Position numbers and translations under genes: made by a program | Notes under the pieces: model-generated | Seen by the model: only the letters and a program-made list of their open reading frames with translations | What the model was told of the DNA's origin: nothing | Databases searched by the model: none | Part shown: in pieces, positions 1 through 64,000 of the stretch | Position numbering within the stretch: the stretch's first letter is position 1 | How the letters are laid out: each line of letters begins with the position of its first letter | Assembly (NCBI GenBank): GCA_009602725.1 | Contig: WELB01000002.1 | Coordinates: forward strand, 483,780-547,779 | DNA: 64,000 nt | From: Spirogloea muscicola | Lineage: Eukaryota | Reading direction: 5' to 3'

Positions 1-130
1 TGAGGGGTGTGGGAGGGGGGGGTGTGGGGTGGGCGGGGGGGGTGGTTGTGGTTGGGTATCGTGGTGGATGACTTCCACATTGCTGTCAGCTAAACTTACT
101 GAGCCTAATGGTCAACCTGTTCGGGCACAG

Positions 131-3100
131 GAAGCTGGACCAGAACAATCTCTCCGGGTCCATCCCCACATCTCTAAACAATTTGCCCCTCCAGAACTTG
201 TAAGTCGTAGTTGACGTCTCCCTGCACACCTCCTTGCTCGCATCTGCTGCCGCTCTCTTTCTTTTCCGAGCTGGCTGCTGGGGACCACGGTTGACATCAG
301 CCATTCAAGGCTTGTTAGTCTTGCAGCAGGGAGACTGTGCATATTGGCAGTGTATCGGCAGTCCCTCAATCTGCTGGAGGTTGGGTGCAGAAGCGTAGCT
401 TACAACAACCTGTCGGGACCTGTACCAATAAATGGAACACTTAGCAAACTTGGTTCTCTTCCGTGAGTCTGAAGCCTGCCCTTTACTGCACCTCAGAATA
501 AGCCGAGACCTCAGCAGCTTTACATGCAACCCATCCTGAGGCTTGTTGTATTGAGCAGCTATCTGAAGAGCTTATGTCTTGGGAGCTTGACGATTCACAC
601 TGCACCTTGCAATTTCTCTATGCCTGGTTCTATCATCCACCATAGTTGCAGAGAGTGTTCCTCAGTGCCGCTTTCCTTGGTCCCTCAATGGCTATCTTAT
701 GTCCAGGTTTGTCGGGAATCCAAACTTGTGCGGTGGCTCGATTGGGCTCAAGCTTTGCCCAGGCGAGAAGCTTTCACCTCCTCCTCCTCCTGTAGCACCT
801 CCAACTGCAGCCCCATCTCCTGCACCAGCATCCTCAGGTACCAGCGGTCACAACTTCTCTGTCCCTGGAAAGCTGCCCTGCAGAGCTTGTTTCCTCAGTA
901 GAAGGGAAGCTTATGGATAGTGCTGAGAGGCCTGCAACGTGTTTGGTGACAGTGTTGTAGGATTTGAACCCTGGCATCAAGCTGGGGTAAACTAGCGTTG
1001 CTGGTCAATATCAGTGCCTATCAAGCATGGCGCTGGAGGGTGTTGTACTGACACGAGGAATAGTGCTTGTCTGTAGGAGGTGGCAGTGGAAGCATCGGTG
1101 CAGTTGTTGGTGCTGCAGTTGGCGCGATTGTGGCAGCCATTGGCCTTTCAATCCTTGTCTACTGCTACATGCGGAAGCGCAAGCCTCTCCTGGAGGAGGA
1201 TGTGGAGTATGGGCACTTTGGTACGTAGACAGTGCAGTGCTCTGGAATGTAAAACTTGAGCATGGTTTCTACCTCTCAGAAGCTGAACGTTGTTGAAAAG
1301 GTCAACACATGCAATTGTGGAGCACTTTTTGAGCACGTGATGAGAAATATGACCATGAGTTTTCACGATTGCAGACAAAGATCCTGATACTCACCTCGGA
1401 CAGCTCAAGCGTTATGCTTTCAAGGACCTGTATGCTGCATGTAACGCCTTTGACGAGAAAAATGTGCTGGGAAAGGGGGGATTCGGCAAGGTGTACAAGG
1501 GCAAGCTAGACAACGGCACACTTGTTGCTGTTAAACGACTCAAGGTGCGACTTGACTTGTTGGCTTATCCCACTCCTTCTCAAAGTAGCAGACATAACTG
1601 CAGATAGTCACTTATCTATCTTCAATTTGAGTTTGTTTGGGTTTGATAATGTCCGCTGCCTAGCCAGCCACTAGGTGCTCTGCTTGTGCAGGAGTTTGCT
1701 ACGACGAACTCGTGATGTTTCCTCATTGTAGTGCTCTGCCTCTTCAATGAGGATAGGCTAAGACAAGAGCTGCTGCTGCATGATTGTCACTTGAGGCTGT
1801 TAGTCCCTGTCATTTACGGTACTCAGAAAGAGAGGAATGCCGGTGGCGAGGTCCAGTTCCAGACTGAAGTGGGGCTGATTGGTAAGGCAGTGCACCGAAC
1901 TCTTCTGAAGCTTCATGGCTTCTGCACCACTCAAAACGAGCGGCTGTTGGTGTACCCTTTCATGTCAAATGGCTCTGTGGCGTCGCGGTTGCAAGGTCCT
2001 CGCTACTTTTTGTCCCAGCTGCAAACATTTGCAGTTTACAGCCCTTGTTCAGGTCTCCGCCCTTGTTAAGGTAGTTGAAGCTCTTCGCTTATGGGTTCAA
2101 GAGTGTTGAATAATTGGTGAACAATACGTTATTCTAAAGTGCAGAGAGGGAGGCTAGCCAGCCACCACTTGATTGGTCAACGAGGAAAAAGATTGCAATC
2201 GGAGCTGCTCGTGGGCTTGCCTACTTACACGATAACTGCGGCGACAAGATCGTTCACAGAGATGTCAAGGTTCAGTCTTCGAAGTTAGTTGCGAAGGGCG
2301 ATATATCTCAAAATATCTTTGTCGACTTTGTAAGATGCATGTGCCAACTCTAGGAGAACACCTCTTCATTTTAAGCTCAGAGCGCTGCAGGCACAGTCTC
2401 AGGACTGTAGTGCTTCTCGATGCAGGCAGCAAACACATCCTACTAGATGACGACTATGAGGCTGTTGTTGGTGACTTTGGGCTCGCAAAGCTCATGGACT
2501 TCAAAGAAACACATGTCACAACAGCTGTACGGGGCACTATTGGGCACATAGCTCCAGGTGACAGGGCATTCATGGATCAAAGGATCCCTAGAGTCATCAC
2601 ACTGCGATACCTCAGACTCTACGCACACTTTTGGCTTTCCAAGTTGTAATTTGAGCACTTCTGTGTATGCTGCTCTTCCTGTTGTATAGTTGTATAGTTG
2701 TAGCTTGATCAATAGTAAGTTTTGCTGACATGTTCTGTGTGCTGAGCAGAGTACCTCTCCACTGGCAAGTCTTCAGAGAAGACTGATGTGTTTGGCTATG
2801 GCGTCATGTTGCTGGAGCTCATGACCGGGCAGCGAGCATTCGATCTTGCCCGCATTGCGATTTACAAAGATGCCATGTTGCTGGACTGGGTGAGTCCAAC
2901 TGGGCATACGATAGTCGTGCACCTTTTGCCGGTTCTGCCATTGCTGCGTAATAATATGCGTGCAGCAGTTTGTCGTGCACCAATATGGCACTGTGTTTGG
3001 CCTTGTTGTGCCAGGTGAAAAAACTGTTGAGGGAGGGCCAGATACATCAGCTGGTTGACAAGGACTTGAAGGAGGGCGAGTACAACGTCGTGGATGTGGA

Positions 3101-3579
3101 GCAGATGATTCAGGTTGCGCTGCTGTGCACGCAGGGCACCCCAGACGATCGCCCTAAGATGGCTGAGTGCGTGCGCATGCTCGAGGTAAGTGCTTGATTA
3201 TTGCTTCTCCACGAAGTCTGAGGCATGGTGTTGCATTTGAGCTTTTCGCATGGGAGTTTTGGTGGTCAAGCTGAGGCAAGCCTCAGCCGTTGCACCACAA
3301 TTTATCCTTGTGAGCACTACATGTCTGCCACATGCTGTGCTCCCAAGCAAGATAGCAAGATAACCCAACTATGCTGCAACTTCTGCAGCACCTTCTTACT
3401 ATTACTACTATTTCGGCTGGCAGGGAGACGGCTTGGCAGAGAGATGGGAGGAGTGGCAGAAGGTGGAAGTCATTCGGGGACAGGACCCCAACTACATGCT
3501 CCAGTTGCGGCCCTCCGCCTGGGCAGTGGACTCCGAGCAAAGCTTCATCAGGGCAGTCGACCTCTCGGGCCCAAGATAA
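131..3579 (+). CDS. SERK: SERK/BAK1-like (LRR-II) receptor-like kinase, 5'-partial, multi-exon, with an apparent 2-nt frameshift
   Basis: Exons read by eye: 131-199, 391-462, 707-837 (GNPNLCG...SPPPPP), 1077-1220 (TM), 1375-1544 ([17 protein letters not shown]...[11 protein letters not shown]...VAVKRLK), ~1827-1995 ([10 protein letters not shown]), 2145-2269 (HRDVK), 2426-2557 (DFGLAKLMD...[16 protein letters not shown]), 2750-2889 ([18 protein letters not shown]), 3015-3185, 3424-3579 ([13 protein letters not shown]...LSGPR*). These are SERK hallmark motifs. Extra 'ac' at ~2435. Confidence 0.92.
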
Positions 3580-3989
3580 TGCTTCTCTTATATCCCTCTT
3601 TATCCTCAGCTGCCCCCTGTGACTAGGACTGCTGTCTGGAGCCCAAACAAGGTGCAGAGGGGCAAGGGTTGATTACAAGGGCTCCTTTTGGCGTCAACCT
3701 CCGACCCTGTGCCACCTATCGCAGCAAGCGCCGCTAACAGCAACCATCCTTACTCCCCTTCGACAAAACTTTCTCTGCCACATTGAGTCCTACAGCAACA
3801 ATGTCATCAAGCCACTGTTGCCACAATATGAGCTTTCAGACGAGATGCTTTGAGAGTCTCATCCTGCCCATGAGACGCAGGAATACGTTTATGGGCAAAG
3901 AATGCACCGTGATGACATGCTTTTCACGCAAGCTCTTAGCCTACTTAGTGGTGGCATTATTAGGACCGAGTTGCTGAGACAGCTCTGAG

Positions 3990-4036
3990 CTCGGGCCAAG
4001 TAAGACAGCTCTTATAGCTATCTTACTTGGCCCGAG
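3990..4036. repeat. Perfect 16-bp inverted repeat (hairpin); second copy at 26618-26664
   Basis: CTCGGGCCAAGTAAGA-15 nt-TCTTACTTGGCCCGAG. Confidence 0.9.
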
Positions 4037-4919
4037 ATTCGCCATCTGTATGCTACTTGCCGTCTACCATATCAAACAGCACTCCTTGATCATACAAGAA
4101 GCGAGCACGCTGTGCCTGTTATCATGATACTGAAAGTGCAAGCATAGTGTGGGTAGTCTCCAACCTTCATGGTGGTGGTCAGTCTCCTGTGGATGCACCT
4201 TGCCACTTTTGAAGTGCCACATCCACTCATTTATTCTCGATAAGATGTAACAGAAGAGTATCATCATTCTGAGAAATGCAGCCCAGAACATGATTGGGCT
4301 TTTGAATAAGTAAATGAAACAATGCAATACCCCCCTGCTGCTTTCACATGAGAGCCAGTATACAGATTAGCCAGGGAGCTTAGGTTCTGTTTGTTTGGCT
4401 GGTACTATATAGCATTGGTATGATAGAGTCGGCTTGCGAAGGCTGCAAGTCAGCTGGTCCAATGCAGCGTCCAAGTAGTTGTGTCAAGGCTTGGGCTCGG
4501 CTTTATCGGGCAACATGGATGATGCCTCAGATTTAAAAGACACGCTCCAGCTCTCCTAAGACTTTGATGCTAATGGCAGCTTGACATGAGGGCCTACCTA
4601 CATCTGGCATCCTGCAGTTGGCGGCGGTGGCTACAAGCATGACGTTTACGGTCATTCAAAGTGCTCTGCAGGTGACTGCTTATGGTCAGTACTTGTAGGG
4701 CATGCACAACCCCCAAGAGAGGGCTTATTAGTGGCGCCAACCTGACACCAAGCAACAGCTTGATGTCACACAAAAGCGAAGAGCCTTCTCGAAGCAAAAT
4801 GAGAGGTCAATACTTGCATCAGTATTCACGAGGAACGAGACTCCAGCCGCTACTACTACCTAGTACTACCTGGTAACCATGCTAAGAGGTGCTATTAGAG
4901 CATTCTTGAGATACAGCAG

Positions 4920-5357
4920 ATGCGTTATTATATTCCCCAGGGCGACCACTTCTTCCCATGCGCCATGGACATATAGGGCGGCTACGGAACGAAGTGGTCT
5001 GCCCTCCTCCATCGCCTGGCACTGCATGTCGATGCCCGCCGACGTAGTCGGGCGGGTAGCTTAGGGCATTCTAGCGTCCCGCAAGCCATTACTGCATGCT
5101 ATAGAATGCCGCTATCATTGAGTCTACAGCGCTCCCAGGCACTCGCGATACATCAGCGTGCTGGTCGTGCATTAGCCCAGGCTAATGGCTCCAGCGGTGG
5201 TGCTTTGGCGCCTCAGTATAGCTTGTCAGATATGCATGTGCTCACTCGGGGATATTCGTGTCCCCCTTAGCCAGCTCATTACCCAGTCAACAGGAAATTT
5301 GTGAGGCTAGAATTGGCCTCCCATTCAATTTCATGCGCACCGCTCGCCTTCTCTCTC
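4920..5357 (+). mobile_element. 5'-truncated RLE (CRE-like) non-LTR retrotransposon 3' end
   Basis: Translates DHFFPCAMDIYG...YRMPLSLSLQRSQALAIHQRAGRALA...LSDMHVLTRGY, followed by a 3' UTR ending ATGCGCACCGCTCGCCTTCTCTCT that recurs elsewhere in the window. Confidence 0.75.
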
Positions 5358-5559
5358 TTCTTACATAGGGTTGGATCATCTAGCACACGACAACGTACTA
5401 GGCGTGCAGAGACAAGCGGCTGGAAACGGTGACCTCAAGTCGGAGGGAGAACCCTAAGCCCTAAGCCCCTTCGCACCTCAAGTTTCAGGCACTTCAACCC
5501 TCTGCCCTGCGCCCTAAGGCCTAGAAGCGAGAGTGCGGCGGCATGGAGAGAATGAAAAG

Positions 5560-6140
5560 ACGGCTCGAGAAGAGGGCGGTGGCTGTGAGAGCCACTTGTG
5601 AGAGGCCAGCCCAGGGAAAAGAATGAGCGAAGTTTGAAGGGGCCAGAGAAAGCTCTGAAGCACACAGTGAATCAAGTAGCCACGAAGCAATCAATAACCT
5701 CAGAAGAAGTGCTCGCCCATAAAGGATAGAGGCTGGGAAGACAGAGCAAGACTCTTTCAGTAAAGGGCGATGGCTGGGATTGGCCAACCCAGAAAAAGAA
5801 GAACACGGTTCAATTGGCCAGAAAAGCTTTCATTGCACACAGCGACGCAAGTGGCCACTGGGTGCACTATTTCTATCGAGCAGCCTCAGGTCAGAGAAAC
5901 TAATCTCCAAGTAGCATTTCCCCTGGCCACGGCGAAAGGCTGCAGCCAAAGGGCGACCGGCACGTAGATGCACCTCGTGTGCCGTGGACCGCTGCAGCAA
6001 TACTGACAGGCGCATGCGATACACCTGGGCGAGAGAGCCTGCCGCGTTGCCTGGAGCCACCCACCAGGACCGACGCCTTGGCTCGTCGCTTGGCAAGCCG
6101 CGGGCCTCAGCTTACTGTATGTGCTCACTCGTGGGTACTA
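5560..6140. mobile_element. Nested RLE-LINE 3' fragments in both orientations
   Basis: Minus strand GSLAQVYRMRLSVLLQRSTAHEVHLRAGRPLA; plus strand ...YVLTRGY*; several GGGCTGGC..CAGCC 3'-UTR motifs. Confidence 0.7.
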
Positions 6141-6414
6141 GCTGTTAAATGTAGTAATTTGGTGAATCAGCGGGCCGGCTTGGGTGAACATCTCTCTTTC
6201 TCTATGGGCGCGCACTTTCTTTCCATCTGACCTTTCTATTGAGCCGTGAGAGCCTCCGTGGATAAGAGGCCTCGGCACCTCGGGCTGACTGCTGAAAGTC
6301 CCGCTGCTCTGTGCGCCCAAGCCATGGCTGCCACCCACTAAGGGTACGGCTCTGTCTGCGGCCGGGCGGAGCCGTGTGCTCGCCGGCTCTATGTCCGATC
6401 TTACTGTGCTACTT

Positions 6415-6528
6415 CAATGTCCAGATTTATTGTTGATTCTGCCTGCCACGTAAGCTCTGACACGTCACTCTTCTGTCTCGATCTGACCTATCGACGCAGT
6501 ATGGCGATTGACGTCCTGTGGCGTTACA
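6415..6528 (+). mobile_element. Isolated 3' terminus related to the TIR-bounded Ty3/gypsy-like family (duplicate at ~31200-31313)
   Basis: GACCTATCGACG...GACGTCCTGTGGCGT(T/G)ACA resembles the element end GACCTATCGACG...GACGCCCTCGCGCGTGACA at ~20242-20284. Confidence 0.6.
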
Positions 6529-6949
6529 GCCAGCACGGAAAGAAGTGACCAGGTCCGAAAGGGCTGAAAATCTGCCGAAGCACATAATTCAAAGTCAGCC
6601 TGTGAAAAGCCAGCCCAAAGAGAGTTGACAAGGTCGGAAGGGACAGAGAAGCGCTGGAACACATCTTCAAGCAACTACTATGCAGAAATCACTCAAAAAT
6701 CACCCATCAAATATCCACTCAGCAGCCGCAGAAAGACTAGCAGCCGGAAGCAGTCCCTTGACGAAAGCCAGAGGCTACAGCTAGTATTTGCAAATACCGC
6801 TTTGTTCACTCTCACCACTGTGACGACTATGCTTTTAAGGTGGTACATCACAGCTGTTTCTGCCACCGCTGCAGAACGCGCGAAGCTCAATCTCCTTCCA
6901 CTGACCACAATGCTACTGGGACGCTGATGGAACGCTGCCCACCTCTCAA

Positions 6950-7140
6950 CTCCCTTGGCACAAGAGCTTGTCAAATGCCGTCCCGTATTTGGGCATCAGT
7001 CAGCGACCTCTATGTGCTGACTCGTGGTTACTGAACGGGTCTGCTCAGCAGCAGGTGCTGTCTATGTGTCAATGTGCTTGCCTTTGTACTTGGCCACTCA
7101 GGCCCTCCAAATCTCAATACACACTCCATTCATTTCTTTA
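6950..7140 (+). mobile_element. RLE-LINE 3' fragment
   Basis: GTRACQMPSRIWASVSDLYVLTRGY* plus 3' UTR, similar to 31020-31200. Confidence 0.7.
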
Positions 7141-7500
7141 TTCACACCCTCAGTCTCTCTCCTGCTCCCTCTCGCCGTTCCCTTCATTATCTGTCACCTT
7201 TCTCTCCGATCAAGCTGGCCAATCACTCTCACTCTCCTCTGCCTCTTCCTCTCCTCACACTATCACCCTTTCATTCGAGTTCTCCGTGTCTCACACTCTA
7301 CTTACTGCTATGTCGTGCTACATACCTAAAACCACGGTCAGCGGGCAAATGGAGTGACGGGGGAGTGCACCAACATAGACCTGTCGTAATAAATAGAAAT
7401 AGTCTTTGCAGCATCGAACCTCGACCTCCAGGAGTCTCATCTAGGGCATTCGCATGGTGCCAGCCAAGATAGGGATGTGCACGAAGTGGATAGAACTGAT

Positions 7501-10500
7501 TTACCAGGTGGCACCGATTGAATTAGGAAACGTCAACCCAGCACCAAATGCTCCGAGATTCTGGAGCATCTCAACAACGTCTATCATTGTTGGCCTTTGT
7601 TTTGGGATATTGGAGCAGCAAAATAGCCCCGCTTTCAAGGCGCCCCGTATTTCGTCCACTTTCTTGGGGACGAATGGAGCTAGCGCCATATCAACACACT
7701 CCAACAGGCTTCTTCTGATTAAGGCAGGATCGCACCCACAAGATTAAGCTGCCACCAGCTGCAACCTCGGTCTGAAAGAAAGGGTCAACAGGCCGTTTGC
7801 CAGTGACAGTCTCCAGCAGCATCTCTCCAAAACTGAAGACATCGCTGTACTCGGTCAGTTGGCCTAGGGCGCAGTCTGGAGCGAGATACCCGATTGTGCC
7901 TGCCCATGTGCATCACCGTAACGTCATGAATTGCAGGAAAGATGACCCATGATCATTGCGAGGCAGTCTGAGGTGCCTCTACCAGCATGTATCAACACAT
8001 CCTTCTTGCACGATGCCAGAGAGCCTACGGTACAGCTCAACGGACATTGAAGGGCATATAAAGTTTACCTGCAGCCATGGTTGAAACGTGCGTTTCATGT
8101 GCCAGAAAGGCTCGTGCAAGCCCAAAATCCGCCACATAACCTTGACCATGTTCATCCAACAAGGTGTTGTTTGGCTTAACGTCCCTATGCAGCACACGAG
8201 GACTGCACTCATGATGCAGGTACTTAAGCCCAACTGCTGCATCCAACATGACCTTCATCCGTGCAGCCCAGTGATCAAACGCTTCTGGCTTTGGAGGCAC
8301 GCCCTGGCTCCCGTGCACCAAGTGGTCAAGATTTCCGCCAGGCAAGAAAGGATAGATGAGGAGCATGCCCGCTTGGCTGTCCCTGGGGATGTACCAGCCC
8401 TGTAGCGGGACCAAATTGCGATGTCTGATGCGACTCAGTGTCTCCACCTCGGCTTTCACCGATCGCAATCCTTCCTCGCTGTCTGCTGGTAGCCTCTTCA
8501 CTGCATACCTTTGGCCATTCTCCATCTGCGCACTGCTTAGCATCTCCATCGAAATGATCGTAAGTTTGTGTATACTTGACTTTAAGGAGAGGCCTGAACA
8601 ATTTGCACCAAGGATAGCACACCACCTTGCAAGTAGGCAAAGCTACTTACAAGTAGACTTTTCCAAAGCCCCCAATGCCAACTATAAAATCATCATTGAA
8701 GTTCTCAGTTGCATCCATGAGCTCCTTGAAGGTGAAGGGCGCATGGAGTCTATCCTGCGTGATGGACATCTCGGACCAGAAGTGCTGAATGCTCCGCTCC
8801 TTGTCTGGCATAGTCTTGTCCTTCGTCTTCCTCCAAGCTAAGCAGCACAGCAGGAGAAGTCCCAACAACAGGAGGAGAAGGACAACAGCCCCAACAACAA
8901 TGCCAGCAACTGCGCCCCCTGATAAGCTTGATGACTTGTGCACTGGAGGTGGTGGGGAAGGAGGATGAGGTGGGGGAGCTGTCTTGCAGGTCACATAAGG
9001 GCCGCCACACAAGCCGGCATTGCCAGAGAAGGAGCTGTTGCTGTACTGACCAATAGAACCGCCAGGAATGGGCCCACTGAGGTTGTTGTTTGAGTTATTA
9101 AAGAAGAGAGTAAGATTTAAATTCGCAAAGGACGCCGGAATGCTGCCATTGAGATCATTGTTGGAAAAATCGAGATAGGTAAGACTCGGCAGGTTGCCGA
9201 TACCCTCCGGTATGGGCCCACTGAATGAGTTGCTTGCCATCACCAGCTCTTGCAAGTTCTCCAGGTTGGAGAAGGTTGTCGGGATCGGTCCAGAGAGCTT
9301 GTTGCCAGCAAGCACGAGCCCCTTGAGCAGGACAAGCCTCCCCAACTGAGGCGGCACAAGGCCAGTTAACCTGCCAGTGATCCGGTTTAGCTGCTAAGAT
9401 TGCCAGCTGCGGCTCTTCTGCAATCTATGTATCTGCTGACACGGCAGATCAGGCAGCCTATGGCTGCATCAAAGACGCAGTCATTAGTCAGCTCCTTGCA
9501 AGGTCCAGGCAGCTACTGTTGCATGAGATAACCACAAAGTTTAGCATAGATATATGGCTGACACTTAGCAGAGGGCAGCTTCGAGCCTACTGGTTGTTGT
9601 TGACAGAAAGAACGCTGAGACTGGTGCAGTTCCCCAGCTCAGGCGGCAAAATACCAGTGAGGCTGCAATGCAAGGAAGAGCAAAGCTTAAATACAAAGTT
9701 GCCAGCATTTGGGCTATTACTGAACACAAATTGCAGTCAGCTCCTTTCAGGTCCGGGCAGCTACTCTCCATCTCTCGCTCTAGGTACTCTCCTTAAAATT
9801 GCTCACTTTGACAATGAGATGCAACCTTACGAGAATATAATATCACTTGTCATTGCCTGTTCTGGCACACACTGACACGTCATGAGAATAGCTGCAGGAA
9901 CAAAAAGTAGAACCCTCACAGCTCAATATAGCTGCACGGATCTTGATGATTTTTTTAGGAAACCTGGACCTGACTAAATCGCGATTCCAGATAGATCTCC
10001 CAAGCGCTGGCAAATTGCCATTACTGCATGCCAAGTGCATGCAGGAGGATGCACAGTAGTAGTTGCTGACCCTAATCACTATCAAGAATCCTGCTCATCA
10101 GAGCAGAAAGGTGTCTCCGCAATAAGCTGTGCATTTGCAACCCTCGAATCTGGTGAACCTTTGGCATGCTCACCTGTTGTCGTTGAGGTGGAGTTCGCCA
10201 AGCTGCGGGAGGCCACCCAGCCCCGGAGGGATGGGGCCCGAGAAAGAGTTGTAGGACAGATCTAAGTACGTCAGGTTGCCTATATTGGCAAGCTCCGGTG
10301 CCAGCGTGCCTTTGAATTGCCCGTCTCCCAGATAGAGGCCAGTCACTCGCCTGCAGATGTGTACAAGCGGCAAGCAGCGGAGAGAGCTGAGCTTGATCAG
10401 ATCTTGAACTCACACTGCACCTAGCAAGGAGCTCGCAGCAACGCTGCTGCTGGCTCTGAGGCCCTCCACGGAGCTGCCGCTAGTCCTGTGGCTGCAGAGG

Positions 10501-10987
10501 AGGCGGCCCTTGCAGGATCACGACCTCGACAAAGGCGGCCGCTGCGGGTACCAATGCTTTGCTCGATACGCTGCGGCGGCCTACTCGGACTAGGCCGGGC
10601 TCGGGACGAAGCTCTTGCCTGGGGCCGTCTACGTCGTCTCAGTCAACGGCGAACCAGTCGCACGGCGTGAGATCGGCGGGGTGCCAGTCGGTGAGGAAGC
10701 CATAGGGGTCGTCGGTGATGCCGGCCTTGAAGGCCAGCAGCGCAGCCAGGTCGGAGCTGCGTGGGAGAGAGTGACGAGCAGTCAGCCGTGGGGGGACACA
10801 CGATGGAATGCGGCTGCTGATAACGAAAGAGCGGCTGTGAAAGCCAAGCCAGGTGCACACAGCAGGTGCTCATGACGGAGCCACAAAGCGCAAGGGCTGC
10901 TCACGCGAGGCCCCCGGCGGCGGTCCCGAGGCGGCTGAGCAGCGCGACGGCGGCGAGCGCTGCGGCGGCGAGCGATGCGGCTGCCAT
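7501..10987 (-). pseudogene. LRR receptor-like kinase copy A (RD kinase), probably frameshifted near the C-terminus
   Basis: Signal-peptide exon (MAAASLAAAALAAVALL, ATG 10987), N-cap exon (LLAFKAGITDDPYG..W..C.W), LRR exons, one 72-nt LRR exon (~9591-9662), large LRR-TM exon (8647-9370) and kinase exons (AVKRL, HRDVKPNN, DFGLAR, GTIGYLAPD). An extra base at ~7705 (CCT-G-TTG-GAG vs CCA/CCT-TTG-GAG in copies C/D) causes a premature stop. Confidence 0.8.
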
Positions 10988-11084
10988 GCTGGCCGCGCCG
11001 AGCCCGCGGGAGGCCCTCCCGGGCGGCGGCGGCGGCGGGCCCGTGCCAGGGCGGGCGTAGTCAAGACGGGGCTGGGCTTCTGAA

Positions 11085-11610
11085 AAGAAAGAGCTCGCCC
11101 ATTGAGGATAGGGGCTGGAACAGCCAGCCCAAAATAGAATGGACAAAGTACGAGAAGGGAGCCAGGGGAAGCGCTAAGAAAACCAAGCACAAGAAGAAAC
11201 AAAGCAGCTACGAATGACTCAGTAATTCCTGCTGAGCAGCCGCAGATCGGAGATGCTAGGGTCCTGGAAGTGGGTCCCCTGGACAGAGCCAGAGGCAGCA
11301 GCTAGGGCTCTTCCGGCACGAAGGTGCAGCGCACGGGCCATGGACCTCTGCAGCGAGACGGCCAAGCGCATGCGATACACTTGCGCCAGCGACCCGGCTG
11401 CTGAAAAGTGGCTCTCCCAACGGGCTGGCTTTCACAGCCGCTCTGTTAATATCATCAGCAGCCGCTTACTCAACGGTGGGCCAGGGGCCGTGAGAAAAGC
11501 GCGGCCGAATTGACTGGTGGCTGGGAGAAGCCAGCCCAAAAGGAATGGACAAGGTCAAGAGGAGCCGAATGGCGCAAAAAGCAGGGGACTAAGTGCTAAG
11601 ACGACAAGGA
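11085..11610 (-). mobile_element. Cluster of RLE-LINE 3' ends
   Basis: GSLAQVYRMRLAVSLQRSMARALHLRAGRALAAASG...SDLRLLSRNY* (stop ~11219-11221) and GGGCTGGCTGTTCCAGCCC 3' motifs. Confidence 0.75.
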
Positions 11611-11839
11611 GGCTTGTCGTGCCGTATCCTGTCGACTGCTCATTTCTGTCGATCTGACTAGGACCGCTGACTGGGCTTCACACGTGACCTTACTAGGCTG
11701 ACTCATTCACTTCGGTGGGTGATTCACGCTGAGGATGAAGGACCACTTTTCTCCCTATGTGGCTCCTAGGCTGGGTCATACACTTTTGTGTGTGATTCAC
11801 GCTGACAATGGAGGTTCCACCCATCTCTGACTCTCGACG

Positions 11840-11870
<31 letters not shown>

Positions 11871-12808
11871 CGGCGGAGCGACTACAAGGGCCAATGCCCA
11901 CGCACGACGCCAACCTGCCGAAGACCGTTCAAAGCGCGACGAGGGAAGCCCATCTACAGGGACCTCAACCACCAACAAGACCGTCAAGGTGGGCGCTACC
12001 GAAGCAGTGGAAAGGCGACCGTGGAACAGACGGCCGAAGACCACCAACTCAAGGTCAGGTCGACCACTGGGTCGAATGAACGGCCCTGAGAGACCACCCT
12101 TTCCCCTTAGCCAACCAGCGAGCAGCGCACCTAGCCAATCAGGTAGCGCTAAGGTTTCACCGCATCCGGCCCATGTCGGAGCGCGCGAGCCCTGCCAAGC
12201 AGTTCGCTTGGCAAATCTCACCCTCCTGCCGCGCCTGCGCCCACCGCGCCTGTGCCGACCAAGCCTGCGTATACTCGCGCCTGCGTCCGCGAGAGCGTAG
12301 AGCCCGGCGCCCACGGCGTGCGCGCTTAGTGAGCGTTGCGCGAACCCGCTAGCGACTGCGAGAAGTCGTATTTCTTCTGTAGTGAGCAGCTTATCATTGC
12401 GCTGTTCTTGCGAGTCTTACCATCGGAGTGCTGTGCTCATTGCTTGTGCACACGTCTTTGCATTGGTTGCTTGTTTGCACGTAAGGCGCGCCCTTGAGGC
12501 CCCTTTACCATATTCACAAAAGGCGCGCCCTTGAGGCCCCTTTGAATATTGGTGGTGAACCTAGATAGGGCCGGTCTTCGGACGGTCGTGTGACTGAGAT
12601 ACTGGTGACGGGAAACTCGCGATACAGTGGCACGTTACTTTCATTTGCCAAGCGAACTCTGAGCTTGAGTTTATTGCATTGGATTGCTAGTACTTGCTTG
12701 AACTCTGCTCAAGGCTGCAAGTGCGACTGTTATCTCTGAGTTAGATTGTTGCCAGTGTTATCGATCAACTGTCGATTGCGTTGTGATCTGTTTTTCGGCT
12801 ACTATTGC

Positions 12809-15800
12809 ATGAGACTCAGGTCAGGCAATATCGTCAATCTGGAGCCTGAAGGTGAAGTTGCTTCGACAGACATTGATCTTGCATCTGAGCCAACTGGTAC
12901 TGCTGTTGCCGAATCACGTGTGGCGGCAGGTAGCTCAAGCGAGATCTCAACAACGATACGCTTTCGGAAAAGCATCAACATGGCATCAGGAGACTTGCCA
13001 AAATTCCAAGGTACACATAGCAGTGTTACTTTATCTGATGTGAAGAAACATTTCTTAGCAGAGTTGTGTCAACTGGACATGCACGGTTGCAAGGTCAGCA
13101 GGGAGTCGAAAATGACTTTACTAGCGAAGTATTTCACTGGGGACGCTGGATATATGTATGAGCAGCTTAGTGATGAGGTTTTGTCCATGACAAACCCAGT
13201 GCCTGAGTCGGCTACAGAGGTCGAAAAGCTGGCAGGTCCTCAACTAGTCGATCCTGTGGCCGAAGTCTTCCGTCGGTTCGCCAAGCAATTTCCAGAAGAC
13301 ACTCTGCAACACAAGCGAGATCTTCTTAGGTTCCAGCGAGAACCTAACGAGAATATAACAGTTTGTTATTTCAGATACGTGAAGCTGATAGAGAAGTCAG
13401 ACACCACTATCAGTCATCAGGATTTGGCGGCACAGTTCTTACGTGTTGTAGCTGGTAAAGCTCTCTGGCATGTAGTCGATTTATTGACTGTGCGCAGGCA
13501 ACAGCTCAACAAGAAACATTATGACATTCATGATGTCTATCAAGTCATGTTGGAGAGGGAGGCTGCAGAGTTCACTTTGAAAAGCTTAGATGATCGCTTT
13601 CCTGAAGTGTCCAATCCCTTCACCAGATCTGACAAGAAGTTTGGTGGTCCTGTGGTCAAGAAGCCCTTCACGAAGGCACATGTAGCCATCCCTGATGTGC
13701 AGCAGGTACCTGACCATTACAGACCTCGTCCGGCTGTGACTTGCCACAATTGTGGTAAGATTGGACACATGTCAAAACATTGTGCAGCTAGACATCAGAC
13801 TGCAGGTGCTACCTGTGGTCATTGTGCTAGATCAGGACATGTTGAGTCGCAATGTTGGCGAAAACACCCTGATAAATTGCCTGTACAATTTCGTGGCAAG
13901 AAGGCTTTGGAGATGGGAAAGCCTCCAGCTGACGGTGGTCGTGTGGATGGAGACCAACTACAGAAGTTGCAGAGACAGATTGAACAGCTGACACAACAGT
14001 TAGCTGCAAGCGAGATCAAGGCCAAGTCTAGTGCTAAGTCGGCCGCAGCTGCTGTTGTGCACTCAGATGTAGAAGAGGATGAGGATGACCTTGCAGGCAT
14101 GTATGAGGCTCAGTATGCAGCAGGGACTTCTCATAAGTATGGGTATTCTCACCTGGCATCGATTGTTGCTGCAGTACCGGAGTCTTCTAACACGGCAAGC
14201 AGAAACCCAATGAAGCGAGGTGAAAATGCTATGCAGCAACTTGCTAGGACCGGCAATGCTAGGTACCCTGCAAGTTTCAAATTGAAGGCCACTCAACCTG
14301 ACTTTCTTCTATCACAGCCTCAGCTTGTTGTGAAGTCCACAGAGCCGAAGGTTACTAATCCCACTTCACTTAGTTTTGATTGCACGTTGTCCGCTGGGAA
14401 GCTGTTGGACAGGTTGTACACAGCACCTGTTTTGAGCATCAACGACCTAGGATGGACGAAAGAGGCATTGAGTAACATGCTGACCAATACTGCAGTTGAG
14501 GTTGTGCAGAACTTGCAGACTACATCTGTCGGAACTGCCACCTACTCTGAGAATAGGGCACAGTCATGTGGTTTGGATATTGTGCCTCTCAGGTCATCGG
14601 AGGAACGAAAGAAACAGTTTTCCACAGTGACAATGCTAGATAATAGTTCAGGCATATTAGAGGTCAATGCAGTCAAGCCTAATGTCGTGTTGTTAGACAC
14701 AGGGGCTCAACCGATCCTTTTGGGTCGGCGTATGATCGCTGAACTGGGTCTAGACTCTTGTGACATAGCCCCCAGTAACATCAAGATTAAGACTGCTACT
14801 GGTGGTACAGATGCTATCTTAGGACTGACCAGAAAGCCAGTTCAAATTACTCTGTATGCCAATGTCCCTAGCAGACGGACTACTTTGTCAGTGATCTGCA
14901 TGATCACTAAAGCTAGAAGTTATGACATTCTGCTAGGAACTCAATTTCTGGTGCCCATAGGTTTCGGTATGGATTTTTACAGTGAAGCAGCTTGGTATAG
15001 ACCTGATTGGCTAAATGCTGGTACTGACATTGTCCCATTACCGTTGATGAAATCGTGTACCAATGCAGACATTGAGGCCAATGCAGGGGTGCCAACTACA
15101 GACGATGTTGTGGACAGTGAGGAGCTAATGAAGCAATTGGAGAATGGACTGGAGGGAACAGAGGAGCCAACTGAAGAGCAGTTGGCCAGTCTGAGAGATG
15201 AGCTGAGGGAGATGGAGGATGTGACTCCCCCAGCCAATTCGCCACCGACCGATGCACCAGCTATTGCTCCATTAGTCAATGTTCCATCAGCTGCTACTGC
15301 TATCACTGCTGCTGCTGCGACTGCCGCTGCTGCGACTGCCGCTGCTGCTATCACTACTGCTATCGCTACTGCTGCTGCGACTGCTGCTGCGGCGACTGCC
15401 GCTGCTGCTGTTACTACTGCTACTGCTGCTACTGCTACCGGTGCTGCTGCTGCAACTGCCGCTGCTTCTGCCACTGCTGCTGCTGCTACTACTGCTGCTG
15501 CTGCTGCACCACCAACGGCACCAGCACCACCAGCGCAGAATCCACCAGGTGGACAGAAGAGAGAAATTTCACCGGCGTTTCTACGTGCAGCACTTCAGCC
15601 TGCCAAAATGATGAAACCACTCACTGCAGCAGGACTGAGTGACAGGGACTTGGCAGAGTTGACCGTTGAGGAGAATTTCCGACGGTACCTTGCGATGTTA
15701 CCAGATTGGTCTGCCACGGCAGCAATTCGGGTGGAGGAAGCATGGACATTCAAAACTTTCAATGTTTCGATGACCAACCCAGGACAAAATGAAGAGGCAG

Positions 15801-16975
15801 CCGAAGATAGGAGATTCTACGCCGGAGTTATCCCTTTCGAGTTTGGAGAGCAGGGATTAGTGGTACTAGAGTTGTTTGGAGGCAGCGCCGCAGGGTTGGC
15901 GGGTTTGTTGCGCAGCCGCTACCGAATTGCGCAGTATATTTACGTGGATAATAATCCGGCCTCACGTGAAGCTGCAGCCCACCACATCTCCATACTCAAG
16001 GAGCGGTACAACCACCTGGTGACTCCAAATACGTTTGCAACCTGGGATACTCTACTCCCAGGAGATATCCGGGAAGCGGAGAAAGTGGAGTACCTCAAAC
16101 TCTTACCCCAGGTGGACCTGGTTATCGCAGGCTTCCCTTGCGAGGGCTTCAGCCCTGCAGGCCGAGGGGAGGGATTCGGTCATGTCAACTCAGCCCTTTT
16201 CTTCCCAATGCTACGCATCCTAAAACATATCCGTAGCAGACAAAGGAAGCCCATGGCTTACATAATAGAAAATGTACAGCCAGATGATGATGCCATTGAT
16301 GCGAACAACCATTTCCGTAGGTTGTATCACATATTGGGTCCTTTTGTGACCTTAGATGCGGCAAGGGTTAGCTCGTTAGCCGACCGGAAAAGAATTTTTT
16401 GGACAAATCTGGCACCTGCGCAGCTCCTGCAAGCCTGCATCAACGGCCAGGAACGACATGACAACGCCAGGGTTGAGCTCATCCTTGATGCCGGACGGAG
16501 GGTACCACTGGTCACACTTCAAGCGACACAACATCCAGTGAACCGTCCAGGACAAGTGCGATGCACTTTACCGACCTTGGTGGCTTCTGACAAGTCTGCC
16601 GGATTCAGAATCCGGAATGGTATCATTGGTCAGGGCATGATCCTCGTTTCGCCTGTGAATACTCCAGATGTTTATGCTACGCCAACACCTCGCGAACGCG
16701 AGAAAAGCATGGGCTTCTGGCCTGGCGACATCACTCCCCATCACTTCCCTGATGTGCTCAAAAATCGTATCATAGGTCAAGCCTTTGATCTTAATGCCAT
16801 TACCTGGTTGGCTAGTGTGCTTGGTCGCTTACAGACTAAGTATCGCATGCTGAGAGTAGCGTATGAGCGTAGTCTTCTACCTCCACCTCAAGGTTCTCCA
16901 ATGTCGGTGATTGATAGGCGCATGCTGACCCTATTCCGATTTGTTGAAGCAGAGAGGGAAGAGGATGACGAATAG
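12809..16975 (+). CDS. ORF1: Gag (two CCHC knuckles) - aspartic protease - Ala/Thr linker - C5 cytosine DNA methyltransferase
   Basis: Likely start MRLRSG (ATG 12809; frame open from 12746); CHNCGKIGHMSKHC and CGHCARSGHVESQC; LLDTGAQ protease motif (~14690); DNMT motifs downstream. Confidence 0.9.
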   Translation: MRLRSGNIVNLEPEGEVASTDIDLASEPTGTAVAESRVAAGSSSEISTTIRFRKSINMASGDLPKFQGTHSSVTLSDVKKHFLAELCQLDMHGCKVSRESKMTLLAKYFTGDAGYMYEQLSDEVLSMTNPVPESATEVEKLAGPQLVDPVAEVFRRFAKQFPEDTLQHKRDLLRFQREPNENITVCYFRYVKLIEKSDTTISHQDLAAQFLRVVAGKALWHVVDLLTVRRQQLNKKHYDIHDVYQVMLEREAAEFTLKSLDDRFPEVSNPFTRSDKKFGGPVVKKPFTKAHVAIPDVQQVPDHYRPRPAVTCHNCGKIGHMSKHCAARHQTAGATCGHCARSGHVESQCWRKHPDKLPVQFRGKKALEMGKPPADGGRVDGDQLQKLQRQIEQLTQQLAASEIKAKSSAKSAAAAVVHSDVEEDEDDLAGMYEAQYAAGTSHKYGYSHLASIVAAVPESSNTASRNPMKRGENAMQQLARTGNARYPASFKLKATQPDFLLSQPQLVVKSTEPKVTNPTSLSFDCTLSAGKLLDRLYTAPVLSINDLGWTKEALSNMLTNTAVEVVQNLQTTSVGTATYSENRAQSCGLDIVPLRSSEERKKQFSTVTMLDNSSGILEVNAVKPNVVLLDTGAQPILLGRRMIAELGLDSCDIAPSNIKIKTATGGTDAILGLTRKPVQITLYANVPSRRTTLSVICMITKARSYDILLGTQFLVPIGFGMDFYSEAAWYRPDWLNAGTDIVPLPLMKSCTNADIEANAGVPTTDDVVDSEELMKQLENGLEGTEEPTEEQLASLRDELREMEDVTPPANSPPTDAPAIAPLVNVPSAATAITAAAATAAAATAAAAITTAIATAAATAAAATAAAAVTTATAATATGAAAATAAASATAAAATTAAAAAPPTAPAPPAQNPPGGQKREISPAFLRAALQPAKMMKPLTAAGLSDRDLAELTVEENFRRYLAMLPDWSATAAIRVEEAWTFKTFNVSMTNPGQNEEAAEDRRFYAGVIPFEFGEQGLVVLELFGGSAAGLAGLLRSRYRIAQYIYVDNNPASREAAAHHISILKERYNHLVTPNTFATWDTLLPGDIREAEKVEYLKLLPQVDLVIAGFPCEGFSPAGRGEGFGHVNSALFFPMLRILKHIRSRQRKPMAYIIENVQPDDDAIDANNHFRRLYHILGPFVTLDAARVSSLADRKRIFWTNLAPAQLLQACINGQERHDNARVELILDAGRRVPLVTLQATQHPVNRPGQVRCTLPTLVASDKSAGFRIRNGIIGQGMILVSPVNTPDVYATPTPREREKSMGFWPGDITPHHFPDVLKNRIIGQAFDLNAITWLASVLGRLQTKYRMLRVAYERSLLPPPQGSPMSVIDRRMLTLFRFVEAEREEDDE
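15854..16810 (+). other. C5 DNA methyltransferase catalytic domain (DNMT3-like appearance) within ORF1
   Basis: Motifs in canonical order: I VLELFGG, II YVD, III GDI, IV DLVIAGFPCEGFS, VI IIENV, VII DAA, VIII RKRIFWTNL, IX EREKSMGF, X IGQAF. Confidence 0.9.
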
Positions 16976-16981
16976 CAATTA
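16973..16981 (+). promoter_or_regulatory. Stop-codon readthrough signal UAG-CAA-UUA between ORF1 and pol
   Basis: TAG CAA TTA matches the tobamovirus-type UAG-CAR-YYA leaky-stop consensus; the same frame stays open from 16976 to 20089. Confidence 0.8.
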
Positions 16982-19900
16982 CAATGTGTAGCCCATACTG
17001 CTGATAAATCCATTGTTGAGTACAAGTGGCAGCTGGGTCTTCAGTTGAGTGATGAACAGAGGCATCGACTAACGATAATGCTTCAGGAGAATATTGCATG
17101 TTTTGCTTTCTCGGCAGCTGACTTAGGTACTTATGTGGGTGCCAAGTTCCAAATTAAACTCAGTGACGACAAGCCTATCTTCCGGAAGAGGTATACCTTG
17201 TCTCCATATGAGGATGAGCTTGTAGCGAAGAGATGTCAAGAACTGCTTGCTCTTGGTATGATAGAACCATCTAATAGTTCTTTTGCAGCACCTACAGTCC
17301 TACCAGCGAAGAAAGACGAGCATGGCAACTATACTGACAGACGCATGTGTGGTGACTACCGGTTGCTGAATGCAAATACACCCTTGGATAGGTATCCAAT
17401 GCCCACTCCGGAAGAGATTTTTAATCGCATAGGTTCTGCAAAGCTTTTCTCTGTCTTGGATTTGAAAAATGGGTTCAATCAAATTGCAATTGAGCCTGAT
17501 GATAGACACAAGACTGCATTCTGGGGCGTAGATACACTATATCAATGGACAAAGATGCCGTTTGGACTGAAGAATGCACCGTCTATGTTTCAGCGTGTTA
17601 TGGACCAGGTGTTGAAAGGAGTTCCATACGCCAAATGTTACATAGACGATGTTCTGATATTCAGTCATGAATTTGTTGAGCATGTGACTCATATTGACTC
17701 TGTTCTTAAGATGATACAGAGTTCAGGTTTGAAGTGCCATCCAGGAAAATGCCGGTTTGCACTCACTGAGGTCCATTATCTTGGGCATCAGATAACAGAG
17801 AATGGTCTTTCTCCGCAAGATAGCAAGGTGCAAGCAATCCTGTCCATTCCTGCACCTACCAATCTTACATCTTTGAGATCGTTTTTAGGACTTGCCAGTT
17901 TCTATCGTCGGTATATTGAGCATTTTAGCTCTTTGGCTCGTCCTCTCAACAGTCTGCTCAAAAAGAATACGCCTTGGCTATGGGGATCGGAACAGGAACA
18001 CGCTTTTTGCCAGTTGAAGCATTCACTGACAACAGCTCCTGTTTTACGACGTCCTGATTATGCTAAAGAGTTCCAGTTGCATACAGACTGGAGCAAACTC
18101 GGCATGGGAGCTGTACTTGTGCAGCAGGACGAAGATCACCATGATTATGTCATTGCTTATGCAAGTCGTTCTAACAATGCTGCCCAACGTAATTACTCTG
18201 CTTATGAAGGCGAATGTCTTGCAGCTGTTTGGGCTGTCACGCATTTTAGACCGTACTTATATGGACGACCTTTCAAGCTCGTCACAGATCATCAACCTTT
18301 GAAGTGGTTACTGACCACTAATCATTTGACTGGCAAACTCGCCCGATGGGCACTACGTTTGACAGAATATAAGTTTGAAATTGTTCATAAGCCAGGACTG
18401 CAGAATCTGGACGCAGATGCTCTGAGCCGCAACCCTATACCGGCAACTATGGATGAGCAATTCGCCTTGCTTTCAATTGCTATTGTGTCAGTACCTCTGA
18501 GTAGTCCTGCTTCTTACCTGGCATGCTTTGCTATGCATTCGCCACATGCCTGTGCTATAGACGGCCCTGATGATACCTTCTTTTCCAAAGATGTTTGGCT
18601 GGATCTGCCTGCACTTCATTACCTACAGAATGGCATGTATCTACCTCATCTTTCTACCATACAGAAGGATCGGGTAAAACACCGGGCCCGACGCTATGTC
18701 TGGCAAAACAATCAACTTGTTCGTCCGCATGAGGAATACGGAAACCAGGTTGTTCCTCCTCCTGCTGAACGCTTACAACTCGTCCAAGATGTTCATACGA
18801 ATTATGGACACTTCGGTGTAAAACGTACAATCAGTCTTCTCATGCCTAGATATTGGTGGCATGGTGTGACCAACACTGTTAAACAGGTTCTGTCACAATG
18901 TGAGGAATGCGACCGCATCCGTAGCACATTCTCCCTGAAGTCTCCAGTATTACATCCTTTGCCAATTGAAGGGCTCTTTTACAGATGGAGTCTTGATTTG
19001 GCGGGACCACTTCGACTGGGTGAACGGCAAAGGCCGTATGTTCTCATTATGATCGAGCATTTCTCTAAATGGGTAGAAGTTGTTATTATTCCTACCAAAA
19101 CTAGTGAACTCATCGCTGATGCTTTCAAGAATGCTGTGCTCACCCGGTATGGTGCTCCAGCAGAAGTGCTTACTGATCGAGGCACTGAATTCAAGGGTGC
19201 CTTTCAGCAGCTGTTGGACCGCAGCTTCATTGATCACCGTCTTACATCAAGGGATCATCCGCAGGCTGATGGTTTAGCAGAGCGGATGGTGCAGACGATA
19301 AAGAAAGGTTTGATGAAATATGTGATGAAACATGGCATGGAACGCTGGGACCAATTTTTACCATGGCTGATTATGGGCTATCGAATGTCAAACCAGACTT
19401 CTCTGTCTTGCTATAGTCCCTATTTTCTGCTATTCGGTCGACACCCTGTCATTCCATCTAACATCCGTCTTGTCAGTAACGACGTAAACCTGGATAACCC
19501 AGTGATTTGGTACAAGGTCTGCGCGGCCAGAGGCAAACTCTTCCAGAAGCATATGCCGATGGCCCTGAACAACTTGCGTATCGCTCAGCATCGGGATACT
19601 AACAGGTACGCTACCATTCGTAGTGGTGGGTACAAACCACAGTCTAAAGACATTGATCTTGGTGACTTTGTGTATGTGAAGGTGAAACCACAAGACGCCT
19701 TAGACTCTTCAACAGGACCTCTCATCCTTCAGGTTGTTGAGAAACACTCTTCAGGTGTGGTTAAACTTCGTGGTTCATGCAATCGTGTAATCAGTGATCA
19801 TGTTCAAAATGTTACACGTTGTCATCTGAGCAATATTGATCCAACCATTGACCCCACTAACCAATGGGTTTCTGAGAATCTATCTTGTGAACTTTGTCAG

Positions 19901-20089
19901 CGTTCCGATCAGGCAGTTCAAATGCTTTTATGTTCTCTTTGCAATAGGGGTTTCCATATACACTGCCTTGATCCACCACTGACTTCTATTTCACTGGCTG
20001 ATTGGTTCTGTGTGACCTGTTCAGATACTTTCCTAACTGCTCCACCTGTGCCAGGACTGACACTTGGGGGGGGGGGAACTACAGATTAA
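16976..20089 (+). CDS. pol: Pol: reverse transcriptase - RNase H - DDE integrase - C-terminal PHD finger
   Basis: RMCGDYRLLN, LDLKNGFNQI, MPFGLKNAP, YIDD (RT); TDWS...E...TDH...DADALSR (RNase H); H-H-CEEC, DLAG, TDRG, AERM (integrase); C4HC3 PHD at 19886-20020. Confidence 0.95.
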   Translation, partial: QLQCVAHTADKSIVEYKWQLGLQLSDEQRHRLTIMLQENIACFAFSAADLGTYVGAKFQIKLSDDKPIFRKRYTLSPYEDELVAKRCQELLALGMIEPSNSSFAAPTVLPAKKDEHGNYTDRRMCGDYRLLNANTPLDRYPMPTPEEIFNRIGSAKLFSVLDLKNGFNQIAIEPDDRHKTAFWGVDTLYQWTKMPFGLKNAPSMFQRVMDQVLKGVPYAKCYIDDVLIFSHEFVEHVTHIDSVLKMIQSSGLKCHPGKCRFALTEVHYLGHQITENGLSPQDSKVQAILSIPAPTNLTSLRSFLGLASFYRRYIEHFSSLARPLNSLLKKNTPWLWGSEQEHAFCQLKHSLTTAPVLRRPDYAKEFQLHTDWSKLGMGAVLVQQDEDHHDYVIAYASRSNNAAQRNYSAYEGECLAAVWAVTHFRPYLYGRPFKLVTDHQPLKWLLTTNHLTGKLARWALRLTEYKFEIVHKPGLQNLDADALSRNPIPATMDEQFALLSIAIVSVPLSSPASYLACFAMHSPHACAIDGPDDTFFSKDVWLDLPALHYLQNGMYLPHLSTIQKDRVKHRARRYVWQNNQLVRPHEEYGNQVVPPPAERLQLVQDVHTNYGHFGVKRTISLLMPRYWWHGVTNTVKQVLSQCEECDRIRSTFSLKSPVLHPLPIEGLFYRWSLDLAGPLRLGERQRPYVLIMIEHFSKWVEVVIIPTKTSELIADAFKNAVLTRYGAPAEVLTDRGTEFKGAFQQLLDRSFIDHRLTSRDHPQADGLAERMVQTIKKGLMKYVMKHGMERWDQFLPWLIMGYRMSNQTSLSCYSPYFLLFGRHPVIPSNIRLVSNDVNLDNPVIWYKVCAARGKLFQKHMPMALNNLRIAQHRDTNRYATIRSGGYKPQSKDIDLGDFVYVKVKPQDALDSSTGPLILQVVEKHSSGVVKLRGSCNRVISDHVQNVTRCHLSNIDPTIDPTNQWVSENLSCELCQRSDQAVQMLLCSLCNRGFHIHCLDPPLTSISLADWFCVTCSDTFLTAPPVPGLTLGGGGTTD

Positions 20090-20289
20090 AATTCGACTGT
20101 TCTTGACTTGTCCATGGTGCTGTGATGTCTGGCATGGTTCCTTAGCAGATGGATTTTCATGACAGTCTGGTCAAAGTAGCCAATATTCTCGTTTGGCTTG
20201 TGTGTACACCAAACTAGCAAGTCGGCATTTCTCTTCTTCTAGACCTATCGACGCCATCTCGCACCGACGCCCTCGCGCGTGACAGGCTC

Positions 20290-20386
20290 TCAGTACCCTC
20301 TAGTCAGCAAGTGCAGGTCAGAATAGCTAGAGGGCGGGAAGATGTCGCCCTGACGAAACCCGGAGGCAGCCGCCAGGGCGCGGCCC
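20290..20386 (-). mobile_element. RLE-LINE C-terminal fragment whose 3' UTR was split by the gypsy-like insertion
   Basis: RALAAASGFRQGDIFPPSSYSDLHLLTRGY*; its UTR continues leftwards from 11614 to ~11500. Confidence 0.75.
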
Positions 20387-20690
20387 TGTGAGCGAGAGCA
20401 CCCAGTGGCCACTTGAGTTGCTGTGCGCTTTGATGACGCTTATGCGCCAACCGGCCCTTTCAGGCCTTGTACACCCTTCGGGCTGGCTGTTCACAGCCCT
20501 AGCCCCCCTTCGGGAGACCCACTTGCCATCTCTCTTGCCGTGGGAAGCGCTTACTCTCTCCCCTTATCCACTCCTTGACTTTTCCAAGACTCCTGACGCT
20601 CGTCCTCTTTGAGGCTGACACCTCGCGCGCCGCCACCTGCGCGCAGCCCCCCGCCTCTGGCACCGCCCACGAAGTCCCGCTCGTCTGAGC

Positions 20691-20776
20691 ATGGCAGCCG
20701 CTCTGGCCGGCGCAGCCGCGGCGCTCGTCGCCGTCGCGCAGCTGGATTGCTTCGCCTCCGCCGCCGGGGACCCTGA
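20691..20776 (+). pseudogene. Orphan LRR-RLK signal-peptide first exon
   Basis: MAAALAGAAAALVAVAQLDCFASAAGD followed by a GT donor; near-identical to 39533-39618 and 25954-26051; no downstream exon on this strand. Confidence 0.6.
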
Positions 20777-20999
20777 GTGGGCAGCCCGTCCTCCTCCGTC
20801 CACTTCTGGCCACTTCAGTCGCTGTGTGCTCTAACGATTGTCCGGCCCCTTCGTTCATTCCTTTTCTGGGCTGGCCTCTCCCAGCCACCGCGCTCTCATG
20901 GAAGCATCTTACTTTCGAACTTCATTCATCCTGTTATTTGCGCTGGCCGATCACAGCCATCGCCCTCTACAAGGCCCGAAAGGGCCGGGCAGTCAGCCT

Positions 21000-23261
21000 T
21001 CCGAGGTCCGGGCAGCTTTTGTTGCATGAGATTTTCAAAAAGCATAGCAGAGAAATATTGTTAAATTTGGGCAGAGGGCAGCTTCGAGCCTACTGGTTGT
21101 TGTCGACAGACAGAACACTGAGACTGGTGCAGTTTCCCAGCTCAGACGGTAAGATACCAGTGAGGCTGCAATGCAAGGAAGAGCAAAGCTCACATACAAA
21201 GTCGCCAGCATCTGCGCTTTCCCTAAGCACAAATTGTCAGCTCCTTTCAAGGTCCGGGCAGCTACTGTTGCATGAGATAAGCAAACAGTATAGCAGAGAT
21301 AAATGGCTGACACTTGGCAGAGGGCAGCTTCGAGCCTACTTGTTGTTGTTGACAGAAAGAACACTGAGGCTGGTGCAGTTCCCCAGCTCAGACGGTAAAA
21401 TACCAGTGAGGCTGCAATGCAAGGAAGAGCAAAGCTCACAAACAAAGTCGCCAGCATCTGGGCCTTTTTTTAGAACACAATCTGCAGTCAGCTCATTTCA
21501 AGGTCCGGGCAGCTCCTGTTGCATGAGATATCCAAACAGTACAGCAGAAATATATGGCTGACACTTGGCAGAGGGCAGCTTCGAGCCTACTGGTTATTGT
21601 CGACAGAAAGAACTCTGAGCCTGGGGCAGTTTCCCAGCTCAGATGGTAGAATACCAGTGAGGCTGCAAGGCAAGGAAGAGCAAAGCTCACATACAAAGTC
21701 GCCAGCATCTGGACCTATTGTTAAACACAATCTGCAGTCAGCTCCTTTCAAGGTCCGGGCAGCTACTGTTGCATGAGATATCCAAACAGTACAGCAGGAT
21801 TATATAGCTGACACTTGGCAGAGGGCAGCTTCGAGCCTACTGGTTGTTGTTGACAGAAAGAACGCTGAGAGAGGTGCAGTTGCCCAGCTCAGACGGTATG
21901 TTACCCGAGAGGCTGCAATGCAAGGAAGAGTAAAGCTCACATACAAAGTCGCCAGCATTTGGGCTTTTACTAAATACAAATTGCAGTCAGCTCCTTTCAG
22001 GTCTGGGCAGCTACTCTTCATCTACTGCTCTAAGTACTCTCCTACATGTTGGTCAATCTGACAATCAGATGCAACCTTACAAAGAATACATGATCACTTG
22101 TCATTGCCTGTCCTGCCACACACTGACATGTCATGACAATAGCTGAACATAATAGAAGCAAAACTCTCACGGCTCAACATAGCTGCACATCTCCTAATGA
22201 ACTTTTGAGGAAACCTGTTCCTGACTAAAGCTCGATTTCAACTAGATCTCCAGAACGCTGGCAAATTCCCATTAGTGCATGCCAGTGCATGCAGGAGGAT
22301 GTACAGTAGTAGTTGCTGACTCTAATCACCAGATGAAATCCTGCTCATCTGAGCATAAAGAATCCTCTGCAATAAGCTGTGCATCTGCAACCCTCAGATA
22401 TGGTCAACCTTTGGCATGCTGACCTGTTGTCGTTGAGGTAGAGTTCGCCAAGCAGCGGGAGGCTACCCAGTGCAGGAGGGATGGGGCCCGAGATACAGTT
22501 GTTTGACAGGTATATGTTGTACAGGCTGTCAACATTGGCAAGCTCCGGTGCCAGCGTGCCGTTCATTTGCCCGTCGTTCAGAAAAAGCCCAATCACTAGC
22601 CTGCACGTGTGTACCAGCGGCCAGCAGCGGAGAGAGCTGAACTTGATCGGTCTTGGACTCACACTGCACCTCGCAAGGAGCTCGCAAATACGCTGCTTGC
22701 TCAGTAGCCCTCCACTGAGCTGCCGCTAGTCCTGTTGCTGCAGAGGAGGCGGGCCCTGCAGGGTCACGACCTCGACTCTGGCGGCCGCTGGAGTTAACAA
22801 TGCTTGTGCACTGCCTGATTTCGTTATCGTTGTCGCACAAAACACCGTGCCAGTCGCACGGCCAGTTATGACTGGTGAGGCGCCAGTCGGTGAGATAGCC
22901 ATAGGGGTCGTGGGTGATGCGAGCCTTGAAGGCCAGCAGCGCAGCCTGGTAAGAGCTGCGCGGGTGAGGATGACGGGCACTCAGCCGGGGAGGGGGGCAC
23001 ACGGAGGCCCACGCAGCTGTGGCGCTGGAGTGCAGCCGCAGCAGGGAGCCCGACGGCGAGTGTGGCGGACGAGGAGAGGGCTCGCAGGCGCAATGTGCTT
23101 CGTTTGGGAGAGCCACTTGATGCTCTAGGCGCAATGTGCTTCCTGGCGCAGGAGTAGCCGCGGCGCGGAAGGGCTGCTCACTTGAGGTCCCCGGCGGTGG
23201 CGGAGCCGAGGCGGGTGAGCAGCGCGACGGCGGCGAGCGCTGCGGCTGCCATGCTCGCCAT
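21000..23261 (-). pseudogene. LRR-RLK copy B, 3'-truncated (signal peptide, N-cap, 2-LRR exon, four tandem 72-nt LRR exons; no TM or kinase)
   Basis: MASMAAAALAAVALLTRL; AALLAFKARITHDPYG; GTLAPELANVDSL; four ~247-bp units with acceptors near 21913, 21663, 21412, 21165; homology ends at a TE mosaic near 21000. Confidence 0.8.
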
Positions 23262-23579
23262 GGCGGGCCCGCGGGAGCCCCTCCCGGGCGGCGGCGGCGG
23301 CGGGCCAGGGCGGGCGTAAGTCAAGACGGGGCTTTCGGAGAAGTGGCTTCTCCAAAGGGGGGCAAGGGCTGTGAATGAGAGCACCCAGCGGCCACTTGAG
23401 TCATGTGCTTTTAACGCTTTCGTGCCATCCGGCCCTTTCGGGCCTTGCACATTCCTTTGGGCTGGCCTCTCACAGCCGCTGCCGTATGTGGAAGGGCTGT
23501 TTTTTCTATGCGGCCCCTTTCGGACCTTGTCAAACCTTTTTCCGCTGGCTGTTCACAGCCCTTGCCCCCCTTGCACACC

Positions 23580-23854
23580 GCTGACCTGCGCGTCCAAGCG
23601 CGCTTCGCGGCCGTTGTCGACAAGGCCGCCTACACCACCGCCGTGCTGCAGCTCCCTGAGGCCGACCTGCGCGGGCGCGCGAGACTACATTCGGCCTCCT
23701 CCCCGGGGGCAGCGGCGTGGCTCCAGGCACTCCCCATCACTGACGCCCTGACCCTCCCAGATGAGGTGTTTCGCACTGCCGTCCACCGGCTCCTGGGGCT
23801 GCCGCCTCCATGCCTCCAGGGCGTGCGTCAATGCCAGTGTGGCGAGCGAAAAAA
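23580..23854 (+). mobile_element. RLE-LINE fragment (region before the zinc knuckle), running into the gap
   Basis: ARLHSASSPGAAAWLQALP...FRTAVHRLLGLPPPCLQGVRQCQCG. Confidence 0.75.
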
Positions 23855-24658
23855 NNNNNNNNNNNNNNNNNNNNNNNNNNNNNNNNNNNNNNNNNNNNNN
23901 NNNNNNNNNNNNNNNNNNNNNNNNNNNNNNNNNNNNNNNNNNNNNNNNNNNNNNNNNNNNNNNNNNNNNNNNNNNNNNNNNNNNNNNNNNNNNNNNNNNN
24001 NNNNNNNNNNNNNNNNNNNNNNNNNNNNNNNNNNNNNNNNNNNNNNNNNNNNNNNNNNNNNNNNNNNNNNNNNNNNNNNNNNNNNNNNNNNNNNNNNNNN
24101 NNNNNNNNNNNNNNNNNNNNNNNNNNNNNNNNNNNNNNNNNNNNNNNNNNNNNNNNNNNNNNNNNNNNNNNNNNNNNNNNNNNNNNNNNNNNNNNNNNNN
24201 NNNNNNNNNNNNNNNNNNNNNNNNNNNNNNNNNNNNNNNNNNNNNNNNNNNNNNNNNNNNNNNNNNNNNNNNNNNNNNNNNNNNNNNNNNNNNNNNNNNN
24301 NNNNNNNNNNNNNNNNNNNNNNNNNNNNNNNNNNNNNNNNNNNNNNNNNNNNNNNNNNNNNNNNNNNNNNNNNNNNNNNNNNNNNNNNNNNNNNNNNNNN
24401 NNNNNNNNNNNNNNNNNNNNNNNNNNNNNNNNNNNNNNNNNNNNNNNNNNNNNNNNNNNNNNNNNNNNNNNNNNNNNNNNNNNNNNNNNNNNNNNNNNNN
24501 NNNNNNNNNNNNNNNNNNNNNNNNNNNNNNNNNNNNNNNNNNNNNNNNNNNNNNNNNNNNNNNNNNNNNNNNNNNNNNNNNNNNNNNNNNNNNNNNNNNN
24601 NNNNNNNNNNNNNNNNNNNNNNNNNNNNNNNNNNNNNNNNNNNNNNNNNNNNNNNNNN
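23855..24658. other. Assembly gap (N run)
   Basis: Run of N characters. Confidence 1.
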
Positions 24659-25820
24659 GAGCGCCCACGCTCTGCATCTGCGAGCTGGCCGTGCTCTCGC
24701 TGCGGGCTCTGGCTTTCGTCAGGGTGATAGCTTCCCGGCAGCTAGTCTGTCGGATCTCGTACTCTGTTCATTCTTTTTCGGGCTGGTTGTTCCAGCCCCT
24801 ATTCTCAATGGGCGAGCACTTTCTTCTTTGTAGCTGCTCACCGCTCTTAGGCCCCTCTGACCCTTTGTGAATTCTTTTTGAGCTGGCTTTTCGCTTAGCG
24901 CTTCCCCTGGCTCCCTTCTCGTACTTTGTCCATTCCTTTTATATCGGATGCGCCTCTCTGTATCCCTGCAGCGGTCCATGGCCCACGCTCTGCTTCTGCG
25001 AGCTGGCCGTGCTCTCGCTGCGGGCTCTGGCTTTCGTCAGGGTGATAGCTTCCCGGCAGCTAGTCTGTCGGATCTGAGGCTCCTCACTCGTACTTATTGA
25101 GTGATCCATCCTCCCCCTGTTTTACCATTGCATCCTCAGGCCCCTTTGTAGCTGCTTTAGGGCTGGCTGTTCCAGCCCCTATCCTCAATGGGCGAGCTCT
25201 TTCTTTTTCGCAGCCCTTGCCCCTCTCTCTTCTTTACCCCCATTGGGAGTGCCACTTCTTCTTCCTTACTCCGGGAAGCGCTTTTACTCTGGGAAGCGCT
25301 TTTCCTCTCCTCTACCCTTAGGCCCCCTTCGAACCTTTGTCAATTCTTTTTTCGGGCTGGCTTTTTGCAGCCCTTGCCCCCATGGGGAGAGCCACTTGCC
25401 TTCTTCGTTACTTCGGGAAGCGCTTTTCCTCTCCTCTTAGGCACCTTATTTTAGGTCTCCGTATGATGTAGCCTTGTTTAAGTTGCACTAGACTCTGCCC
25501 TGAACAATGTATTGGCTTGAATTGGCCTCCCTTTCCTCACTCGTACCTACTGAGTGCTCCATCCTCCCCCTGTTCTGACATAGCATCTTCAGGCCCCTTT
25601 GTAGCTGCTCATTGCCCGTCGGCCCCTCCGACCCTTTGTCAACTCTTTTTGGGCTGGCTTTTCGCAGCCCTTGCCCCCATTAGGAGCGCCACTTCTCTCC
25701 CTTTCATATCATGCGCCCCGCGCGCCTTCTCTTTGGCTTTGGCTTTGAACATTGTCCATTCTTTTTGGGTTGGCTTTGCCAGCCCCTCTTCTCAATGGGC
25801 GAGCACCTTCTTCTCTTTAC
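24659..25820 (+). mobile_element. Tandem/nested RLE-LINE 3' ends
   Basis: Two copies of AHAL(H/L)LRAGRALAAGSGFRQGDSFPAASLSDL and at least six GGGCTGG..CAGCCC-type 3' modules. Confidence 0.75.
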
Positions 25821-25953
25821 CCACTCCTTGACTTTCTGAGACTTCCGAGGCTCCTCCTCTTTGAGGCTGATACCCCGCGCGCACACCTCCGCAGCCGCCG
25901 CCGCCGAGACGCTGGCTCGGGCACCGGCCACGAAGTCGCGCTGGTCTGAGCAC

Positions 25954-26051
25954 ATGGCAGCCGCTCTGGCCGGCGCAGCCGCGGCGCTCGTCGCTGTCGC
26001 GCTGCTGGGGTGCTTCGCCTCCGCCGCCGGGGACCTTTCTTCTTCTTCAGT
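25954..26051 (+). pseudogene. Orphan LRR-RLK signal-peptide exon with a (TTC)n insertion before the donor
   Basis: MAAALAGAAAALVAVALLGCFASAAGDL-(ttc)n-GTGAGC. Confidence 0.55.
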
Positions 26052-27557
26052 GAGCAGCCCCTCCTCCTCTCCTGTCTTTTCCTCTTCTATCTTTCCTTTT
26101 TCCAGGAGGTCTGGTGTGCACTGGTTCGGTGAGTTTCCCGGACCACCACAGCCTTGCCAACCGTGATGCCCGTCAACTCCCAACGGGGTCCCTCAAAGAA
26201 GGCGTGGCTCGACACGCCCTCGGACGAGGCGTGTCGATCTGGTTGGCGTCCCCCTGGGAGGTGGCAAGCGGCTTCTCATGGACGTCGTCCTCACCGACAG
26301 CTTCCGGAAGAAGGGCCCCACCTCCGACCCTGTGCCACCTCTCGCAGCAAGCGCCACTTTCAGCAACCAACCTTACTCCTCTTCGACACAAGTCTCTTTG
26401 CCACACATTGAGTCATAAAGCAACAATGATCATCAAGCCACTTCTTGCCACAATATGAGCTTTCAGACGAGATGCTTTGAGAGTCTCATTCCTGCCCATG
26501 AGACGCAGGAATACGTTTATGGGCAAAGAATGCACCGTGATGACATGCTTTTCACGCAAGCTCTTAGCCTACTTAGTGGTGGCATTATTAGGACCGAGTT
26601 GCTGAGACAGCTCTGAGCTCGGGCCAAGTAAGACAGCTCTTATAGCTATCTTACTTGGCCCGAGATTCGCCATCTGTATGCTACTTGCCGTCTCCCATAT
26701 TAAACAGCATTCCTTGATCATACAAGAAGCGAGCACGCTGTGCCTTTTATCATGATACTGAAAGTGCAAGGATAGTGTGGGTAGTCTCCAACCTTCATGG
26801 TGGTCGACAGTCTCCTGTGGATGCACCTTGCCACTTTTGAAGTGCCACATCCACCCATTTATTCTCGATAAGATGTAAAACAGAAGAGTATCATCATTCT
26901 GAGAAATGCAGCCCAGAACATGATTGGGCTTTTGAATAAGTAAATGAAACAATTCAACACCCCCCTGCTGCTTTCACATGAAAGCCAGTATACAGATTAG
27001 CCAGGGAGCTTAGGTTCTGTTTGTTTGGCTGGTTCTATATAGCATTGGTATGATAGAGTCGGCTTGCAAAGGCTGCAAGTCAGCTGGTCCAATGCAGCTT
27101 CCAAGTAGTTGTGCGCAGTGTCAAGGCTTGGGCTCGGCTATATCGGGCAACATGGATGATGCCTCAGATTTAAAAGACACGCTCAAGCTCTCCTAAGACT
27201 TTGATGCTAATGGCAGCTTGACATGAGGGCCTACCTACATCTGGCATCCTGCAGTTGGCGGCGGTAGCTACAAGCATGACGTCTACGGTCATTCAAAGTG
27301 CTCTGCAGGTGACTGCCTATGGTCAGTACTTGTAGGGCATGCACAACCCCCTAGAGAGGGCTTATTAGTGGCGCCAACCTGACACCAAGCAACAGCTTGA
27401 TGTCACACAAAAGCGAAGAGCCTTCTCGAAGCAAAATGAGAGGTCAATACTTGCATCGGTATTTACGAGGAACGAGACTCCAACCGCTACTACTACCTAG
27501 TACTACCTGGTAACCATGCTAAGAGGTGCTATTAGAGCATTCTTGAGATACAGCAAA

Positions 27558-28000
27558 AGATGCGTTATTATATTCCCCGGGGCGACCACTTCTTCCCATG
27601 CGCCATGGACATATACGGCGGCTACGGAACGAAGTGGTCTGCCCTCCTCCATCGCCTGGCACTGCATGTCGATGCCCGCCGACGTAGTCGGGCGGGTAGC
27701 TTAGGGCATTCTAGCGTCCCGCAAGCCATTGTTGCATGCTATAGAATGCCGCTATCATTGAGTCTACAGCGCTGACAGGCACTCGCGATACACCAGCGTG
27801 CTGGTCGTGCATTAGCCCAGGCTAATGGCTCCAACGGTCGTGCTTTAGCGCCGCGGTATAGCTTGTCAGATATGCATGTGCTCAATCGGGGATATTCGTG
27901 TCCCCCTTAGCCAGCTCATTACCCAGTTAACAGGACATTTGTAAGGCTAGAATTGGCCTCCCATTCAATTTCATGCGCACTGCGCGCCTTCTCTCTCTTA
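27558..28000 (+). mobile_element. RLE-LINE 3' end (duplicate of 4920-5357)
   Basis: Near-identical sequence inside the duplicated block. Confidence 0.75.
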
Positions 28001-28213
28001 TTATATAGGGTCGGATCTTCTAGCACACGACAACGTACTAGGCGTGCAGAGACAAGCGGCTGGAAACGATGACCTCAAGTCGCAGGCAGAACCTTAAGCC
28101 CTGAGCCCCTTCGCACCTCAAGTCCCAGGCACTTCAATCCTTAGCCCTGCACCCTAAGGCCTAGAAGCGAGAGTGCGGCGGCATGGAGAGAAAGATAAGA
28201 CGGCTCGAGAAGA

Positions 28214-28930
28214 AAATGCGTGTATATATTAAGAGATGGGGAGGCCATGTGTGGCCAAGTACAAAGGCAAGCACATTGGACATATGTACGTCACCTGCTG
28301 CTAAGCTGACCCGCTCAGTAACCACGAGTCAGCACATAGAGGTCGCTAGCTGACGCTCGAATACCGGACGGCAATTGACTAGCTCTTGTGCCAGCAGCTA
28401 AGGCTCGACCAGCTTTCTGATGCAGAGCATACGCCTGAGCTCGTTGCAGACAGGTTGACACTAGACGTCGCAGAAATGACAGATAGGCTGCCGGCATACC
28501 CATCTGGGCTGGGAGCATATCCTCGCGTCGTGCATATCCCAGACTCGCTATGTTCTCGAGTAGGGTATGGAAGCGAGGACCCAAGCAGCCGAAAGTGTCG
28601 ATTGCGGCCGGGAGGAGGTGGTCACTGCGGGGGTAGTCTGAGTAGTGTCGGAGCTTTTTCTGCTCAGCACCTCCCACTGCGTGGCCAGCAATGTGTGTGG
28701 AAGCGGAACTCTTGTATGCCTCAGTCACCACCACATCAACCAAAGCTCGTGGGCCTCCGCCAGGTTGTACACCCACAATGTCCAGGGTGCGACGGTGATG
28801 GCCTCCCTGGGAATCCGTGGTGATGGGCATTACATTGCTCACTTCAACGATGGCGCGGTAGCCGGCGTCGCGCATCAAGCCCGCCAGGGCGTCCCGTAGG
28901 AGATTGTGGACGCCCACCACCTCAGGGCAG
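28214..28930 (-). mobile_element. 5'-truncated RLE-LINE with 7-bp TSD
   Basis: ORF 28315-28920: HNLLRD...RRTLDIV...DVVV...KKLRHY...AIDTFG...LQRAQA...LTRGY*. TSD GAGAAGA at 28207-28213 and 28931-28937; the empty site is seen at ~5567. Confidence 0.85.
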
Positions 28931-29234
28931 GAGAAGAGGGCGGTGGCTGTGAGAGGCCAGCCCAGGGAAAAGAACTAACGAAGTTTGAAGGAGCCAGAGA
29001 AAGCTCTGAAGCACACAGTGAATCACGTGGCCACGAAGCAATCAGTAACCTCAGAAGAAGTGCTCGCCCATATAGGATAGGGGCTGGGAAGACAGAGCAA
29101 GACTCTTTCAGTAAAGGGCGATGGCTGGGATTGGCCAACCCAGAAAATGAAGAAAACAGTTCAATTGGCCAGAAAAGCTTTCATTGCACACAGCGACGCA
29201 AGTGGCCACTGGGTGCACAATACCACTATTTCTA

Positions 29235-29648
29235 TCGAGCAGCCTCAGGTCAGAGAAACTAATCTCCGGGTAGCATCTCCCTTGGCCACGGCCAGAGGCT
29301 GCAGCCAAAGGGCGACCGGCACGCAGATGCACCGCGTGTGCCGTGGACCGCTGCAGCGCTACTGACAGGCGCATGCGATACACCTGGGCGAGAGAGCCTG
29401 CCACGTTGCAGGGAGCCACCCACCAGGACCAGAGCCTTGGCTTCAACGCCGCCGGGTCGCTCGCCCAAGTCTTTCGCATGCGCCTGGCGATGTCGTTCCA
29501 ACGTTCCCTTGCCCACGCAGTCCACACGCGCGCAGGACGCGCTCTGGCCGCCGCCTCCGGGTCTCGGCGGAGTGCCTCTTTCACTTGGCTCGTCGCCCAG
29601 CAAGCCGCGAGCCTCAGCCGACTGTATGTGCTCAATCGTGGGTACTAG
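29235..29648. mobile_element. Two back-to-back RLE-LINE C-terminal fragments
   Basis: Minus strand GSLAQVYRMRLSVALQRS...; plus strand GFNAAGSLAQVFRMRLAMSFQRS...YVLNRGY*. Confidence 0.7.
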
Positions 29649-29892
29649 CTGTTGAATGTAGGAATCTGGCGAATCAGCGGGCCGGGTCGGGTGACCATCT
29701 GACCCGTTCTATTGAGCCGTGAGAGCCTCCCTGGATAAGAGAGGCCTCGGCACGTCGCGCTGATTGCCGGGCGATGCCGCTGCTCTGTGCGCCCAAGCCG
29801 TGGCTGCCACCCACTAAGGGTGCGGCTCTGTGTGCGGCCGGGCGGAGCTGTGTGCTCGCCGGCTTTGTGTGCGATGTTATTGCGCTACTTTC

Positions 29893-31197
29893 TGCTCCCT
29901 GCAGGCATCCCTTCACACGAATGGGCGGCCTGGGCTGCAGGTCACTTGAACAGACGGCGCAGGCAGCCTTTCTCGGTTGCTGGCACCAGGTTGCCTCCCT
30001 CCTCCCCTTGCGCTTCCCTTGTCTGGCGGGCCCTGCAGCCGAGGTGGAAGAAGGCTCCTTGGCATTCCAAGTGCAACTGAGGAGCACCCGCGAGTCAGCA
30101 CTCTGCTCCTTCCCCTCATTGCAACCCCTCTTCACTCCCTTCTCAGCGCTTGCTCAAGCATCAGACAAAGGGGCACATGCCAGACTCCTTGCTGCATTTG
30201 AAGACGAGCGCCGCAAGTCGTTGAAGACGATGCCGGATATCATGACCAATCCAAGGAGTCTGGCACGCCTCACATCGCTCGCAACGACTGGTGCAACTGA
30301 TTGGCTCACCACACACGCAATCCACAATGCTTTTAGAATCAGCCCCGAGGCACTCCGGACGCTTCTTCAGCTGTTGTCCTGGGCCTGCCCCCGACCTGAC
30401 TGATTGGAGTAACTCAGTGTGAGTGCGGCTTCCGTGCGGAGGGCGGAGACCTTGCCACCCACATGATGCGGTGTCCCACAGGCTCTGAGGTGGTGGGCGT
30501 CCTTAACCTCCTACAGGACGCCCTGGCGGGCCTGATGCGCAACGCCGGCTACCGCGCCATTGTGGAAGTAAGCAATGTAATGCCCATCACCACGGATTCC
30601 CAGGGACGCCATCACCGTCGCACCCTGGACATTGTGGGTGTACAACCTGGCGGTGGCCCACGCGCCTTGGCTGATGTGGTGGTAACGGAGGCACACAAGA
30701 GTTCTGCTTCGACGCACACTGCTGGCCACGCAGTGGGAGGTGCTGAGCAGAGAGAGCTTCGACACTACTCTGACCACCCCCGCAGCGATCACCTCCTACC
30801 GGCGGCAATCGACACTTTCGGCTGCATGGGCCCTCGCTTCCACACCTTACTGCAGAATATTGCAAGCCTGGGATACGCTCGACGTGAGGATATGCTTCCA
30901 GCTCAGATGAGCATGTCGGTAGCCTACTTGTCATTCTTGCGTCGTCGAGTGTCAGCTTGTCTGCAGCGAGCTCAGGCTCATGCGTTGCATCAGAAAGCTG
31001 GTCGAGCCTTAGCTGGTAGCTCAAGAGCTTGTCGATTGCCGTCCGGTATTCGGGCATCAGTTAGCGACCTCTATGTGCTGACTCGTGGTTACTGAGCGGG
31101 TTAGCTTAGCAGCAGGTGACGTACATTTGTCAATGTGCTTGCCTTCGTACTTGGCTACAAATGGCCCTCCATCTCTTAATACACACGCATTCCTCTT
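29893..31197 (+). mobile_element. 5'-truncated RLE (CRE-like) LINE: RT thumb, zinc knuckle, restriction-like endonuclease
   Basis: RMGGLGCRSLEQTAQAAFLGCW; GATDWL; QCECG..H..RC; RRTLDIV..ADVVV; ends LTRGY* at 31095; absent from the paralogous site at ~6415. Confidence 0.85.
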
Positions 31198-32330
31198 TAA
31201 TGTCCAGACTTGGTTTGTTGATTCTGCCTGCCACGTAAGCTCTGACACGTCACTCTTCTGTCTCGATCTGACCTATCGACGTAGTATGGCGATTGACGTC
31301 CTGTGGCGTGACAGCCAGCACGGAAAGAAGTGACCAGGTCCGAAAGGGATGAAAATCTGCCGAAGCACATAGTTAAGTCAGCCTGTGAAAAGCCAGCCCA
31401 AAGAGAGTTGACAAGGTCGGAAGGGGCCGAGAAGCGCTGGAACACATATTTAAGCAACTACTATGCAGAAATCACTCATAAATCACCCATCAAATTTCAA
31501 CTCAGCAGCCGCAAGTCAGAAAGACTAGCAGCCGGAAGCAGTCCCTTGACGAAAGCCAAAGGCTGCAGCTAGTTTAAGAACCGTTTTTTTCACTCTCACC
31601 ACTGTGACGACCATGCTTTTAAGGTGGTACATTACAGCTGTTTCTGCCACCGCTGCAGAACGCTCTGAGCTCAATCTCCTTCCACTGACCACAATGCTAC
31701 TGGGACGCTGATGGGACGCTGCCCACCTTAAAAATGCTACTGGGACGCTGATGGGACGCTGCCCACCTTAAAAGGCTGGCCATCTCCCAACTCCCTTGGC
31801 ACAAGAGCTTGTCAAATGCCGTCCCGTATTTGGGCATCAGTCAGCGACCTCTATGTGCTGACTCGTGGTTACTGAACGCGTCAGCTCAGCAGCACGTGCT
31901 GTTCATGTGTCAATGTGCTTGCCTTTGTACTTGGCCGCTCAGGCCGTCTAAAACTCAATACACACTCCATTCATTTCTTTATTCACACCCTCAGTCTCTC
32001 TCCTGCTCCCTCTCGCCGTTCCCTTCATTATCTGTCACCTTTCTCCCCGATCAAGCTCGCCAATCACTCTCACTCTCCTCTGCCTCTTCCTCTCCTGGCA
32101 CTATCACCCTTTCATTCGAGTTCTCCGTGTCTCACACTTCTTGATATGTTGTGCAACAAAACCACGGTCAGCAGGCAAATGGAGTGACGGGGGAGTGCAC
32201 AAACACAGACCTGTCATAACAATTAGAAATAATCTTTGCAGCATCAAACCTCGACCTCCAGGAATCTCATGTAGGGCTTTGGCATAGTGCCAGCCAAGAG
32301 AGGGATGTGCACGAAGTGGATAAAACTGAA

Positions 32331-35300
32331 TTACCCGGTGGCACCGGTTGACTTAGGAAACGTCAACCCAGCACCACATGATTCGAGATTCTGGAGCATC
32401 TCAACAACGTCAACCATCGTTGGCCTTTGTTTTGGGATATTGGAGCAGCAAAATAGCCCAACTTTCAAGGCGCCCCGTATTTCGTCCACTTTCTGGGGGA
32501 CGAATGGAGCTAGCGCCATATCAACGCACTCCAATGGCTTCTTGTGATTAAGGCATGATCGCACCCACAAAATTAAGGTGCCACCAGCTGCAACCTCGGT
32601 CTGAAAGAAAGGGTCAACAGGCCGTTTGCCAGTGACAGTCTCCAGCAGCATCACTCCAAAACTGAAGACATCGCTGTACTCGGTCAGTTGGCCTAGGGCG
32701 CAGTCTGGAGCGAGATAACCGATTGTGCCTGCCCATGTGCATCACCATGACGTCATGAGTTGCAGGAAAGATGACCCATGATCATTGCGCGGCAGTCTGA
32801 GGTGCCTCTACCAGCATCTACCAACACATCCTTCTTGCACGGTGCCAGAGAGGCCTACGATACAGCTCAGCAGACATTGAAAGGCAGTAAAAGCTACCTG
32901 CAGCCATGGTTGAAACGTGCGTTTCATGTGCCTGAAAGATTCGTGCAAGCCCAAAATCGGCCACGTAACCTTGACCATGTTCATCCAACAAGGTGTTGTT
33001 TGGCTTGACGTCCCTATGCAGCACACGAGGACTGCACTCATGATGCAGGTACTTAAGCCCAACTGCTGCATCCAATATGACCTTCATCCGTGCAGCCCAG
33101 TGATCAAACGCGTCTGGCTTTGGAGGCACGCCCTTGCCCCCGTGCATCAACTGGTCAAGATGTCCGCCAAGCAAGAAAGGGTAGATGAGGAGCATGCCCG
33201 CTTGGCTGTCCCTGGGGATGTACCAGCCCTGTAGAGGGACCAAATTGCGGTGTCTGATGCGACTCAGTGTCTCCACCTCAGCTTCCACCGATCGCAATCC
33301 TTGCTTGCTGTCTCCTGCTAGCCTCTTCACTGCATACTTTTGGCCATTCTTCATCTGCGCACTGCTCAGCATATCCATACAAATGATGTATAGATTTGTT
33401 TGAGGCCATATTTTAGGGAGAGGCCTGGACAAGCAACACCAAGAAAAACACACCACTTGCAAGTGGGGAATCCACTTACCCGTAGACTTTTCCGAAGCCC
33501 CCGAAGCCAACTATCAACTTTTCATTGAAGTTCTCAGTTGCATCCATAAGCTCCTCCAAGGTGAAGGGAGCTTGTAATATATCCTGCGTGATGGACATCT
33601 CGGAGCAGAAGTGCTCAAAGGTCCGCTTGTCTGGCATAGTCCTGTCGTTCTTCTTCTTCCAAGCTAAGCAGCACAGCAGGAGAAGTCCCAGCAACAGGAG
33701 GAGAAGGACAACAGCCCCAACAACAATGCCAGCAATTGCCGCCCCCGATAAGCTCGACGATTTGTGCTCTGGAGGTGGTGGGAAAGGCGGAAGAGAACGA
33801 GGTGGGGGAGCTATCTTGCAGGCCAAATAAGGGCCGCCACATAAGGCGGCATTGCCAGAAAAGGAGCTGCTGTTGAAATGACCAATAAGACCGTCTGGAA
33901 TAGGCCCACTGAGGTTGTTGTTGGAGATGTTAAAGAAGATGAGGCGACCCAGATTTGCAAAAGACGCCGGGATGCTGCCGTTGAGCTTGTTGTCAGAAAG
34001 GTCGAGACTGATCAGATCCGGCAGACTGCCAATGTCAACAGGTATGGGCCCGCTGAATAAGTTGCTTGCAGCCGAAAATGTGAAGAGGTAGAATAAATTT
34101 CCAATCTCCAGGGGGAGACTGCCTGTTAGGCGGTTGCTGGAGATGTCTAGGTTTTGAGCAATTTGCAGACCCCCAATGCTCGCAGGTACACCTCCGGTCA
34201 AATTGTTGTGATCTAGGTGAACACTCAATGCACTGCTTAGGTTGCCTAGCCACGCTGGAAATGGGCCAGATAATTTGTTATTGTCCATCTTCAGCACTTG
34301 CAATTTCTCCAGATTGGAAAAGTTTGTCGGAATCGGTCCAGAGAAGTTGTTGCCAGCAAGCCAGAGCTCCTTGAGCAGCACAAGTTTCCCCAACTGAGGC
34401 GGCACAAGGCCACTTACCCTGCCAGTTGGAAGTGAGCCGCTAAGATTGTCAGCTGTGGCTCCTGCAATTTATGTATCTGCTGACACGGCAAATCAGGTAA
34501 ACTATGGCTGCATCAAAGACGCAGTCACCAGTGAGCTCCTGTCAAGGTCCTGACAGCTACTGTTGCATGAGATATCCAAACAGTATAGCAGAGATGTATG
34601 GCTGACACTTGGCAGAGGGCAGCTTCGAGCCTACTGATTGTTGCTGACAGAAAGATAGCTGAGACTGGTGCAGTTCCCCAGCTCAGATGGTAAGATACCA
34701 GTGAGGCTGCAATGCAAGAAAGAGCAAAGCTCACATACAAAGTCGCCAGCAATTGGGTTTTCCCTTACACAAATTGCAGTCAGCTCCTTCAAGGTCCAGG
34801 CAGCTACTGTTGCATGAGATATCTAAACAGTATAGCAGAGATATACGGCTGACACTTGGCAGAGGGTAGCTTCAAGCCTACTGGTTGTTGTTGACTGAAA
34901 AAAAGCTGAGACTGGTGCAGTTCCCCAGCTCAGACGGTAAAAAACCAGTGAGGCTGCAATGCAAGGAAGAGCAAAGCTCACATGCCAGCATTTGGGCTTT
35001 CCCTAAACACATATTTCAGTCAGTTTTTTTCATGGTCCGGGCAGCTACTGTTGCATGAGATATTCAAACAGTACAGCAGTGATAAGTGGCTGACACCCGG
35101 CAGAGGGCAGCTTCGAGCCTACTGGTTGTTGTCGACAGAAAGAAGATTAAGTCTGGTGCAGTTCCCCAGCTCGGATGGCAGAATACCAGTGAGGCTGCAA
35201 GGCAAGGAAGAGCAAAGCTCACACACAAGATTGCCAGCATTTGGGCTTTCATTCAACACAAACTGCATTCAGCTCCATTCAAGGTCCGGGCAGCTACTGT

Positions 35301-38300
35301 TGCCCGGACCTTTAGAAAGGTCCGGGCAACAGTGTAGCAGAGATATATGACTGACACTTGGCAGAGGGCAGCTTCGAGCCTACTGGTTGTTGTTGACAGA
35401 AAGAAAGCTGAGACTGGTGCAGTTCCCCAGCTCAGACGGTAGAATACCAGTGAGGCTGTAATGCAAGAAAGAGCAAAGCTCACATACAAAGTTGCCAGCA
35501 TTTGGGCTTTTCCTACATACAAATTGCAGTCAGCTCCTTTCAAGGTCCGGGCAAGCTACTGTTGCATGAGATATCCAAACAGTATAGCAGAAGTATATGG
35601 CTGACACTTGGCAGAGGGCAGTTTCGAGCCTACTGGTTGTTGTCGACAGAAAGCACGCTGAGACTGGTGCAGTTCCCCAGCTCAGACGGTAGAATACCAG
35701 TGAGGCTGCAATGCAAGGCAGAGTGAAGCTCACATACAAAGTCGCCAGCATTTGGCTTTTACTTAACACAAATTGCAGTCAGCTCCTTTCAAGGTCCGGG
35801 CAGCAACTGTTGCAGGAGATATCTAAACAGTATAGCAGAGATATGTGGCTGACACTTGGCAGAGGGCAGCTTCGAGCCTACTGGTTGTTGTCGACAGAAA
35901 GAACAAAAGACTGGTGCAGTTCCCCAGCTCAGGCGGCAAAATACCGGTGAGGCTGCACTGCAAGGAAGAGCAAAGTTCACATAAAAATTTGCCATCATTT
36001 GGGCTTTCACTCAACACAAATTGCAGTCAGCTCTTTTCAAGGTCCGGGCAGCTACTGTCACATAAGATATCTAAACAGCATAGCAGAGACATACGGCTGA
36101 CACATGGCAGAGGGCAGCTTCGAGCCTACTGATTGTTGTTGACAGAAAGAATTCTAAGACTGGTGCAGTACCCCAGCTCAGGCGGTAAAATACCGGTGAG
36201 GCTGCAATGCAACGAAGAGCAGAGCTCACATACAAAGTCGCCAGCATTTGGGCTTTTACCAAGCACAAATTGCAGTCAGCTCCTTTCAAGGTCCTGGCTA
36301 CTGTTGCATGAGATACCCGAACAGCATAGCAGAGATTTATGGCTGACACTTGGCACAGGGCAGCTTCGAGCCTACTGGTTGTTGTTGACAGAAAGATAGC
36401 TCAGACTGGTGCAGTTCCCCAGCTCAGGCGGCAAAATACCAGTGAGGCTGCAATGCAAGGAAGAGCCAAGCTCACATACAAGGTCGCCAGCATTTGGGGT
36501 TTTTGTAAAGACAAATTGCAGTCAGCTCCTTTCAAGGTCCGGGCACCTACTGTTGCATGAGGTCTCCAAACATTATAGCAAAGACATATGGCTGACACTT
36601 GGCAGAGGGCAGCTTCGAGCCTACTTGTTGTTGTTGACAGAAAGAAAATGGAGACTGGTACAGTTCCCCAGCTCAGACGGTAGAATACCAGTGATGCTGC
36701 AATGCAAGGAAGAGCAAAGCTCATTCTACAAATGTCGCCAGCATTTGGGCTTCTACTGAACACAAATTGCAACCAGCTCCTTTCAAGGTACGGGCAGCTA
36801 CTGTTGCATGAGATATCCAAACAGTATAGCAGAGATGTACGGCTGACACTTGGCAGAGGGCAGCTTCGAGCCTACTGATTGTTGTCGACAGAAAGAACGC
36901 TGAGACTGGTGCAGTTCCCCAGCTCAGACGGTAAATGACCAGTGAGGCTGCAATGCAAGGCAGAGCAAAGCTCACATACAAAGTCGCCAGCATTTGGGCT
37001 TTTACTTAACACAAATGGCAGTCAGCTCCTTTCAAGGTCCGGGCAGCAAATGTTGCATGAGATATCCAAACAGTATAGCACAGATATGTGGCTGACACTT
37101 GGCAGAGGGCAGCTTCGAGCCAAACTGGTTGTTGTCGACAGAAAGATAGCTGAGACTGGTGCAGTTTCCTAGCTCAGGCGGCAAAATACCAGTGAGGCTG
37201 CAATGCAAGGAAGAGCAAAGCTCTCATACAAAGTTGCCAACATTTGGGCTCCTACTAAACTGAAAGTTGCAGTCAGCTCCTTTCAAGGTCCGGGCAGCTT
37301 CTGTTGCATGAGATGACCAAACAGCATAGCAGAGATGCATGGCTTGACACTTGGCAGAGGGCAGCTTCGAGCATACTGGTTGTTGCTGACAGTAAGAACG
37401 CTGAGACTGGTGGAGTTCCCCAGCGCAGGCGGTAAAATACCAGTGAGGCTGCATTGCAAGGAAGAGCCAAGCTCACATACGAAGTCGCCAGCATTTGGGC
37501 TTCTACTAAACATAAATTGCACTCCACTCCTTTTAGGTCCAGGCAGCTACTCTTCATGTACTGCTCTATGTAGTGTCCTCAATGATGGTTACTCTGGCAT
37601 TCAGATGCAACCTCATGAAAAGACAATATCACTTGTCATTGCCTGTTCTGCCACATACTGATACGTCATAACAGTAGCTGCACAACATAGAAGCAGGACC
37701 CTCACGGCTCCACATAGCTGCACATGTCATGGACTTTTGAGGAAACCTGTTCCTGACTAAGGCCCGATTTCAGCTACATCTCCCAAGCGCTGGCAAATTC
37801 CCATTACTGCATGCCAGTGCATGCAGGAGGATGCACAGTAGTAGTCGCTGACCCTAGTCACTATCAAGAATCCTGCTCAACAGAACATGAAGGTATCTCA
37901 ACAATAAGCTGTGCATCTGCAAGCCTAAAATGGTTAACCTTTGGCATGCTGACCTGTTCTCGTCGAGGTAGAGTTCGCGGAGCTGCGGGAGGCTACCCAG
38001 CGCCGGAGGGATGGGGCCGGAGAAAGAGTTACCAGACAGATATATGGACGTCAGGCTGCCAATACTAGCAAGCTCCGGTGCCAGCGTGCCTTCCAACTTC
38101 AAGTCCTCCAGATTGAGCCCAATCACTCGCCTGCAAATGTGTACCAGCGGCCAGCAGCAAAGAGAGCTGAGCTTGATCAGATCTCGAACTCACACTGCAC
38201 CTCGCAAGGAGCTCGCAACAACGCTGCTGGCTCAGAAGCCCTCCACGGAGCTGCCGCTAGTCCTGTGGCTGCAGAGGAGGCGGGCCCTGCAGGCTCACGA

Positions 38301-38881
38301 CCTCGACAACGGCGGGGCCGCTGGGGGTACCAATGCCTGTGCCCTTGCTTGATACGTCGCGGCGGCCCACTCGGACTAGACCGGGCTCAGGACGAAGCTC
38401 TTGCCTGGGGCCGCCTATGTAGTCGCACTCAACGCCATGCCACTTGCACGGTGTGACATCGGCGGGGTGCCAGTCGGTGAGAAAGCCACGTGGGTCGTGG
38501 GTAGTGCGGGCCTTGAATGCTAGCAGCGCAGCCTTGTCGGAGCTGCGCGAGAGAGGATGACGGGCAGTCAGCCGGGGGGAGCCACACGGAGGCCCACGCA
38601 GCGCGGGCGCCGGAATGCAGCCTCAGCAGGAGCCCGACGGCGACGCGGCGGACGAGGAGAGGGCTCGCAGGCGCAATGTACTTCCTTTGGGAGAGCCACT
38701 TGGTGCTCTAGGCGCAATGTGCTTCGTTTGGGAGAGCCACTTGATGCTCCAGGCGCAATGTGCTTCCTGGCTCAGGAAGAAAGCCGCGGCGCGAAAGGGC
38801 TGCTCACTTGAGGTCCCCGGCGGCGGCGGCGGAGCCGAGGCGGGTGAGCAGCGCGGCGGCGGCGAGCGCTGCGGCTGCCAT
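32331..38881 (-). CDS. LRR-RLK copy C with 12 tandem single-LRR exons (one of them frameshifted)
   Basis: ATG 38881 signal exon; N-cap exon ~38407-38543 with GC donor; 2-LRR exon ~37954-38130; 12 cassette exons; large LRR-TM exon 33480-34418; kinase exons to stop 32331 (AVKRL, HRDVK, DFG, APD). Confidence 0.8.
34540..37560 (-). repeat. Tandem array of 12 x ~247-bp exon+intron units, each with a 72-nt phase-2 LRR exon
   Basis: Each unit reads cag|C CTC ACT GGT...AAC AAC CA|gt = LTGILPxELGNCTSLxxLSVxNN; acceptors near 34707, 34953, 35194, 35455, 35705, 35952, 36201, 36447, 36696, 36947, 37197, 37448. Confidence 0.92.
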
Positions 38882-39532
38882 GCTCGCCACGGCGGGGCCC
38901 GCGGGAGGCCCTCCCGGGCGGCGGGGGCGGCGGGCCCGTGCCAGGGCGGGCTCAAGTCAAGACGGGGCTGGGCTTCTAAGAAGTGGCTCGTCCAAAGTGG
39001 GGCAAGGGCTGTAAACGAGAAAGAGGAAGGGCTTGAGGATAGGGGCACCCAGTGGCCACTTGAGCACCCGGTGGCCACTTGAGGCGCTGTGGGCTTTGAT
39101 GACGCTGTTGCGCCATCCGGCCCTTCCAGGCCTTGCACATCCCTTTGCGCCTCAGTGTAGCTTGTCAGATATGCATGTGCTCACTCGGAAATATTAGTGT
39201 CCCCCTTAGCCAGCTCATCACCCAGTTTACAGGACATTTGTAAGGCTAGAATGGCCTCCCTTTCAATCTCATGCGCACCGCGCGCCTTCTCTCTTTGGGC
39301 TAGCTGTTCACAGCCCTAGCCCCCTTTGGGATAGCCACTTTCCATCCTTCTTACCGGTGGGAAGCGCCTACTTTCTCCCCTACCCACTCCTTGACTTTAC
39401 TAAGACTCCTGAGGCTCCTCCTCTTTGAGGCTGACACCTCGCGCGCCGCTATCTGCGCAGCAGCCCCCCGCCTCTGCCGAGCCGCCGAGACGCTGGCTCT
39501 GGCACCGCCCACAAGATCCCGCTTGTCTGAGC

Positions 39533-39618
39533 ATGGCAGCCGCTTTGGCCGGCGCTGCCGCGGCGCTTGTCGCCTTTGCGCAGCTGGATTGCTTCGCCTC
39601 CGCCGCCGGGGACCTTGA
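39533..39618 (+). other. Second signal-peptide exon upstream of copy D; candidate alternative first exon
   Basis: MAAALAGAAAALVAFAQLDCFASAAGDL, 86 nt, phase-2 GTGAGC donor, same phase as exon 1 of copy D. Confidence 0.55.
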
Positions 39619-40244
39619 GTGAGCAGCCCGTCCTCCTCCGTTCACTTCTGGCCACTTCAGTCGCTGTGTGCTCTTAACGATTTTCCGGCCCCTTCGTTCT
39701 TTCCTTTGTCTGGGCTGGCCTCTCCCTGTGTGTTTTTTTCTTTCTTTGGCTTTTCGGACATTGTCCATTCTTTCCGGGCTGGCTTTGCTGGCCCCCTTTT
39801 CTTATGGGCGAGCACTTTCTCTCCCAGCCACCGCGCTCCCATGGAAGCATCTTCCTTTCGAACTTCGTTCATCCTGTTATTCGGGCTGGCCGATCACAGC
39901 CATCGCCCTCTACAAGGTCTGAAAGGGCCGGGCGGCGCAAGTAGTAAGCTAGTCTTCAAGGAGTCAGCAAGTGGGCGCTCAATAACCTCTAGTCAGCAAG
40001 TGCGTCTAAGTCAGATTGTTTACAAAAGAAAGTCAAATAGCGTAGAGGGCGGGAAAGCGTCAGAGCAAACAGCGACTCAGGTGGCCACTGGGTGCTCTCC
40101 GAAGCCCCTTCGGGCTTTTGGGCTGGCTGTTCCAGCCCCTATCCTCAATGGGCGAGCTCTTTCTTCTGGATTATGCGCCCTCTTGGCACGGGCCGCCGCC
40201 GCCGCCACCCCGGGAGGGGCTCCCGCGGGCCCGGCGTTGCGAGC

Positions 40245-43200
40245 ATGGCAGCCGCAGCGCTCGCCGCCGTCGCGCTGCTCACCCGCCTCGGCTCCGCCGC
40301 CGGGGACCTCGCGTGAGCAGCCCTTCCGCAACGCGGCTGCTCCTGAGCCAGGCAGCACATTGCGCCTAGAGCACCAAGTGGCTCTCTCAAAGCATGGCAC
40401 ATTGCGCCTGCGAGAGCCCTCTCCTCGTCCGCCGCGTCGCCGTCGGGCTCCTGCTGCGGCTGCACTCCAGCGCCCGCGCTGCGTGGGCCTCCGTGTGGCC
40501 CCCCCAGCTGACTGCCCGTCGTCCTCTCCCGCGCAGCTCCGACCAGGCTGCGCTGCTGGCCTTCAAGGCCGGCATCACCAACGACCCCCATGGCTTCCTC
40601 ACCAACTGGCACCCCGCCGATCTCACGCCGTGCGACTGGTTCGGCGTTGCGTGCAACGGCGTAGAAGGCCCCAGGCAAGAGCTTCGTCCCGAGCCCGGCC
40701 TAGTCAGAGTGGGCCACCGCAGCATATTAAGCAAAGGGCACAAGCATTGGTACCCCAGCGGCCCCGCCGTTGTCGGGGTCGTGACCCTGCCGGGCCCGCC
40801 TCCTTTGGAGTCACAGGACTAGCAGCAGCTCCGTGGAGGGCTTCTGAGGCAGCAGCGTTGCTCCTTGCGAGGTGCAGTACGAGTTCAAGATCTGATCAAG
40901 CTCAGCTCTCTCTACTGCTGGCCACTGGTACACACTTGCAGGCGAGTGATTGGGCTTTTTCTGAAAGACGGGCAGTTGAACGGCACACTGGCACCGGAGC
41001 TGGCTAATATTGGCAGCCTAAAGTACATATATCTGCTCAACAACTCTTTCTCGAGCCCCATCCCTCCGGCGCTGGGTAACCTCCCGCAGCTTGGCGTTCT
41101 CGTCCTCGACCAGAACAGGTCAGCATGCCAAAGCTTGACCGTATTTGAGGGTTGCATATGCACAGCTTATTGCAGAGATACCTTTCTGCTCTGATGAGCA
41201 GAATTCTTGATGGTGATTAGGGTCAGCAACTGCTACTGTGCATCCTCCTGTATGCACTGGGCATGCAATGATGGAAATTTGCCAGCGCTTAGGGAGATCT
41301 AGCTTGAAATCGGGCTTAGTCAGGAACAGATATCCTCAAAAGTCCACTAATATATGTGCAGCTATGTTGAGCCATGAGGGTCCTGCTTCGAAATTGTGCA
41401 GCTATTGTCATGATGTGTCAGTGTGCGGCAGAACAGGCACTGACAAGTGATATTATGTTTCGCAAGGTCGCATCTGATTGTCAGGTTGACCATTATTGAG
41501 GAGAGTACTTAGAGCAGTAGATGACGAGATCAAGAGCTGACTGAACCTTGAAAGGAGCTGATTGCAACTTGTCCTAAGAAAAGCCAAACTGCTGGCGACT
41601 ATGTGAGCTTTGCTCTTCCTTGCATTGCAGCCTCACGGGTATTCTACCGTCTGAGCTGGGGAACTGCACCAGTCTCAGCTTCGTTTCTGTCAGCAACAAC
41701 CGGTAGGCTCGAAACTGCCCTCTGCCTAAGTGTCAAGCTATATATTTCTGCTACAATCATTGAATTTCATGCAACAGCAGCTGCCCGGACCTTGAACGGA
41801 GCTACTGCGATTTGTGTTAGTGAAAGCCCCATTGAGCCTGACCTCCAACTTGTAAGGGCTTGCCTGCAGCCCATGTCAATTGCTTGACCCCTATCAAAAG
41901 CTCTTTTTGTTTCAGCTTGGAGGGTGGAGTGCCACCAGAGCTCGCTGATCGCAGGGGAATGATCAGCCTGGACCTGAGCCACAACAGGTGCTGAGCTGTG
42001 ACTGCATCTTCAATGCAGCCATGAGTTGCCTGATTTGCCATGTCAGCACATTACATAAGTTGCAGAGGAGCCACAGCTGGCATCCTTAGCGGCTTACTCG
42101 CAATTGTTGGCAGGTTAAGTGGCCACCTGCCACCTGAGTTGGGGAGACTCGTGCTGCTCACCAAGCTGTGGCTTGCTAGCAATAAATTCTCTGGACCGAT
42201 CCCAACGACGTTCTCCAATCTGAAAAACCTGCAAGTGCTGACAATGGACAATAACAATTTCTCTGGCCCATTCCCACAGTGGCTTGGCAACTTCAGCAGT
42301 GCATTGACTATTTCCCTAGGTCACAACAACTTGACCGGAGGAGTCTCTGCAAGCATTCGCAGTCTGCAAAGCGTTCAGTATCTTGACATCTCCAACAACC
42401 GCCTTACAGGCATTCTCCCCCTGGAAATTGGAGAATTAAGCAGCCTCAAAACATTTTCGGCTGCAAGCAATTCATTCAGCGGGCCAATTCCGGAGGGTAT
42501 TGGCAACTTGCCGAGTCTTACCTATCTCGATCTTTCCAACAATAATCTCAATGGCAGCATTCCGGCAAATCTGGGTTCTATACCTTTCTTTAACATCTCC
42601 AATAACAACCTCAGTGGGCCTATTCCAGACATGCTCATTGGTCATTACAACAGCAGCTCCTTTTCTGGCAATCCCGCCTTATGTGGCGGCCCTTATGTGG
42701 CCTGCAAGACAGGTCCACCACCTCCAGTACACAAATCGTCGAGCTTATCAGGGGGGGCAACTGCTGGCATTGTTGTTGGGGCTGTTGTTCTTCTCCTCCT
42801 ATTGCTGGGACTTCTCCTGCTGTGCTGCTTAGCTTGGAAGAAAAAGAAGGACAAGACTATGCCAGACAAGGAGCGGAGCATTGAGCAATTCTGGTCCGAG
42901 ATGTCCATCACGCAGGATAGACTCCAAGCTCCCTTTACCTTCGAGGAGCTCATGGATGCAACTGAGAACCTCAATGATCATTATATTGTTGGCATTGGGG
43001 GCTTCGGGAAAATCTACTGGTAAGTAACCTTGCCTACTTGCAAGGTGGTGTGCTATCCTTGGTGCAAATTGTTCAGGCCTCTTCTTAAAGTACGGTACAC
43101 ACAAACTTACGATCATTTTGATGGAGATGCTGAGCAGCGCGCAGATGAAGAATGGCCAAAGGTATGCAGTGAAGAGGCTACCAGCAGACAGCAAGCAAGG

Positions 43201-44206
43201 ATTGAGATCGGTGAAAGCTGAGATGGAGACACTGAGTCGCATCAGACATCGCAATTTGGTCCAGCTACAGGGCTGGTACATCCCCAGGGACAGCCAAGCT
43301 GACATGCTCCTCATCTACCCTTTCTTGCTTGGCGGAAATCTTGACCAGTTGGTGCACGGGGGCAAGGGCGTGCCTCCAAAGCCAGACGCATTTGATCACT
43401 GGGCTGCACGGATGAAGGTCATATTGGATGCAGCAGTTGGGCTTAAGTACCTGCATCATGAGTGCAGTCCTCGTGTGCTGCATAGGGACGTCAAGCCAAA
43501 CAACACCTTGTTGGATGAACATGGTCAAGGTTACGTGGCCGATTTTGGGCTTGCACGAATCTTTCAGGCACATGACACGCACGTTTCAACCATGGCTGCA
43601 GGTAGCTTTTACTGCCTTTCAATGTCTGCTGAGCTGTATCGTAGGCCTCTCTGGCACCGTGCAAGAAGGATGTGTTGGTACATGCTGGTAGAGGCACCTC
43701 AGACTGCCGCGCAATGATCATGGGTCATCTTTCCTGCAACTCATGACGCGTCACGGTGATGCACATGGGCAGGCACAGTCGGGTATCTCGCTCCAGACTG
43801 CGCCCTAGGCCAACTGACCGAGTACAGCGATGTCTTCAGTTTTGGAGTGATGCTGCTGGAGACTGTCACTGGCAAACGGCCTGTTGACCCTTTCTTTCAG
43901 ACCGAGGTTGCAGCTGGAGGCAGCTTAATCTTGTGGGTGCGATCTTGCCTCAATAACAAGAAGCCTTTGGAGTGCGTTGACATGGCGCTAGCTCCATTCT
44001 CCCCCCAAAAAGTGGACGAAATACGGGGCGCCTTGAAAGCGGGGCTATTTTGTTGCTCCAATATCCCAAAGCAAAGGCCAACAATGGTTGACGTTGTTGA
44101 GATGCTCAAGAATCTCGGAGCATTTGGTGCTGGGTTGACGTTTCCTAAGTCATCATTGCCAATAGACGGGACGGCAATGGACAAGCTTTTGTGCCACGGG
44201 ACTTGA
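40245..44206 (+). CDS. LRR-RLK copy D, apparently intact
   Basis: Exons 40245-40312, 40537-40674 (GC donor), 40942-41118, 41631-41702, ~41916-41987, 42114-43019, 43137-43600, 43773-44206 splice in frame: signal peptide, N-cap, LRRs, GNPALCG, TM, RD kinase. Confidence 0.85.
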
Positions 44207-44789
44207 GAGGTGGCCAGCCTTTACAGGGGTGACTGAGGGTTTCGCAGCTACTTGATTCTCTGTGTGCTCTAGCGCTTTCCCTTGGCCCCTTCGAACTTTG
44301 ATCATTCATCTTTCTGGGCTGGCCTCCCACAGCCACCGCCCTCTCCTGGAAGCGTATTTCTTCTTTCAAGGATGGACAGCGTCCCATCAGCGTCCCAGTA
44401 GCCCTGTGGTCAATGGAATGGAATGGAGCTTTGCCCGTTCTGCAGCGGTGGCAGAAACACGTACAATTTACCAACTTACAAGTATGGTCGTCACAGTGGT
44501 GAGATTGAATCAATGGCACATAATACCAGCTGCAGCCTCTGGCTTTCGTCAAGGGACTGCTTTACGGCTGCTAGTCTTTCTGACTTGCGGCTCTGAGTAA
44601 AATTTAGTGGTGATAAATGAGTGACTACCCCGCATGGTATCTCTTAATTATGTGTTTCAGCGCTTTTTGGCCCCTTCTGACCTTGTCCACTCGTTTAGGG
44701 CTGTCTTTTCACTGGCTGACTTGGTTATGTGTTACAGCAAATCCTCAGCCGCTTACGACCTGGTCACTTCTTTCCTGTAGGGATTTGTC

Positions 44790-45260
44790 ACAAGAAGGTT
44801 CTCAATGCTCCGCTCTTTGTCTGTCATGGTCTTTTCCTTCTTCCGAGCTAAGCAATACAGCAGGAGCAGTCGCAGCAACAGAAGGAAAAGGACAACAAAA
44901 GCACCAATGCTGCCAATTTCTCCCCCTGATAAGCTCGACGATTTGAACTCCGGAGGTGATCGAAACGGAGGAACAATCGAGGTGGGGCAGCTCTTCCAGC
45001 CAGGCCACATAAGGGCCGCCACATAAGGCTGCATAGCCAGAAAAGGAGCTGGCGTCGTAATGAGTAGGACCACAGGAAAAGGCCCACTGAGGTCGTTGTT
45101 TGAAGACATTGATAAGATAGTCAAGACCCAGATCCGCGAAGGATGTCGGGATGCTGCTTTTTAATTCCTGGTTTGGAAGTTCGAGGTAGGTCAAAGCCGG
45201 CAGATAAATACTCTCCTCTGGCTTGGGTCCGCTGAAAGAGTGTTTTGATGACGCGACCAG
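44790..45260 (-). pseudogene. Degenerate LRR-TM fragment of the same RLK family
   Basis: Frameshifted SFSGP..LTYL..SIPTSFA / DLSGP / FSGYAALCGGPYVA / KSSSLSGG..VVLFLLLL..TDKERSIE. Confidence 0.8.
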
Positions 45261-45329
45261 GTCGGCACCAGGCGTGTTGACCGGGTCGCCATCTCGCCTG
45301 GCGTCGACCCATGCACTTTGGCCAATGTA

Positions 45330-46910
45330 ATTACCACGGACGCTGGTCATCTTGTCCCTCGGCAATCTATCTAAAGTACGAGGTCGCCAACGCCGCCCTC
45401 AATAAGGGTCTCAAGTATGCCGATCATCCAGTAAGGTCTAGGATTCAGGGCACTTCTTGGCTCTTGAGGCGCGGTGGCTTGATCTCCTGCATACCGAGTC
45501 GTCCGAACGAGCGGTGCCCCAATGGCAACCACAAGTTAATGCCGCTGGCTATCTCGCCCCTGTGTACCACATTTTTCTAATTGCAGTCGTCCCTGGCTTT
45601 GTGCCTTGCATCTGCGTGCTGGCCATGCCCTGGCTGCCGCTCTAGGCTAAGGCGGGGGGACCCCTTGCAGGCTGCCCCTTGAACATGAGATTGCTCGCCC
45701 ATAGACAAAGAGGGGCTAGCAAAGCCAGCCCAGAAAAGAATGGACAACATCCAGACTTGAATTGACAAGCAGCAGCTGACCGGGGATTATCAGCCGCCAT
45801 CCGTGGCGGTCACTTGCTTAGCCAAGTTCTTTGCGCTCTCGACGTCCCTTCGGACCTTGGTTGTCCTGTGGGCTGGCATTTCGCAGCCGTTGTTCCATCT
45901 TGGAAGATGGCGCGCGGTGCTCAGGAATATAGAAGAGAGGCCAAATCGAGCCTTACAGGACTTCTGGTAAAGGGGTAATGTGCTGGCAAAGGGCCATGGT
46001 TCCATCTTGGAAGAGAAGTGGCTGTCCCAAAGGGGGGCAAGGGATGTGAACAGCCAGCCCGAAAAGAGTGACAAGGTCCACGTCCTTGGAAGAGCCCACA
46101 TCCCCCGACATGCGCGCTCAGGCGTATTACATGGCGTTGGTGGAGAAGAATTACAACCAGGCTGTGGCGCTCCTTCCCCAGGACGACCTTCGTGGGCGCG
46201 CCCGGCTCTTGTCGACCTCCTCCCAAGGGGCGACGGCGTGGTTGACATTGCTCCCCATCTACGCGGCGCTGACCATGCCGGACGCTGTCTTCTCAATGGC
46301 TTTCTCAACCGGCTCCTGGGAGCCTAAATCGCCCTGCCTCGTCGGTGTGCAAGTGCGGAGCACACCACCGACGCTGCAGAATTGGCTGCGCACATGCTTT
46401 GCTGAGCACATGCGGGAGAGCGGGCCGGGTCTCACGACCTCCTGCGAGTTAGCATGTGTAGCGTGTTCCTGAAGGCCGGCTACACAGTGGCCTTAGAAAA
46501 TCGTCTGTCATGCCCATACAGCTGGGGGCTGACGGTCGTCTCCATACACGGCGCGCCCACCTGGTCGCCATCCCGCCTGGAGGGGGTCCCCGCATCATTG
46601 CGGACGTGGTTATTACGTTTCCGTCGACTCCGCCAACCCCACCAAATCGGCGACGGAGCAAGGGCACGCGGTTGGCAAGGCTGCTAGCGGGAAAGAGCCA
46701 ATGAGTCACCCTGCCGGTGCTAGATTTTGTGGCGTTGACGACGGACGTGCACGGGGCGTTTGCCAGTCCATGTCTGGACCTCCTGCATTCACTCCAGTAC
46801 ATTCCCTTTCCTGGGCTGGCCAATCACAGCCATCGCCCATCGACTGGAAGAGTCTTTCTTTCTTGCTTTCCTGCAGCGGCTTGCACGGCGGGCCATCAAC
46901 CGTCGGCAGG
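45330..46910 (+). mobile_element. Degenerate RLE-LINE, interrupted by minus-strand 3' modules
   Basis: DDLRGRARLLSTSSQGATAWLTLLP; RRAHLVAIPPGGGPRIIADVVI; FVALTTDVHGAF; many frameshifts. Confidence 0.7.
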
Positions 46911-47329
46911 GCAGAGCTGCTACTCGCGCGGAGGTGACGCCGCCGTGCTCCGCGGCGGGACCAGGCCGGCGCGAGGGGGCTGGCGCGCAGTCCGGGCTGG
47001 GCAGGGAATCGAGTGTGTATTAAGTGATGGGCTGGGGGCGCCCGCCTGGCCCACCCGGCGGCGGCGTCTGGACTCCCCGAACCGCGACAATCGGGCTAAT
47101 TTCGTCTCCCAGGCGGTGTGGACTGAGGATCTGATCCCTTTGAAATCCCCCACAATAGGATTCTCAGCTTAGTTTATCAGACATATAAGTGCTCACTCGA
47201 GGATATTAGTGTCCCCTTAGCCAGCTCATTACCTCATTACCAGGACAAGGCTAGTATTGGCCTCCTTTCCAATTTCATACGCACCACGCGCCTTCTCTCT
47301 TTGGAAGGATCCTATTGGGGGCTCACAGC

Positions 47330-48406
47330 GGAACAGGCCGTCCCCTTCATCCACCTCGCCCACACCCCCGACCTGCGTGCCCAGGCACGCTTCACGGCGT
47401 TGGTTGAATAAGCGGCCTCTGACCAGGTGGTGGAGCTTCTCCCTCTGTCTGACCTCCACGGGCGTGCTAGGCTCCTGTCAGCCTCTTCCCCAGGGGCGGC
47501 TGCGTGGTTGTCAGCGCTCCCACTCTACGCAGCACTAAATTATGGCCGATGAGGTCTTTAGGACGGCAGTCATCGGCTCTTGGGCCTCCTCCCTCCCTGC
47601 CTCGTGGGCGTCACTCAGTGCAAGTGCGATGCCAGTCACGCCGACCCTGCGGAGCTGGCTGCCCACATGCTCCGCTGCGCGCACAGGGGCGAGCGGACAG
47701 GTTCACACGACCTCCTGCGAGACGCCATGCAGGGTGTGTTCCTGGAGGCCGGCTACAAGGTGGCAGTGGAGAACTCGACCATCGTGCCCATTCAGCGGGG
47801 CGTCGATGGACGGCTTCACCTCCGCCGCGCTGACCTCGTTGCCATCCCGTTCCGGAGGAGGTCCGCATATCATTGCAGATGTGGCGACTGCAGATAGCGT
47901 CGACTCCGCCAACTACGCAAAGTCGGCGACGCTCGCCGGGCACGCGGTCGCTTTGGCGGCTCGGAGTAAGGAGCGCAAGTACGCGGACCACCCTCCCGGC
48001 GATGGCTTCGCGGCCCTCGCCATTGACGTTCACGGGGCCTTTGGCAGTGGCTCGTTGGATCTCCTCCAGCGGCTTGCCCGGCAGGCCATCGAGCGACGGC
48101 CGGGTTCGCCAGGCTTTAATGCTGCCAGCTCCCTGGCTCAGGTATTTTGGATGAGGCTGGCGGCCTCGCTCCAGCGCTCTTTGGCTCATGTGGTCCACGT
48201 GCGGGCTGGCCGCGCTTTGACTGCTGCCTCCGGGTCTCGACAGAGTGCCTCTTTCCCTGCAGCGAGCTACTCTGACCTGCTGTTGCTCACTCGCGGGTAC
48301 TGAGCTTCCCTCTGCATCGTCTTGTGTTCTGTAATGTAGTCCTTTTCTGGTTTCTCTTTCTTTGGCTTTGGACATTGTCCATTCTTTTTGGGCTGGCTTT
48401 CTCAGC
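47330..48406 (+). mobile_element. 5'-truncated RLE (CRE-like) LINE
   Basis: GAAAWL; QCKC..H.LRC..SHDLLRD; RRADLV..IADV; KERKY; AIDVHGAFG; LQRS; LTRGY* (48303); 3' UTR interrupted at 48407. Confidence 0.85.
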
Positions 48407-50482
48407 TGTCATGCGCGAGGGCGTCGGTGCGAGATGGCGTCGATAGGTCTAGAAGAAGGAAATTGCTGACTTGCTAGTCTGGTGTACACACAAGCCAGAA
48501 CGAGGATATTGGCCACTTTGACCAGACTGACATGAAAAGCCATCTGCTGAGGAACCATGCCAGACATCACAGCACCATGGACAAGTCAAGAATAGTCGAA
48601 TTTTAATCTGTAGTTTCCCCCCCCCAACTGACAGTCCTGGCACAGGATGACAAGGTGGGTGATACATTGAGGAATTGACTCAGAGCACATCATGCTGTGT
48701 CACAGAATCATCACCAGTACATCCACAAGCACTTATCTTCACTGTAGTCTCGATGTAGTCTCGATGCTCAGTGACTTCCAGGCGTAAGGTACGACTTCAG
48801 CCTGTGCGTGATGTCATCCTTCTGTAAGGCAAACATGTCGAGAAGAAGTATGCCAGTCTGACTACGTCGCAGAAGTGGAACATCTCCAAATCAGAGTATA
48901 CCATCAGAAACATCAAATATAGATGTGAAGTAACCAGATATTGAGATACAGAAATAGTCTCAACAGCTACATTCAAGCAGTCCATGCAACAAACTCAAGC
49001 TCGAGAATTCGCATGACAAGTGAACGCAAGTGAAGAAGTTGTGAGCCGCTGTCCACGGAATAGTTGGTCACCCGTAACCAAGTAACGAGACCGTCCGAAG
49101 GTCGGTGCTATCTACCGGGTGACGAGACCGTCCGAAGATCGGTCCTATGTATGTTCTCCGGGTTCTTAGGAGGCCGAAACGGCGCGTCCTCTGTATCTTC
49201 GTGTTTAACAAACGATGCAGCCAATGCATGCATACAAGCAATCAGTTCAATACGTGCACTCAAATAATGAGAACAACACTCAAAGTGTGAAGACGTGCAA
49301 AGAGCAGCACAATGTGTAAGACTGCATACCAAAGACTAACGACAATGACGGCTGGCCATCGGTGTGGATCCCAAATCCGTCTTGACAGAAATCTGCAAAC
49401 AAGGTTGCAGCACTGCAGGCTTCTGCACCAAAGGTCTGTCAGAACGCATCATGCGTTGACCTCTCTCTGGAATTAGTATCATTTGTTTTGATATTCTTGG
49501 TTTGAGTGGTGCATTAGTAACACCTACAACCATTCCACATACAAGTGATGACTGTCTACTGAGTGATTGCGAGCAATATGAGAGCACACACACAAGCAAA
49601 TGTGCAGTCCCTTGTCCGCAAGCTCATCACTTGTGCAAGGTTAGTAAATGCCAATCGTTAATAGTGCTACTAGGCCTCAATGCACAGTCTTGACTGATGC
49701 AACTTGAGAATTAGTGCGACACGTAGCTCAATACTCGAGGCTGCTCACCACAGAATCACCACGACTTCTCGCAGTCGCGCCGCAGGTCCGTGCTAAGGTT
49801 GACTAGCTGCTGCGGCTCCTGCCCTAGGCTCTACGCTTCCATGGCGCGGCGTTGGTGCAGGCGTGGCTCGCGGCAAGAGGGTCAGACTTGCAAAGCGGAC
49901 TGCTTTGCAAGGGCTGCTCGCCCGACTTGGGCCGGGCGCGGCGAAACCCTAGCGCTACCTGATAGGTAAAGTGCGGCCGTTGGCTACGCTGGTTGGCTAA
50001 GCTGGATGGTCGGCTGTCGTGGGTTGTCATCCGTCGCAGGGGCTGGCTCGACCGTAGGATGGTCATCTTCAGCCGTCTGTTCCACGATCGCCCCGCCACC
50101 GCTTCTGTAGCGCCCACCTTCACGGTCTTGTGGGTGGTTGAGGTACCTTCAGATGGGCTTCCCTCTTTGCGCCTCGAACGGTCTTCTGACGGTCGGCGTC
50201 GCGTGTGGGCCTGGGCCCTTGTAGTCGCTCCGTTGTTGTTGTCGCCAGCATTTGATGTGCGGTTGATGTTGTTGTTGTCGTTGTCGTCGTTGTCGTCGTC
50301 CACATTTGAGCGGTCACCGAGAGAGGGAAAAGAAGAGAGAAACAGAGAAAAGTGGTCCTCCATCCTTAGCGTGAATCACACACAAAAGTGAATGAGACAG
50401 CCTAGGAAGCCACGTGTCAAGCCAGGTCAGCTGTCTTAGTCAAATCGACACAAATACCCAGTCGACGTGATTTAGCACGACA
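48407..50482 (-). mobile_element. Non-autonomous internal-deletion derivative of the TIR-bounded gypsy-like element
   Basis: 48407-48646 is the reverse complement of ~20045-20284 (including pol end and G-run); 48970-50482 is homologous to ~11615-12700; termini TGTC...GACA; TSD CAGC (48403-48406, 50483-50486). Confidence 0.88.
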
Positions 50483-51288
50483 CAGCCCCTTTTGGGCGCG
50501 CACTTTCACAGCCCTTGCCCCCTTTCAGAAGAGGTGCCTCTGATTACGACGGTGGTGCGCCTTGCGGGCCCTTTCGGACCTTCGGTTCTTCCCGAACTGC
50601 CTCTCACAGCCCTCCTTTCCATACATAGAAAGAGCTCCTCTTTCTTGCTGGCCTCTCACACCATTGCTGTCAGTTAGGTAAGCTGTTTTCATTCTTTTCT
50701 TGGTTCGAAAGAGAGAGAAGGCGCGCGGGGCGCATGAATTGAAAGGGAGGCCAATTCAAGCCAATACATTGTTCAGGCAGAGTCGAGTGCAGACTAAACA
50801 ATGCTACATAATACGGAAAGAGATGAAATAGGTGGTTGTCCCCCTCCACCTTTGTCAACGTAAGAAGAAGCAGCTATGTCAAAGGGGGCAAGGGCTGTGA
50901 AAGAAGGAGCAGCTCCTCCGTTGGCCCCTTCTCGCACTTTGTTCATTCTCTTTTAGGCTGGCCTTTTTCAGCCCCTATCCTCTATGGGCGAGCCCTTGTC
51001 TGTCTAAAACCAGCCCAAAAGAAGAAAAGTCAGCCCTGCAGAGGATTTTTACTAGGAAGAGCCAGCGCGTGGCTGATAAAGCGGTGCGACCCGACGCGCG
51101 CCCCCCCGCCAACTGCTGATGGGCCGACCAGTGGGGCGCATCCACACGGCCACTGACTAGGGGCTATTGAGCTGGCTGTTCCAGCCCCTATCCTCAATGG
51201 GCGAGCTCTTTCTCTATTGAGCACATATTCGTAGTAGCCATTAACGTAGCTTTGCGCGGCTCGGGATTGCTAAGCTCCCATTTAAGAG

Positions 51289-51939
51289 TGTAACGTCCCC
51301 CCTGCTCGGGAGAACCAAACGGTCCCGGTAAACGGCTTCACGCGCGTCACGCGCCAGTCACGCGCGGCACGCGCCAGTCCCCAGGACTCGTACCATTCGT
51401 CAGGCTCGCGCCACGCGAGCCCGCACCTTGCGCGTCACGCGCCAGTCGTATCCCCATTGTGCGGGTCCGCTCCTTCGGGGGCCGGACCTTGGGGCTACCC
51501 TCGTCACACCCTCGGGAGAGGGGTGGCAGGTGGAACGCTATAAGTAGTAGGCCGAGGCCAGACTCTTGAGTCGGACAAGTGACCCCTAGAGAGAAGCATA
51601 GCCCTGCTTGCCTGCTGCTGCAGCCGCCGCCCCAGCCCTGCTGCTGCCGTCTGCTCCCCAGCCCGTCGCCGCAGCTCGTCGCTGTGGATATCGCCGGCTC
51701 TCCGTAAGTGCTATGGTTGCGCCCCATCTGGGGACAGCTACTAAAGAGACCCTCGGTAGAGTCGCCACCCTCTGGCAACGCCTCGGGGTCAGACTTCCGC
51801 TGTGTTTTGTGATGCACTTGAGTTCACCGTGTGCGCTGGCGCTCCACTATGTAGGGGGGTAGTCCCAGAACCCCCTAGGTCCGAACTCAATAAGGACGTA
51901 CTAAGCCCTAACTGCGTGTATAGAGATCAGGACGTCAAT
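51289..51939 (+). mobile_element. Possible solo LTR of an unrelated element
   Basis: Starts TGTAACGTCC, ends GGACGTCAAT (imperfect inverted ends), flanked by AGAG on both sides; TATA-like CTATAAGTA at ~51538; short internal repeats. Confidence 0.45.
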
Positions 51940-52466
51940 AGAGTCTCATGCATGGCTGTCTGTTTTGGCGCCTTTCGGCCCTTCGGACCTCGTTCATTCT
52001 TGCTTGGCAAGCCATTCACAGCCCCCGCCCTCTTTGGAAGAGCTCACTTCTTGTGTGCTCTAAATGGAAGTAGCTCTATCAAAGGGGGCAACAGCTGCAA
52101 AGGGCCAGTCCACAAAAGAACGACAAAGGTGGCTCAGTGCTTTCCGGCCCCTTGTGGACCTTGCCGCCTCTGGCTACCGTCAAGGGGACTGCTTTCTTCG
52201 GCTAGTTCTGACTTGCGGCTGCCTACTAGGGGTTACTAAGTAATCATCCAGTGTAGTACTCCTCAATTTTGTGTTTTAGCACTTCCGGCCCTTCGGACCT
52301 TGCCCACTGTTTCCGGGCTGGCTTTCTTAGTGCTTCGCCTTAGTGCTTCGCCTGGCCCCCTTCTTCTTGGGCTTCTTGTATTCTGCTCATTCTTTTTTGG
52401 GCTGGCTGTTCCAGCCCCTATCCTCAATGGGCGAGCTCTTTCTTCTTTTTCCACAGCCCTCGCCCC

Positions 52467-53775
52467 TGTCATGCCAGATGGTGTCGACTGCAAGTGATGC
52501 CGATAGGAGTATCTAGACTGAGAAATGACACAATAAGACCGCGTGATACTAAACGATAGTAAGAGGAAGTCATCTGTGAACATAGCAGGAGAAAGTTGGA
52601 AGATCAAACAGTTTTTATTCGGAAATTGTCTGAATTGATCTTGTGTAGCTTCAGTGAAACATGTTTTCTGCTGTCTATAGAGTATCTTGTGTCCAATATC
52701 CAAGTCAATGAGACCCTCCGAAGAGTGGCCCTATTTAAGTGACTCTCACCAAGGAGACCTCCGAAGAGCAGCCGCTCTTTACCGGGCTGATGGTTTTATG
52801 CAAGCATACAAGTAGAACAATGCGAGCAATCTGCAAGAGCATACACGCCAGCATTAGATTTCAGCACGTATACTCAAACAATGAGTACAACGCTTAGGGT
52901 GTAAAGACTTCAATGAGCAGCACAGTAGTCAAGGCTTTTCACATGGAGTCGCAATGATTTCTCGCAGTCTGCACGCGGCTTTGCGCAAGGCACACTAGCT
53001 GTCTGCGCCGTATGCTCCGGGCTTTGCGCTCTGTGGGCGTGGGCGCGGACGCAGGCGCGGGTGGGCGCAGGCGCGGCAAGATGGTGAGACTGGCCAAGCG
53101 AACTGCTTGGTGAAGGCGGCTCGCCCCGGATTGGGCCGAGATCCTAGCGCTGCCTGATAGGCCAGGTTCGGCCGTCGGCTACGCTGGTTGGCTAAGCTGG
53201 TTGACCAACCTTCATTGACGAATCACCTGACCCGCTGGCCGACTCGACCCAGGAAGGGATCCAGCCGCTTGTTCACGATCGCCCCGCCACCGCTTCTGTA
53301 GCTGACTTGCATCTTCCGACTTCTTCCGACTTGCATCTTCTGACTAGAGTTTACTGAGCGTCCCCTTGCTGATGTCTTACTCCTTAGCACTCTGGCTCCT
53401 TCAGACCTTGTCCATTCCTTTGGGCTGGCCTCTCTCAGCCACCAGTAAATGTGGCCGCGCTTGCATTTTTGTAGCGCCTACCTTCACGGTCTTGTGGGTG
53501 GTAGAGGTGCCTTCAGATGGGCTTCCCTCGTTGCGCTTCGAACGGTCTTCTGACGGTCGGCGTCGTGCGTGGGCTTTAGCCCTTGTGGTCGCGTCGTTGT
53601 TGTAGTCCGCTTGTGATGAGCGGTCGCCTCGATTCGATCCGGAGGAAGTTCCCCATCCTTGGCTCGAATCACAACCAAAAATGTATGACTCAGCCGCAGG
53701 AATCCACGTGTCAAGCCAGGTCAGCTGTCCTGGTCAGATCGACACAATAGGCCGTCGAAATGATATAGGACGACA
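52467..53775 (-). mobile_element. Second, more diverged non-autonomous member of the TIR-bounded family, containing a LINE 3' insertion
   Basis: Ends TGTCATGCCAGATGGTGTCGAC... and ...GATATAGGACGACA; homology to ~11615-12600; flanks CCCC/CCGC; internal insertion 53303-53469 with TSD TGTAGC. Confidence 0.78.
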
Positions 53776-54219
53776 CCGCGTTTGCCCCATCTGGCCCTTT
53801 TAGACCTTGTTATGCCTTTGGGCTGGCCTCTCACAGCCACTGCTGTCAATGTGGACAGCTTTACCCCTTACATTCCCCATCTCTTGATACACAGGTTTCC
53901 CCTTATATTGAAAGAGCTCGTGTTACAGCCCTCGCGCCCTTCGAATGACCGTACTTGTTTTTCTGGCATTCTTCTTCTTCTTTCTGGCATTAGAGGCCAG
54001 CCTACTTGCGAGCAGGCCGCGCTACGGCTGCTGCATCTGGGTGTAGACGGAGTGCCTCTTTCCCAGCTGCGAGTAATTCCGACTTGCTGCTGCTTACCCG
54101 TGGGTACTAGGCTTCCATCTGCGGTCGTCTCGTGTCTAGCTGTGTGGTTTTTCTTTTCGGCACCTTTTGGCTCTTTGGACCTTATCCATACTTTTTGGGC
54201 TGGCCTTTCCTTGGGGCTC

Positions 54220-55287
54220 TCTGCCTCGCGGGCTGGCCACGCTGCGGCGAAGGCCGCTCGCAGCAAGGCGGCCAAACACGCCGACCACCCGGCTGCAGAT
54301 GCGTTCGTCCCCCTGGCCATGGACGTGCACGGGGCTCTCGAGTCCCAGTGGCTCGACCTGCTGGCCAGGGGTTTCCGTGGCGCGCTGTCTCCCGCAGGCG
54401 CGGTGAGCCGGCTGACTTCAATGCCGCCGGCTCGTGGGCTCAAGTGTATTGTATGAGATTGTCAGTGTCCCTTCAGCGGTCCATGGCCCACGCTCTGCAT
54501 CTGCGTGCTGGCCGTGCTCTAGCTGCGGCCTCCGGCTTTCGTCAGGGGGATAATTTTCCGGCAGCTAGTCTGTCGGATCTGAGGCTCCTTACTCGTAACT
54601 ACTGAGTGATCCATCCCCTATTCTGACATAGCATCTTCAGGCCCCTTTGTAGCTGCTAAACGCCTGTAGGCCCTACCGAACCTTGTGTCAATTCGTTTGG
54701 GCTGGCTTTTCGCAGCCCTTGCCCACATTGGGAGTGCCACTTCTTCTTTCCCACTTCTTTTTCTGGGGTGATGCCCATCCAACTCCGCGATGGGGTCCCT
54801 CGGACGAGGCGTGTCGATCTGGTCGGCGTCCTTCTGGGAGGTGGCAAGTGGCTCCTCGTGGACGTTGTCCTCACCGACAGCTTCCGGACGAAGGGCCCCA
54901 TTACTTCTAAGACCGGCTACGCTGTGAAGGTGGCCGAACGGAAGAAGCCTGCACAAGTACAAGGACCACCCGGCGGGTGATACCTTTTACCCCCTGGCCA
55001 TGGACATCCATGTTACGGGTCGGTGGTCCTCGTTACTTTCGCTGCTGGCCTCTCAAGCTGACCAGCGGCGCCGGGAACAGGGTGCCGCCCTTCCCGGTGG
55101 CTCGGTGCCTTTGGGTCTTGTTTCCTGCTACCGCATGCGTCTTTCTATGTGCCTACAGCGGTCCCAGGCGATTGCTTTGCATCGCCGGGCTGGTCGCGCC
55201 CTTGCAGCAGCTTCTGGCTTGCGCAGCGGGGTTGCTCTTCCTCCCCTCAGCTCATCTGACTTCCTACTGCTGACACGGGGGTATTGA
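54220..55287 (+). mobile_element. Two tandem RLE-LINE C-terminal fragments
   Basis: KAAKHADHPAADAFVPLAMDVHG...LTRNY* (54605) with 3' UTR; RRVDLVGVLLGGGKWLLVDVV...LTRGY* (55287). Confidence 0.78.
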
Positions 55288-55852
55288 GGGCGCCCTGTCT
55301 GCCTAGCCTTTGGCTCCGTCATGAACACCTGTAAGCATCTGGCTGACAGCCGATTCTTTCATATCAGCAGCCGCTTTCTTTCTTTTTCCAGCCCCTACCC
55401 TCGTTTACACTCTTCGACCCAAAGAGAGAAGGCGCGCGGGGCGCATAAAGGAGTGAACAACCGGCACGCCGCCTACCGCGGCTGCCCTCAAATATGCCAC
55501 TCTCTTATCTTCGGCCCTTTGCGACCTTGTCAATTCTCTACGAGTTAGCATTTCACAGCTCGCCCCTTTGGAAGAGCTCACTTCTCCTTGTACATTCCAT
55601 TGGGCTGGCCTCTCACTGCCATTGCCTTTACATCAGAAGAGCTATTTCTTCCTCGTTGACTTCTGTGAGACTTTCCTATGACTTCCCTCCACGAGCTTCG
55701 CCGCTGGCGCACCCCACGCCCACTGCCATAAGCGCCGCCGCCGCCGCCGTATGAGAAGCCCCTTGGCCCAGTTGTGGCGAGCCGTCCAGCGGCGCTTCCG
55801 CCTTGGTGTTCAGTGGCTGCGGAAACGGGCCATGTAGCGGCTCTCGTTGACA

Positions 55853-58800
55853 ATGGCAGCGGCTGCAGGCGCCACGGCCGCGGCCACGGGGCCTTGTCGC
55901 GGTTGCGCTATTGGGTTTCTTCGCCGTTGCCATCGGGAGCCTTGCGTGAGCAGCCCCTTCTCTGTGTGTCAGCCTGTTTGCAGCGAGCTCAGGCTTTGCA
56001 CCAGAAAGCTGGTCGAGCCTTAGCTGGTGGCACAAGGGCTTGTCAATTGCCATCCGGTAGTCGAGCCTCACTTAGCGACCTTTGAATGCTGACTCGTAGT
56101 TACTGAGCGGGTTAGCTTAGCAGCAGGTCATGTACATCTGTCAATGTGCTTGCCTTTGCACTTGGCCCCTCAGGCCCTCCATCACTCAAAACACAGTCCA
56201 TTCCCTTCCTTCTCCTCCCCATTGGATTTTAATCCTTCTGTTGCAACGGGACCGCCATTCCTAAACTGCGAGCAGAATGCGCCTGCAAGTCATCTTCCTG
56301 CAATTGCAGCAGTTGCCACATTGGACTCCTGCAGAGGCATGCGCTCCATTATACGCTGCATGGCGTCCTCATTGTCCCCGCCCGCTGACTTGCGTCTCTC
56401 CTCCGCCTCGCAGCTCCGACAAGGCCGCCCTGCTGGCCTTCAAGGCCGGGATCACCAACGACCCCTATGGCACACTCGCCAACTGGAGCTCAGCCGACCC
56501 TACCCCGTGCGGCTGGTTCGGCATTGTGTGCAATGCAACGATGCAGGGAGGCCCCAGGCAAGAGCTTCATCCCTAGCCCCGACCTACAACAAGTTGGCCG
56601 TTGAAACGTGTCAAGCAAGATGCACGAGCAGCCCTTATTGAGGTCGTGGACCTGCAGAGCCCCCCTTCTCTGCGGCCACTCTCGCCAGGACCAATCGCAG
56701 TGGCTGCGTAAGGCAGCAGAGGGCCCCTGGACCAGCAGCTTATAAGCCAGCTCATTGAGAGGCGCAGCATGGAGATCTCGGTCAAGCTCAGCCGTATCAA
56801 CTCCTGGCCACTGGTATCTACTTGCAGGCAAGTTATTGGGCTAGATGTGACGGAGATGCTGCTGGAAGGCAAGCTGGCCCCGGAGCTCGGCAACATTGGC
56901 AGCCTGCACTACATATTTCTGAATGACAATGTCCTCTCGGGCCCCATCCCGGCAGCGCTGGGCAACCTATCGAGATTTCAGAGACTCGACCTCAGCTACA
57001 ATATGTGAGCAAGTTTACAATTCTCAATCCCGATCTCGATTAAAGGTTTGACAGCAGTGATCCTTTGTCTTTATCTCTACCTCAATGATCCTCCCTGGGG
57101 GCCTGCGTGCACGGCGAATTTGCGTGGCCGCTTGTGAGCACGGCCTTCTTGAGGTCGTGCCTGTCTTTCTGAGTGTCAAGCAATGGGGCAGAAGCCTCTA
57201 TGGCTGCACCCTTCATCTTGAAGCTGCTCATTTCAAATTCGATTTCAAGACTCGATGTCAAGACTCTTGCTCTTTTGTGTCATGGCAGATTGTCAGGTCC
57301 CATCCCAGAAGAGCTTGGGAATCTCTTGGCCCTCCGAGGCCTCAACCTTGACAACAACACGTAATGACCCTCCCACCACCTGCGTGTGTTTGGAAGGCTG
57401 TCCGTTGTCCACCCTTGACAACAGAAGCCAGATTTGCATACACAACCAGAACAGGCTCAGCCTTAGCATGACCCTTGCTAAGGCTGCTGCATGCTCCACA
57501 CTCAGTAATCTCAGCAAGCAAGTTGCTTCGCACTGGCTTCTCAAATGTACATCCTGCAATACCATCTATCATCACAATGGCCTTGAAGCCATCACTGACG
57601 TGCCAGGAGAGAAGGCGCGCGGTGCGCATGAAACTGAGAAGGGAGGCCAATTCTAGCCATACAAATGTCCTGGTAACGGGGTAATGAGCTGGCTAAAGGG
57701 GACACTAAATATTCTCCAGGAAGTGACCACATTGCCTTCGCTGTCTGTCAGATTGAACGGCTCCATCTCAGTCAGTCTTGCCGCGCTTCCGCTCCTCGAG
57801 GAGCTCTACTTGACAAGTAACAGGTCCCTTTCGTAATCCATACTCAACTTGGAGATGAGGATGTGGACATTATGATGCACATACCCTCTACTCCCATTGC
57901 ATCCAGCTTTTGATTCACTTCTACTAAGCCATTTCCGCAGCCTTACGGGACAATTGCCAGCTGAATTTGGAGTCTCTTTGAGCCTCACACAATTAGTCCT
58001 GGATTACAATAGGTGCGCTTACAGGATACTTTTCTTCTGGATTGGCGAGACTGGATAGAGAAGCAGACCATATAATTCAGACAACCAATCATATCTGCTG
58101 TATCTGTCTCGTCTTGTTTCCCATTAAGTCCGACTTGTTTCTCAGCACATCTGTTGCATCGATAGTAGCTACTAAGGCGAGCAGCTCAAACAGCTGTCTG
58201 GTTGCTCATAAGCCATTCTCGTTTCTTGATTCAGGCTCATGGGACTTATCCCATCTCAGCTTGACCAAAATCAGGCTCTCTAATTCTTGAGACTCGCAGG
58301 CAACCAGTAAGTACAAATTCGCTGGAAGGCACATCTATATTGCGCTTTTAAGCTTGCGGTCTCTTATGTCATATGTCCCTCTGTCTATTGTGGAGGCATT
58401 TGACCTTGAAATGTCAAGTTGGGGCTGTCATTCTACGGCAACTATATGCTGCTGCCACACCCAGTATGAATGCACTTGTTGTCGTCAGCATTCATTGAGA
58501 ACCACAAAGGGGTTTGATCATGCAATTCCTTTGTTTCTGCATGCGGTCGCCCATCTCATTGTTGACTATCCTTCAACCCAGATTGTCAGGAAGCATACCA
58601 TCTGCGCTTGGAAATTGATCGCAGCTCCTTGGTCTTGATATCTCCTATAATAGGTTTGCTGCTGCGCATGAAACACTATCAGCCCAATCGCATATACTGC
58701 ATGTACAAGGCTGCGCAGCATCCATCTTATTAAAAGGAAAGCAAAAGCAGTCAAACTGTTGGAGCTTTACCTTCTTTGCCGGTGCTATCTCTGCACGCTT

Positions 58801-61800
58801 GGGGTTCTTCACAAAAGCATCAATGAGAAGTTTGACATTGTCTAGGTTGGTTGGGGCCATTCCTGTGGAGCTTGCGATGCCTCAGATTAAATACCTCTCT
58901 ATCCAGAACAACAGGTGGAACATATGCAATAATCTCACAATCAAGTTGCCAGTCTTTCTGCCCCTCTTGCACTTCTCTTTCTATGAGGCTGCCTTACTGA
59001 TGGCTTTGCTTAGCTTCCTGCATATCAGTCTCGCAGGACCCATTCCTAAGGAGTTTGGACAGTTAGTCAACTTCACAATCTTCTTAGCAGACAACAACCA
59101 GTATGCGACCGTCCCTTGCAGGACATGTAGTATACCTTGCTTGTACTGTCTAAACTCACCACATTTTAGAAAGCGTATGAGGTGGAACGGAAGGCAACAT
59201 ATAAGGCAACACCATGACCCTGAAGCCCCTCGTCTTCAACAATGGGAAATTGCACGTACCTCACGGACGTATTCTTGAGTAACAACAGGTGAGGAAGCAT
59301 GCTCCACCTCTCCTACATCCTAGAGTGTTCACCTTAGAAGAGGTTTGAATAAAAACGAATGAGTCCTCTGATGCTCTAATTTTGGATTGTATGATGCGTT
59401 GTGCTCGCTTCGAACGTTGATTTGAAGCGCAAGATAGCTGGACTTAATCAAAGGCCTCTCTGTGAGCCGGATATTCTATGGCAGCTTTTGGATACCTGCT
59501 ACACCGTCAAACTCCTCAACTTTGTCCTTGCATTGCCTACTTCCGCAATCAGTAATTATGGACAGAAGCTTTTAAATCGTGGGAGTCAGAATAGAAGAAT
59601 AATGCGTCTTACGTAGTGCGGGCAGGTTCACAGGAGAGGTCCCGCCTGAGTTTGGCAACTTCAACGGACTTGTAACACTCGAAATCACCAATAACAGGTG
59701 CTAGTACCCCAACAAATTCACTGGCCATGTTTACACAAGGTGTCACAAGTACGCTCTGTACAAGCCATAAGTGCTCGCAGATGCCCGACTGTTGTGGATC
59801 TACTCTGACGAGCATAGAAATTGGTGTTGAACAACTGTCAGCAGCAACCGCCTGCATGCAATGGCACGATAACTATAACCACGATTTCCATCTGAAGTCT
59901 CACCAGCACGATTCCCATCTGCAGTTTTACAGGAACAATTCCGCCAGAGCTTGGGAGATCCAGTGTTGTGAAAGTGGGCTTGGGTTTGAACAGGTTTGCT
60001 CACAAATCGGAAACACAAGTTTGATAGCGGCTCCTGTTGAAACCGCTATCAGTCTTCATAATTTGTGCAAATGCTTGATATCTTGTCAGTTAATATCTTG
60101 TCAGTGTGTGGCAGTACAGGGAGGACATGATGAGTTATGATTCATCTTCTGTGGATTCACAGAAGTCTGCTGCAAGTGGTACGCCAATCATACACAATAT
60201 GTGACTCCCTGGTACATTGCTTTTTGCAGGCTCACAGGCGTGATTCATTCAGAGATTTTTGGCAATGGCAGGTTGCAGTACCTGTATCTCTTCCAGAACA
60301 AGTATAGGCTTCATCCTTCTCACGGCTGCAATAGAGAGGCAACCTCTTCTTTCGTACATACTGCAGAAGTAGATACGTGACGAAATCAGGAGACTGATAG
60401 TCCTTTGCTTGGTGACATCAACAGACTCACAGGAAGCATTCCTGCAACAATCGGGAACTGCACCACACTGGCACATTTTGATGCATCCAATAACAAGTCA
60501 GTGCTCACATTGCTCTGAGCAGCATACAAAACTCTGTGGCAGTGGTGCACAAGGATGAACAGAAGCGACTTCTTTTTGTACATACTGCAGGAGATGCATC
60601 CGGAGTCAGGAGACTGAATAGTCTTTTGCTTGGTGACATCAACAGACTCACAGGAAGCATTCCTGCAACAATTGGAAACTGCTCCACACTGACACATTTT
60701 GATGCATCCAATAACAAGTCAGTGCTCACATTGCTCTGAGCATCATACGGAACTCTGTGGCAGCGGTGCACAACAATGAACATGATCGAGGGAGTCCCTT
60801 GAAGACCTGGTGGCACAATGCCAATGCTCTGTGTTTTGCTATTAGATCCACATTGATGATGTACACAATATGTGACCCTCTTGTGCAATGTAGTTGCAGG
60901 CTCACAGGCGTGGTTCCCTCAGAGCTTTTTGCTAGTGGCAGGTTACAGTTGCTGCAGCTTTTCCAAAATGAGTACGGGCTTCATCCTTCTCAGTAGGACA
61001 GATGGACAATCTTTACTTCAATCTGCTGGTACATGATGAAGTCAGCAGACTGATTGTCTTTCTCTCGATGACATCAACAGACTTACAGGAAGCATCCCTG
61101 CGACGATGGGGAACTGCACAACGCTATCAAGCTTTGATGCATCCAACAACAAGTCAGCTCTCATATTGCTCTGGGCAGTGTTTGAAACTTTGTGTTGTCT
61201 CACCTTGTACATTCCTCTGGGCTGGCCGCTCTCAGCCATTGCCTTACATTGGAAGAGCTGTTTCATTCACACCTACACTACAGCAATATATATATCATGA
61301 AGTTGGCAGACTGATTGTCCTTTTCTCAATGACATTAACAGACTCACAGGGTGCATTCCTGCCTCCATTGGGAACTGCACAACGCTGTTAAATTTTGATG
61401 CATCATCCAACAAGTCAGCTCGCACATTGCTCTGAGCAGTATATGAGACTTAGTGGCGTGCTCAACATTGCACATATCAAAGTTCAGGGCGATTCATTTA
61501 AGACCAGGTGGCACGTATGCCCATGCGCTGCAATCGTCTTGCATTCAGATTGACGGGAGTCATCCCTTCAAGCATTGGCAACCTTCGAATGTTGAGGGCG
61601 TTGCTTTTGGGGATCAATAAGTAAGTATGAGCAATACACTCCTAGCAGAATTGTGCCGTGCGTAGAGCATCGAGGCATCATTGCAAGTAATGTCCTTGAG
61701 ACACGGTGAGCTTGACAACATCAACTCATTGCGAGCTGTCTGATTGATGAAGTGGTCATCAGTAATGAAGCTATGGAGAAGGTGGACATTGTTTGTTGAA

Positions 61801-64000
61801 GCTCTCTGTTGTGATGCAGCCTTACTGGTCCCTTACCACCGGAGATAGGGAACTGCGCCAGTCTCAGCTATTTCCATGTCAGCGACAACCAGTAGGCTCC
61901 AATTTGCTTTTGCCCAGATGTCAGCCACGTAGACCTACTTTGCTGTCCATATGTGCAGGTCATCCCATGCAACAGCTCCCAGTCTAGATGGAGCAGACCG
62001 CTATTTGTGCACATAAGAGCCTGATTGCTAGCCACATTGGCTTTACAACTCTCAGGAAGTCGTAGTGCAATTGCAAGTCCATGCAATCCTGCTGAAGTGT
62101 GCAGCTTAAAGGACAAGCCTTCCAACATAGTGCAGATTAAGCGGAGAGTTCCCCGCTTCGCTGGCGAAATTGTCCCTCTTACAGGTCCTTGTCGTTTCGA
62201 ACAATCGGTAAGTGATTACGCACGAACGTGGCAAGCTAAGTACTGATGGTCGTCTGGAACAAAACAGAGAAGTCAAAGTCTAAGCCAACCAAACATGAAA
62301 ACCCCTGATGTCATCTCTCCTTGCTGCCGCCATGCAGTATATCTAGAAGCCTGCCCGCCGAGCTTGGGAGGAGTGGAAATTTCATTGATCTTATCCTCTC
62401 CAACAACAAGTACTCTCAATACTGCACTCCTCTCCAAATTAGTGTGACGGTGTGGCTGGCCAGCCACAGCAGTATGTCTGACGTTTTCATCGAGACTGCT
62501 CCCGTGCATATTGAGGTCTGCTTGATGCATGAATGCATGTTGAGTAACTTGATCTGACACAGACCTGAACAGGCTGACAGGCTCCCTGCCACCAGCAGTT
62601 GGCAACTGCCGGAATCTGACAATTCTTGAGCTTAATAATAAGTGCGCAGTCCTGCACCTCTGCTTTTCTACTTTATGTCACATATGCTGCACGATAGACA
62701 TGGTCATTCACTGTCAAGCCTGCAGTCGTAGAAGTGTGTCAGCATAGTGGGGCTCTGCTACAGTGTTGTATTGATACCGCATGTGTTCAGGCGTTTGACT
62801 AAGAAAATCATGAGACAGACACGTTGCATTTCAATGTCTGATTCTGATAGTAGAAGTCACAAACAGTGGGACTCTGCTGAAGTATTATAATGCATATCAC
62901 AGTCTTCTTGCTTGTGGGACCTGTGAAAATGCTGCTCACAGTCTCTCATCACCTTTCCACAGACTCAGTGGGCTCATCCCTCCATCATATGGCAACTTGG
63001 CTAATTTGTCAAGCCTCTTGCTGTACTCCAACAAGTGGGTATTTCTCCCTTACTGTCGACTCAAGTTTTGGCATTGATGAATCTTGAACCTGACAACTTC
63101 CATGCTACCTTCCTTGAAGTCAGGATACAAATCATCATAGTCAGCTGCCACGGCATTGTTTTATAGAGCCCTTCCTCCTGTACCAATCACAGATTATCGG
63201 GCCACATACCGAAGCAGCTAAGCAAGTGCAAAAAGCTCCGATACCTGGACCTGAGCTTCAACTTGTAAGGGGTTTCTTGCCGCCCATGTCAACTGCTTGG
63301 GTGACTATCTAGTTTCTCAAGGAGGCTTGTGTGCGTGGCTCCAGTCTCCACTCTCGGTGTAGCTTCCAAGATCTTATTTGTCCACAGTATGTCCAACACC
63401 AACCCCTATAACTCGTAAGGTGGCACTCTGCATTTTGAATATAGCAGGCTTGTTGGAGGGGTACCGCGAGAGCTTGGGGAGCTGCCAAATCTCCTCGGCT
63501 TTCAGGCAAGCAACAACAGGTGAAAGAAGCATGAAGTTCAAGAGTCGGCAGCCGATCACAGCATGTGACTGTAGATATTTGTGATCGCGTATGATATTCA
63601 TCACGCCTGCAGTGTAAGGCCAACTGGATTTAGCGCGCTGTTTCAGTCTGTGCTATGTATGAGGTCGACCTTGCAGGTGTCAGATCACCCACTATCAAAT
63701 GCTCGTTTCGTGTCAGCTTGGAGGGTGGAATGCCACCAGAGCTTGCTAATTGCAGGGCAATGGTCAACCTGGATCTGAGCTACAACAGGTGCCGAGCTAG
63801 GACTGCGTCTTCAGTGGAGCCATTGCTTGCCTGAATTACCATGTCAGCAGATGAAAGATTTGCAGAAGAGTCACAGCTGGCTTTGTCACTTAGCGACTCA
63901 CTCGTAAATACTGGCAGGTTAAGCGGCCACCTGCCACCTCAGCTGGGAAGGCTTGTGCTGCTCAACGGGCTTCGGCTTGCTGGCAACAGCCTTTCAGGAC
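55853..64000 (+). pseudogene. LRR-RLK copy E: long ectodomain with >20 single-LRR (69-72 nt) exons, 3'-partial, containing in-frame stops
   Basis: Signal exon 55853-55945 (phase off by one), N-cap 56414-56557, 2-LRR exon ~56828-57004, then LRR exons such as 57289-57360, 57752-57823, 57941-58012, 58235-58306 (TAA 58281), 58582-58653 (TGA 58616), 59029-59100, 60425-60496, 60646-60717, 61549-61620, 61820-61891, 62136-62207, 63193-63264, 63717-63788; large exon starts ~63918. Confidence 0.8.
57609..57715 (-). mobile_element. ~107-bp LINE 3'-end insertion in an intron, with 6-bp TSD
   Basis: Reverse complement of the ATGCGCACCGCGCGCCTTCTC-type 3' UTR; TSD CCAGGA at 57603-57608 and 57716-57721. 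Confidence 0.8.

Follow-up and report, generated by a model that had tools for sequence, protein, structure and literature searches.

A Ty3/gypsy-type retroelement of Spirogloea muscicola with a probable chromosomally permuted long terminal repeat

An element with uninterrupted gag and pol frames and no direct repeat at its two ends raises the question of how such ends are regenerated. One of this kind occupies positions 11615-20284 (8670 bp, forward strand) of the 64,000-nucleotide stretch of Spirogloea muscicola DNA analyzed here (the window). A preliminary description of the locus had called it a gypsy-type element with no long terminal repeats (LTRs), representing either a retro/DNA-transposon intermediate or a different way of regenerating ends.

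Ends and coding region of the main copy

The main copy starts with TGTCGTGC, finishes with GCGTGACA (TGT...ACA), and is bordered by the target site duplication (TSD) GGCT at 11611..11614 and 20285..20288 (forward strand). Both TSD copies were read from the sequence, and the left one was backed by an empty form in contigs of the public runs X1, X5, and X2, where a joint from 11609 to 20284 skips 8674 nucleotides (8670 + 4). Those contigs contain 5-6 differences per ∼100 letters and therefore probably derive from paralogous copies of the host repeat rather than from the main-copy locus. In the main copy, direct repeats shared by leader and trailer do not exceed 9 nt. Its ends are similar in inverted orientation (14/46 positions ungapped, 26/46 with one gap), a score reached by 1 of 5000 dinucleotide shuffles, and GTC(G/A) recurs in them at positions 2, 17, and 33/34. 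The preliminary description was accurate about the TSD, the lack of a leader/trailer repeat, and the imperfect inverted ends with their GTC(G) spacing; it was also right to regard these as real integrase ends common to independent insertions and not as a decayed LTR. Segment A (11615..12642, forward strand) is predicted to be the 3' part of an LTR (the rest of U3, R, and U5); it carries TGTCG as its left integrase end, with GTCG recurring at +2, +17, and +34, and a CAA tract at 11830-11882, and its own end was placed from the position of the primer-binding site (PBS) and from a further copy (copy 3, below). Segment B (20077..20284, forward strand), the predicted 5' part (start of U3), closes with the right integrase end ...GTGACA.

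Both reading frames lie on the forward strand and, as previously claimed, are uninterrupted, with catalytic motifs present in the domains of each. ORF1 (12809..16975, 1388 aa) encodes Gag with two CCHC knuckles (zf-CCHC), an aspartyl protease, an Ala/Thr-rich linker, and a C5 cytosine methyltransferase (PF00145, E 6.5e-12, motifs present) that also occurs in the relatives L001, L002, L012, and L062. ORF2 (16976..20089, 1037 aa) encodes reverse transcriptase (RT), RNase H (RH), an H2C2/DDE integrase (IN; rve), and a PHD finger, and its best PDB match was Ty3 Gag-Pol (E 4.5e-103). The order Gag-PR-RT-RH-IN and a gypsy-type RT were thus both found, and the profile search of the main copy returned no chromodomain and, with an rve/H2C2 integrase in its place, no tyrosine recombinase. 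A lone in-frame TAG followed by CAATTA (16973..16981, forward strand) separates the frames; we take it to fit the CARYYA readthrough motif, and TAG-CARYYA is likewise present in L001, L002, L003, L012, and L047, so that stop-codon readthrough into Pol is likely.

Primer site, polypurine tract, and other copies in the window

A putative RNA 5' end at 12201..12216 (forward strand) is perfectly complementary over 16 bp to a candidate self-priming PBS of the Tf1 type at 12643..12658 (forward strand), a length reached by 0 of 500 shuffles, and the former stretch is paired in both the MFE and the centroid fold. The pair is 16/16 in L002 and L004 as well. In the L008-L080 family it lies directly behind A, with 13 of 16 rows sharing one register that is absent in the other three (L059, L067, and L068). 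A search of the region found no tRNA gene, Rfam gave no match within 11500-13000, and none of the seven rows checked had a tRNA-type PBS (TGG start) behind A. The earlier description recognized no canonical tRNA PBS; a primer site does exist, but it would be of the self-priming kind. The polypurine tract (PPT) is the G11 run at 20066..20076 (forward strand), correctly pointed out before; in relatives, segment B begins directly after it. A PBS behind the 5' repeat and a PPT before the 3' repeat fit the Ty3/gypsy pattern, and both presumably function accordingly.

Two further copies lie on the reverse strand. Copy 2 (48407..50482, TSD GCTG) is a non-autonomous relative consisting of A, non-coding filler, the end of pol, a PPT, and B; its 5' and 3' parts are 74% and 93% identical to the main copy, and its ends match at 36/46 and 45/46 positions. 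Copy 3 (52467..53775, TSD GCGG/GGGG, with a 173-bp insertion at 53475-53303) is likely a solo A-B unit belonging to a sister subfamily. In copy 3, A reaches its own primer site plus 4 nt (52655-52652) and is followed by sequence resembling the start of B, with no PPT. When the B start of copy 2 was compared with all of copy 3, the best match fell at PBS+4 (window background 0.0004, with 7 offsets allowed); the corresponding background for the main-copy B start was 0.003. Outside both ends, the 3' part of copy 3 had no detectable homology to the main-copy B (6/200 and 103/200 shuffles), and its B was therefore assigned from the B-start match, the lack of a PPT, and the terminal array. The 3' end of this copy does match the main 5' end at 20 of 25 nt, as described earlier, and the reported sharing of one pair of ends by separate copies extends to three independent TSD-bearing copies within the window.

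Junctions and repeat layout in the family and its relatives

In contigs of X1, X2, and X6, the 3' end of the main copy is joined to its 5' start (20285 to 11615 with one extra C), giving ACA-GC-TGT, that is, a 2-nt GC spacer within the palindrome GACAGCTGTC (GACA-GC-TGTC). The depth of this joint was of the same order as that of the coding contigs, at 158.7 versus 88-253 (X1), 990 versus 1081-1624 (X2), and 6.2 versus 3.2-4.8 (X6), values of contig depth and not of copy number. The own-family A-to-B joint (12642 to 20077) was found in none of the eight joints of one contig survey and was not among the 15 listed of 270 in another; variable A|B joints may drop out of contigs. One X2 contig runs continuously from 12272 to 12792 across the primer boundary. 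A long form A-coding-B-A-B is putative in the own family, for which the B-GC-A joint was seen together with one solo A-B unit; head-to-tail tandems or free circles would give that joint as well. The depth of A and B in X2 is about twice that of pol, which fits a long form, but overlapping contigs were summed and we do not count this value as support.

Three more families (L001/L002, L004, and L008-L080), with 40-53% Pol identity, also have the palindrome, placed 130-210 bp downstream of the PPT. These relatives have the layout A-coding-PPT-B-(2 nt)-A-B with TGT..ACA ends and split direct repeats of 170-370 bp; most of the structural counts that follow come from one family. Of the 12 rows in which both ends are present, 7 (representing 6 distinct sites) had an exact 4-bp TSD of varied sequence, one matched at 3/4 positions, and four lacked a clean TSD. 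The internal B-A spacer, with boundaries placed by hand from BLAST coordinates, was 2 nt in 20/20 rows (GC in 9, GT in 6, AC in 2, AT in 2, and AA in 1). The second B begins at the PPT boundary, with the G-run kept in none of the 20 rows. In the same rows the A|B joint varied, lying at PBS+2 (seven rows), +0 (five), +1 (one), +3 (two), or ∼+44 (two rows of one site), with larger deletions in three; this variation resembles that left by end-joining.

The two repeats of one element are more alike than those of different elements. Divergence of A1 from A2 was 0.112 within and 0.164 between elements (p=1.4e-4, n=10), that of B1 from B2 was 0.098 and 0.132 (p=1.5e-4, n=17), and both differences hold for transversions only. 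Distances of the 1-1, 2-2, and 1-2 types were equal, and the repeats are therefore homogenized like LTRs. Owing to the age of the copies, the nearest neighbor was the own partner in only 4/11 cases for A and 6/17 for B. L034 (A-coding-B-A-B) and L041 (A-coding-B) share flanks at 96-97% and the TSD CCAA; the short form can therefore derive from the long one. Among 15 separate insertions whose 5' flank is visible, none had the mirror form A-B-A-coding-B, whereas B-A at the 3' end was seen in 10. RT and IN trees, built without Tf1 or REXdb references, recovered the same 50-row clade and subclades. The viral contigs yielded no relative of the element; the 16-nt junction pattern had seven matches there, which carry no weight in our reading.

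A permuted LTR, its alternatives, and known systems

Because the self-priming pair puts the primer site at 12643, the LTR corresponds to B-GC-A (20077-20284 plus 11615-12642), and the two ends of the main copy are likely the halves of one cut-open repeat. We consider it probable that the element is a Ty3/gypsy retrotransposon with this LTR permuted in the chromosome, and that its integrase cuts the mid-LTR palindrome GACA-GC-TGTC rather than the cDNA termini. A complete A-gag/pol-PPT-B-GC-A-B copy would be transcribed into a terminally redundant RNA that begins at ∼12201 in the first A and ends in the corresponding region of the second. The RNA 5' end would prime on the PBS behind A in the fashion of Tf1, the G-run PPT would start the plus strand, and the product would be a linear [B-GC-A]-coding-[B-GC-A] cDNA. 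The heterogeneous junctions suggest that its free ends (the A end and the B start) are then joined imprecisely, either through formation of a 2-LTR circle or, once strand transfer has taken place, by repair. At the 5' junction, integrase would cut both strands after CA in a staggered manner, leaving the usual 2-nt overhang, and insertion with a 4-bp TSD would then yield A-coding-B-GC-A-B. A random cut at either circle junction predicts A-B-A-coding-B as well, and its absence from the 15 insertions means that a polarity step is needed, at the nature of which we can only guess. On balance, we lean toward a green-lineage Ty3/gypsy clade in which the integrase att site has moved to mid-LTR, cutting of a preformed palindromic circle-type junction is obligatory, and the choice between the two identical junctions depends either on the DNA methyltransferase that the element encodes or on the order in which the strands are made.

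The main copy has the A-coding-B form. It may well have arisen by B-B recombination, although we put this at slightly below even; that a 1-LTR circle or doubly cut cDNA integrated directly is a reasonable possibility, and assembly collapse is doubtful. Such a copy would provide proteins but would lack the second A required for strand transfer, and it is likely a dead end in cis. A-A recombination would yield solo A-B units such as 53775-52467. Of the earlier readings, the proposal of an unusual regeneration of ends is supported. The absence of LTRs is not: a repeat bounded by PBS and PPT is present in permuted form (B-GC-A), and the direct repeats of more than 100 bp that were named as evidence against an LTR-less element exist at the family level as the split A...B-A-B repeats of the relatives. 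A retro/DNA-transposon intermediate is likewise disfavored by the PBS and PPT that bound the permuted LTR and by the same clades in the RT and IN trees, an agreement that makes a one-time capture of gypsy sequence by a TIR element unlikely.

Replication in the manner of Ngaro or PAT, in which an RNA from A1 to B2 undergoes internal template switches that rebuild a circle, the A|B joint is inherited, and an integrase in place of a tyrosine recombinase opens the palindrome, is unlikely. The A-B-A-B repeat order is that of the split-direct-repeat elements Ngaro, PAT, and VIPER, as far as these were compared, and such a route would account for the polarity (0/15 mirror forms) and for the longer A end common to two rows of one site. 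Those elements encode a tyrosine recombinase, whereas ours has a DDE integrase and a TSD; moreover, B2 begins exactly at the PPT boundary, A2 stops at the PBS boundary, the A|B joint differs from insertion to insertion, and neither A nor B has position-specific lineages. It is decidedly unlikely that the host family spreads mainly as A-coding-B units, made from head-to-tail tandems or 1-LTR circles transcribed across B-GC-A, with A-coding-B as the normal product and not a dead end. This would agree with an abundant B-GC-A joint, with the absence of the own-family A|B joint from the joints listed, and with the A-(internal)-PPT-B structure and clean TSDs of both the main copy and copy 2, but in copy 3 A and B are joined at the PBS boundary with the PPT missing, and the long form is seen in relatives. 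The integrase step would be identical, so that the template alone changes.

A cut-and-paste DNA transposon with TIRs, similar to Ginger and carrying or having once captured gag-pol, is very improbable. Ginger1/Ginger2, as described in PMC2836005, share with the main copy TGTNR ends, a 4-bp TSD, a gypsy-like integrase, and in some (Ginger1) a PHD finger, and the non-autonomous copies in the window keep both ends; the imperfect 46-bp inverted ends of the main copy might correspond to the 40-270-bp TIRs of Ginger. Ginger elements have no RT/RH, whereas the main copy keeps RT, PBS, and PPT; intact RT/RH, PBS, PPT, and the readthrough-type stop are maintained across families, the RT and IN trees agree, and relatives have split direct repeats. 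The window TSDs (GGCT, GCTG, and GCGG; varied in relatives) do not fit the targets CCGG/CCGT (Ginger1) and RTATAY (Ginger2) given in that source (PMC2836005). Two RT-less DNMT-IN-PHD proteins, P0123 and P0124, were considered as a DNA-transposon offshoot and rejected; the closest P0123 relatives (63-64% over the whole region) have RT-RH ahead, and from this evidence both proteins are likely fragments of RT-RH-DNMT-IN-PHD relatives. It is scarcely credible that an ordinary LTR element was misassembled or rearranged by chance. The window holds an 804-N gap and identical young repeats could collapse, but three independent TSD-bearing copies, contigs of other runs that carry the empty form, and the recurrence of these ends among distant families speak against this; collapse could shorten the main copy and cannot create permuted ends.

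The element is a variant rather than a canonical member of Ty3/gypsy. It shares the PR-RT-RH-IN order, PPT, TG..CA ends, and 4-bp TSD with Ty3, and a PBS complementary to the RNA start, as proposed here, with Tf1 (accounts in PMC7175516 and PMC6317226). It is not canonical because two flanking direct LTRs with outer TG..CA are missing (no end repeat >9 nt; relatives A..B-A-B). Its integrase ends lie in mid-LTR and not beside PBS and PPT, it has a DNMT and a PHD finger, and, unlike the self-priming chromoviruses Tf1/Tcn1, it has no chromodomain match; the words "PHD" and "methyltransferase" occur nowhere in the main text of PMC6317226. At the 2-LTR circle junctions reported for foamy virus (PMC1180852) and HIV-1 (PMC1905944 and PMC4372172), a palindrome of two att ends is likewise cut by a DDE integrase. 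In those reports the palindrome is made by ligating linear ends in a side path, whereas the LTR of the present element encodes the palindrome, which is copied with it and is apparently the only att site. The prevailing view is that retroviruses and LTR retrotransposons integrate from linear cDNA ends, and junction-bearing circles as true precursors have long been argued from side reactions. A natural family in which the cDNA termini apparently offer no usable att site and the LTR holds a conserved att palindrome would make the circle-precursor question testable on a short defined substrate. At IS3/IS30-type circle junctions, abutted ends with a short spacer form the reactive site in a copy-out pathway, whereas the main element uses reverse transcription. 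LTR finders requiring two flanking repeats are expected to miss or mis-cut such elements, and annotations of algal and bryophyte genomes may therefore list too few members of the clade.

The split-repeat layout itself is already known from KnitGypsy-Dnmt3 of Klebsormidium nitens, for which the legend to Fig. 4c of de Mendoza et al. 2018 (PMC5890265) gives a DIRS-type repeat structure (A-coding-B-A-B) with Gypsy domains. Both elements contain a C5 DNA methyltransferase in a Gypsy polyprotein (PMC5890265); compared by description and not by sequence, they differ in that the main copy is A-coding-B only. The passages on KnitGypsy-Dnmt3 in PMC5890265 mention neither a TSD nor an att palindrome and describe no self-priming site or mechanism, and its DNMT had no activity in yeast, a result termed inconclusive by the authors. 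Among the openly accessible papers searched, none was found to explain an A-coding-B-A-B gypsy layout, and the name "KnitGypsy" occurred only in PMC5890265. The permuted-LTR model, if true, would also account for the DIRS-like repeats of that element. A quick tree, whose deep nodes are weak, places the K. nitens RTs P0028 and P0064 among the relatives.

Ends and reading frames of the main element

The main element, a Ty3/gypsy retrotransposon at 11615-20284, started with TGTCGTGC, ended with GCGTGACA and was flanked on either side by GGCT as a target-site duplication (TSD). The host repeat also occurs without the insertion, in contigs of three public sequencing runs, where the joint skipped 8674 bases, equal to the element plus one GGCT. 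In ORF1 (12809-16975, +) a pair of zinc knuckles is followed by an aspartyl protease and then a C5 methyltransferase (DNMT). The domains of ORF2 (16976-20089, +) are reverse transcriptase (RT), RNase H, integrase and PHD finger, and the catalytic motifs are in place. No direct repeat longer than 9 nt was found between the leader (A, from the left integrase end to the primer site, PBS) and the trailer (B, behind the PPT) of this copy. The ends, TSD, intact frames and lack of a leader/trailer direct repeat given in the preliminary description are thereby confirmed. The termini aligned as inverted sequences at 26 of 46 positions with one gap, a score reached in 1 of 5000 shuffles. Two shorter relatives lie on the reverse strand: copy 2 (50482-48407, TSD GCTG) and copy 3 (53775-52467, TSD GCGG/GGGG).

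Between the Gag-protease-DNMT and RT-RNase H-integrase-PHD regions stands one TAG in frame, with CARYYA directly behind it (16973-16981), and the same motif occurs in related loci L001, L002, L003, L012 and L047. This position downstream of the DNMT is a likely readthrough point, such that the DNMT would be produced at Gag-like levels. The DNMT of the window element lies between protease and RT, unlike that of the chlorophyte-type relatives P0125, P0140 and P0147, where it lies between RNase H and integrase (Pfam match weak to clear in two of the three). DNMT and PHD reach beyond charophytes, the names being Chlamydomonas eustigma, Haematococcus, Closterium and Marchantia.

Probable permuted repeats and their boundaries

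A scan with a 36-protein alignment yielded 430 related stretches, and the best 80 loci of these, with Pol 40-53% identical, were used. Loci L008-L080, one large family, have the layout A-gag/pol-PPT-B-(2 nt)-A-B. After between-assembly duplicates were removed by their common flanks, B followed by A was counted in 20 rows representing 19 insertion sites, and the spacer was 2 nt in all 20 (GC 9, GT 6, AC 2, AT 2, AA 1); these structural counts come mostly from one old family. The non-GC spacers may reflect decay of methylated C. Eight more sites stop after the first B, the 5' end being out of view for most. Among the 12 rows with both ends, the TSD was an exact 4-bp match in 7, 3/4 in 1 and 2/4 or less in 4. 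L001/L002 and L004, two families further removed, have the palindrome GACA-GC-TGTC, described below for the joined ends of the main element, 130-150 bp behind the PPT.

The second B starts at the base behind the PPT, with the G-run included in none of the 20 rows, and A terminates at a site pairing with a stretch inside A, in the same register in 13 of 16 rows (9-13 of 13 Watson-Crick pairs, versus about 8 for control 13-mers). In the window this pair (12201-12216 with 12643-12658) is perfect over 16 bp, a length reached in 0 of 500 shuffles, and is present in the predicted fold; one 16-bp pair of this kind is also found in each of L002 and L004. Pairing of the putative RNA start with the A-end site is the self-priming arrangement described for Tf1 (PMC7175516). 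Distances between A1 and A2 and between B1 and B2 were smaller within than between elements, with no position-specific lineages, as expected if LTRs are recopied from single templates. The preliminary description had the element lacking LTRs. With a B-GC-A repeat bounded by a putative self-priming PBS and the PPT, and A-coding-B-A-B in relatives, that claim gives way to a permuted anatomy in which B-GC-A is very probably the LTR. In copy 3, A extends as far as its PBS plus 4 nt and is followed by sequence that resembles the start of B and has no PPT, as would fit a solo A-B unit; beyond its start, the B of this copy is too diverged for alignment.

In public runs X1, X2 and X6, two extra bases link the element's 3' end to its own 5' start (...GACA-GC-TGTC...), and the junction reads as a palindrome of 10 bp. 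On its shorter side the X6 contig has 200 letters, a second search found the junction again in X1 and X2 at 94% likeness, and it was absent among the joints listed for X5 and X7. Junction contigs had depth of the same order as coding contigs, contig depth not being a copy number. The A-to-B joint of the window's own family was seen in none of 8 joints in one contig search and none of the 15 listed of 270; tandems or free circles could thus be where the B-GC-A joint of this host comes from. Derivatives of the family with internal deletions are abundant in X1/X5 (joints 16201->19917, 12380->12929 and 12658->18467), and one retains Gag-protease and part of the DNMT without nearly all of Pol.

Proposed mechanism and alternatives

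Layout, palindrome, TSDs and boundaries at PBS and PPT are direct observations; the full mechanism that would connect them has, in our judgment, a good chance of being correct. LTR-type reverse transcription of the ordinary kind would give [B-GC-A]-coding-[B-GC-A], whose cDNA ends would be joined either before integration, as a 2-LTR circle, or afterward, by repair of the break. If integrase then cut each strand of the 5' junction behind CA, insertion would yield A-coding-B-GC-A-B. The A|B joint lies at PBS+2 in 7 rows, +0 in 5, +1 in 1, +3 in 2 and about +44 in 2 rows from a single site, with larger deletions in 3; such heterogeneity is expected of joined cDNA ends, whereas at the integrase attachment (att) junction the spacer stays at 2 nt. 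For foamy virus, integrase is reported to cleave circle junctions (PMC1180852). Both junctions are identical in sequence, yet the mirror form A-B-A-coding-B was found in 0 of 15 distinct insertions (L008-L080), versus 10 with the 3' form, an absence that the simple circle model does not predict. This polarity might arise from earlier completion of the second strand in the 5' LTR, or from methylation by the element's own DNMT.

The second A-B is missing from the main copy. Flanks and TSD are common to L034 and L041, which differ in precisely this respect, so such a loss could probably occur through B-B recombination; the short form may instead have come from a 1-LTR circle that integrated directly or from collapse during assembly. 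GTCG arrays at +2, +17 and +33/34, complete or partial in several families, are likely protein-binding sites and account for the imperfect terminal inverted repeats noted previously. The suggested intermediate between retroelements and Ginger DNA transposons is not upheld: trees of RT and of integrase, built from one set of 57 rows (rows without both domains excluded; window row a long branch), gave the same 50-row clade, separate from animal-type gypsy rows, with subclades largely in agreement; among solved structures Ty3 Gag-Pol comes closest; and Ginger elements lack the RT present here and have different targets (PMC2836005). Apparent RT-less DNMT-integrase proteins are likely pieces of relatives with the order RT-RNase H-DNMT-integrase.

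The permuted layout is already in print, in one figure-legend sentence (Fig. 4c of PMC5890265) that describes KnitGypsy-Dnmt3 as combining DIRS-type repeats with Gypsy domains. In the searchable literature, which takes in neither repeat databases nor subscription journals, no paper describing the att palindrome within the repeat, or the mechanism, was found. The window adds a young, intact-looking member, read-level evidence for the GC junction, a self-priming site fixing the LTR boundaries, and a constant att junction set against a variable end-joining junction.

Surroundings of the insertions

All three insertions lie at G/C-rich 4-mers in a very high-copy dispersed repeat (11085-11610, 20289-20950, 53475-53303 and many other places in the window). 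One repeat copy lies within copy 3 (53475-53303) with a 5-bp duplication, GCTAC, which shows that the repeat is itself mobile. The B-type end of another family has left two duplicated remnants (6412-6528 and 31195-31313, +), with ...GTGACA and GTC arrays, both followed by the same flank. Leucine-rich repeat (LRR) and protein-kinase frames cluster at 8040-9393(-), 22532-23320(-), 32821-34468(-) and 42034-43714(+); this receptor-kinase-like cluster, with three near-copies and stops splitting some, points to a streptophyte host. Tandem arrays of a ~250-bp unit adjoin the LRR-kinase copies (20997-21981, 34538-37517 and 9494-9731).

Follow-up and report, generated by a model that had tools for sequence, protein, structure and literature searches.

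What does a retroelement gain from encoding a cytosine methyltransferase, and with which of its own proteins is that enzyme made? Both questions are raised by a locus in a 64,000-nucleotide stretch of Spirogloea muscicola DNA (GCA_009602725.1 WELB01000002.1:483780-547779), referred to below as the window, for which a preliminary description had proposed a retroelement-encoded C5 DNA methyltransferase (DNMT). This identification is borne out, as the domain lies between a zinc knuckle and protease on one side and reverse transcriptase (RT), RNase H, integrase and a PHD finger on the other. The description had also granted that such a capture is not in itself new, and the acquisition of DNMT3 by streptophyte gypsy elements is indeed already published (PMC5890265) and restated in later work. 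The reading that we favour, at a probability of roughly 0.55, is that the DNMT3-like domain, placed ahead of a conserved leaky stop, would be made together with Gag and protease, packaged, and used to methylate newly made cDNA.

The window contains an intact Ty3/gypsy-type element of 8,670 bp (11615-20284). In comparison with two non-coding copies elsewhere in the window, similarity begins sharply at 11615 (TGTCGTGC) and stops at 20284 (GCGTGACA); GGCT flanks both of these ends, making the element an insertion with a 4-bp target duplication. The right end, GCGTGACA, is an imperfect 8-bp inverted repeat of the left one. Two open frames share a single phase and directly adjoin, 12740-16975 (1411 codons) preceding 16976-20089 (1037 codons); Pfam places a zinc knuckle, an aspartic protease and DNA_methylase on the first, and RT, RNase H, integrase and a PHD finger on the second. 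The order of protease, RT, RNase H and integrase is that of Ty3/gypsy elements, and TG...CA ends, a short target-site duplication and a polypurine tract are all present. The features of the element and of its non-coding derivatives are as follows:

11611-11614 (+): target-site duplication GGCT, left, 4 bp; the same four bases lie beyond the right end
11615-12808 (+): 5' non-coding terminal region A, starting with TGTCGTGC, without a repeat at the 3' end (similarity to the window copies, comparison of the ends)
12809-16975 (+): ORF1, comprising Gag, two CCHC-type knuckles, aspartic protease, Ala/Thr linker, DNMT, a 46-residue tail and TAG; 12809 is the first ATG and the true start could be 12980
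13742-13855 (+): zinc knuckles, the first a Pfam zf-CCHC match below cut-off, the second read from the sequence
14663-14950 (+): aspartic protease, with DTG at residues 653-655 (Pfam E 0.00027, below cut-off; sequence)
15275-15532 (+): low-complexity Ala/Thr-rich linker from protease to DNMT (sequence)
15854-16849 (+): DNMT3-like C5-cytosine methyltransferase domain, motifs I to X unpermuted (Pfam, profile, AlphaFold2, Foldseek, VIA)
16973-16981 (+): in-frame TAG followed by CAATTA, the UAG-CARYYA read-through context (sequence; motif as given in PMC4132726)
16976-20089 (+): ORF2, in the same frame as ORF1, comprising RT (YIDD), RNase H, an integrase with HHCC and D-D35-E (D734 to E769 of ORF2) and a C-terminal PHD finger
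20066-20078 (+): polypurine tract G11AA, also kept in the non-coding copy near 48620
20079-20284 (+): 3' terminal region B, ending with GCGTGACA (similarity boundary to the window copies)
20285-20288 (+): target-site duplication GGCT, right, 4 bp
48407-50482 (-): non-coding derivative with the same two termini and a 4-bp duplication GCTG, 74% identical to the 5' region and 93% to the 3' region
52467-53775 (-): second, more diverged non-coding derivative with the same termini, flanked by GCGG and GGGG

The PHD finger that closes the integrase (19886-20020) is canonical and resembles those of MLL3/4, ATXR5, CHD4, KAT6A, DPF3, BAZ2 and UHRF1. Unmodified H3 tails are the ligand of many PHD fingers in this set. 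PHD fingers are also known from Chlamydomonas gypsy elements (PMC9940879). No tRNA genes were found within the 64-kb window.

The methyltransferase domain starts at G1039 of the 1411-codon frame (window position 15854), as the preliminary description had it, but extends to about residue 1370 (about 16849) rather than ending at 16810. The PC, ENV and RxR motifs, which had been reported as intact, are all in place: motif IV reads GFPC, with the Cys1134 codon at 16139-16141, motif VI ENV (16268-16276, Glu1177) and motif VIII R-K-R (16385-16393, Arg1216 and Arg1218). Motif I reads FGGSAAG (15875-15895), motif II YVD, motif III GDI and motif X GQAFD (near 16775-16789); in the sequence and the predicted model, the SAM-binding motifs I, II, III and X and the two-domain fold are all present. 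The earlier characterization of motif I as slightly atypical is apt in comparison with bacterial enzymes only, for DNMT3A has FDGIATG at this place, and the family as a whole mostly has FGG[LIM][CGA]AG, with FGGTANG in the closest relative. Since FGGSAAG matches the DNMT3A version, the motif has not decayed.

The HMM search that had been suggested as a check matched Pfam DNA_methylase at E 6.7e-12 (45.9 bits against a cut-off of 22), and the profile of a 66-row alignment favoured DNMT3A (E 1.4e-28), followed by DNMT3B/C, over DRM (3.5e-15) and HhaI (1.1e-10). An AlphaFold2 model of the domain, obtained with a 66-row alignment (pLDDT 94.7, pTM 0.93) and used as the query in Foldseek, returned DNMT3 proteins in all of the top rows (DNMT3A/3B, E 3.8e-16), and structural alignment with VIA ranked DNMT3B first (Z 28.1, rmsd 2.8, 279 residues), ahead of DNMT3A (26.3), M.MpeI (25.4) and HhaI (22.6). 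A comparison of single sequences, made without a profile, placed HhaI slightly above DNMT3A over a short stretch only. Judged by profile and predicted fold, the domain is nearest to DNMT3, ahead of DRM, DNMT1, DNMT2, DNMT5 and bacterial enzymes, the trees described below being of element sequences only, and its unpermuted motif order sets it apart from DRM. Human DNMT3A and DNMT3B, which give the best profile and fold matches and agree with the window domain in the contexts of motifs I and VIII, nevertheless share only about 20% identity with it; the window domain lacks PWWP and ADD domains, and the PHD finger of its element sits on the integrase, unlike in DNMT3A/3B.

HMMER recovered 385 cluster representatives at E-values up to 1e-10, and the layouts were drawn from the 150 listed of these 385 matches. 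Two layouts occur among the matches listed, namely type A, with the order protease-DNMT-RT, and type B, with the order RT-RNase H-DNMT-integrase-PHD (for example P0005, P0053, P0079 and others, and the loci L139, L142-L146, L160 and L161). Type A includes proteins of Klebsormidium nitens, Closterium and S. muscicola, those of S. muscicola being the closest among the matches listed, at about 50% identity. Type B is the larger of the two and includes a pol protein from the chlorophyte Scenedesmus sp. PABB004 (KAF8056149.1). A quick DNMT tree of element sequences only (17 type-A and 27 type-B rows; every third row, with short and duplicate rows dropped) separates the two types with an SH-aLRT of 99, and the RT tree agrees; in the DNMT tree the window falls on the same side as K. 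nitens, at the end of a long branch (1.71). The split would fit either a move of the DNMT within the element or two separate gains. Within this DNMT family, P0101, P0108, P0131 and P0152 form a small clade of their own that lacks the usual gypsy neighbours and may represent non-gypsy carriers; judged by eye, P0101 appears to run on into a LINE-type RNase H, and in P0108 a PHD finger precedes the DNMT. Word-based protein searches recovered only two and one relatives, and neither an alignment-based protein search limited to proteins of 3830-5000 residues nor a metagenome scan with the single window protein recovered any. Two scans of viral contigs (96 loci) gave only partial, low-identity methyltransferase matches with E-values no better than 7e-14, and hence no close viral source is seen.

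In the aligned relatives the catalytic Cys is kept in 158 of 160, the Glu in 161 of 161 and the two Arg in 157 of 160 and 153 of 159. Six diverged pairs of related loci (dS 0.27-1.8) have a dN/dS of 0.10-0.16 for the DNMT and 0.03-0.05 for RT; two close pairs of decayed copies give 0.45-0.6, as expected after insertion, and in pairs that include the window the synonymous sites are saturated. Neutral decay of the domain across copies, which the preliminary description had raised as the finding that would count against it, is thus not seen, the DNMT being under purifying selection in related elements. The window domain itself deviates at 7 of 46 highly conserved columns, none of them catalytic (median 2 among 137 rows), and at least two of the seven deviations recur in relatives from Spirogloea (H to D before RxR, and loss of the Gly at 1060). 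These deviations could be taken, along with the lack of methylation by the K. nitens enzyme in yeast, a result that its authors deem inconclusive (PMC5890265), to mean that the DNMT is kept as a non-catalytic module for binding or shielding DNA, and that the window enzyme is inactive. We consider this decidedly unlikely in view of the presence of all catalytic and SAM-binding positions, which are nearly invariant in about 160 relatives. The window enzyme is probably active.

With which protein this enzyme is made depends on the stop that follows it; the preliminary description had noted neither this stop and its read-through signal nor the missing LTR pair of the element. ORF1 ends at a TAG 46 residues past the last DNMT motif, followed directly by CAATTA and then by the open RT frame. 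This is the single stop in the 2,448 codons from Gag to PHD and it falls at the DNMT/RT boundary; the first Met of ORF2 comes only at codon 35, inside a conserved pre-RT region. UAG-CARYYA is described as the signal by which tobacco mosaic virus and other plant viruses achieve read-through (PMC4132726), and its read-through is given as 6-10% in stable Arabidopsis lines and as 32% in a reporter assay of the same paper (PMC2754532).

The conservation of this stop was assessed in the best 80 of 133 metagenome loci and the window, of which 42 (41 metagenome loci and the window) have a readable DNMT-RT junction. A stop lies at most 40 codons from the RT match in 38 of these 42, and 35 of the 38 continue with CAR-YY, six of them with the full CARYYA (the window, L097, L098, L099, L100 and L167). 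Three loci have a stop in range that is not followed by CAR-YY (L108, L140 and L141), and no stop near RT is present in three decayed copies (L133, L165 and L171) and in L176. In the window, L097 and L099 that stop is the only one from protease to PHD, a distance of more than 5 kb in L097 and L099. Most of the 35 CAR-YY loci are copies of one decayed family with the context CAACCC, one base off the motif, which leaves about three independent lineages, whose RTs are 47-51% identical to that of the window. As a control, we inspected 482 decay stops inside domains, not all of them independent of each other: CARYYA follows none and CARYY follows seven. Among the 2,448 in-frame hexamers of the window ORFs, CARYYA occurs six times. 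The hexamers seen after the conserved stop are CAATTA, CAATCA, CAGTTA and CAACCA, with L, S, L and P, respectively, as the second residue, and the elements in which they vary are 47-51% identical to the window in RT and 34-39% in the DNMT, with synonymous sites saturated. As the hexamer varies only within the motif while the encoded residue changes, the constraint would appear to act at the nucleotide level. RNA structure 3' of the stop is unsupported for the window (z 0.02), with one of ten loci falling below -2.

Five representatives of the same order (P0015, P0019, P0031, P0033 and P0137) have DNMT and RT in one continuous frame, and might suggest that the TAG is an ordinary nonsense mutation in the once continuous Gag-Pol frame of a dead copy. 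However, the stop recurs with CAR-YY at a matching position in divergent elements, is the sole stop in the intact ones, and has a full context that was found after none of the decay stops; on these sequence comparisons the nonsense-mutation explanation is already largely refuted, and we regard it as exceedingly improbable. The window TAG carries the complete UAG-CARYYA signature, i.e. the motif, an open and conserved downstream frame, and retention in relatives, and read-through at this position is very likely.

Such a stop is a feature of some of these elements. Ten type-B loci have no read-through stop ahead of RT, and in the type-B loci L144, L160 and L161 the DNMT lies in a Pol frame that is closed shortly upstream of RT; given these Pol-frame DNMTs and the fused type-A frames, a capsid-level dose of the enzyme is not universal. 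The distant type-A locus L176 (1805) has an in-frame TAG about 20 codons past the DNMT, followed by GGT GCT and lying 86 codons before RT, which is possibly a second type of read-through. P0066, P0149, P0106 and P0134 terminate 8-12 residues past the DNMT.

Because the domain precedes a stop with a read-through signal, the window enzyme would be set at the level of the capsid and not at that of Pol. Most ribosomes would stop at the TAG and yield a Gag-protease-DNMT protein, and a minority, of a few percent, would go on to add RT, RNase H, integrase and the PHD finger. Along with Gag, the abundant DNMT would be packed into the particle; once released by the protease at the Ala-rich linker, it would methylate cytosines in fresh cDNA ahead of integration, probably those in a CG context, the one also targeted by related DNMT3 domains. 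Should the enzyme be active, we lean towards its being packaged and acting on the element's own cDNA, with somewhat less assurance than for the activity itself. Self-methylation of cDNA is a hypothesis already published, in a study that also describes CG methylation de novo by SymbioDIRS-Dnmt3 domains in yeast (PMC5890265). Since CG-only methylation in K. nitens marks active gene bodies, with CHG and CHH methylation found on silent elements (PMC5890265), a CG coat could disguise an incoming copy, and the likely benefit would be that the new copy arrives with the CG-only mark of active gene bodies. The observed/expected ratio of CpG is 0.67 in the element and 0.67 in the window, with no element-specific depletion, and because these ratios are equal the composition gives no sign of self-methylation.

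The stop might instead merely set the usual ratio of Gag to Pol, with the DNMT lying upstream of it by chance and working on cDNA at any dose. In-frame stops are described as keeping Pol low in other retroelements (bioRxiv 10.1101/2022.12.06.519325), and both the fused type-A elements and the type-B elements place the DNMT differently, some of them in a separate Pol frame. However, the stop of the stop-bearing clade follows both protease and DNMT, and is not at the Gag/protease border as described for fission-yeast elements; its position is kept across lineages at about 50% RT identity; and the single-frame L143, L146 and P0079 would also yield DNMT at the level of Gag. We view this account as possible, if doubtful. 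Alternatively, the main target of an abundant DNMT could be found outside the particle, in host chromatin or in further copies of the element, with self-limitation or interference with host silencing as the outcome. The product without RT would be plentiful, DNMT3-type domains are described as methylating chromosomal DNA in yeast, and host-level effects are raised in the published discussion (PMC5890265). Nevertheless, translation of the DNMT within the capsid polyprotein points to the particle, and the K. nitens methylome is reported as plant-like, with no sign of stray activity (PMC5890265); action chiefly outside the particle is in our view unlikely.

No direct repeat was found between the two ends of the window element, and it hence has no LTR pair, being organized as A-coding-B only. 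A relative, L162 (1679-10805, duplication AAGG), has the order A-coding-B-A-B, with A1 at 1679-2011, the coding region, a polypurine tract, B1 at 10239-10350, GC, A2 at 10353-10685, TTTTCAAT, and B2 at 10694-10805. Of 25 loci that have integrase and PHD, 7 contain the B1/A2 joint, GACA-NN-TGTC, and these represent both architectures (beside L162, at L097:8235, L099:8656, L123:6624, L131:5182, L139:5080 and L163:4754), and two further loose matches to it look like chance. In sequence, B plus A looks like a true LTR, with TG after the tract and CA at its end, and the genomic ends would consequently lie inside the LTR. Three origins would account for the A-coding-B form of the window: recombination of B1 with B2, insertion of a one-LTR circle that had opened at the joint, or a collapse in the assembly. 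By analogy with retroviral biology, an RNA of the window copy without A2 would likely lack the end repeat for strand transfer; with the 3' copy of A missing, this copy is likely unable to finish strand transfer on its own RNA, and it could supply proteins in trans.

A more extended scheme, for a green-lineage clade of gypsy elements, would join the loading of DNMT3 through a leaky stop of viral type with full methylation of the cDNA before entry, integration of LTR circles opened at an internal GACA-NN-TGTC in place of the usual linear cDNA, and a choice of chromatin by the PHD finger. Under it, a two-LTR circle would give rise to A-coding-B-A-B and a one-LTR circle to A-coding-B, as in the window. 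We regard this scheme as conceivable but less likely than not.

In the element SIRE1, env is reportedly expressed by read-through of an in-frame leaky stop. The UAG-CARYYA of tobacco mosaic virus is likewise a leaky stop that lowers the dose of a downstream enzyme (PMC4132726, PMC2754532), and the in-frame gag/pol stops of Tj1, Tosmo1-3 and Tca2 also lower the downstream dose (bioRxiv 10.1101/2022.12.06.519325, PMC3441728). The fission-yeast elements, as described there, have a TGA-CT stop at the boundary of Gag and protease, whereas in the window TAG-CARYYA comes after the protease and a captured enzyme. KnitGypsy-Dnmt3 of Klebsormidium nitens (de Mendoza 2018, PMC5890265) shares with the window element the gypsy domain set, a Dnmt3-like domain with intact motifs and a streptophyte host lineage. 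The K. nitens element is described as having DIRS-like repeats (PMC5890265), an arrangement also found in the relatives of the window, in full as the A-coding-B-A-B of L162, whereas the window copy is A-coding-B; and the DNMT of KnitGypsy-Dnmt3 is, as published, in one frame with RT and RNase H, whereas in the window the same frame is split by the conserved TAG. The window element works like KnitGypsy-Dnmt3 but departs from it in these two published features, the single ORF with RT and, in this copy, the full A-B-A-B. Among K. nitens proteins, GAQ93235.1 (P0066) is homologous (E 7e-31, 31%), has the order Gag-knuckle-protease-DNMT and falls on the same side of the DNMT tree as the window, and we infer that it is one of the elements of PMC5890265; it too ends shortly past the DNMT, after 10 residues, in a record marked as partial. 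SymbioDIRS-Dnmt3 and SymbioLINE-Dnmt, from the same publication (PMC5890265), are likewise borne by retroelements, but unlike the window element the former, which is DNMT3-type and CG-active, belongs to the tyrosine recombinase class, and the latter, a cytosine methyltransferase, to the LINE class. EpiLTRs are described as carrying a DNMT4-sister enzyme with Dam and a chromodomain (bioRxiv 10.64898/2026.05.21.726589), whereas the window element has a DDE integrase and a PHD finger and no Dam.

In the published model the transposon DNMT is tied to Pol and acts once, beside reverse transcription (PMC5890265). If the conserved stop downstream of the DNMT is leaky, the enzyme would instead outnumber RT by several-fold to tens-fold and travel as capsid-linked cargo, with a change in both the amount made and the partner protein. 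The role of transposon DNMTs would become directly testable, with stop-bearing, fused and DNMT-in-Pol relatives as natural controls. Gene callers break such elements in two at the stop, and their split repeats make LTR finders overlook them. Our literature search, whose coverage mostly excluded subscription journals, did not find the leaky stop after the DNMT, the chlorophyte type-B layout or the internal joint; the ORF layout may be shown in the Supplementary Information of PMC5890265.

The element sits within a cluster of plant-type LRR receptor-like kinase copies (LRRNT_2, LRR and kinase matches), located at 8037-9393 (-), 22529-23320 (-), 32818-34468 (-) and 42034-43717 (+), with 250-bp repeat arrays nearby (9494, 20997-21981 and 34538-37517). 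Taken with the relatives of the element, these kinase genes make a streptophyte alga the most likely host. Long flanking repeats with a spacing of about 12 kb were considered as LTRs of the element and rejected, as they lie outside the target duplication and are part of the LRR-kinase gene copies. Upstream of gag there is a hairpin with a C-TTCG-G loop (12560-12600), which is kept twice in the non-coding derivative (about 49080-49150, minus strand) and, judged by eye, is a possible packaging or priming signal. The 5' non-coding region also contains a perfect 16-bp inverted repeat (12201-12216 and 12643-12658).

What the first reader, a model, noticed from the sequence alone, without database searches (positions are those of the whole stretch)
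16973..17047. TMV-type leaky stop placed after the methyltransferase
Seen: GAA TAG CAA TTA CAA, same frame on both sides, no further stop, and no in-frame ATG until inside the pol N-terminal region. Known: UAG-CAR-YYA drives readthrough in plants. Inference: Gag-PR-DNMT is abundant and RT-IN-PHD a minor extension, so protease and DNMT are made at capsid stoichiometry and could be packaged in many copies, unlike the usual gag|pro-pol split.
Basis: partly seen in the sequence, partly recalled or inferred. Interest (0 to 1): 0.75.

Follow-up and report, generated by a model that had tools for sequence, protein, structure and literature searches.

The report
Leaky stop in methyltransferase-carrying Gypsy retrotransposon
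A jumping gene, likely from a plant or green alga, has one stop codon between its coat-protease-DNA-methyltransferase gene and its copying-enzyme gene, followed by a read-through signal known from tobacco mosaic virus that one distant relative family shares and another nearly matches, so ribosomes likely run through the stop part of the time and would make less copying enzyme than methyltransferase.

Summary
Observation confirmed: one in-frame TAG-CAA-TTA (16973-16981) splits a 1411-codon Gag-protease-DNMT3 frame from a 1037-codon RT-RNaseH-integrase-PHD frame. The element resembles KnitGypsy-Dnmt3 (PMC5890265). A scan on an RT motif, blind to the stop, found two more families (54-59% RT identity) with a stop at this junction: TAG-CAG-TTA or TAG-CAA-TCA in 3 of 3 loci, and TAG/TAA-CAA-CCC in 11 of 11. 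The signal varies only within CARYYA in the first family and misses the last A in the second. Programmed readthrough is therefore likely (about 0.8) but is not shown at RNA or protein level. The split is not clade-wide: a 97-locus family, the window's nearest relative and a 2811-aa single polyprotein are open here, and one clade of stop-bearers is weakly rejected (p-AU 0.028). The stop would lower RT/integrase rather than raise DNMT; packaging of many DNMT copies is untested. Readthrough in retroelements and Gag-PR|RT splits are known; my searches found no TMV-type stop after a DNMT3. New variant of a known kind.

The parts
11615..12400 (+). 5' terminal region 'A' of the element; begins TGTCG after GGCT (11611-14); inner end uncertain
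   Evidence: other copies join 20285 to 11615; homologous to the non-autonomous copy at 50491-49869
12740..16972 (+). ORF1, 1411 codons stop to stop (first ATGs 12809 and 12980): Gag-like region, protease, Ala/Thr-rich linker, DNMT3-type methyltransferase
13739..13855 (+). two CCHC zinc knuckles (nucleocapsid)
   Evidence: first by Pfam zf-CCHC, E 0.0006-0.0024, below the curated cut-off; second read from the translation
14663..14950 (+). aspartyl protease (LLDTGA)
   Evidence: Pfam gag-asp_proteas E 2.7e-4, below the cut-off; 39% identical to L109
15246..15534 (+). Ala/Thr-rich low-complexity linker between protease and DNMT
15848..16825 (+). C5 cytosine methyltransferase, DNMT3-like; motifs FGGSAAG, GFPC, ENV, RKRIFW and GQA present
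   Evidence: PF00145 E 6.7e-12; best solved matches DNMT3A/3B/3C, E about 5e-18; alignment
16973..16981 (+). in-frame TAG plus CAA-TTA: likely type I (TMV-like) readthrough site
16976..20089 (+). ORF2, 1037 codons: RT (17333-17794), RNase H (17981-18370), integrase (18755-19261), PHD finger (19886-20020); ends in TAA
20066..20078 (+). polypurine tract (G11 AA), inside the end of ORF2
   Evidence: the same tract precedes 'B' in the non-autonomous copy
20080..20284 (+). 3' terminal region 'B'; ends TGACA, followed by GGCT (possible 4-bp target duplication)
   Evidence: no direct repeat with 'A'; relatives show A-coding-B-A-B

Best explanation
The single TAG-CAA-TTA between the methyltransferase and the reverse transcriptase of this Gypsy-type retrotransposon is likely a programmed leaky stop: most ribosomes would stop and release Gag-protease-DNMT3, and a minority would read on to add RT-RNase H-integrase-PHD. 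Shown: the ORF layout, the domains, the motif, and a stop at the same junction in two other families. From the literature: the six bases UAG-CAR-YYA suffice for readthrough in TMV (PMC3542737); plant reporters give 32% for the TMV context and 11% for BNYVV, with tyrosine inserted (PMC2754532). Inferred: a near-cognate host tRNA decodes the UAG, the element's protease then cuts both polyproteins, and DNMT and protease come out at Gag level while RT and integrase are several-fold rarer. The window site needs no RNA structure by prediction; families 1 and 2 have a predicted 3' stem-loop that may assist, notably where the signal is the imperfect CAA-CCC. That the DNMT is packaged and methylates the new cDNA is a further, untested step.
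For: Only one stop in 2450 codons, with catalytic motifs intact on both sides. Same TAG in a contig of another study. RT-motif scan blind to the stop: family 2, 3 of 3 loci with upstream DNA (of 6), TAG-CAG-TTA twice and TAG-CAA-TCA once; L109 and L185 are otherwise intact. The Leu-to-Ser change keeps YYA, which points to a nucleotide signal. Family 1: 11 of 11 loci (of 16; 9 distinct) have the stop (9 TAG, 2 TAA) then CAA-CCC, the only all-stop column of 849, next highest 0.38. RT identity between the three families is 54-67% and their linkers cannot be aligned. No conserved start codon follows the stop: ATG in family 1 and L082, GTG in L109 and L185, none for 34 codons in the window. The 27 nt before the window TAG are 11% pyrimidine, unlike a splice acceptor. 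The 120 nt after the stop fold at z -3.2 (L109) and -3.8 (L185), lower than 25 of 25 and 24 of 25 control windows.
Against: No RNA, ribosome or protein evidence. The junction is open in many relatives: family 0 (86 distinct copies, no column above 51% stops), 14 of 124 homologous proteins with DNMT joined to RT including the nearest relative P0040, and P0186. Stop-bearers need at least 3 changes on a 39-row tree, and one clade is weakly rejected (p-AU 0.028, group named after seeing the tree). Family 1 lacks the last A of CARYYA, has ATG two codons after the stop, and has a pyrimidine-rich run before its TAG (63%; family 2, 52-56%), which would also fit a splice acceptor or a restart. The window has no 3' structure (z +0.7), and structure is weak or absent in L114 and L068. 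In Tca2 a similar-looking gag-stop-pol junction did not direct readthrough in yeast and held a weak promoter (PMC2194720).
Confidence: 0.8

Rival explanations
1. RT-IN-PHD is made from a spliced RNA (the TAG being the AG of a 3' splice site, Ogre-like) or from a separate internal transcript or restart codon.
For: [quoted passage not shown]
Against: The window has 11% pyrimidine before the TAG; neither route needs one open frame on both sides or a kept CAR-YY; the start codon is not conserved; the X5 contig, guessed to be RNA but possibly DNA, runs unspliced across the site; none of the 15 joints listed ends at 16976, but 199 were not shown.
Confidence: 0.12
2. The TAG is a chance nonsense mutation (CAG to TAG by methyl-C decay); the copy is dead or is mobilised in trans.
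For: CAG-to-TAG decay is frequent in family 0, up to 51% of copies at one column; the nearest relative P0040 is open.
Against: A random stop is followed by CARYYA about 0.3% of the time, and 0 of 194 decay TAGs were; two other families carry a fixed stop at the same junction; no other lesion in 7.3 kb.
Confidence: 0.04
3. The host reads TAG as an amino acid (variant genetic code), so this is one ordinary polyprotein.
For: TAR-to-Gln codes exist in some green algae (recalled, no call).
Against: 1 TAG against 109 CAA/CAG codons in the two ORFs; relatives in other records show the same single TAG at the same junction.
Confidence: 0.02

Closest known systems
KnitGypsy-Dnmt3 of Klebsormidium nitens (PMC5890265)
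   Same: Gypsy domain set with a DNMT3-related domain; K. nitens KFL_009030040 (P0058) has PR-DNMT-RT-RH-IN in the same order; DIRS-like split repeats, seen here as A-coding-B-A-B in relatives and as a B-A joint in the window's family.
   Different: The paper places the DNMT in the Pol ORF with RT; its main text has 0 hits for readthrough or frameshift. Here a stop lies between DNMT and RT. RT identity to P0058 is about 44%.
[quoted passage not shown]
   Same: UAG-CAA-UUA, identical to the benyvirus context listed in PMC3542737 and matching UAG-CAR-YYA; a polymerase lies after the stop; no 3' structure predicted in the window.
   Different: A nuclear retrotransposon, not an RNA virus; the codon before the stop is GAA, not TMV's CAA; readthrough not measured; family 1 has CAA-CCC.
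Retroelements with an in-frame stop: MuLV gag-UAG-pol, Tca2 and VdLTRE5 gag-UGA-pol, SIRE1 pol-stop-env, RIRE2 candidate (PMC2194720, PMC3441728, PMC2829016, PMC2754532)
   Same: Two ORFs in one frame, split by one stop.
   Different: Those stops follow gag (or pol in SIRE1); MuLV uses a pseudoknot; Tca2 and VdLTRE5 lack CARYYA. SIRE1 has a CARYYA-like signal (recalled; paper not held). None carries a DNMT before the stop.
Ogre (GAG-PROT | RT-RH-INT; PMC6317226)
   Same: Protease on the Gag side, break just before RT.
   Different: Ogre's ORFs are about 274 bp apart and joined by splicing; here they are 3 bp apart and in frame.

Membership tests
Ty3/Gypsy retrotransposons | Domain order GAG-PROT-RT-RH-INT | tested here: met
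   the Gag region's nearest Atlas clusters (0.92-0.95) carry zf-CCHC, Retrotrans_gag and Ty3_capsid; the single-sequence fold was unusable, pLDDT 38
Ty3/Gypsy retrotransposons | Two long terminal direct repeats | tested here: not met
   no long direct repeat in 11300-20700 apart from the Ala/Thr run; ends TG...CA with GGCT on both sides; relatives have split repeats instead
KnitGypsy-Dnmt3-like elements | DNMT3-related domain with catalytic motifs in a Gypsy coding region | tested here: met
KnitGypsy-Dnmt3-like elements | DIRS-like split repeats A-coding-B-A-B | tested here: inconclusive
   full pattern in L102, L108, L111; the window copy shows only A-coding-B, while contigs of its family join B to A (20285 to 11615)
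KnitGypsy-Dnmt3-like elements | DNMT in the same ORF as RT | tested here: not met
   split by the TAG in the window and in families 1 and 2; met in family 0, P0040, P0186
KnitGypsy-Dnmt3-like elements | Methyltransferase activity | not testable with these tools
   the K. nitens enzyme was inactive in yeast, which the authors call inconclusive (PMC5890265 section 10)
Type I (TMV-like) readthrough | Stop followed by CAR-YYA, in frame with a downstream ORF | tested here: met
   window and 3 of 3 family-2 loci; family 1 matches 5 of 6 positions
Type I (TMV-like) readthrough | Signal conserved while its surroundings diverge | tested here: met
   met in three families, absent in others
Type I (TMV-like) readthrough | Measured readthrough that depends on the six 3' bases | not testable with these tools
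   needs a reporter assay or ribosome profiling
Ogre-type spliced GAG-PROT|RT junction | Non-coding spacer removed as an intron | tested here: not met
   no spacer, one open frame on both sides, purine-rich before the TAG; RNA itself not examined with raw reads

The most novel reading that the evidence does not exclude
A clade of split-repeat, integrase-bearing Gypsy elements has more than once evolved a plant-virus-type leaky stop at the DNMT3|RT border, so that each particle carries its de novo methyltransferase at capsid level and in excess over RT and integrase, and methylates its own cDNA (or host DNA in trans) before PHD-guided integration; the clade switches between this design and a single polyprotein.
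Probability: 0.25. Interest if true: 0.8.

Novelty: new variant of a known kind. Interest (0 to 1): 0.6.

Why it matters
What retrotransposon DNMTs do is open (PMC5890265, Discussion). A leaky stop at this border predicts a DNMT:RT ratio well above 1, and gives natural pairs of stop-bearing and open sister families for testing whether enzyme dose matters. It also predicts that the native DNMT product ends at this stop, which guides construct design after the inconclusive K. nitens assay. It adds a likely TMV-type recoding site in nuclear retrotransposons of the green lineage. It also shows that database 'Pol' proteins of this clade that start just before RT can be the read-through half of a larger protein (P0009 matches family 2).

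Tried and rejected
No whole genome is held for the window, so copies in the host could not be counted, and no per-site table of the host's own copies at the stop was obtained: one search cut 1526 rows, and none of its listed X3, X4 or X6 pieces spans the stop. No RNA holder listed. Viral contigs gave nothing in the clade: 0 of 8 stretches confirmed, 64 distant RT hits at 31-39% that were not used, 0 motif matches. L186 was dropped as a chance motif match with no RT hit. Of 120 metagenome stretches 40 came with only about 300 nt of flank, too short to reach the junction; single-locus families L163 and L179 could not be scored. The genome behind L185 gave no second copy that covers the junction. 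A 3' RNA structure in the window is not supported at 60-250 nt. CpG depletion as a sign of self-methylation is not seen: 0.58 and 0.60 in the ORFs against 0.66 for the window. The single-sequence fold of Gag failed, so no fold search was run. Among the 150 best DNMT representatives, 10 are PR-DNMT proteins ending without RT (5 with tails of 69 residues or more), 7 run on into RT, 66 have RT/RH before DNMT, 17 have integrase but no RT after it, and 50 are uninformative; without DNA their ends may be contig ends or decay stops. Paper searches: searches returned 0 papers; searches listed none on this junction, judged from listings and the passages read. The SIRE1 paper, Gao et al. 2003 and Harrell et al. 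2002 are not held. Earlier scan notes: nothing by sequence, by place or by the first word set.
Full report
Observation. The window reads GAA TAG CAA TTA CAA at 16970-16984. One frame runs from 12740 to 20089 with only this TAG and the final TAA; the other frames hold 128 and 177 stops. The first in-frame ATG after the stop is 34 codons on, at 17078. The 9-mer is not rare as such (4 matches, 4.8 expected), but only 0.24-0.38% of in-frame positions in three intact elements carry CARYYA. A contig from a different study spans the site with one difference elsewhere (run X5), so it is not an assembly error.

What the element is. ORF1 holds a Gag-like region (Atlas neighbours with zf-CCHC, Retrotrans_gag and Ty3_capsid), two zinc knuckles, an aspartyl protease, an Ala/Thr-rich linker and a C5 methyltransferase; ORF2 holds RT, RNase H, integrase and a PHD finger. 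A profile of five such methyltransferases matches DNMT3A/B/C best among solved structures, and the window keeps the PC, ENV and RxR motifs. Named relatives come from Klebsormidium nitens, Closterium, Coleochaete, Calypogeia and some chlorophytes. Plant-type LRR-kinase fragments nearby suggest a streptophyte host; that is an inference. The element runs from 11615 (TGTCG) to 20284 (TGACA) with GGCT on both sides and no LTR pair. Relatives L102, L108 and L111 show A-coding-B-A-B, and contigs of the window's family join B to A. This fits the description of KnitGypsy-Dnmt3 in PMC5890265, which places the DNMT in the Pol ORF and has no hit for readthrough or frameshift in its main text.

Test of conservation. 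Clustering at 78% nucleotide identity gave families of 97, 16 and 6 loci and two singletons. Family 2: 3 of 3 loci with enough upstream DNA have TAG-CAG-TTA (L082, L109) or TAG-CAA-TCA (L185); L109 and L185 have no other stop in ORF1 or ORF2. Family 1, decayed copies: 11 of 11 (9 distinct) have TAG (9) or TAA (2) then CAA-CCC-ATG; this is the only all-stop column of 849. In all three families the stop sits 17-24 codons before the Trp that starts the RT-aligned region, in a linker that cannot be aligned between families, at 54-67% RT identity. As a control, 0 of 194 decay TAGs in family 0 have CARYYN.

Results against a clade-wide rule. Family 0 has no fixed stop from 1100 codons before the motif to 100 after it (86 distinct copies, highest column 51%); 60 of its 61 loci with enough upstream DNA have no stop-CAR 300-430 nt before the motif, and the two hits in L120 lie in or beside sequence that departs from the family. 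DNMT runs into RT in 14 of 124 homologous proteins, among them the window's nearest relative P0040 (65%), and P0186 is one 2811-aa Gag-to-PHD ORF. Some of these are gene models that could hide a stop behind a predicted intron. On trees of 117, 39 and 19 rows, families 1 and 2 share a well-supported clade with the open P0024/P0186, and the window falls outside it. At least 3 changes are needed, and one clade of stop-bearers is weakly rejected (p-AU 0.028; LG+G4, group named after the tree was seen). Gain and loss cannot be told apart. In 66 of the 150 best DNMT representatives the DNMT lies after RT/RNase H.

Mechanism. UAG-CAR-YYA is the defined type I signal (PMC3542737); in plant reporters the TMV context gives 32% and BNYVV 11% readthrough, with tyrosine inserted (PMC2754532). 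The same six bases also flank a plant nuclear gene, eRF1-1 (PMC5397192). I infer that most ribosomes end at the TAG and a minority add RT-RH-IN-PHD (confidence 0.8). The window has no predicted 3' structure (z +0.7); L109, L185 and L073 do (z -3.2, -3.8, -2.7), L114 weakly and L068 not, so a stem-loop helper in families 1 and 2 is a lead only. Splicing or an internal start (0.12) is disfavoured by the purine-rich run before the window's TAG and by the lack of a conserved start codon, but families 1 and 2 have pyrimidine-rich runs, and Tca2 shows that such junctions can mislead (PMC2194720). A chance nonsense change (0.04) and a variant code (0.02) fit poorly.

With no break between Gag, protease and DNMT in the window, L109 and L185, these would be made 1:1. 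The same holds for the single-ORF sisters, so the stop's effect is to lower RT, integrase and PHD. Whether DNMT is packaged, active, or acts on cDNA is untested; the K. nitens enzyme gave an inconclusive negative, and the ORFs show no extra CpG loss.

Novelty. In-frame stops are known in MuLV, Tca2, VdLTRE5, SIRE1 and, as a candidate, rice RIRE2; GAG-PROT first ORFs are known. Nine searches of the held library gave no report of a CARYYA stop between a DNMT and RT. Earlier notes of this scan list several unrelated readthrough candidates in other retroelements (unchecked), which lowers the surprise of readthrough as such. Verdict: new variant of a known kind, interest 0.6.

What I saw of each paper. 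PMC5890265: parts 1-2 of 7 of the text, sections 10 and 11, term passages, and a term search of 3 supplements; the main supplementary PDF, with the KnitGypsy figures, was too large to read and may show this ORF layout. PMC6317226: passages and section 13. PMC2754532: passages and section 5. PMC3542737, PMC5397192, PMC2194720, PMC2829016, PMC3441728: passages. The SIRE1 paper, Gao et al. 2003 and Harrell et al. 2002 were not held; what I say of SIRE1's motif is recalled.

Noticed in passing
window 11615-20284; L102, L108, L111, L109, L185: Integrase-bearing elements with split direct repeats (A-coding-B-A-B) instead of LTRs; the B|A border reads GACA-GY-TGTC in L108, L109, L185 and the window's family. 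The window copy has only A-coding-B between GGCT duplicates (lost or collapsed A-B). How such an element is reverse-transcribed and integrated is unexplained.
   Followed up: partly
window 50491-48406, minus strand: A roughly 2-kb non-autonomous relative with A-like start (74%), the same polypurine tract and B end (93%), and no long coding region.
   Followed up: partly
P0002-P0004 and 66 of 150 representatives: A large sister group carries the DNMT between RNase H and integrase, so the domain has been placed at two positions in related Gypsy elements; several of these proteins also start just before RT, with the upstream junction unknown.
   Followed up: partly
L073, L109, L185, first 120 nt after the stop: Predicted extended stem-loop starting about 10 nt after the stop, absent in the window; may support the imperfect CAA-CCC signal of family 1.
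   Followed up: partly
family 0, codon -128 from the RT motif (e.g. L108): The open family has CAG-TTG (Gln-Leu) at about the place where the stop families have CAR-TYA; a relic of a lost stop or chance.
   Followed up: no
L190: A more distant Gypsy RT frame in the genome behind L185 begins after TAG-CAA-GCA, 406 codons before YxDD; CAR but not YYA.
   Followed up: no
window 8040-9393, 32821-34468 (minus), 42034-43714 (plus): Three related LRR plus protein-kinase segments, each with LRR and kinase frames split, next to arrays of a 250-bp repeat (9494, 20997-21981, 34538-37517).
   Followed up: no
window 23855-24658: Assembly gap of 804 N.
   Followed up: no
window 12478-12543: Two copies of a 29-nt GC-rich repeat just before a possible primer-binding site (TGGTGGTGAACC at about 12552); tRNA match not tested.
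   Followed up: no

Follow-up and report, generated by a model that had tools for sequence, protein, structure and literature searches.

Gene C and its paralogs

The window, by which we mean the whole stretch of 64,000 nucleotides analysed, holds a cluster of five paralogous LRR genes, designated A to E. Gene C (32331..38881, minus strand) has 18 exons and codes for an LRR receptor kinase, according to its gene model and Pfam matches to LRRNT_2, LRR and Pkinase. Exon 1 (38808..38881) encodes an Ala/Leu-rich segment judged by eye to be a likely signal peptide, exon 2 (38405..38542) encodes the LRR N-terminal cap (PF08263, E 1.6e-13) and is followed by a GC-AG intron, and exon 3 (37954..38130) encodes N-terminal LRR strands whose exposed residues are diversifying across paralogs A to D. 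Downstream of a tandem array of LRR exons, a large exon (33480..34418) codes for further LRRs, the C-terminal cap, a Pro-rich stalk, a putative transmembrane segment and the start of the kinase. An RD kinase is completed by the kinase exons (32331..33361, comprising 33361-32898 and 32728-32331), all of these features lying on the minus strand. The kinase frame is intact in the ORF list, and its translation retains the catalytic Lys, HRD and DFG, with APD replacing APE.

The N-terminal cap and the plant-specific 24-residue LRRs (PF08263, PF00560, PF13855) place the ectodomain among plant-type LRR proteins, the GSO1, FLS2 and ERL1 ectodomains being its best relatives of solved structure. Moreover, the cytoplasmic kinase is of the RLK type (PF00069/PF07714), and hydrophobic stretches are seen by eye in the translations at the signal-peptide and transmembrane positions. 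The kinase is 40-44% identical to land-plant RLK kinases and 77-82% identical to two SM-numbered gene models, and the nearest named kinases are Spirogloea-type gene models. It is on the 77-82% matches that the assignment of the DNA, likely to an alga closely related to land plants, depends. In a tree of 53 selected kinases the C kinase joins Spirogloea-type proteins, Closterium proteins and unnamed proteins from transcriptomes in a nine-row clade (support 96/96) that stands clear of the Xa21-like rows, and it does not group with LRR-XII (FLS2/EFR/Xa21 type). Non-RD kinases are a correlate of pattern recognition; HRD is found in A, C and D, none of which is non-RD. No database protein identical to any of genes A to D appeared in the homolog searches, among which the one with the N-terminal cap gave no matches and the one with the large exon gave matches dominated by generic LRR proteins. 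C-type genes would encode receptors at the cell surface for extracellular ligands that vary, and to our knowledge no pattern receptor of such a kind is known in this lineage.

Three of the four other paralogs (A, B and E) are broken. Gene A (7500..10987, minus strand, 3' limit approximate) carries two disabling lesions, a stop at codon 67 and a last-exon frameshift, and its uninterrupted large exon, 720 nt long where that of C has 939, has lost about three LRRs internally. Gene B (20989..23252, minus strand) is a 5' fragment, open for 225 codons, that breaks off after its fourth repeat unit without a transmembrane or kinase part. Gene D (40245..44210, plus strand, 3' limit approximate) codes for an intact receptor kinase of 776 aa. 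Gene E (55853..64000, plus strand) is a long paralog that runs off the window, with at least 24 one-LRR exons, stops in two of 24 such exons and no in-frame exon 1; it has internal duplications of its own, including an exon pair 94% identical. Similarity between the paralogs is a patchwork: C and D, which lie 0.26 apart in neighbouring sequence, differ by just 0.00-0.02 along a stretch of about 450 columns, read as a conversion tract. The window also contains an N gap at 23855-24658, and a SERK-like gene lies near the cluster.

The cassette array and unit C7

Tandem Repeats Finder, BLAST and exon models delimit in gene C an array of twelve exon-plus-intron units (34529..37558, minus strand; period 249, 12.2 copies) and a shorter one in gene B (20989-22015; period 250, 4.1 copies). 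Each unit of about 250 bp consists of one 72-nt phase-2 LRR exon and an intron. In gene sense, the exons of C units 1 to 6 start at 37448, 37197, 36947, 36696, 36447 and 36201, and those of units 7 to 12 at 35952, 35705, 35455, 35194, 34953 and 34706 (minus strand). One unit used as BLAST query recovers twelve copies in C, four in B (21912, 21662, 21411 and 21165), one in A (9662-9591) and one in D (41631-41702), where a single further E-type exon follows (41916-41987). An earlier note on this DNA, made from its letters alone, had described symmetric phase-2 cassettes of 72 nt in just these numbers, and the exon models agree: all 18 cassette exons of A to D have AG/GT ends, and 17 of them are 72 nt long with phase 2 on both sides, the exception being C7 with 71 nt. 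One LRR is encoded per exon in these 17 units, as in 24 E exons of 69-72 nt.

The units of the array differ from one another by 6-20%, and no two units exceed 94% identity. Their variable xx residues read, as the note had listed them, SV, SY, SV, HF, SY, RI, the frameshifted unit, SV, SF, NL, SF and SY, with S, D or N after the V. A six-frame motif scan found no inverted LRR exons on the opposite strand of A to D, and the introns of these genes hold no silent intact LRR exon, only one decayed relic on the sense strand. A higher-order repetition of period 5 was dropped, as it fits only C3/C8 (94%) and C2/C7 (89%). Intron 9 of gene C carries an inversion; exon looping-out by RNA pairing through it was likewise set aside, since the predicted fold puts the inversion in a local hairpin of 17 bp.

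Unit C7 (35882..35952, minus strand) lacks one base at the variable xx codons and corresponds to the 71-nt frameshifted unit previously noticed at about 35905. It is the sole lesion in 3,053 coding nt of gene C: its inclusion leads to a stop at codon 419, and its omission leaves a product of 993 aa. The scaffold codons of C7 show no decay, and it alone among the 18 units has a second AG 5 nt before the acceptor. The note held that this unit must be skipped. The frameshift is real in the sequence, but the claim is too strong, as weak alternative donors in C7 would yield in-frame exons of 48, 57 or 75 nt and an assembly error is possible. The listed contig pieces (four DNA runs, one sample) include no row for an indel at C7 and none that bridges it. 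A recent loss-of-function lesion is the most likely reading, though it falls somewhat short of an even chance; an assembly error is a lesser but serious possibility, and a real lesion bypassed by splicing is slightly less probable again. Given two disabled paralogs (A and E) and a fragmentary one (B), gene C may itself be a young pseudogene or the carrier of an assembly error.

Origin of the cassettes and selection on exposed residues

The single-copy counterpart of the unit is an exon of gene E (61820-61891) with the first ~150 nt of its downstream intron (61820..62040, plus strand). By BLAST the unit matches E at 76.5% over 115 nt (61815-61927), and the alignment of its intron with the one following that exon scores 77 (best of 500 shuffles, 35), whereas that with the upstream intron scores 22, a value reached by 104 of 500 shuffles. 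The homology of exon and following intron proposed in the note is thus confirmed. The loss of LRR exons from an E-like ancestor is supported: E exon 59925-59993, together with the intron after it, has left a decayed relic in intron 3 of each of the genes A to D (in C at about 37590..37810, minus strand), with scores of 75-87 against 35-41 for the best of 300 shuffles.

The note had further supposed that A to D re-expanded one exon; the data do not support separate re-expansions. In each of A, B, C and D, the first unit is preceded by some 105 nt of unit intron with homology to the downstream intron of E; upstream of C unit 1 this 3' half-intron of a lost unit lies at 37449..37558 (minus strand). 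The ancestor of A to D must therefore have had at least two units. Moreover, the units and the gene duplications are of equal age: intron distances between units are 0.118 for C-C (45 pairs), 0.114 for B-C (30 pairs) and 0.086 for B-B (3 pairs), and those between genes are 0.076-0.209 in 17 of 18 comparisons, the remaining one being 0.012 (C9, which carries the inversion, was kept out of these intron statistics). Being adjacent does not bring units closer together (0.119, against 0.118 on average). Since the half-intron of a lost unit is shared by A to D and unit divergence approximates gene divergence, the cassettes of the four genes probably go back to a single ancient expansion that each gene then trimmed in its own way. 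None of the 15 inner branches of the star-shaped unit tree has support, and a single expansion is its simplest reading, short of proof. The closer B-B introns and a mild clustering of the B and C labels in this tree (14 and 18 of 500 shuffles) fit some gene-specific copying; the B units as a clade are not rejected (p-AU 0.175). Also against the reading favoured here, a PHI-type test on 13 complete units gives no recombination signal (P 0.68).

For the codon tests, from all of which C7 was left out, exposed residues were assigned from the established xxLxLxx beta-strand register. The nearly constant scaffold claimed in the note evolves under purifying selection, with an omega of 0.25 (p 0.0002 against 1), and substitutions in the units are indeed placed non-randomly, the pN of the exposed set being reached by only 299 of 33,649 five-codon sets and scaffold and exposed sites differing in omega (two-omega LRT, p 0.0005). 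The comparison of dN/dS among units therefore bears out a faster change of the exposed face, but not positive selection in the cassette, where exposed omega is 1.0 in C (p 0.97 against 1) and 0.79 in A to D. These sites are about twice as variable as the introns (0.275 vs 0.141), an excess reached in 1.2% of random draws and by 4 of 120 slid masks; it weakens when B is added (4.3% of random draws, 22 of 120 slid masks). In exon 3, exposed residues have an omega of 2.44 across A to D (p 0.003) and of 3.64 between C and D (p 0.009), exon 3 giving the strongest result among the three regions tested (p ~0.01 after correction) with two disabled genes included; large-exon exposed sites reach only 0.75-1.05. 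Clear diversifying selection thus appears in the exposed residues of exon 3 rather than in the cassette, and amounts to selection for change on the predicted binding face.

Evolutionary scenarios and known systems

We consider it probable, from the comparison of the paralogs, that gene C belongs to a fast-turnover LRR kinase cluster in which tandem copying of the unit, in a common ancestor, was followed by trimming to different lengths through recombination. The starting point would be an E-like gene of about 24 one-LRR exons in which one exon was duplicated; the array would then have grown by unequal crossover among the 250-bp copies, the older exons on both sides would have been deleted, and A and D would have collapsed to a single unit. 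The 1/4/12/1 units across the paralogs support the change of repeat number at the DNA level that the note had proposed, and other DNA-level events are the loss of about three LRRs inside the large exon of A and the near-identical C-D stretch. The phase 2-2 symmetry likely matters by keeping such gains and losses in frame, rather than by isoform mixing. Under a more dynamic scenario, copy number would still be changing between strains, with the xx residues driven by an arms race with ligands. Codon 17 encodes five amino acids in 11 units (pN 0.53 vs pS 0.22), the variability of codons 16-17 is matched by only one of 172 six-base intron windows, E has its 94% identical exon pair, and a mosaic unit absent from the window, combining a C12-type exon end, a C2-type donor and a C10-type intron, turns up in the contigs of each of the four runs (one sample). 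Near-identical units are however absent, adjacent ones stand at the average distance, exposed omega is no higher than 1.0 in C and 0.79 in A to D, codon 17 was chosen post hoc, and equally variable patches occur in introns; we regard this scenario as unlikely.

Slightly less probable still is that gene C is transcribed with different subsets of its symmetric cassettes included, C7 being skipped or serving as a poison exon. Every unit has phase 2 on both sides and intact splice sites, omission of C7, the only coding lesion, leaves a clean receptor, the competing AG at -5 is confined to this frameshifted unit, which would fit skipping, and ROCO genes of Ectocarpus are reported to have as many as nine splice forms (PMC11378527). 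The splice sites are not systematically weak, though, all 12 array donors and acceptors scoring inside the range of 27 reference sites; the C7 scaffold is undecayed, broken paralogs are the norm in the cluster, and two of the four derived genes, A and D, have nothing to combine because each has a single unit. That one receptor kinase gene builds an ectodomain repertoire from subsets of the eleven in-frame cassettes, with C7 skipped or as a poison exon, is a somewhat less probable form of this idea; if true, it would mean up to 2,048 cassette combinations from one gene in the algal sister lineage of land plants, and no report of a splicing-based recognition repertoire in plant receptor kinases was found in the literature searched. 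It is very improbable that an assembly artefact created the array or set its length: although the window has its N gap and none of the listed contig pieces spans the array, duplication of a collapsed contig cannot produce unit differences of 6-20% with codon-aware constraint, contig depth is present in 27-30 of 30 bins, and contigs give nine substitution rows and one indel row over 6.7 kb.

The mechanism favoured here, copying and recombinational trimming of an LRR exon, is already known from brown algae and ciliates (Tetrahymena), but no report of such cassette arrays in a plant-type receptor kinase was found in the literature searched. Ectocarpus ROCO and LRR-kinase genes carry type I LRR exons and, in the text cited, resemble gene C in having one LRR per 72-nt exon with phase 2 introns, recent duplicates that differ in repeat number (13 vs 17 in Ectocarpus) and pseudogene-rich clusters (PMC3341825, PMC11378527), as in this cluster. 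C differs from the ROCO GTPases in being a plant-type transmembrane receptor kinase, in the homogeneous amplification of one exon, in that inverted LRR exons are not seen in A to D, and in an exposed omega of 1.0 for the repeated exon. Tetrahymena likewise has tandem exon/intron units with phase 2 on both sides, clonally expanded and varied in number by unequal crossing over, but there the genes number in the thousands, the repeats have 30 residues and a LINE-like element lies at the units, against five paralogs and 24-residue plant-type repeats in the window.

Cf proteins of tomato are not known to have a kinase or to carry their repeats on separate exons. Like gene C, Cf-2/Cf-5 are extracellular LRR receptors whose LRR number (25-38) is varied by recombination, and, as far as the cited text goes, their resistance function is shown (PMC10515242). 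In land plants, according to the portion cited, the LRR-RLK subfamily XIII-2 is intron-rich, with 26 introns, and similar to gene E in its many-exon ectodomain; the structure of that subfamily is conserved from moss to Arabidopsis (PMC5296948), and the C kinase lies in a separate clade. The cluster preserves intermediates of a plant-type ectodomain that lost about 20 old LRR exons and regained length from one exon. LRR exons of the ERECTA family also measure about 72 nt.

Organization of the array and state of the paralogs

Five LRR receptor kinase paralogs lie in the window: A (from 10987, minus strand), B (from 23252, minus), C (38881-32331, minus), which carries the array, D (from 40245, plus) and E (~55850 to beyond 64000, plus). 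The tandem arrangement claimed for C and B in the earlier note was borne out by Tandem Repeats Finder, which delimited an array of period 249 and 12.2 copies in gene C (34529-37558) and 4.1 tandem copies in gene B. In each C unit, a 72-nt exon of phase 2-2 with AG/GT borders codes for one plant-type LRR and is accompanied by an intron of 169-189 nt. The C array is real and well preserved; its mechanism is known, whereas the receptor class and the lineage are new for it.

The paralogs differ in their coding state. Gene D is intact (776 residues), gene A is interrupted by a stop at codon 67 and, late in the gene, by a frameshift, gene B ends abruptly beyond its fourth unit, and gene E lacks an in-frame exon 1 and has stops in two of its 24 one-LRR exons. 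A GC-AG intron 2 is kept in all five (e.g. after 38405). In addition, a degraded piece of the large LRR-transmembrane exon lies in inverted orientation at 44793-45241 (minus strand); it has 72-75% identity to A and C and represents a sixth, ruined copy.

Origin and age of the units

The unit matches an exon of gene E (61820-61891) together with ~150 nt of its downstream intron (score 77, against 35 for the highest of 500 shuffles), and no match to the unit was found in the intron upstream of that exon. In intron 3 of A-D lies a decayed copy of another E exon (59925-59993), the best tile of E, with scores of 75-87 and shuffles reaching at most 41. Gene D also retains the second-last small exon of E and a scrap of another, neither being present in A or C. 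These relics indicate that A-D derived from an E-like gene through deletion, in agreement with the ancestral exon loss proposed in the earlier note. Its second proposal, the re-expansion of one exon in A-D, is not supported as stated: in A, B, C and D the first unit follows ~105 nt of unit intron, which once lay downstream of an exon copy now lost. Hence at least two units were present in the common ancestor, and the one-unit genes have undergone contraction.

Units are 80-94% identical, and a tree of them is star-shaped, none of its branches being supported. Intron distances between units (0.118 within C, 0.114 between B and C) are similar to those between genes (0.076-0.209 in 17 of 18 comparisons), which places the expansion at roughly the same age as the duplications of the genes. 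The lower distance within B (0.086, three pairs) and a B clade that is not rejected speak against a single expansion event. Among the 13 complete units, 36% of the informative site pairs are incompatible, and a PHI-type test found no recombination signal (P 0.68). The contigs from four DNA runs on a single sample include a unit variant that mixes features of C12, C2 and C10 (units numbered in gene sense) and is missing from the window, so that more units probably exist elsewhere.

Other DNA-level events were identified in the cluster. Gene A has lost ~three LRRs within its large exon. Genes C and D are almost identical across ~450 columns of the kinase region; this tract (~32770-33220) takes in an intron as well as part of the kinase, and would be consistent with recent gene conversion. 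Duplication of one-LRR exons in E is an independent event; its exon pairs with flanks (60230-61413, plus strand) are 94% (60425/60646), 81% (61081/61342) and 77% (60230/60900) identical. Finally, in the intron after C9 (~35290-35335) a 12-nt stretch is swapped for one direct and one inverted copy of neighboring sequence, in what looks like a template switch, with a predicted 17-bp hairpin as the result; this intron folds at -69 kcal/mol versus -39 to -52 in the other ten introns.

Selection and mode of evolution

Among 11 C units, pN reached 0.236 at the five exposed codons of the xxLxLxx beta-strand versus 0.054 at the other 18, with a pS of 0.219, and 299 of 33,649 five-codon sets were as variable as the exposed set. 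A custom fixed-sites codon model, contrasting exposed codons with the rest, gave omega values of 1.00 and 0.25 in the C units (two classes better than one, p 0.0005; scaffold omega below 1, p 0.0002), and of 0.79 and 0.28 across all 17 units. The units have thus been translated and constrained during most of their history, and the rate of change on their face is neutral or higher. Diversifying selection shows most clearly outside the array, in the N-terminal LRR strands of exon 3 (37954-38130 in C, with counterparts in A, B and D), the best of three regions examined, where the 15 exposed codons showed an omega of 2.44 over A-D (p 0.003) and 3.64 between C and D (p 0.009). Exposed sites of the large exon, which codes for further LRRs up to the transmembrane segment and kinase start, gave 0.75-1.05.

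Birth-and-death evolution of the receptor cluster is the reading that we consider rather probable. Symmetric exons would allow unequal crossover and deletion to alter ectodomain length in frame, and the concave face would be diversified via point mutation. An accordion still active and under positive selection is unlikely: the variation claimed at ligand-facing positions is indeed non-random, and exposed sites in C are about twice as variable as introns (the excess being lower once B is included), but an omega above 1 was not supported at the exposed codons of C (p 0.97).

Combinatorial splicing of the cassettes, which appears quite doubtful, touches on unit 7, whose exon has 71 nt. Gene C read with this unit meets a stop at codon 419, and without it codes for 993 residues comprising cap, LRRs, transmembrane segment and kinase. 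Unit 7 alone among 18 has a second AG just 5' of its acceptor, and weak alternative donors could restore the frame. No further scaffold decay was seen in it. The contigs mentioned above contained no indel row at unit 7, though none of the listed pieces bridged it. Splice sites of all 12 C units score no differently from 27 reference sites (donors and acceptors) of D and E, falling inside their range. An artefactual array is highly improbable.

Kinase family, known systems and neighboring elements

The closest kinases to that of C are two gene models with SM-type identifiers (82% and 77% identity), which group with it (100/100) when 53 selected kinases are compared in a tree. They are followed in the clade by a Closterium protein and five long LRR kinases (96/96), separate from the land-plant LRR-X, XI, XII and XIII rows. 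The Closterium protein (P0174) carries a separate run of near-identical LRRs, and is among the six of 160 retrieved kinase-bearing proteins with at least three LRR pairs at 75% identity or more, so that gene C is not the sole case of LRRs being copied internally. The RD type of the C kinase and its placement outside LRR-XII do not favor a classical immune receptor; from the clustering, the pseudogenes and the exon 3 signal we infer a recognition role. The 3' part of a further multi-exon LRR receptor kinase, which by eye we take to be SERK-like (LRR-II), lies at 1-3578 (plus strand).

According to excerpts of the respective papers, one-LRR phase-2 exon arrays of variable number occur in Ectocarpus (PMC3341825; PMC11378527) and Tetrahymena (PMC6564038), recombination varies LRR number in tomato Cf-2/Cf-5 (review, PMC10515242), and intron-rich LRR-RLK subfamilies are on record (PMC5296948). 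No comparable cassette array was seen in excerpts of PMC2817689, PMC10588794 and 10.1101/2023.07.04.547604. Among the titles and abstract beginnings listed in literature searches, no report of such an array in a streptophyte alga was seen, and an earlier description may exist.

A Ty3/gypsy-like retrotransposon is present at 12740-20089 (plus strand), with two ORFs in the same frame separated by one stop: the first has a C-terminal C-5 cytosine methyltransferase domain (PF00145, E 7e-12), and the second codes for RT, RNase H, integrase and a PHD finger. Retrotransposons bearing a methyltransferase have been reported from charophytes (PMC5890265). Finally, three related dispersed-repeat ORFs (28315-28974, 30400-31095 and 47539-48303), of which two were searched against Pfam with no match, have a common short terminal motif, and pieces of this repeat adjoin the receptor genes.
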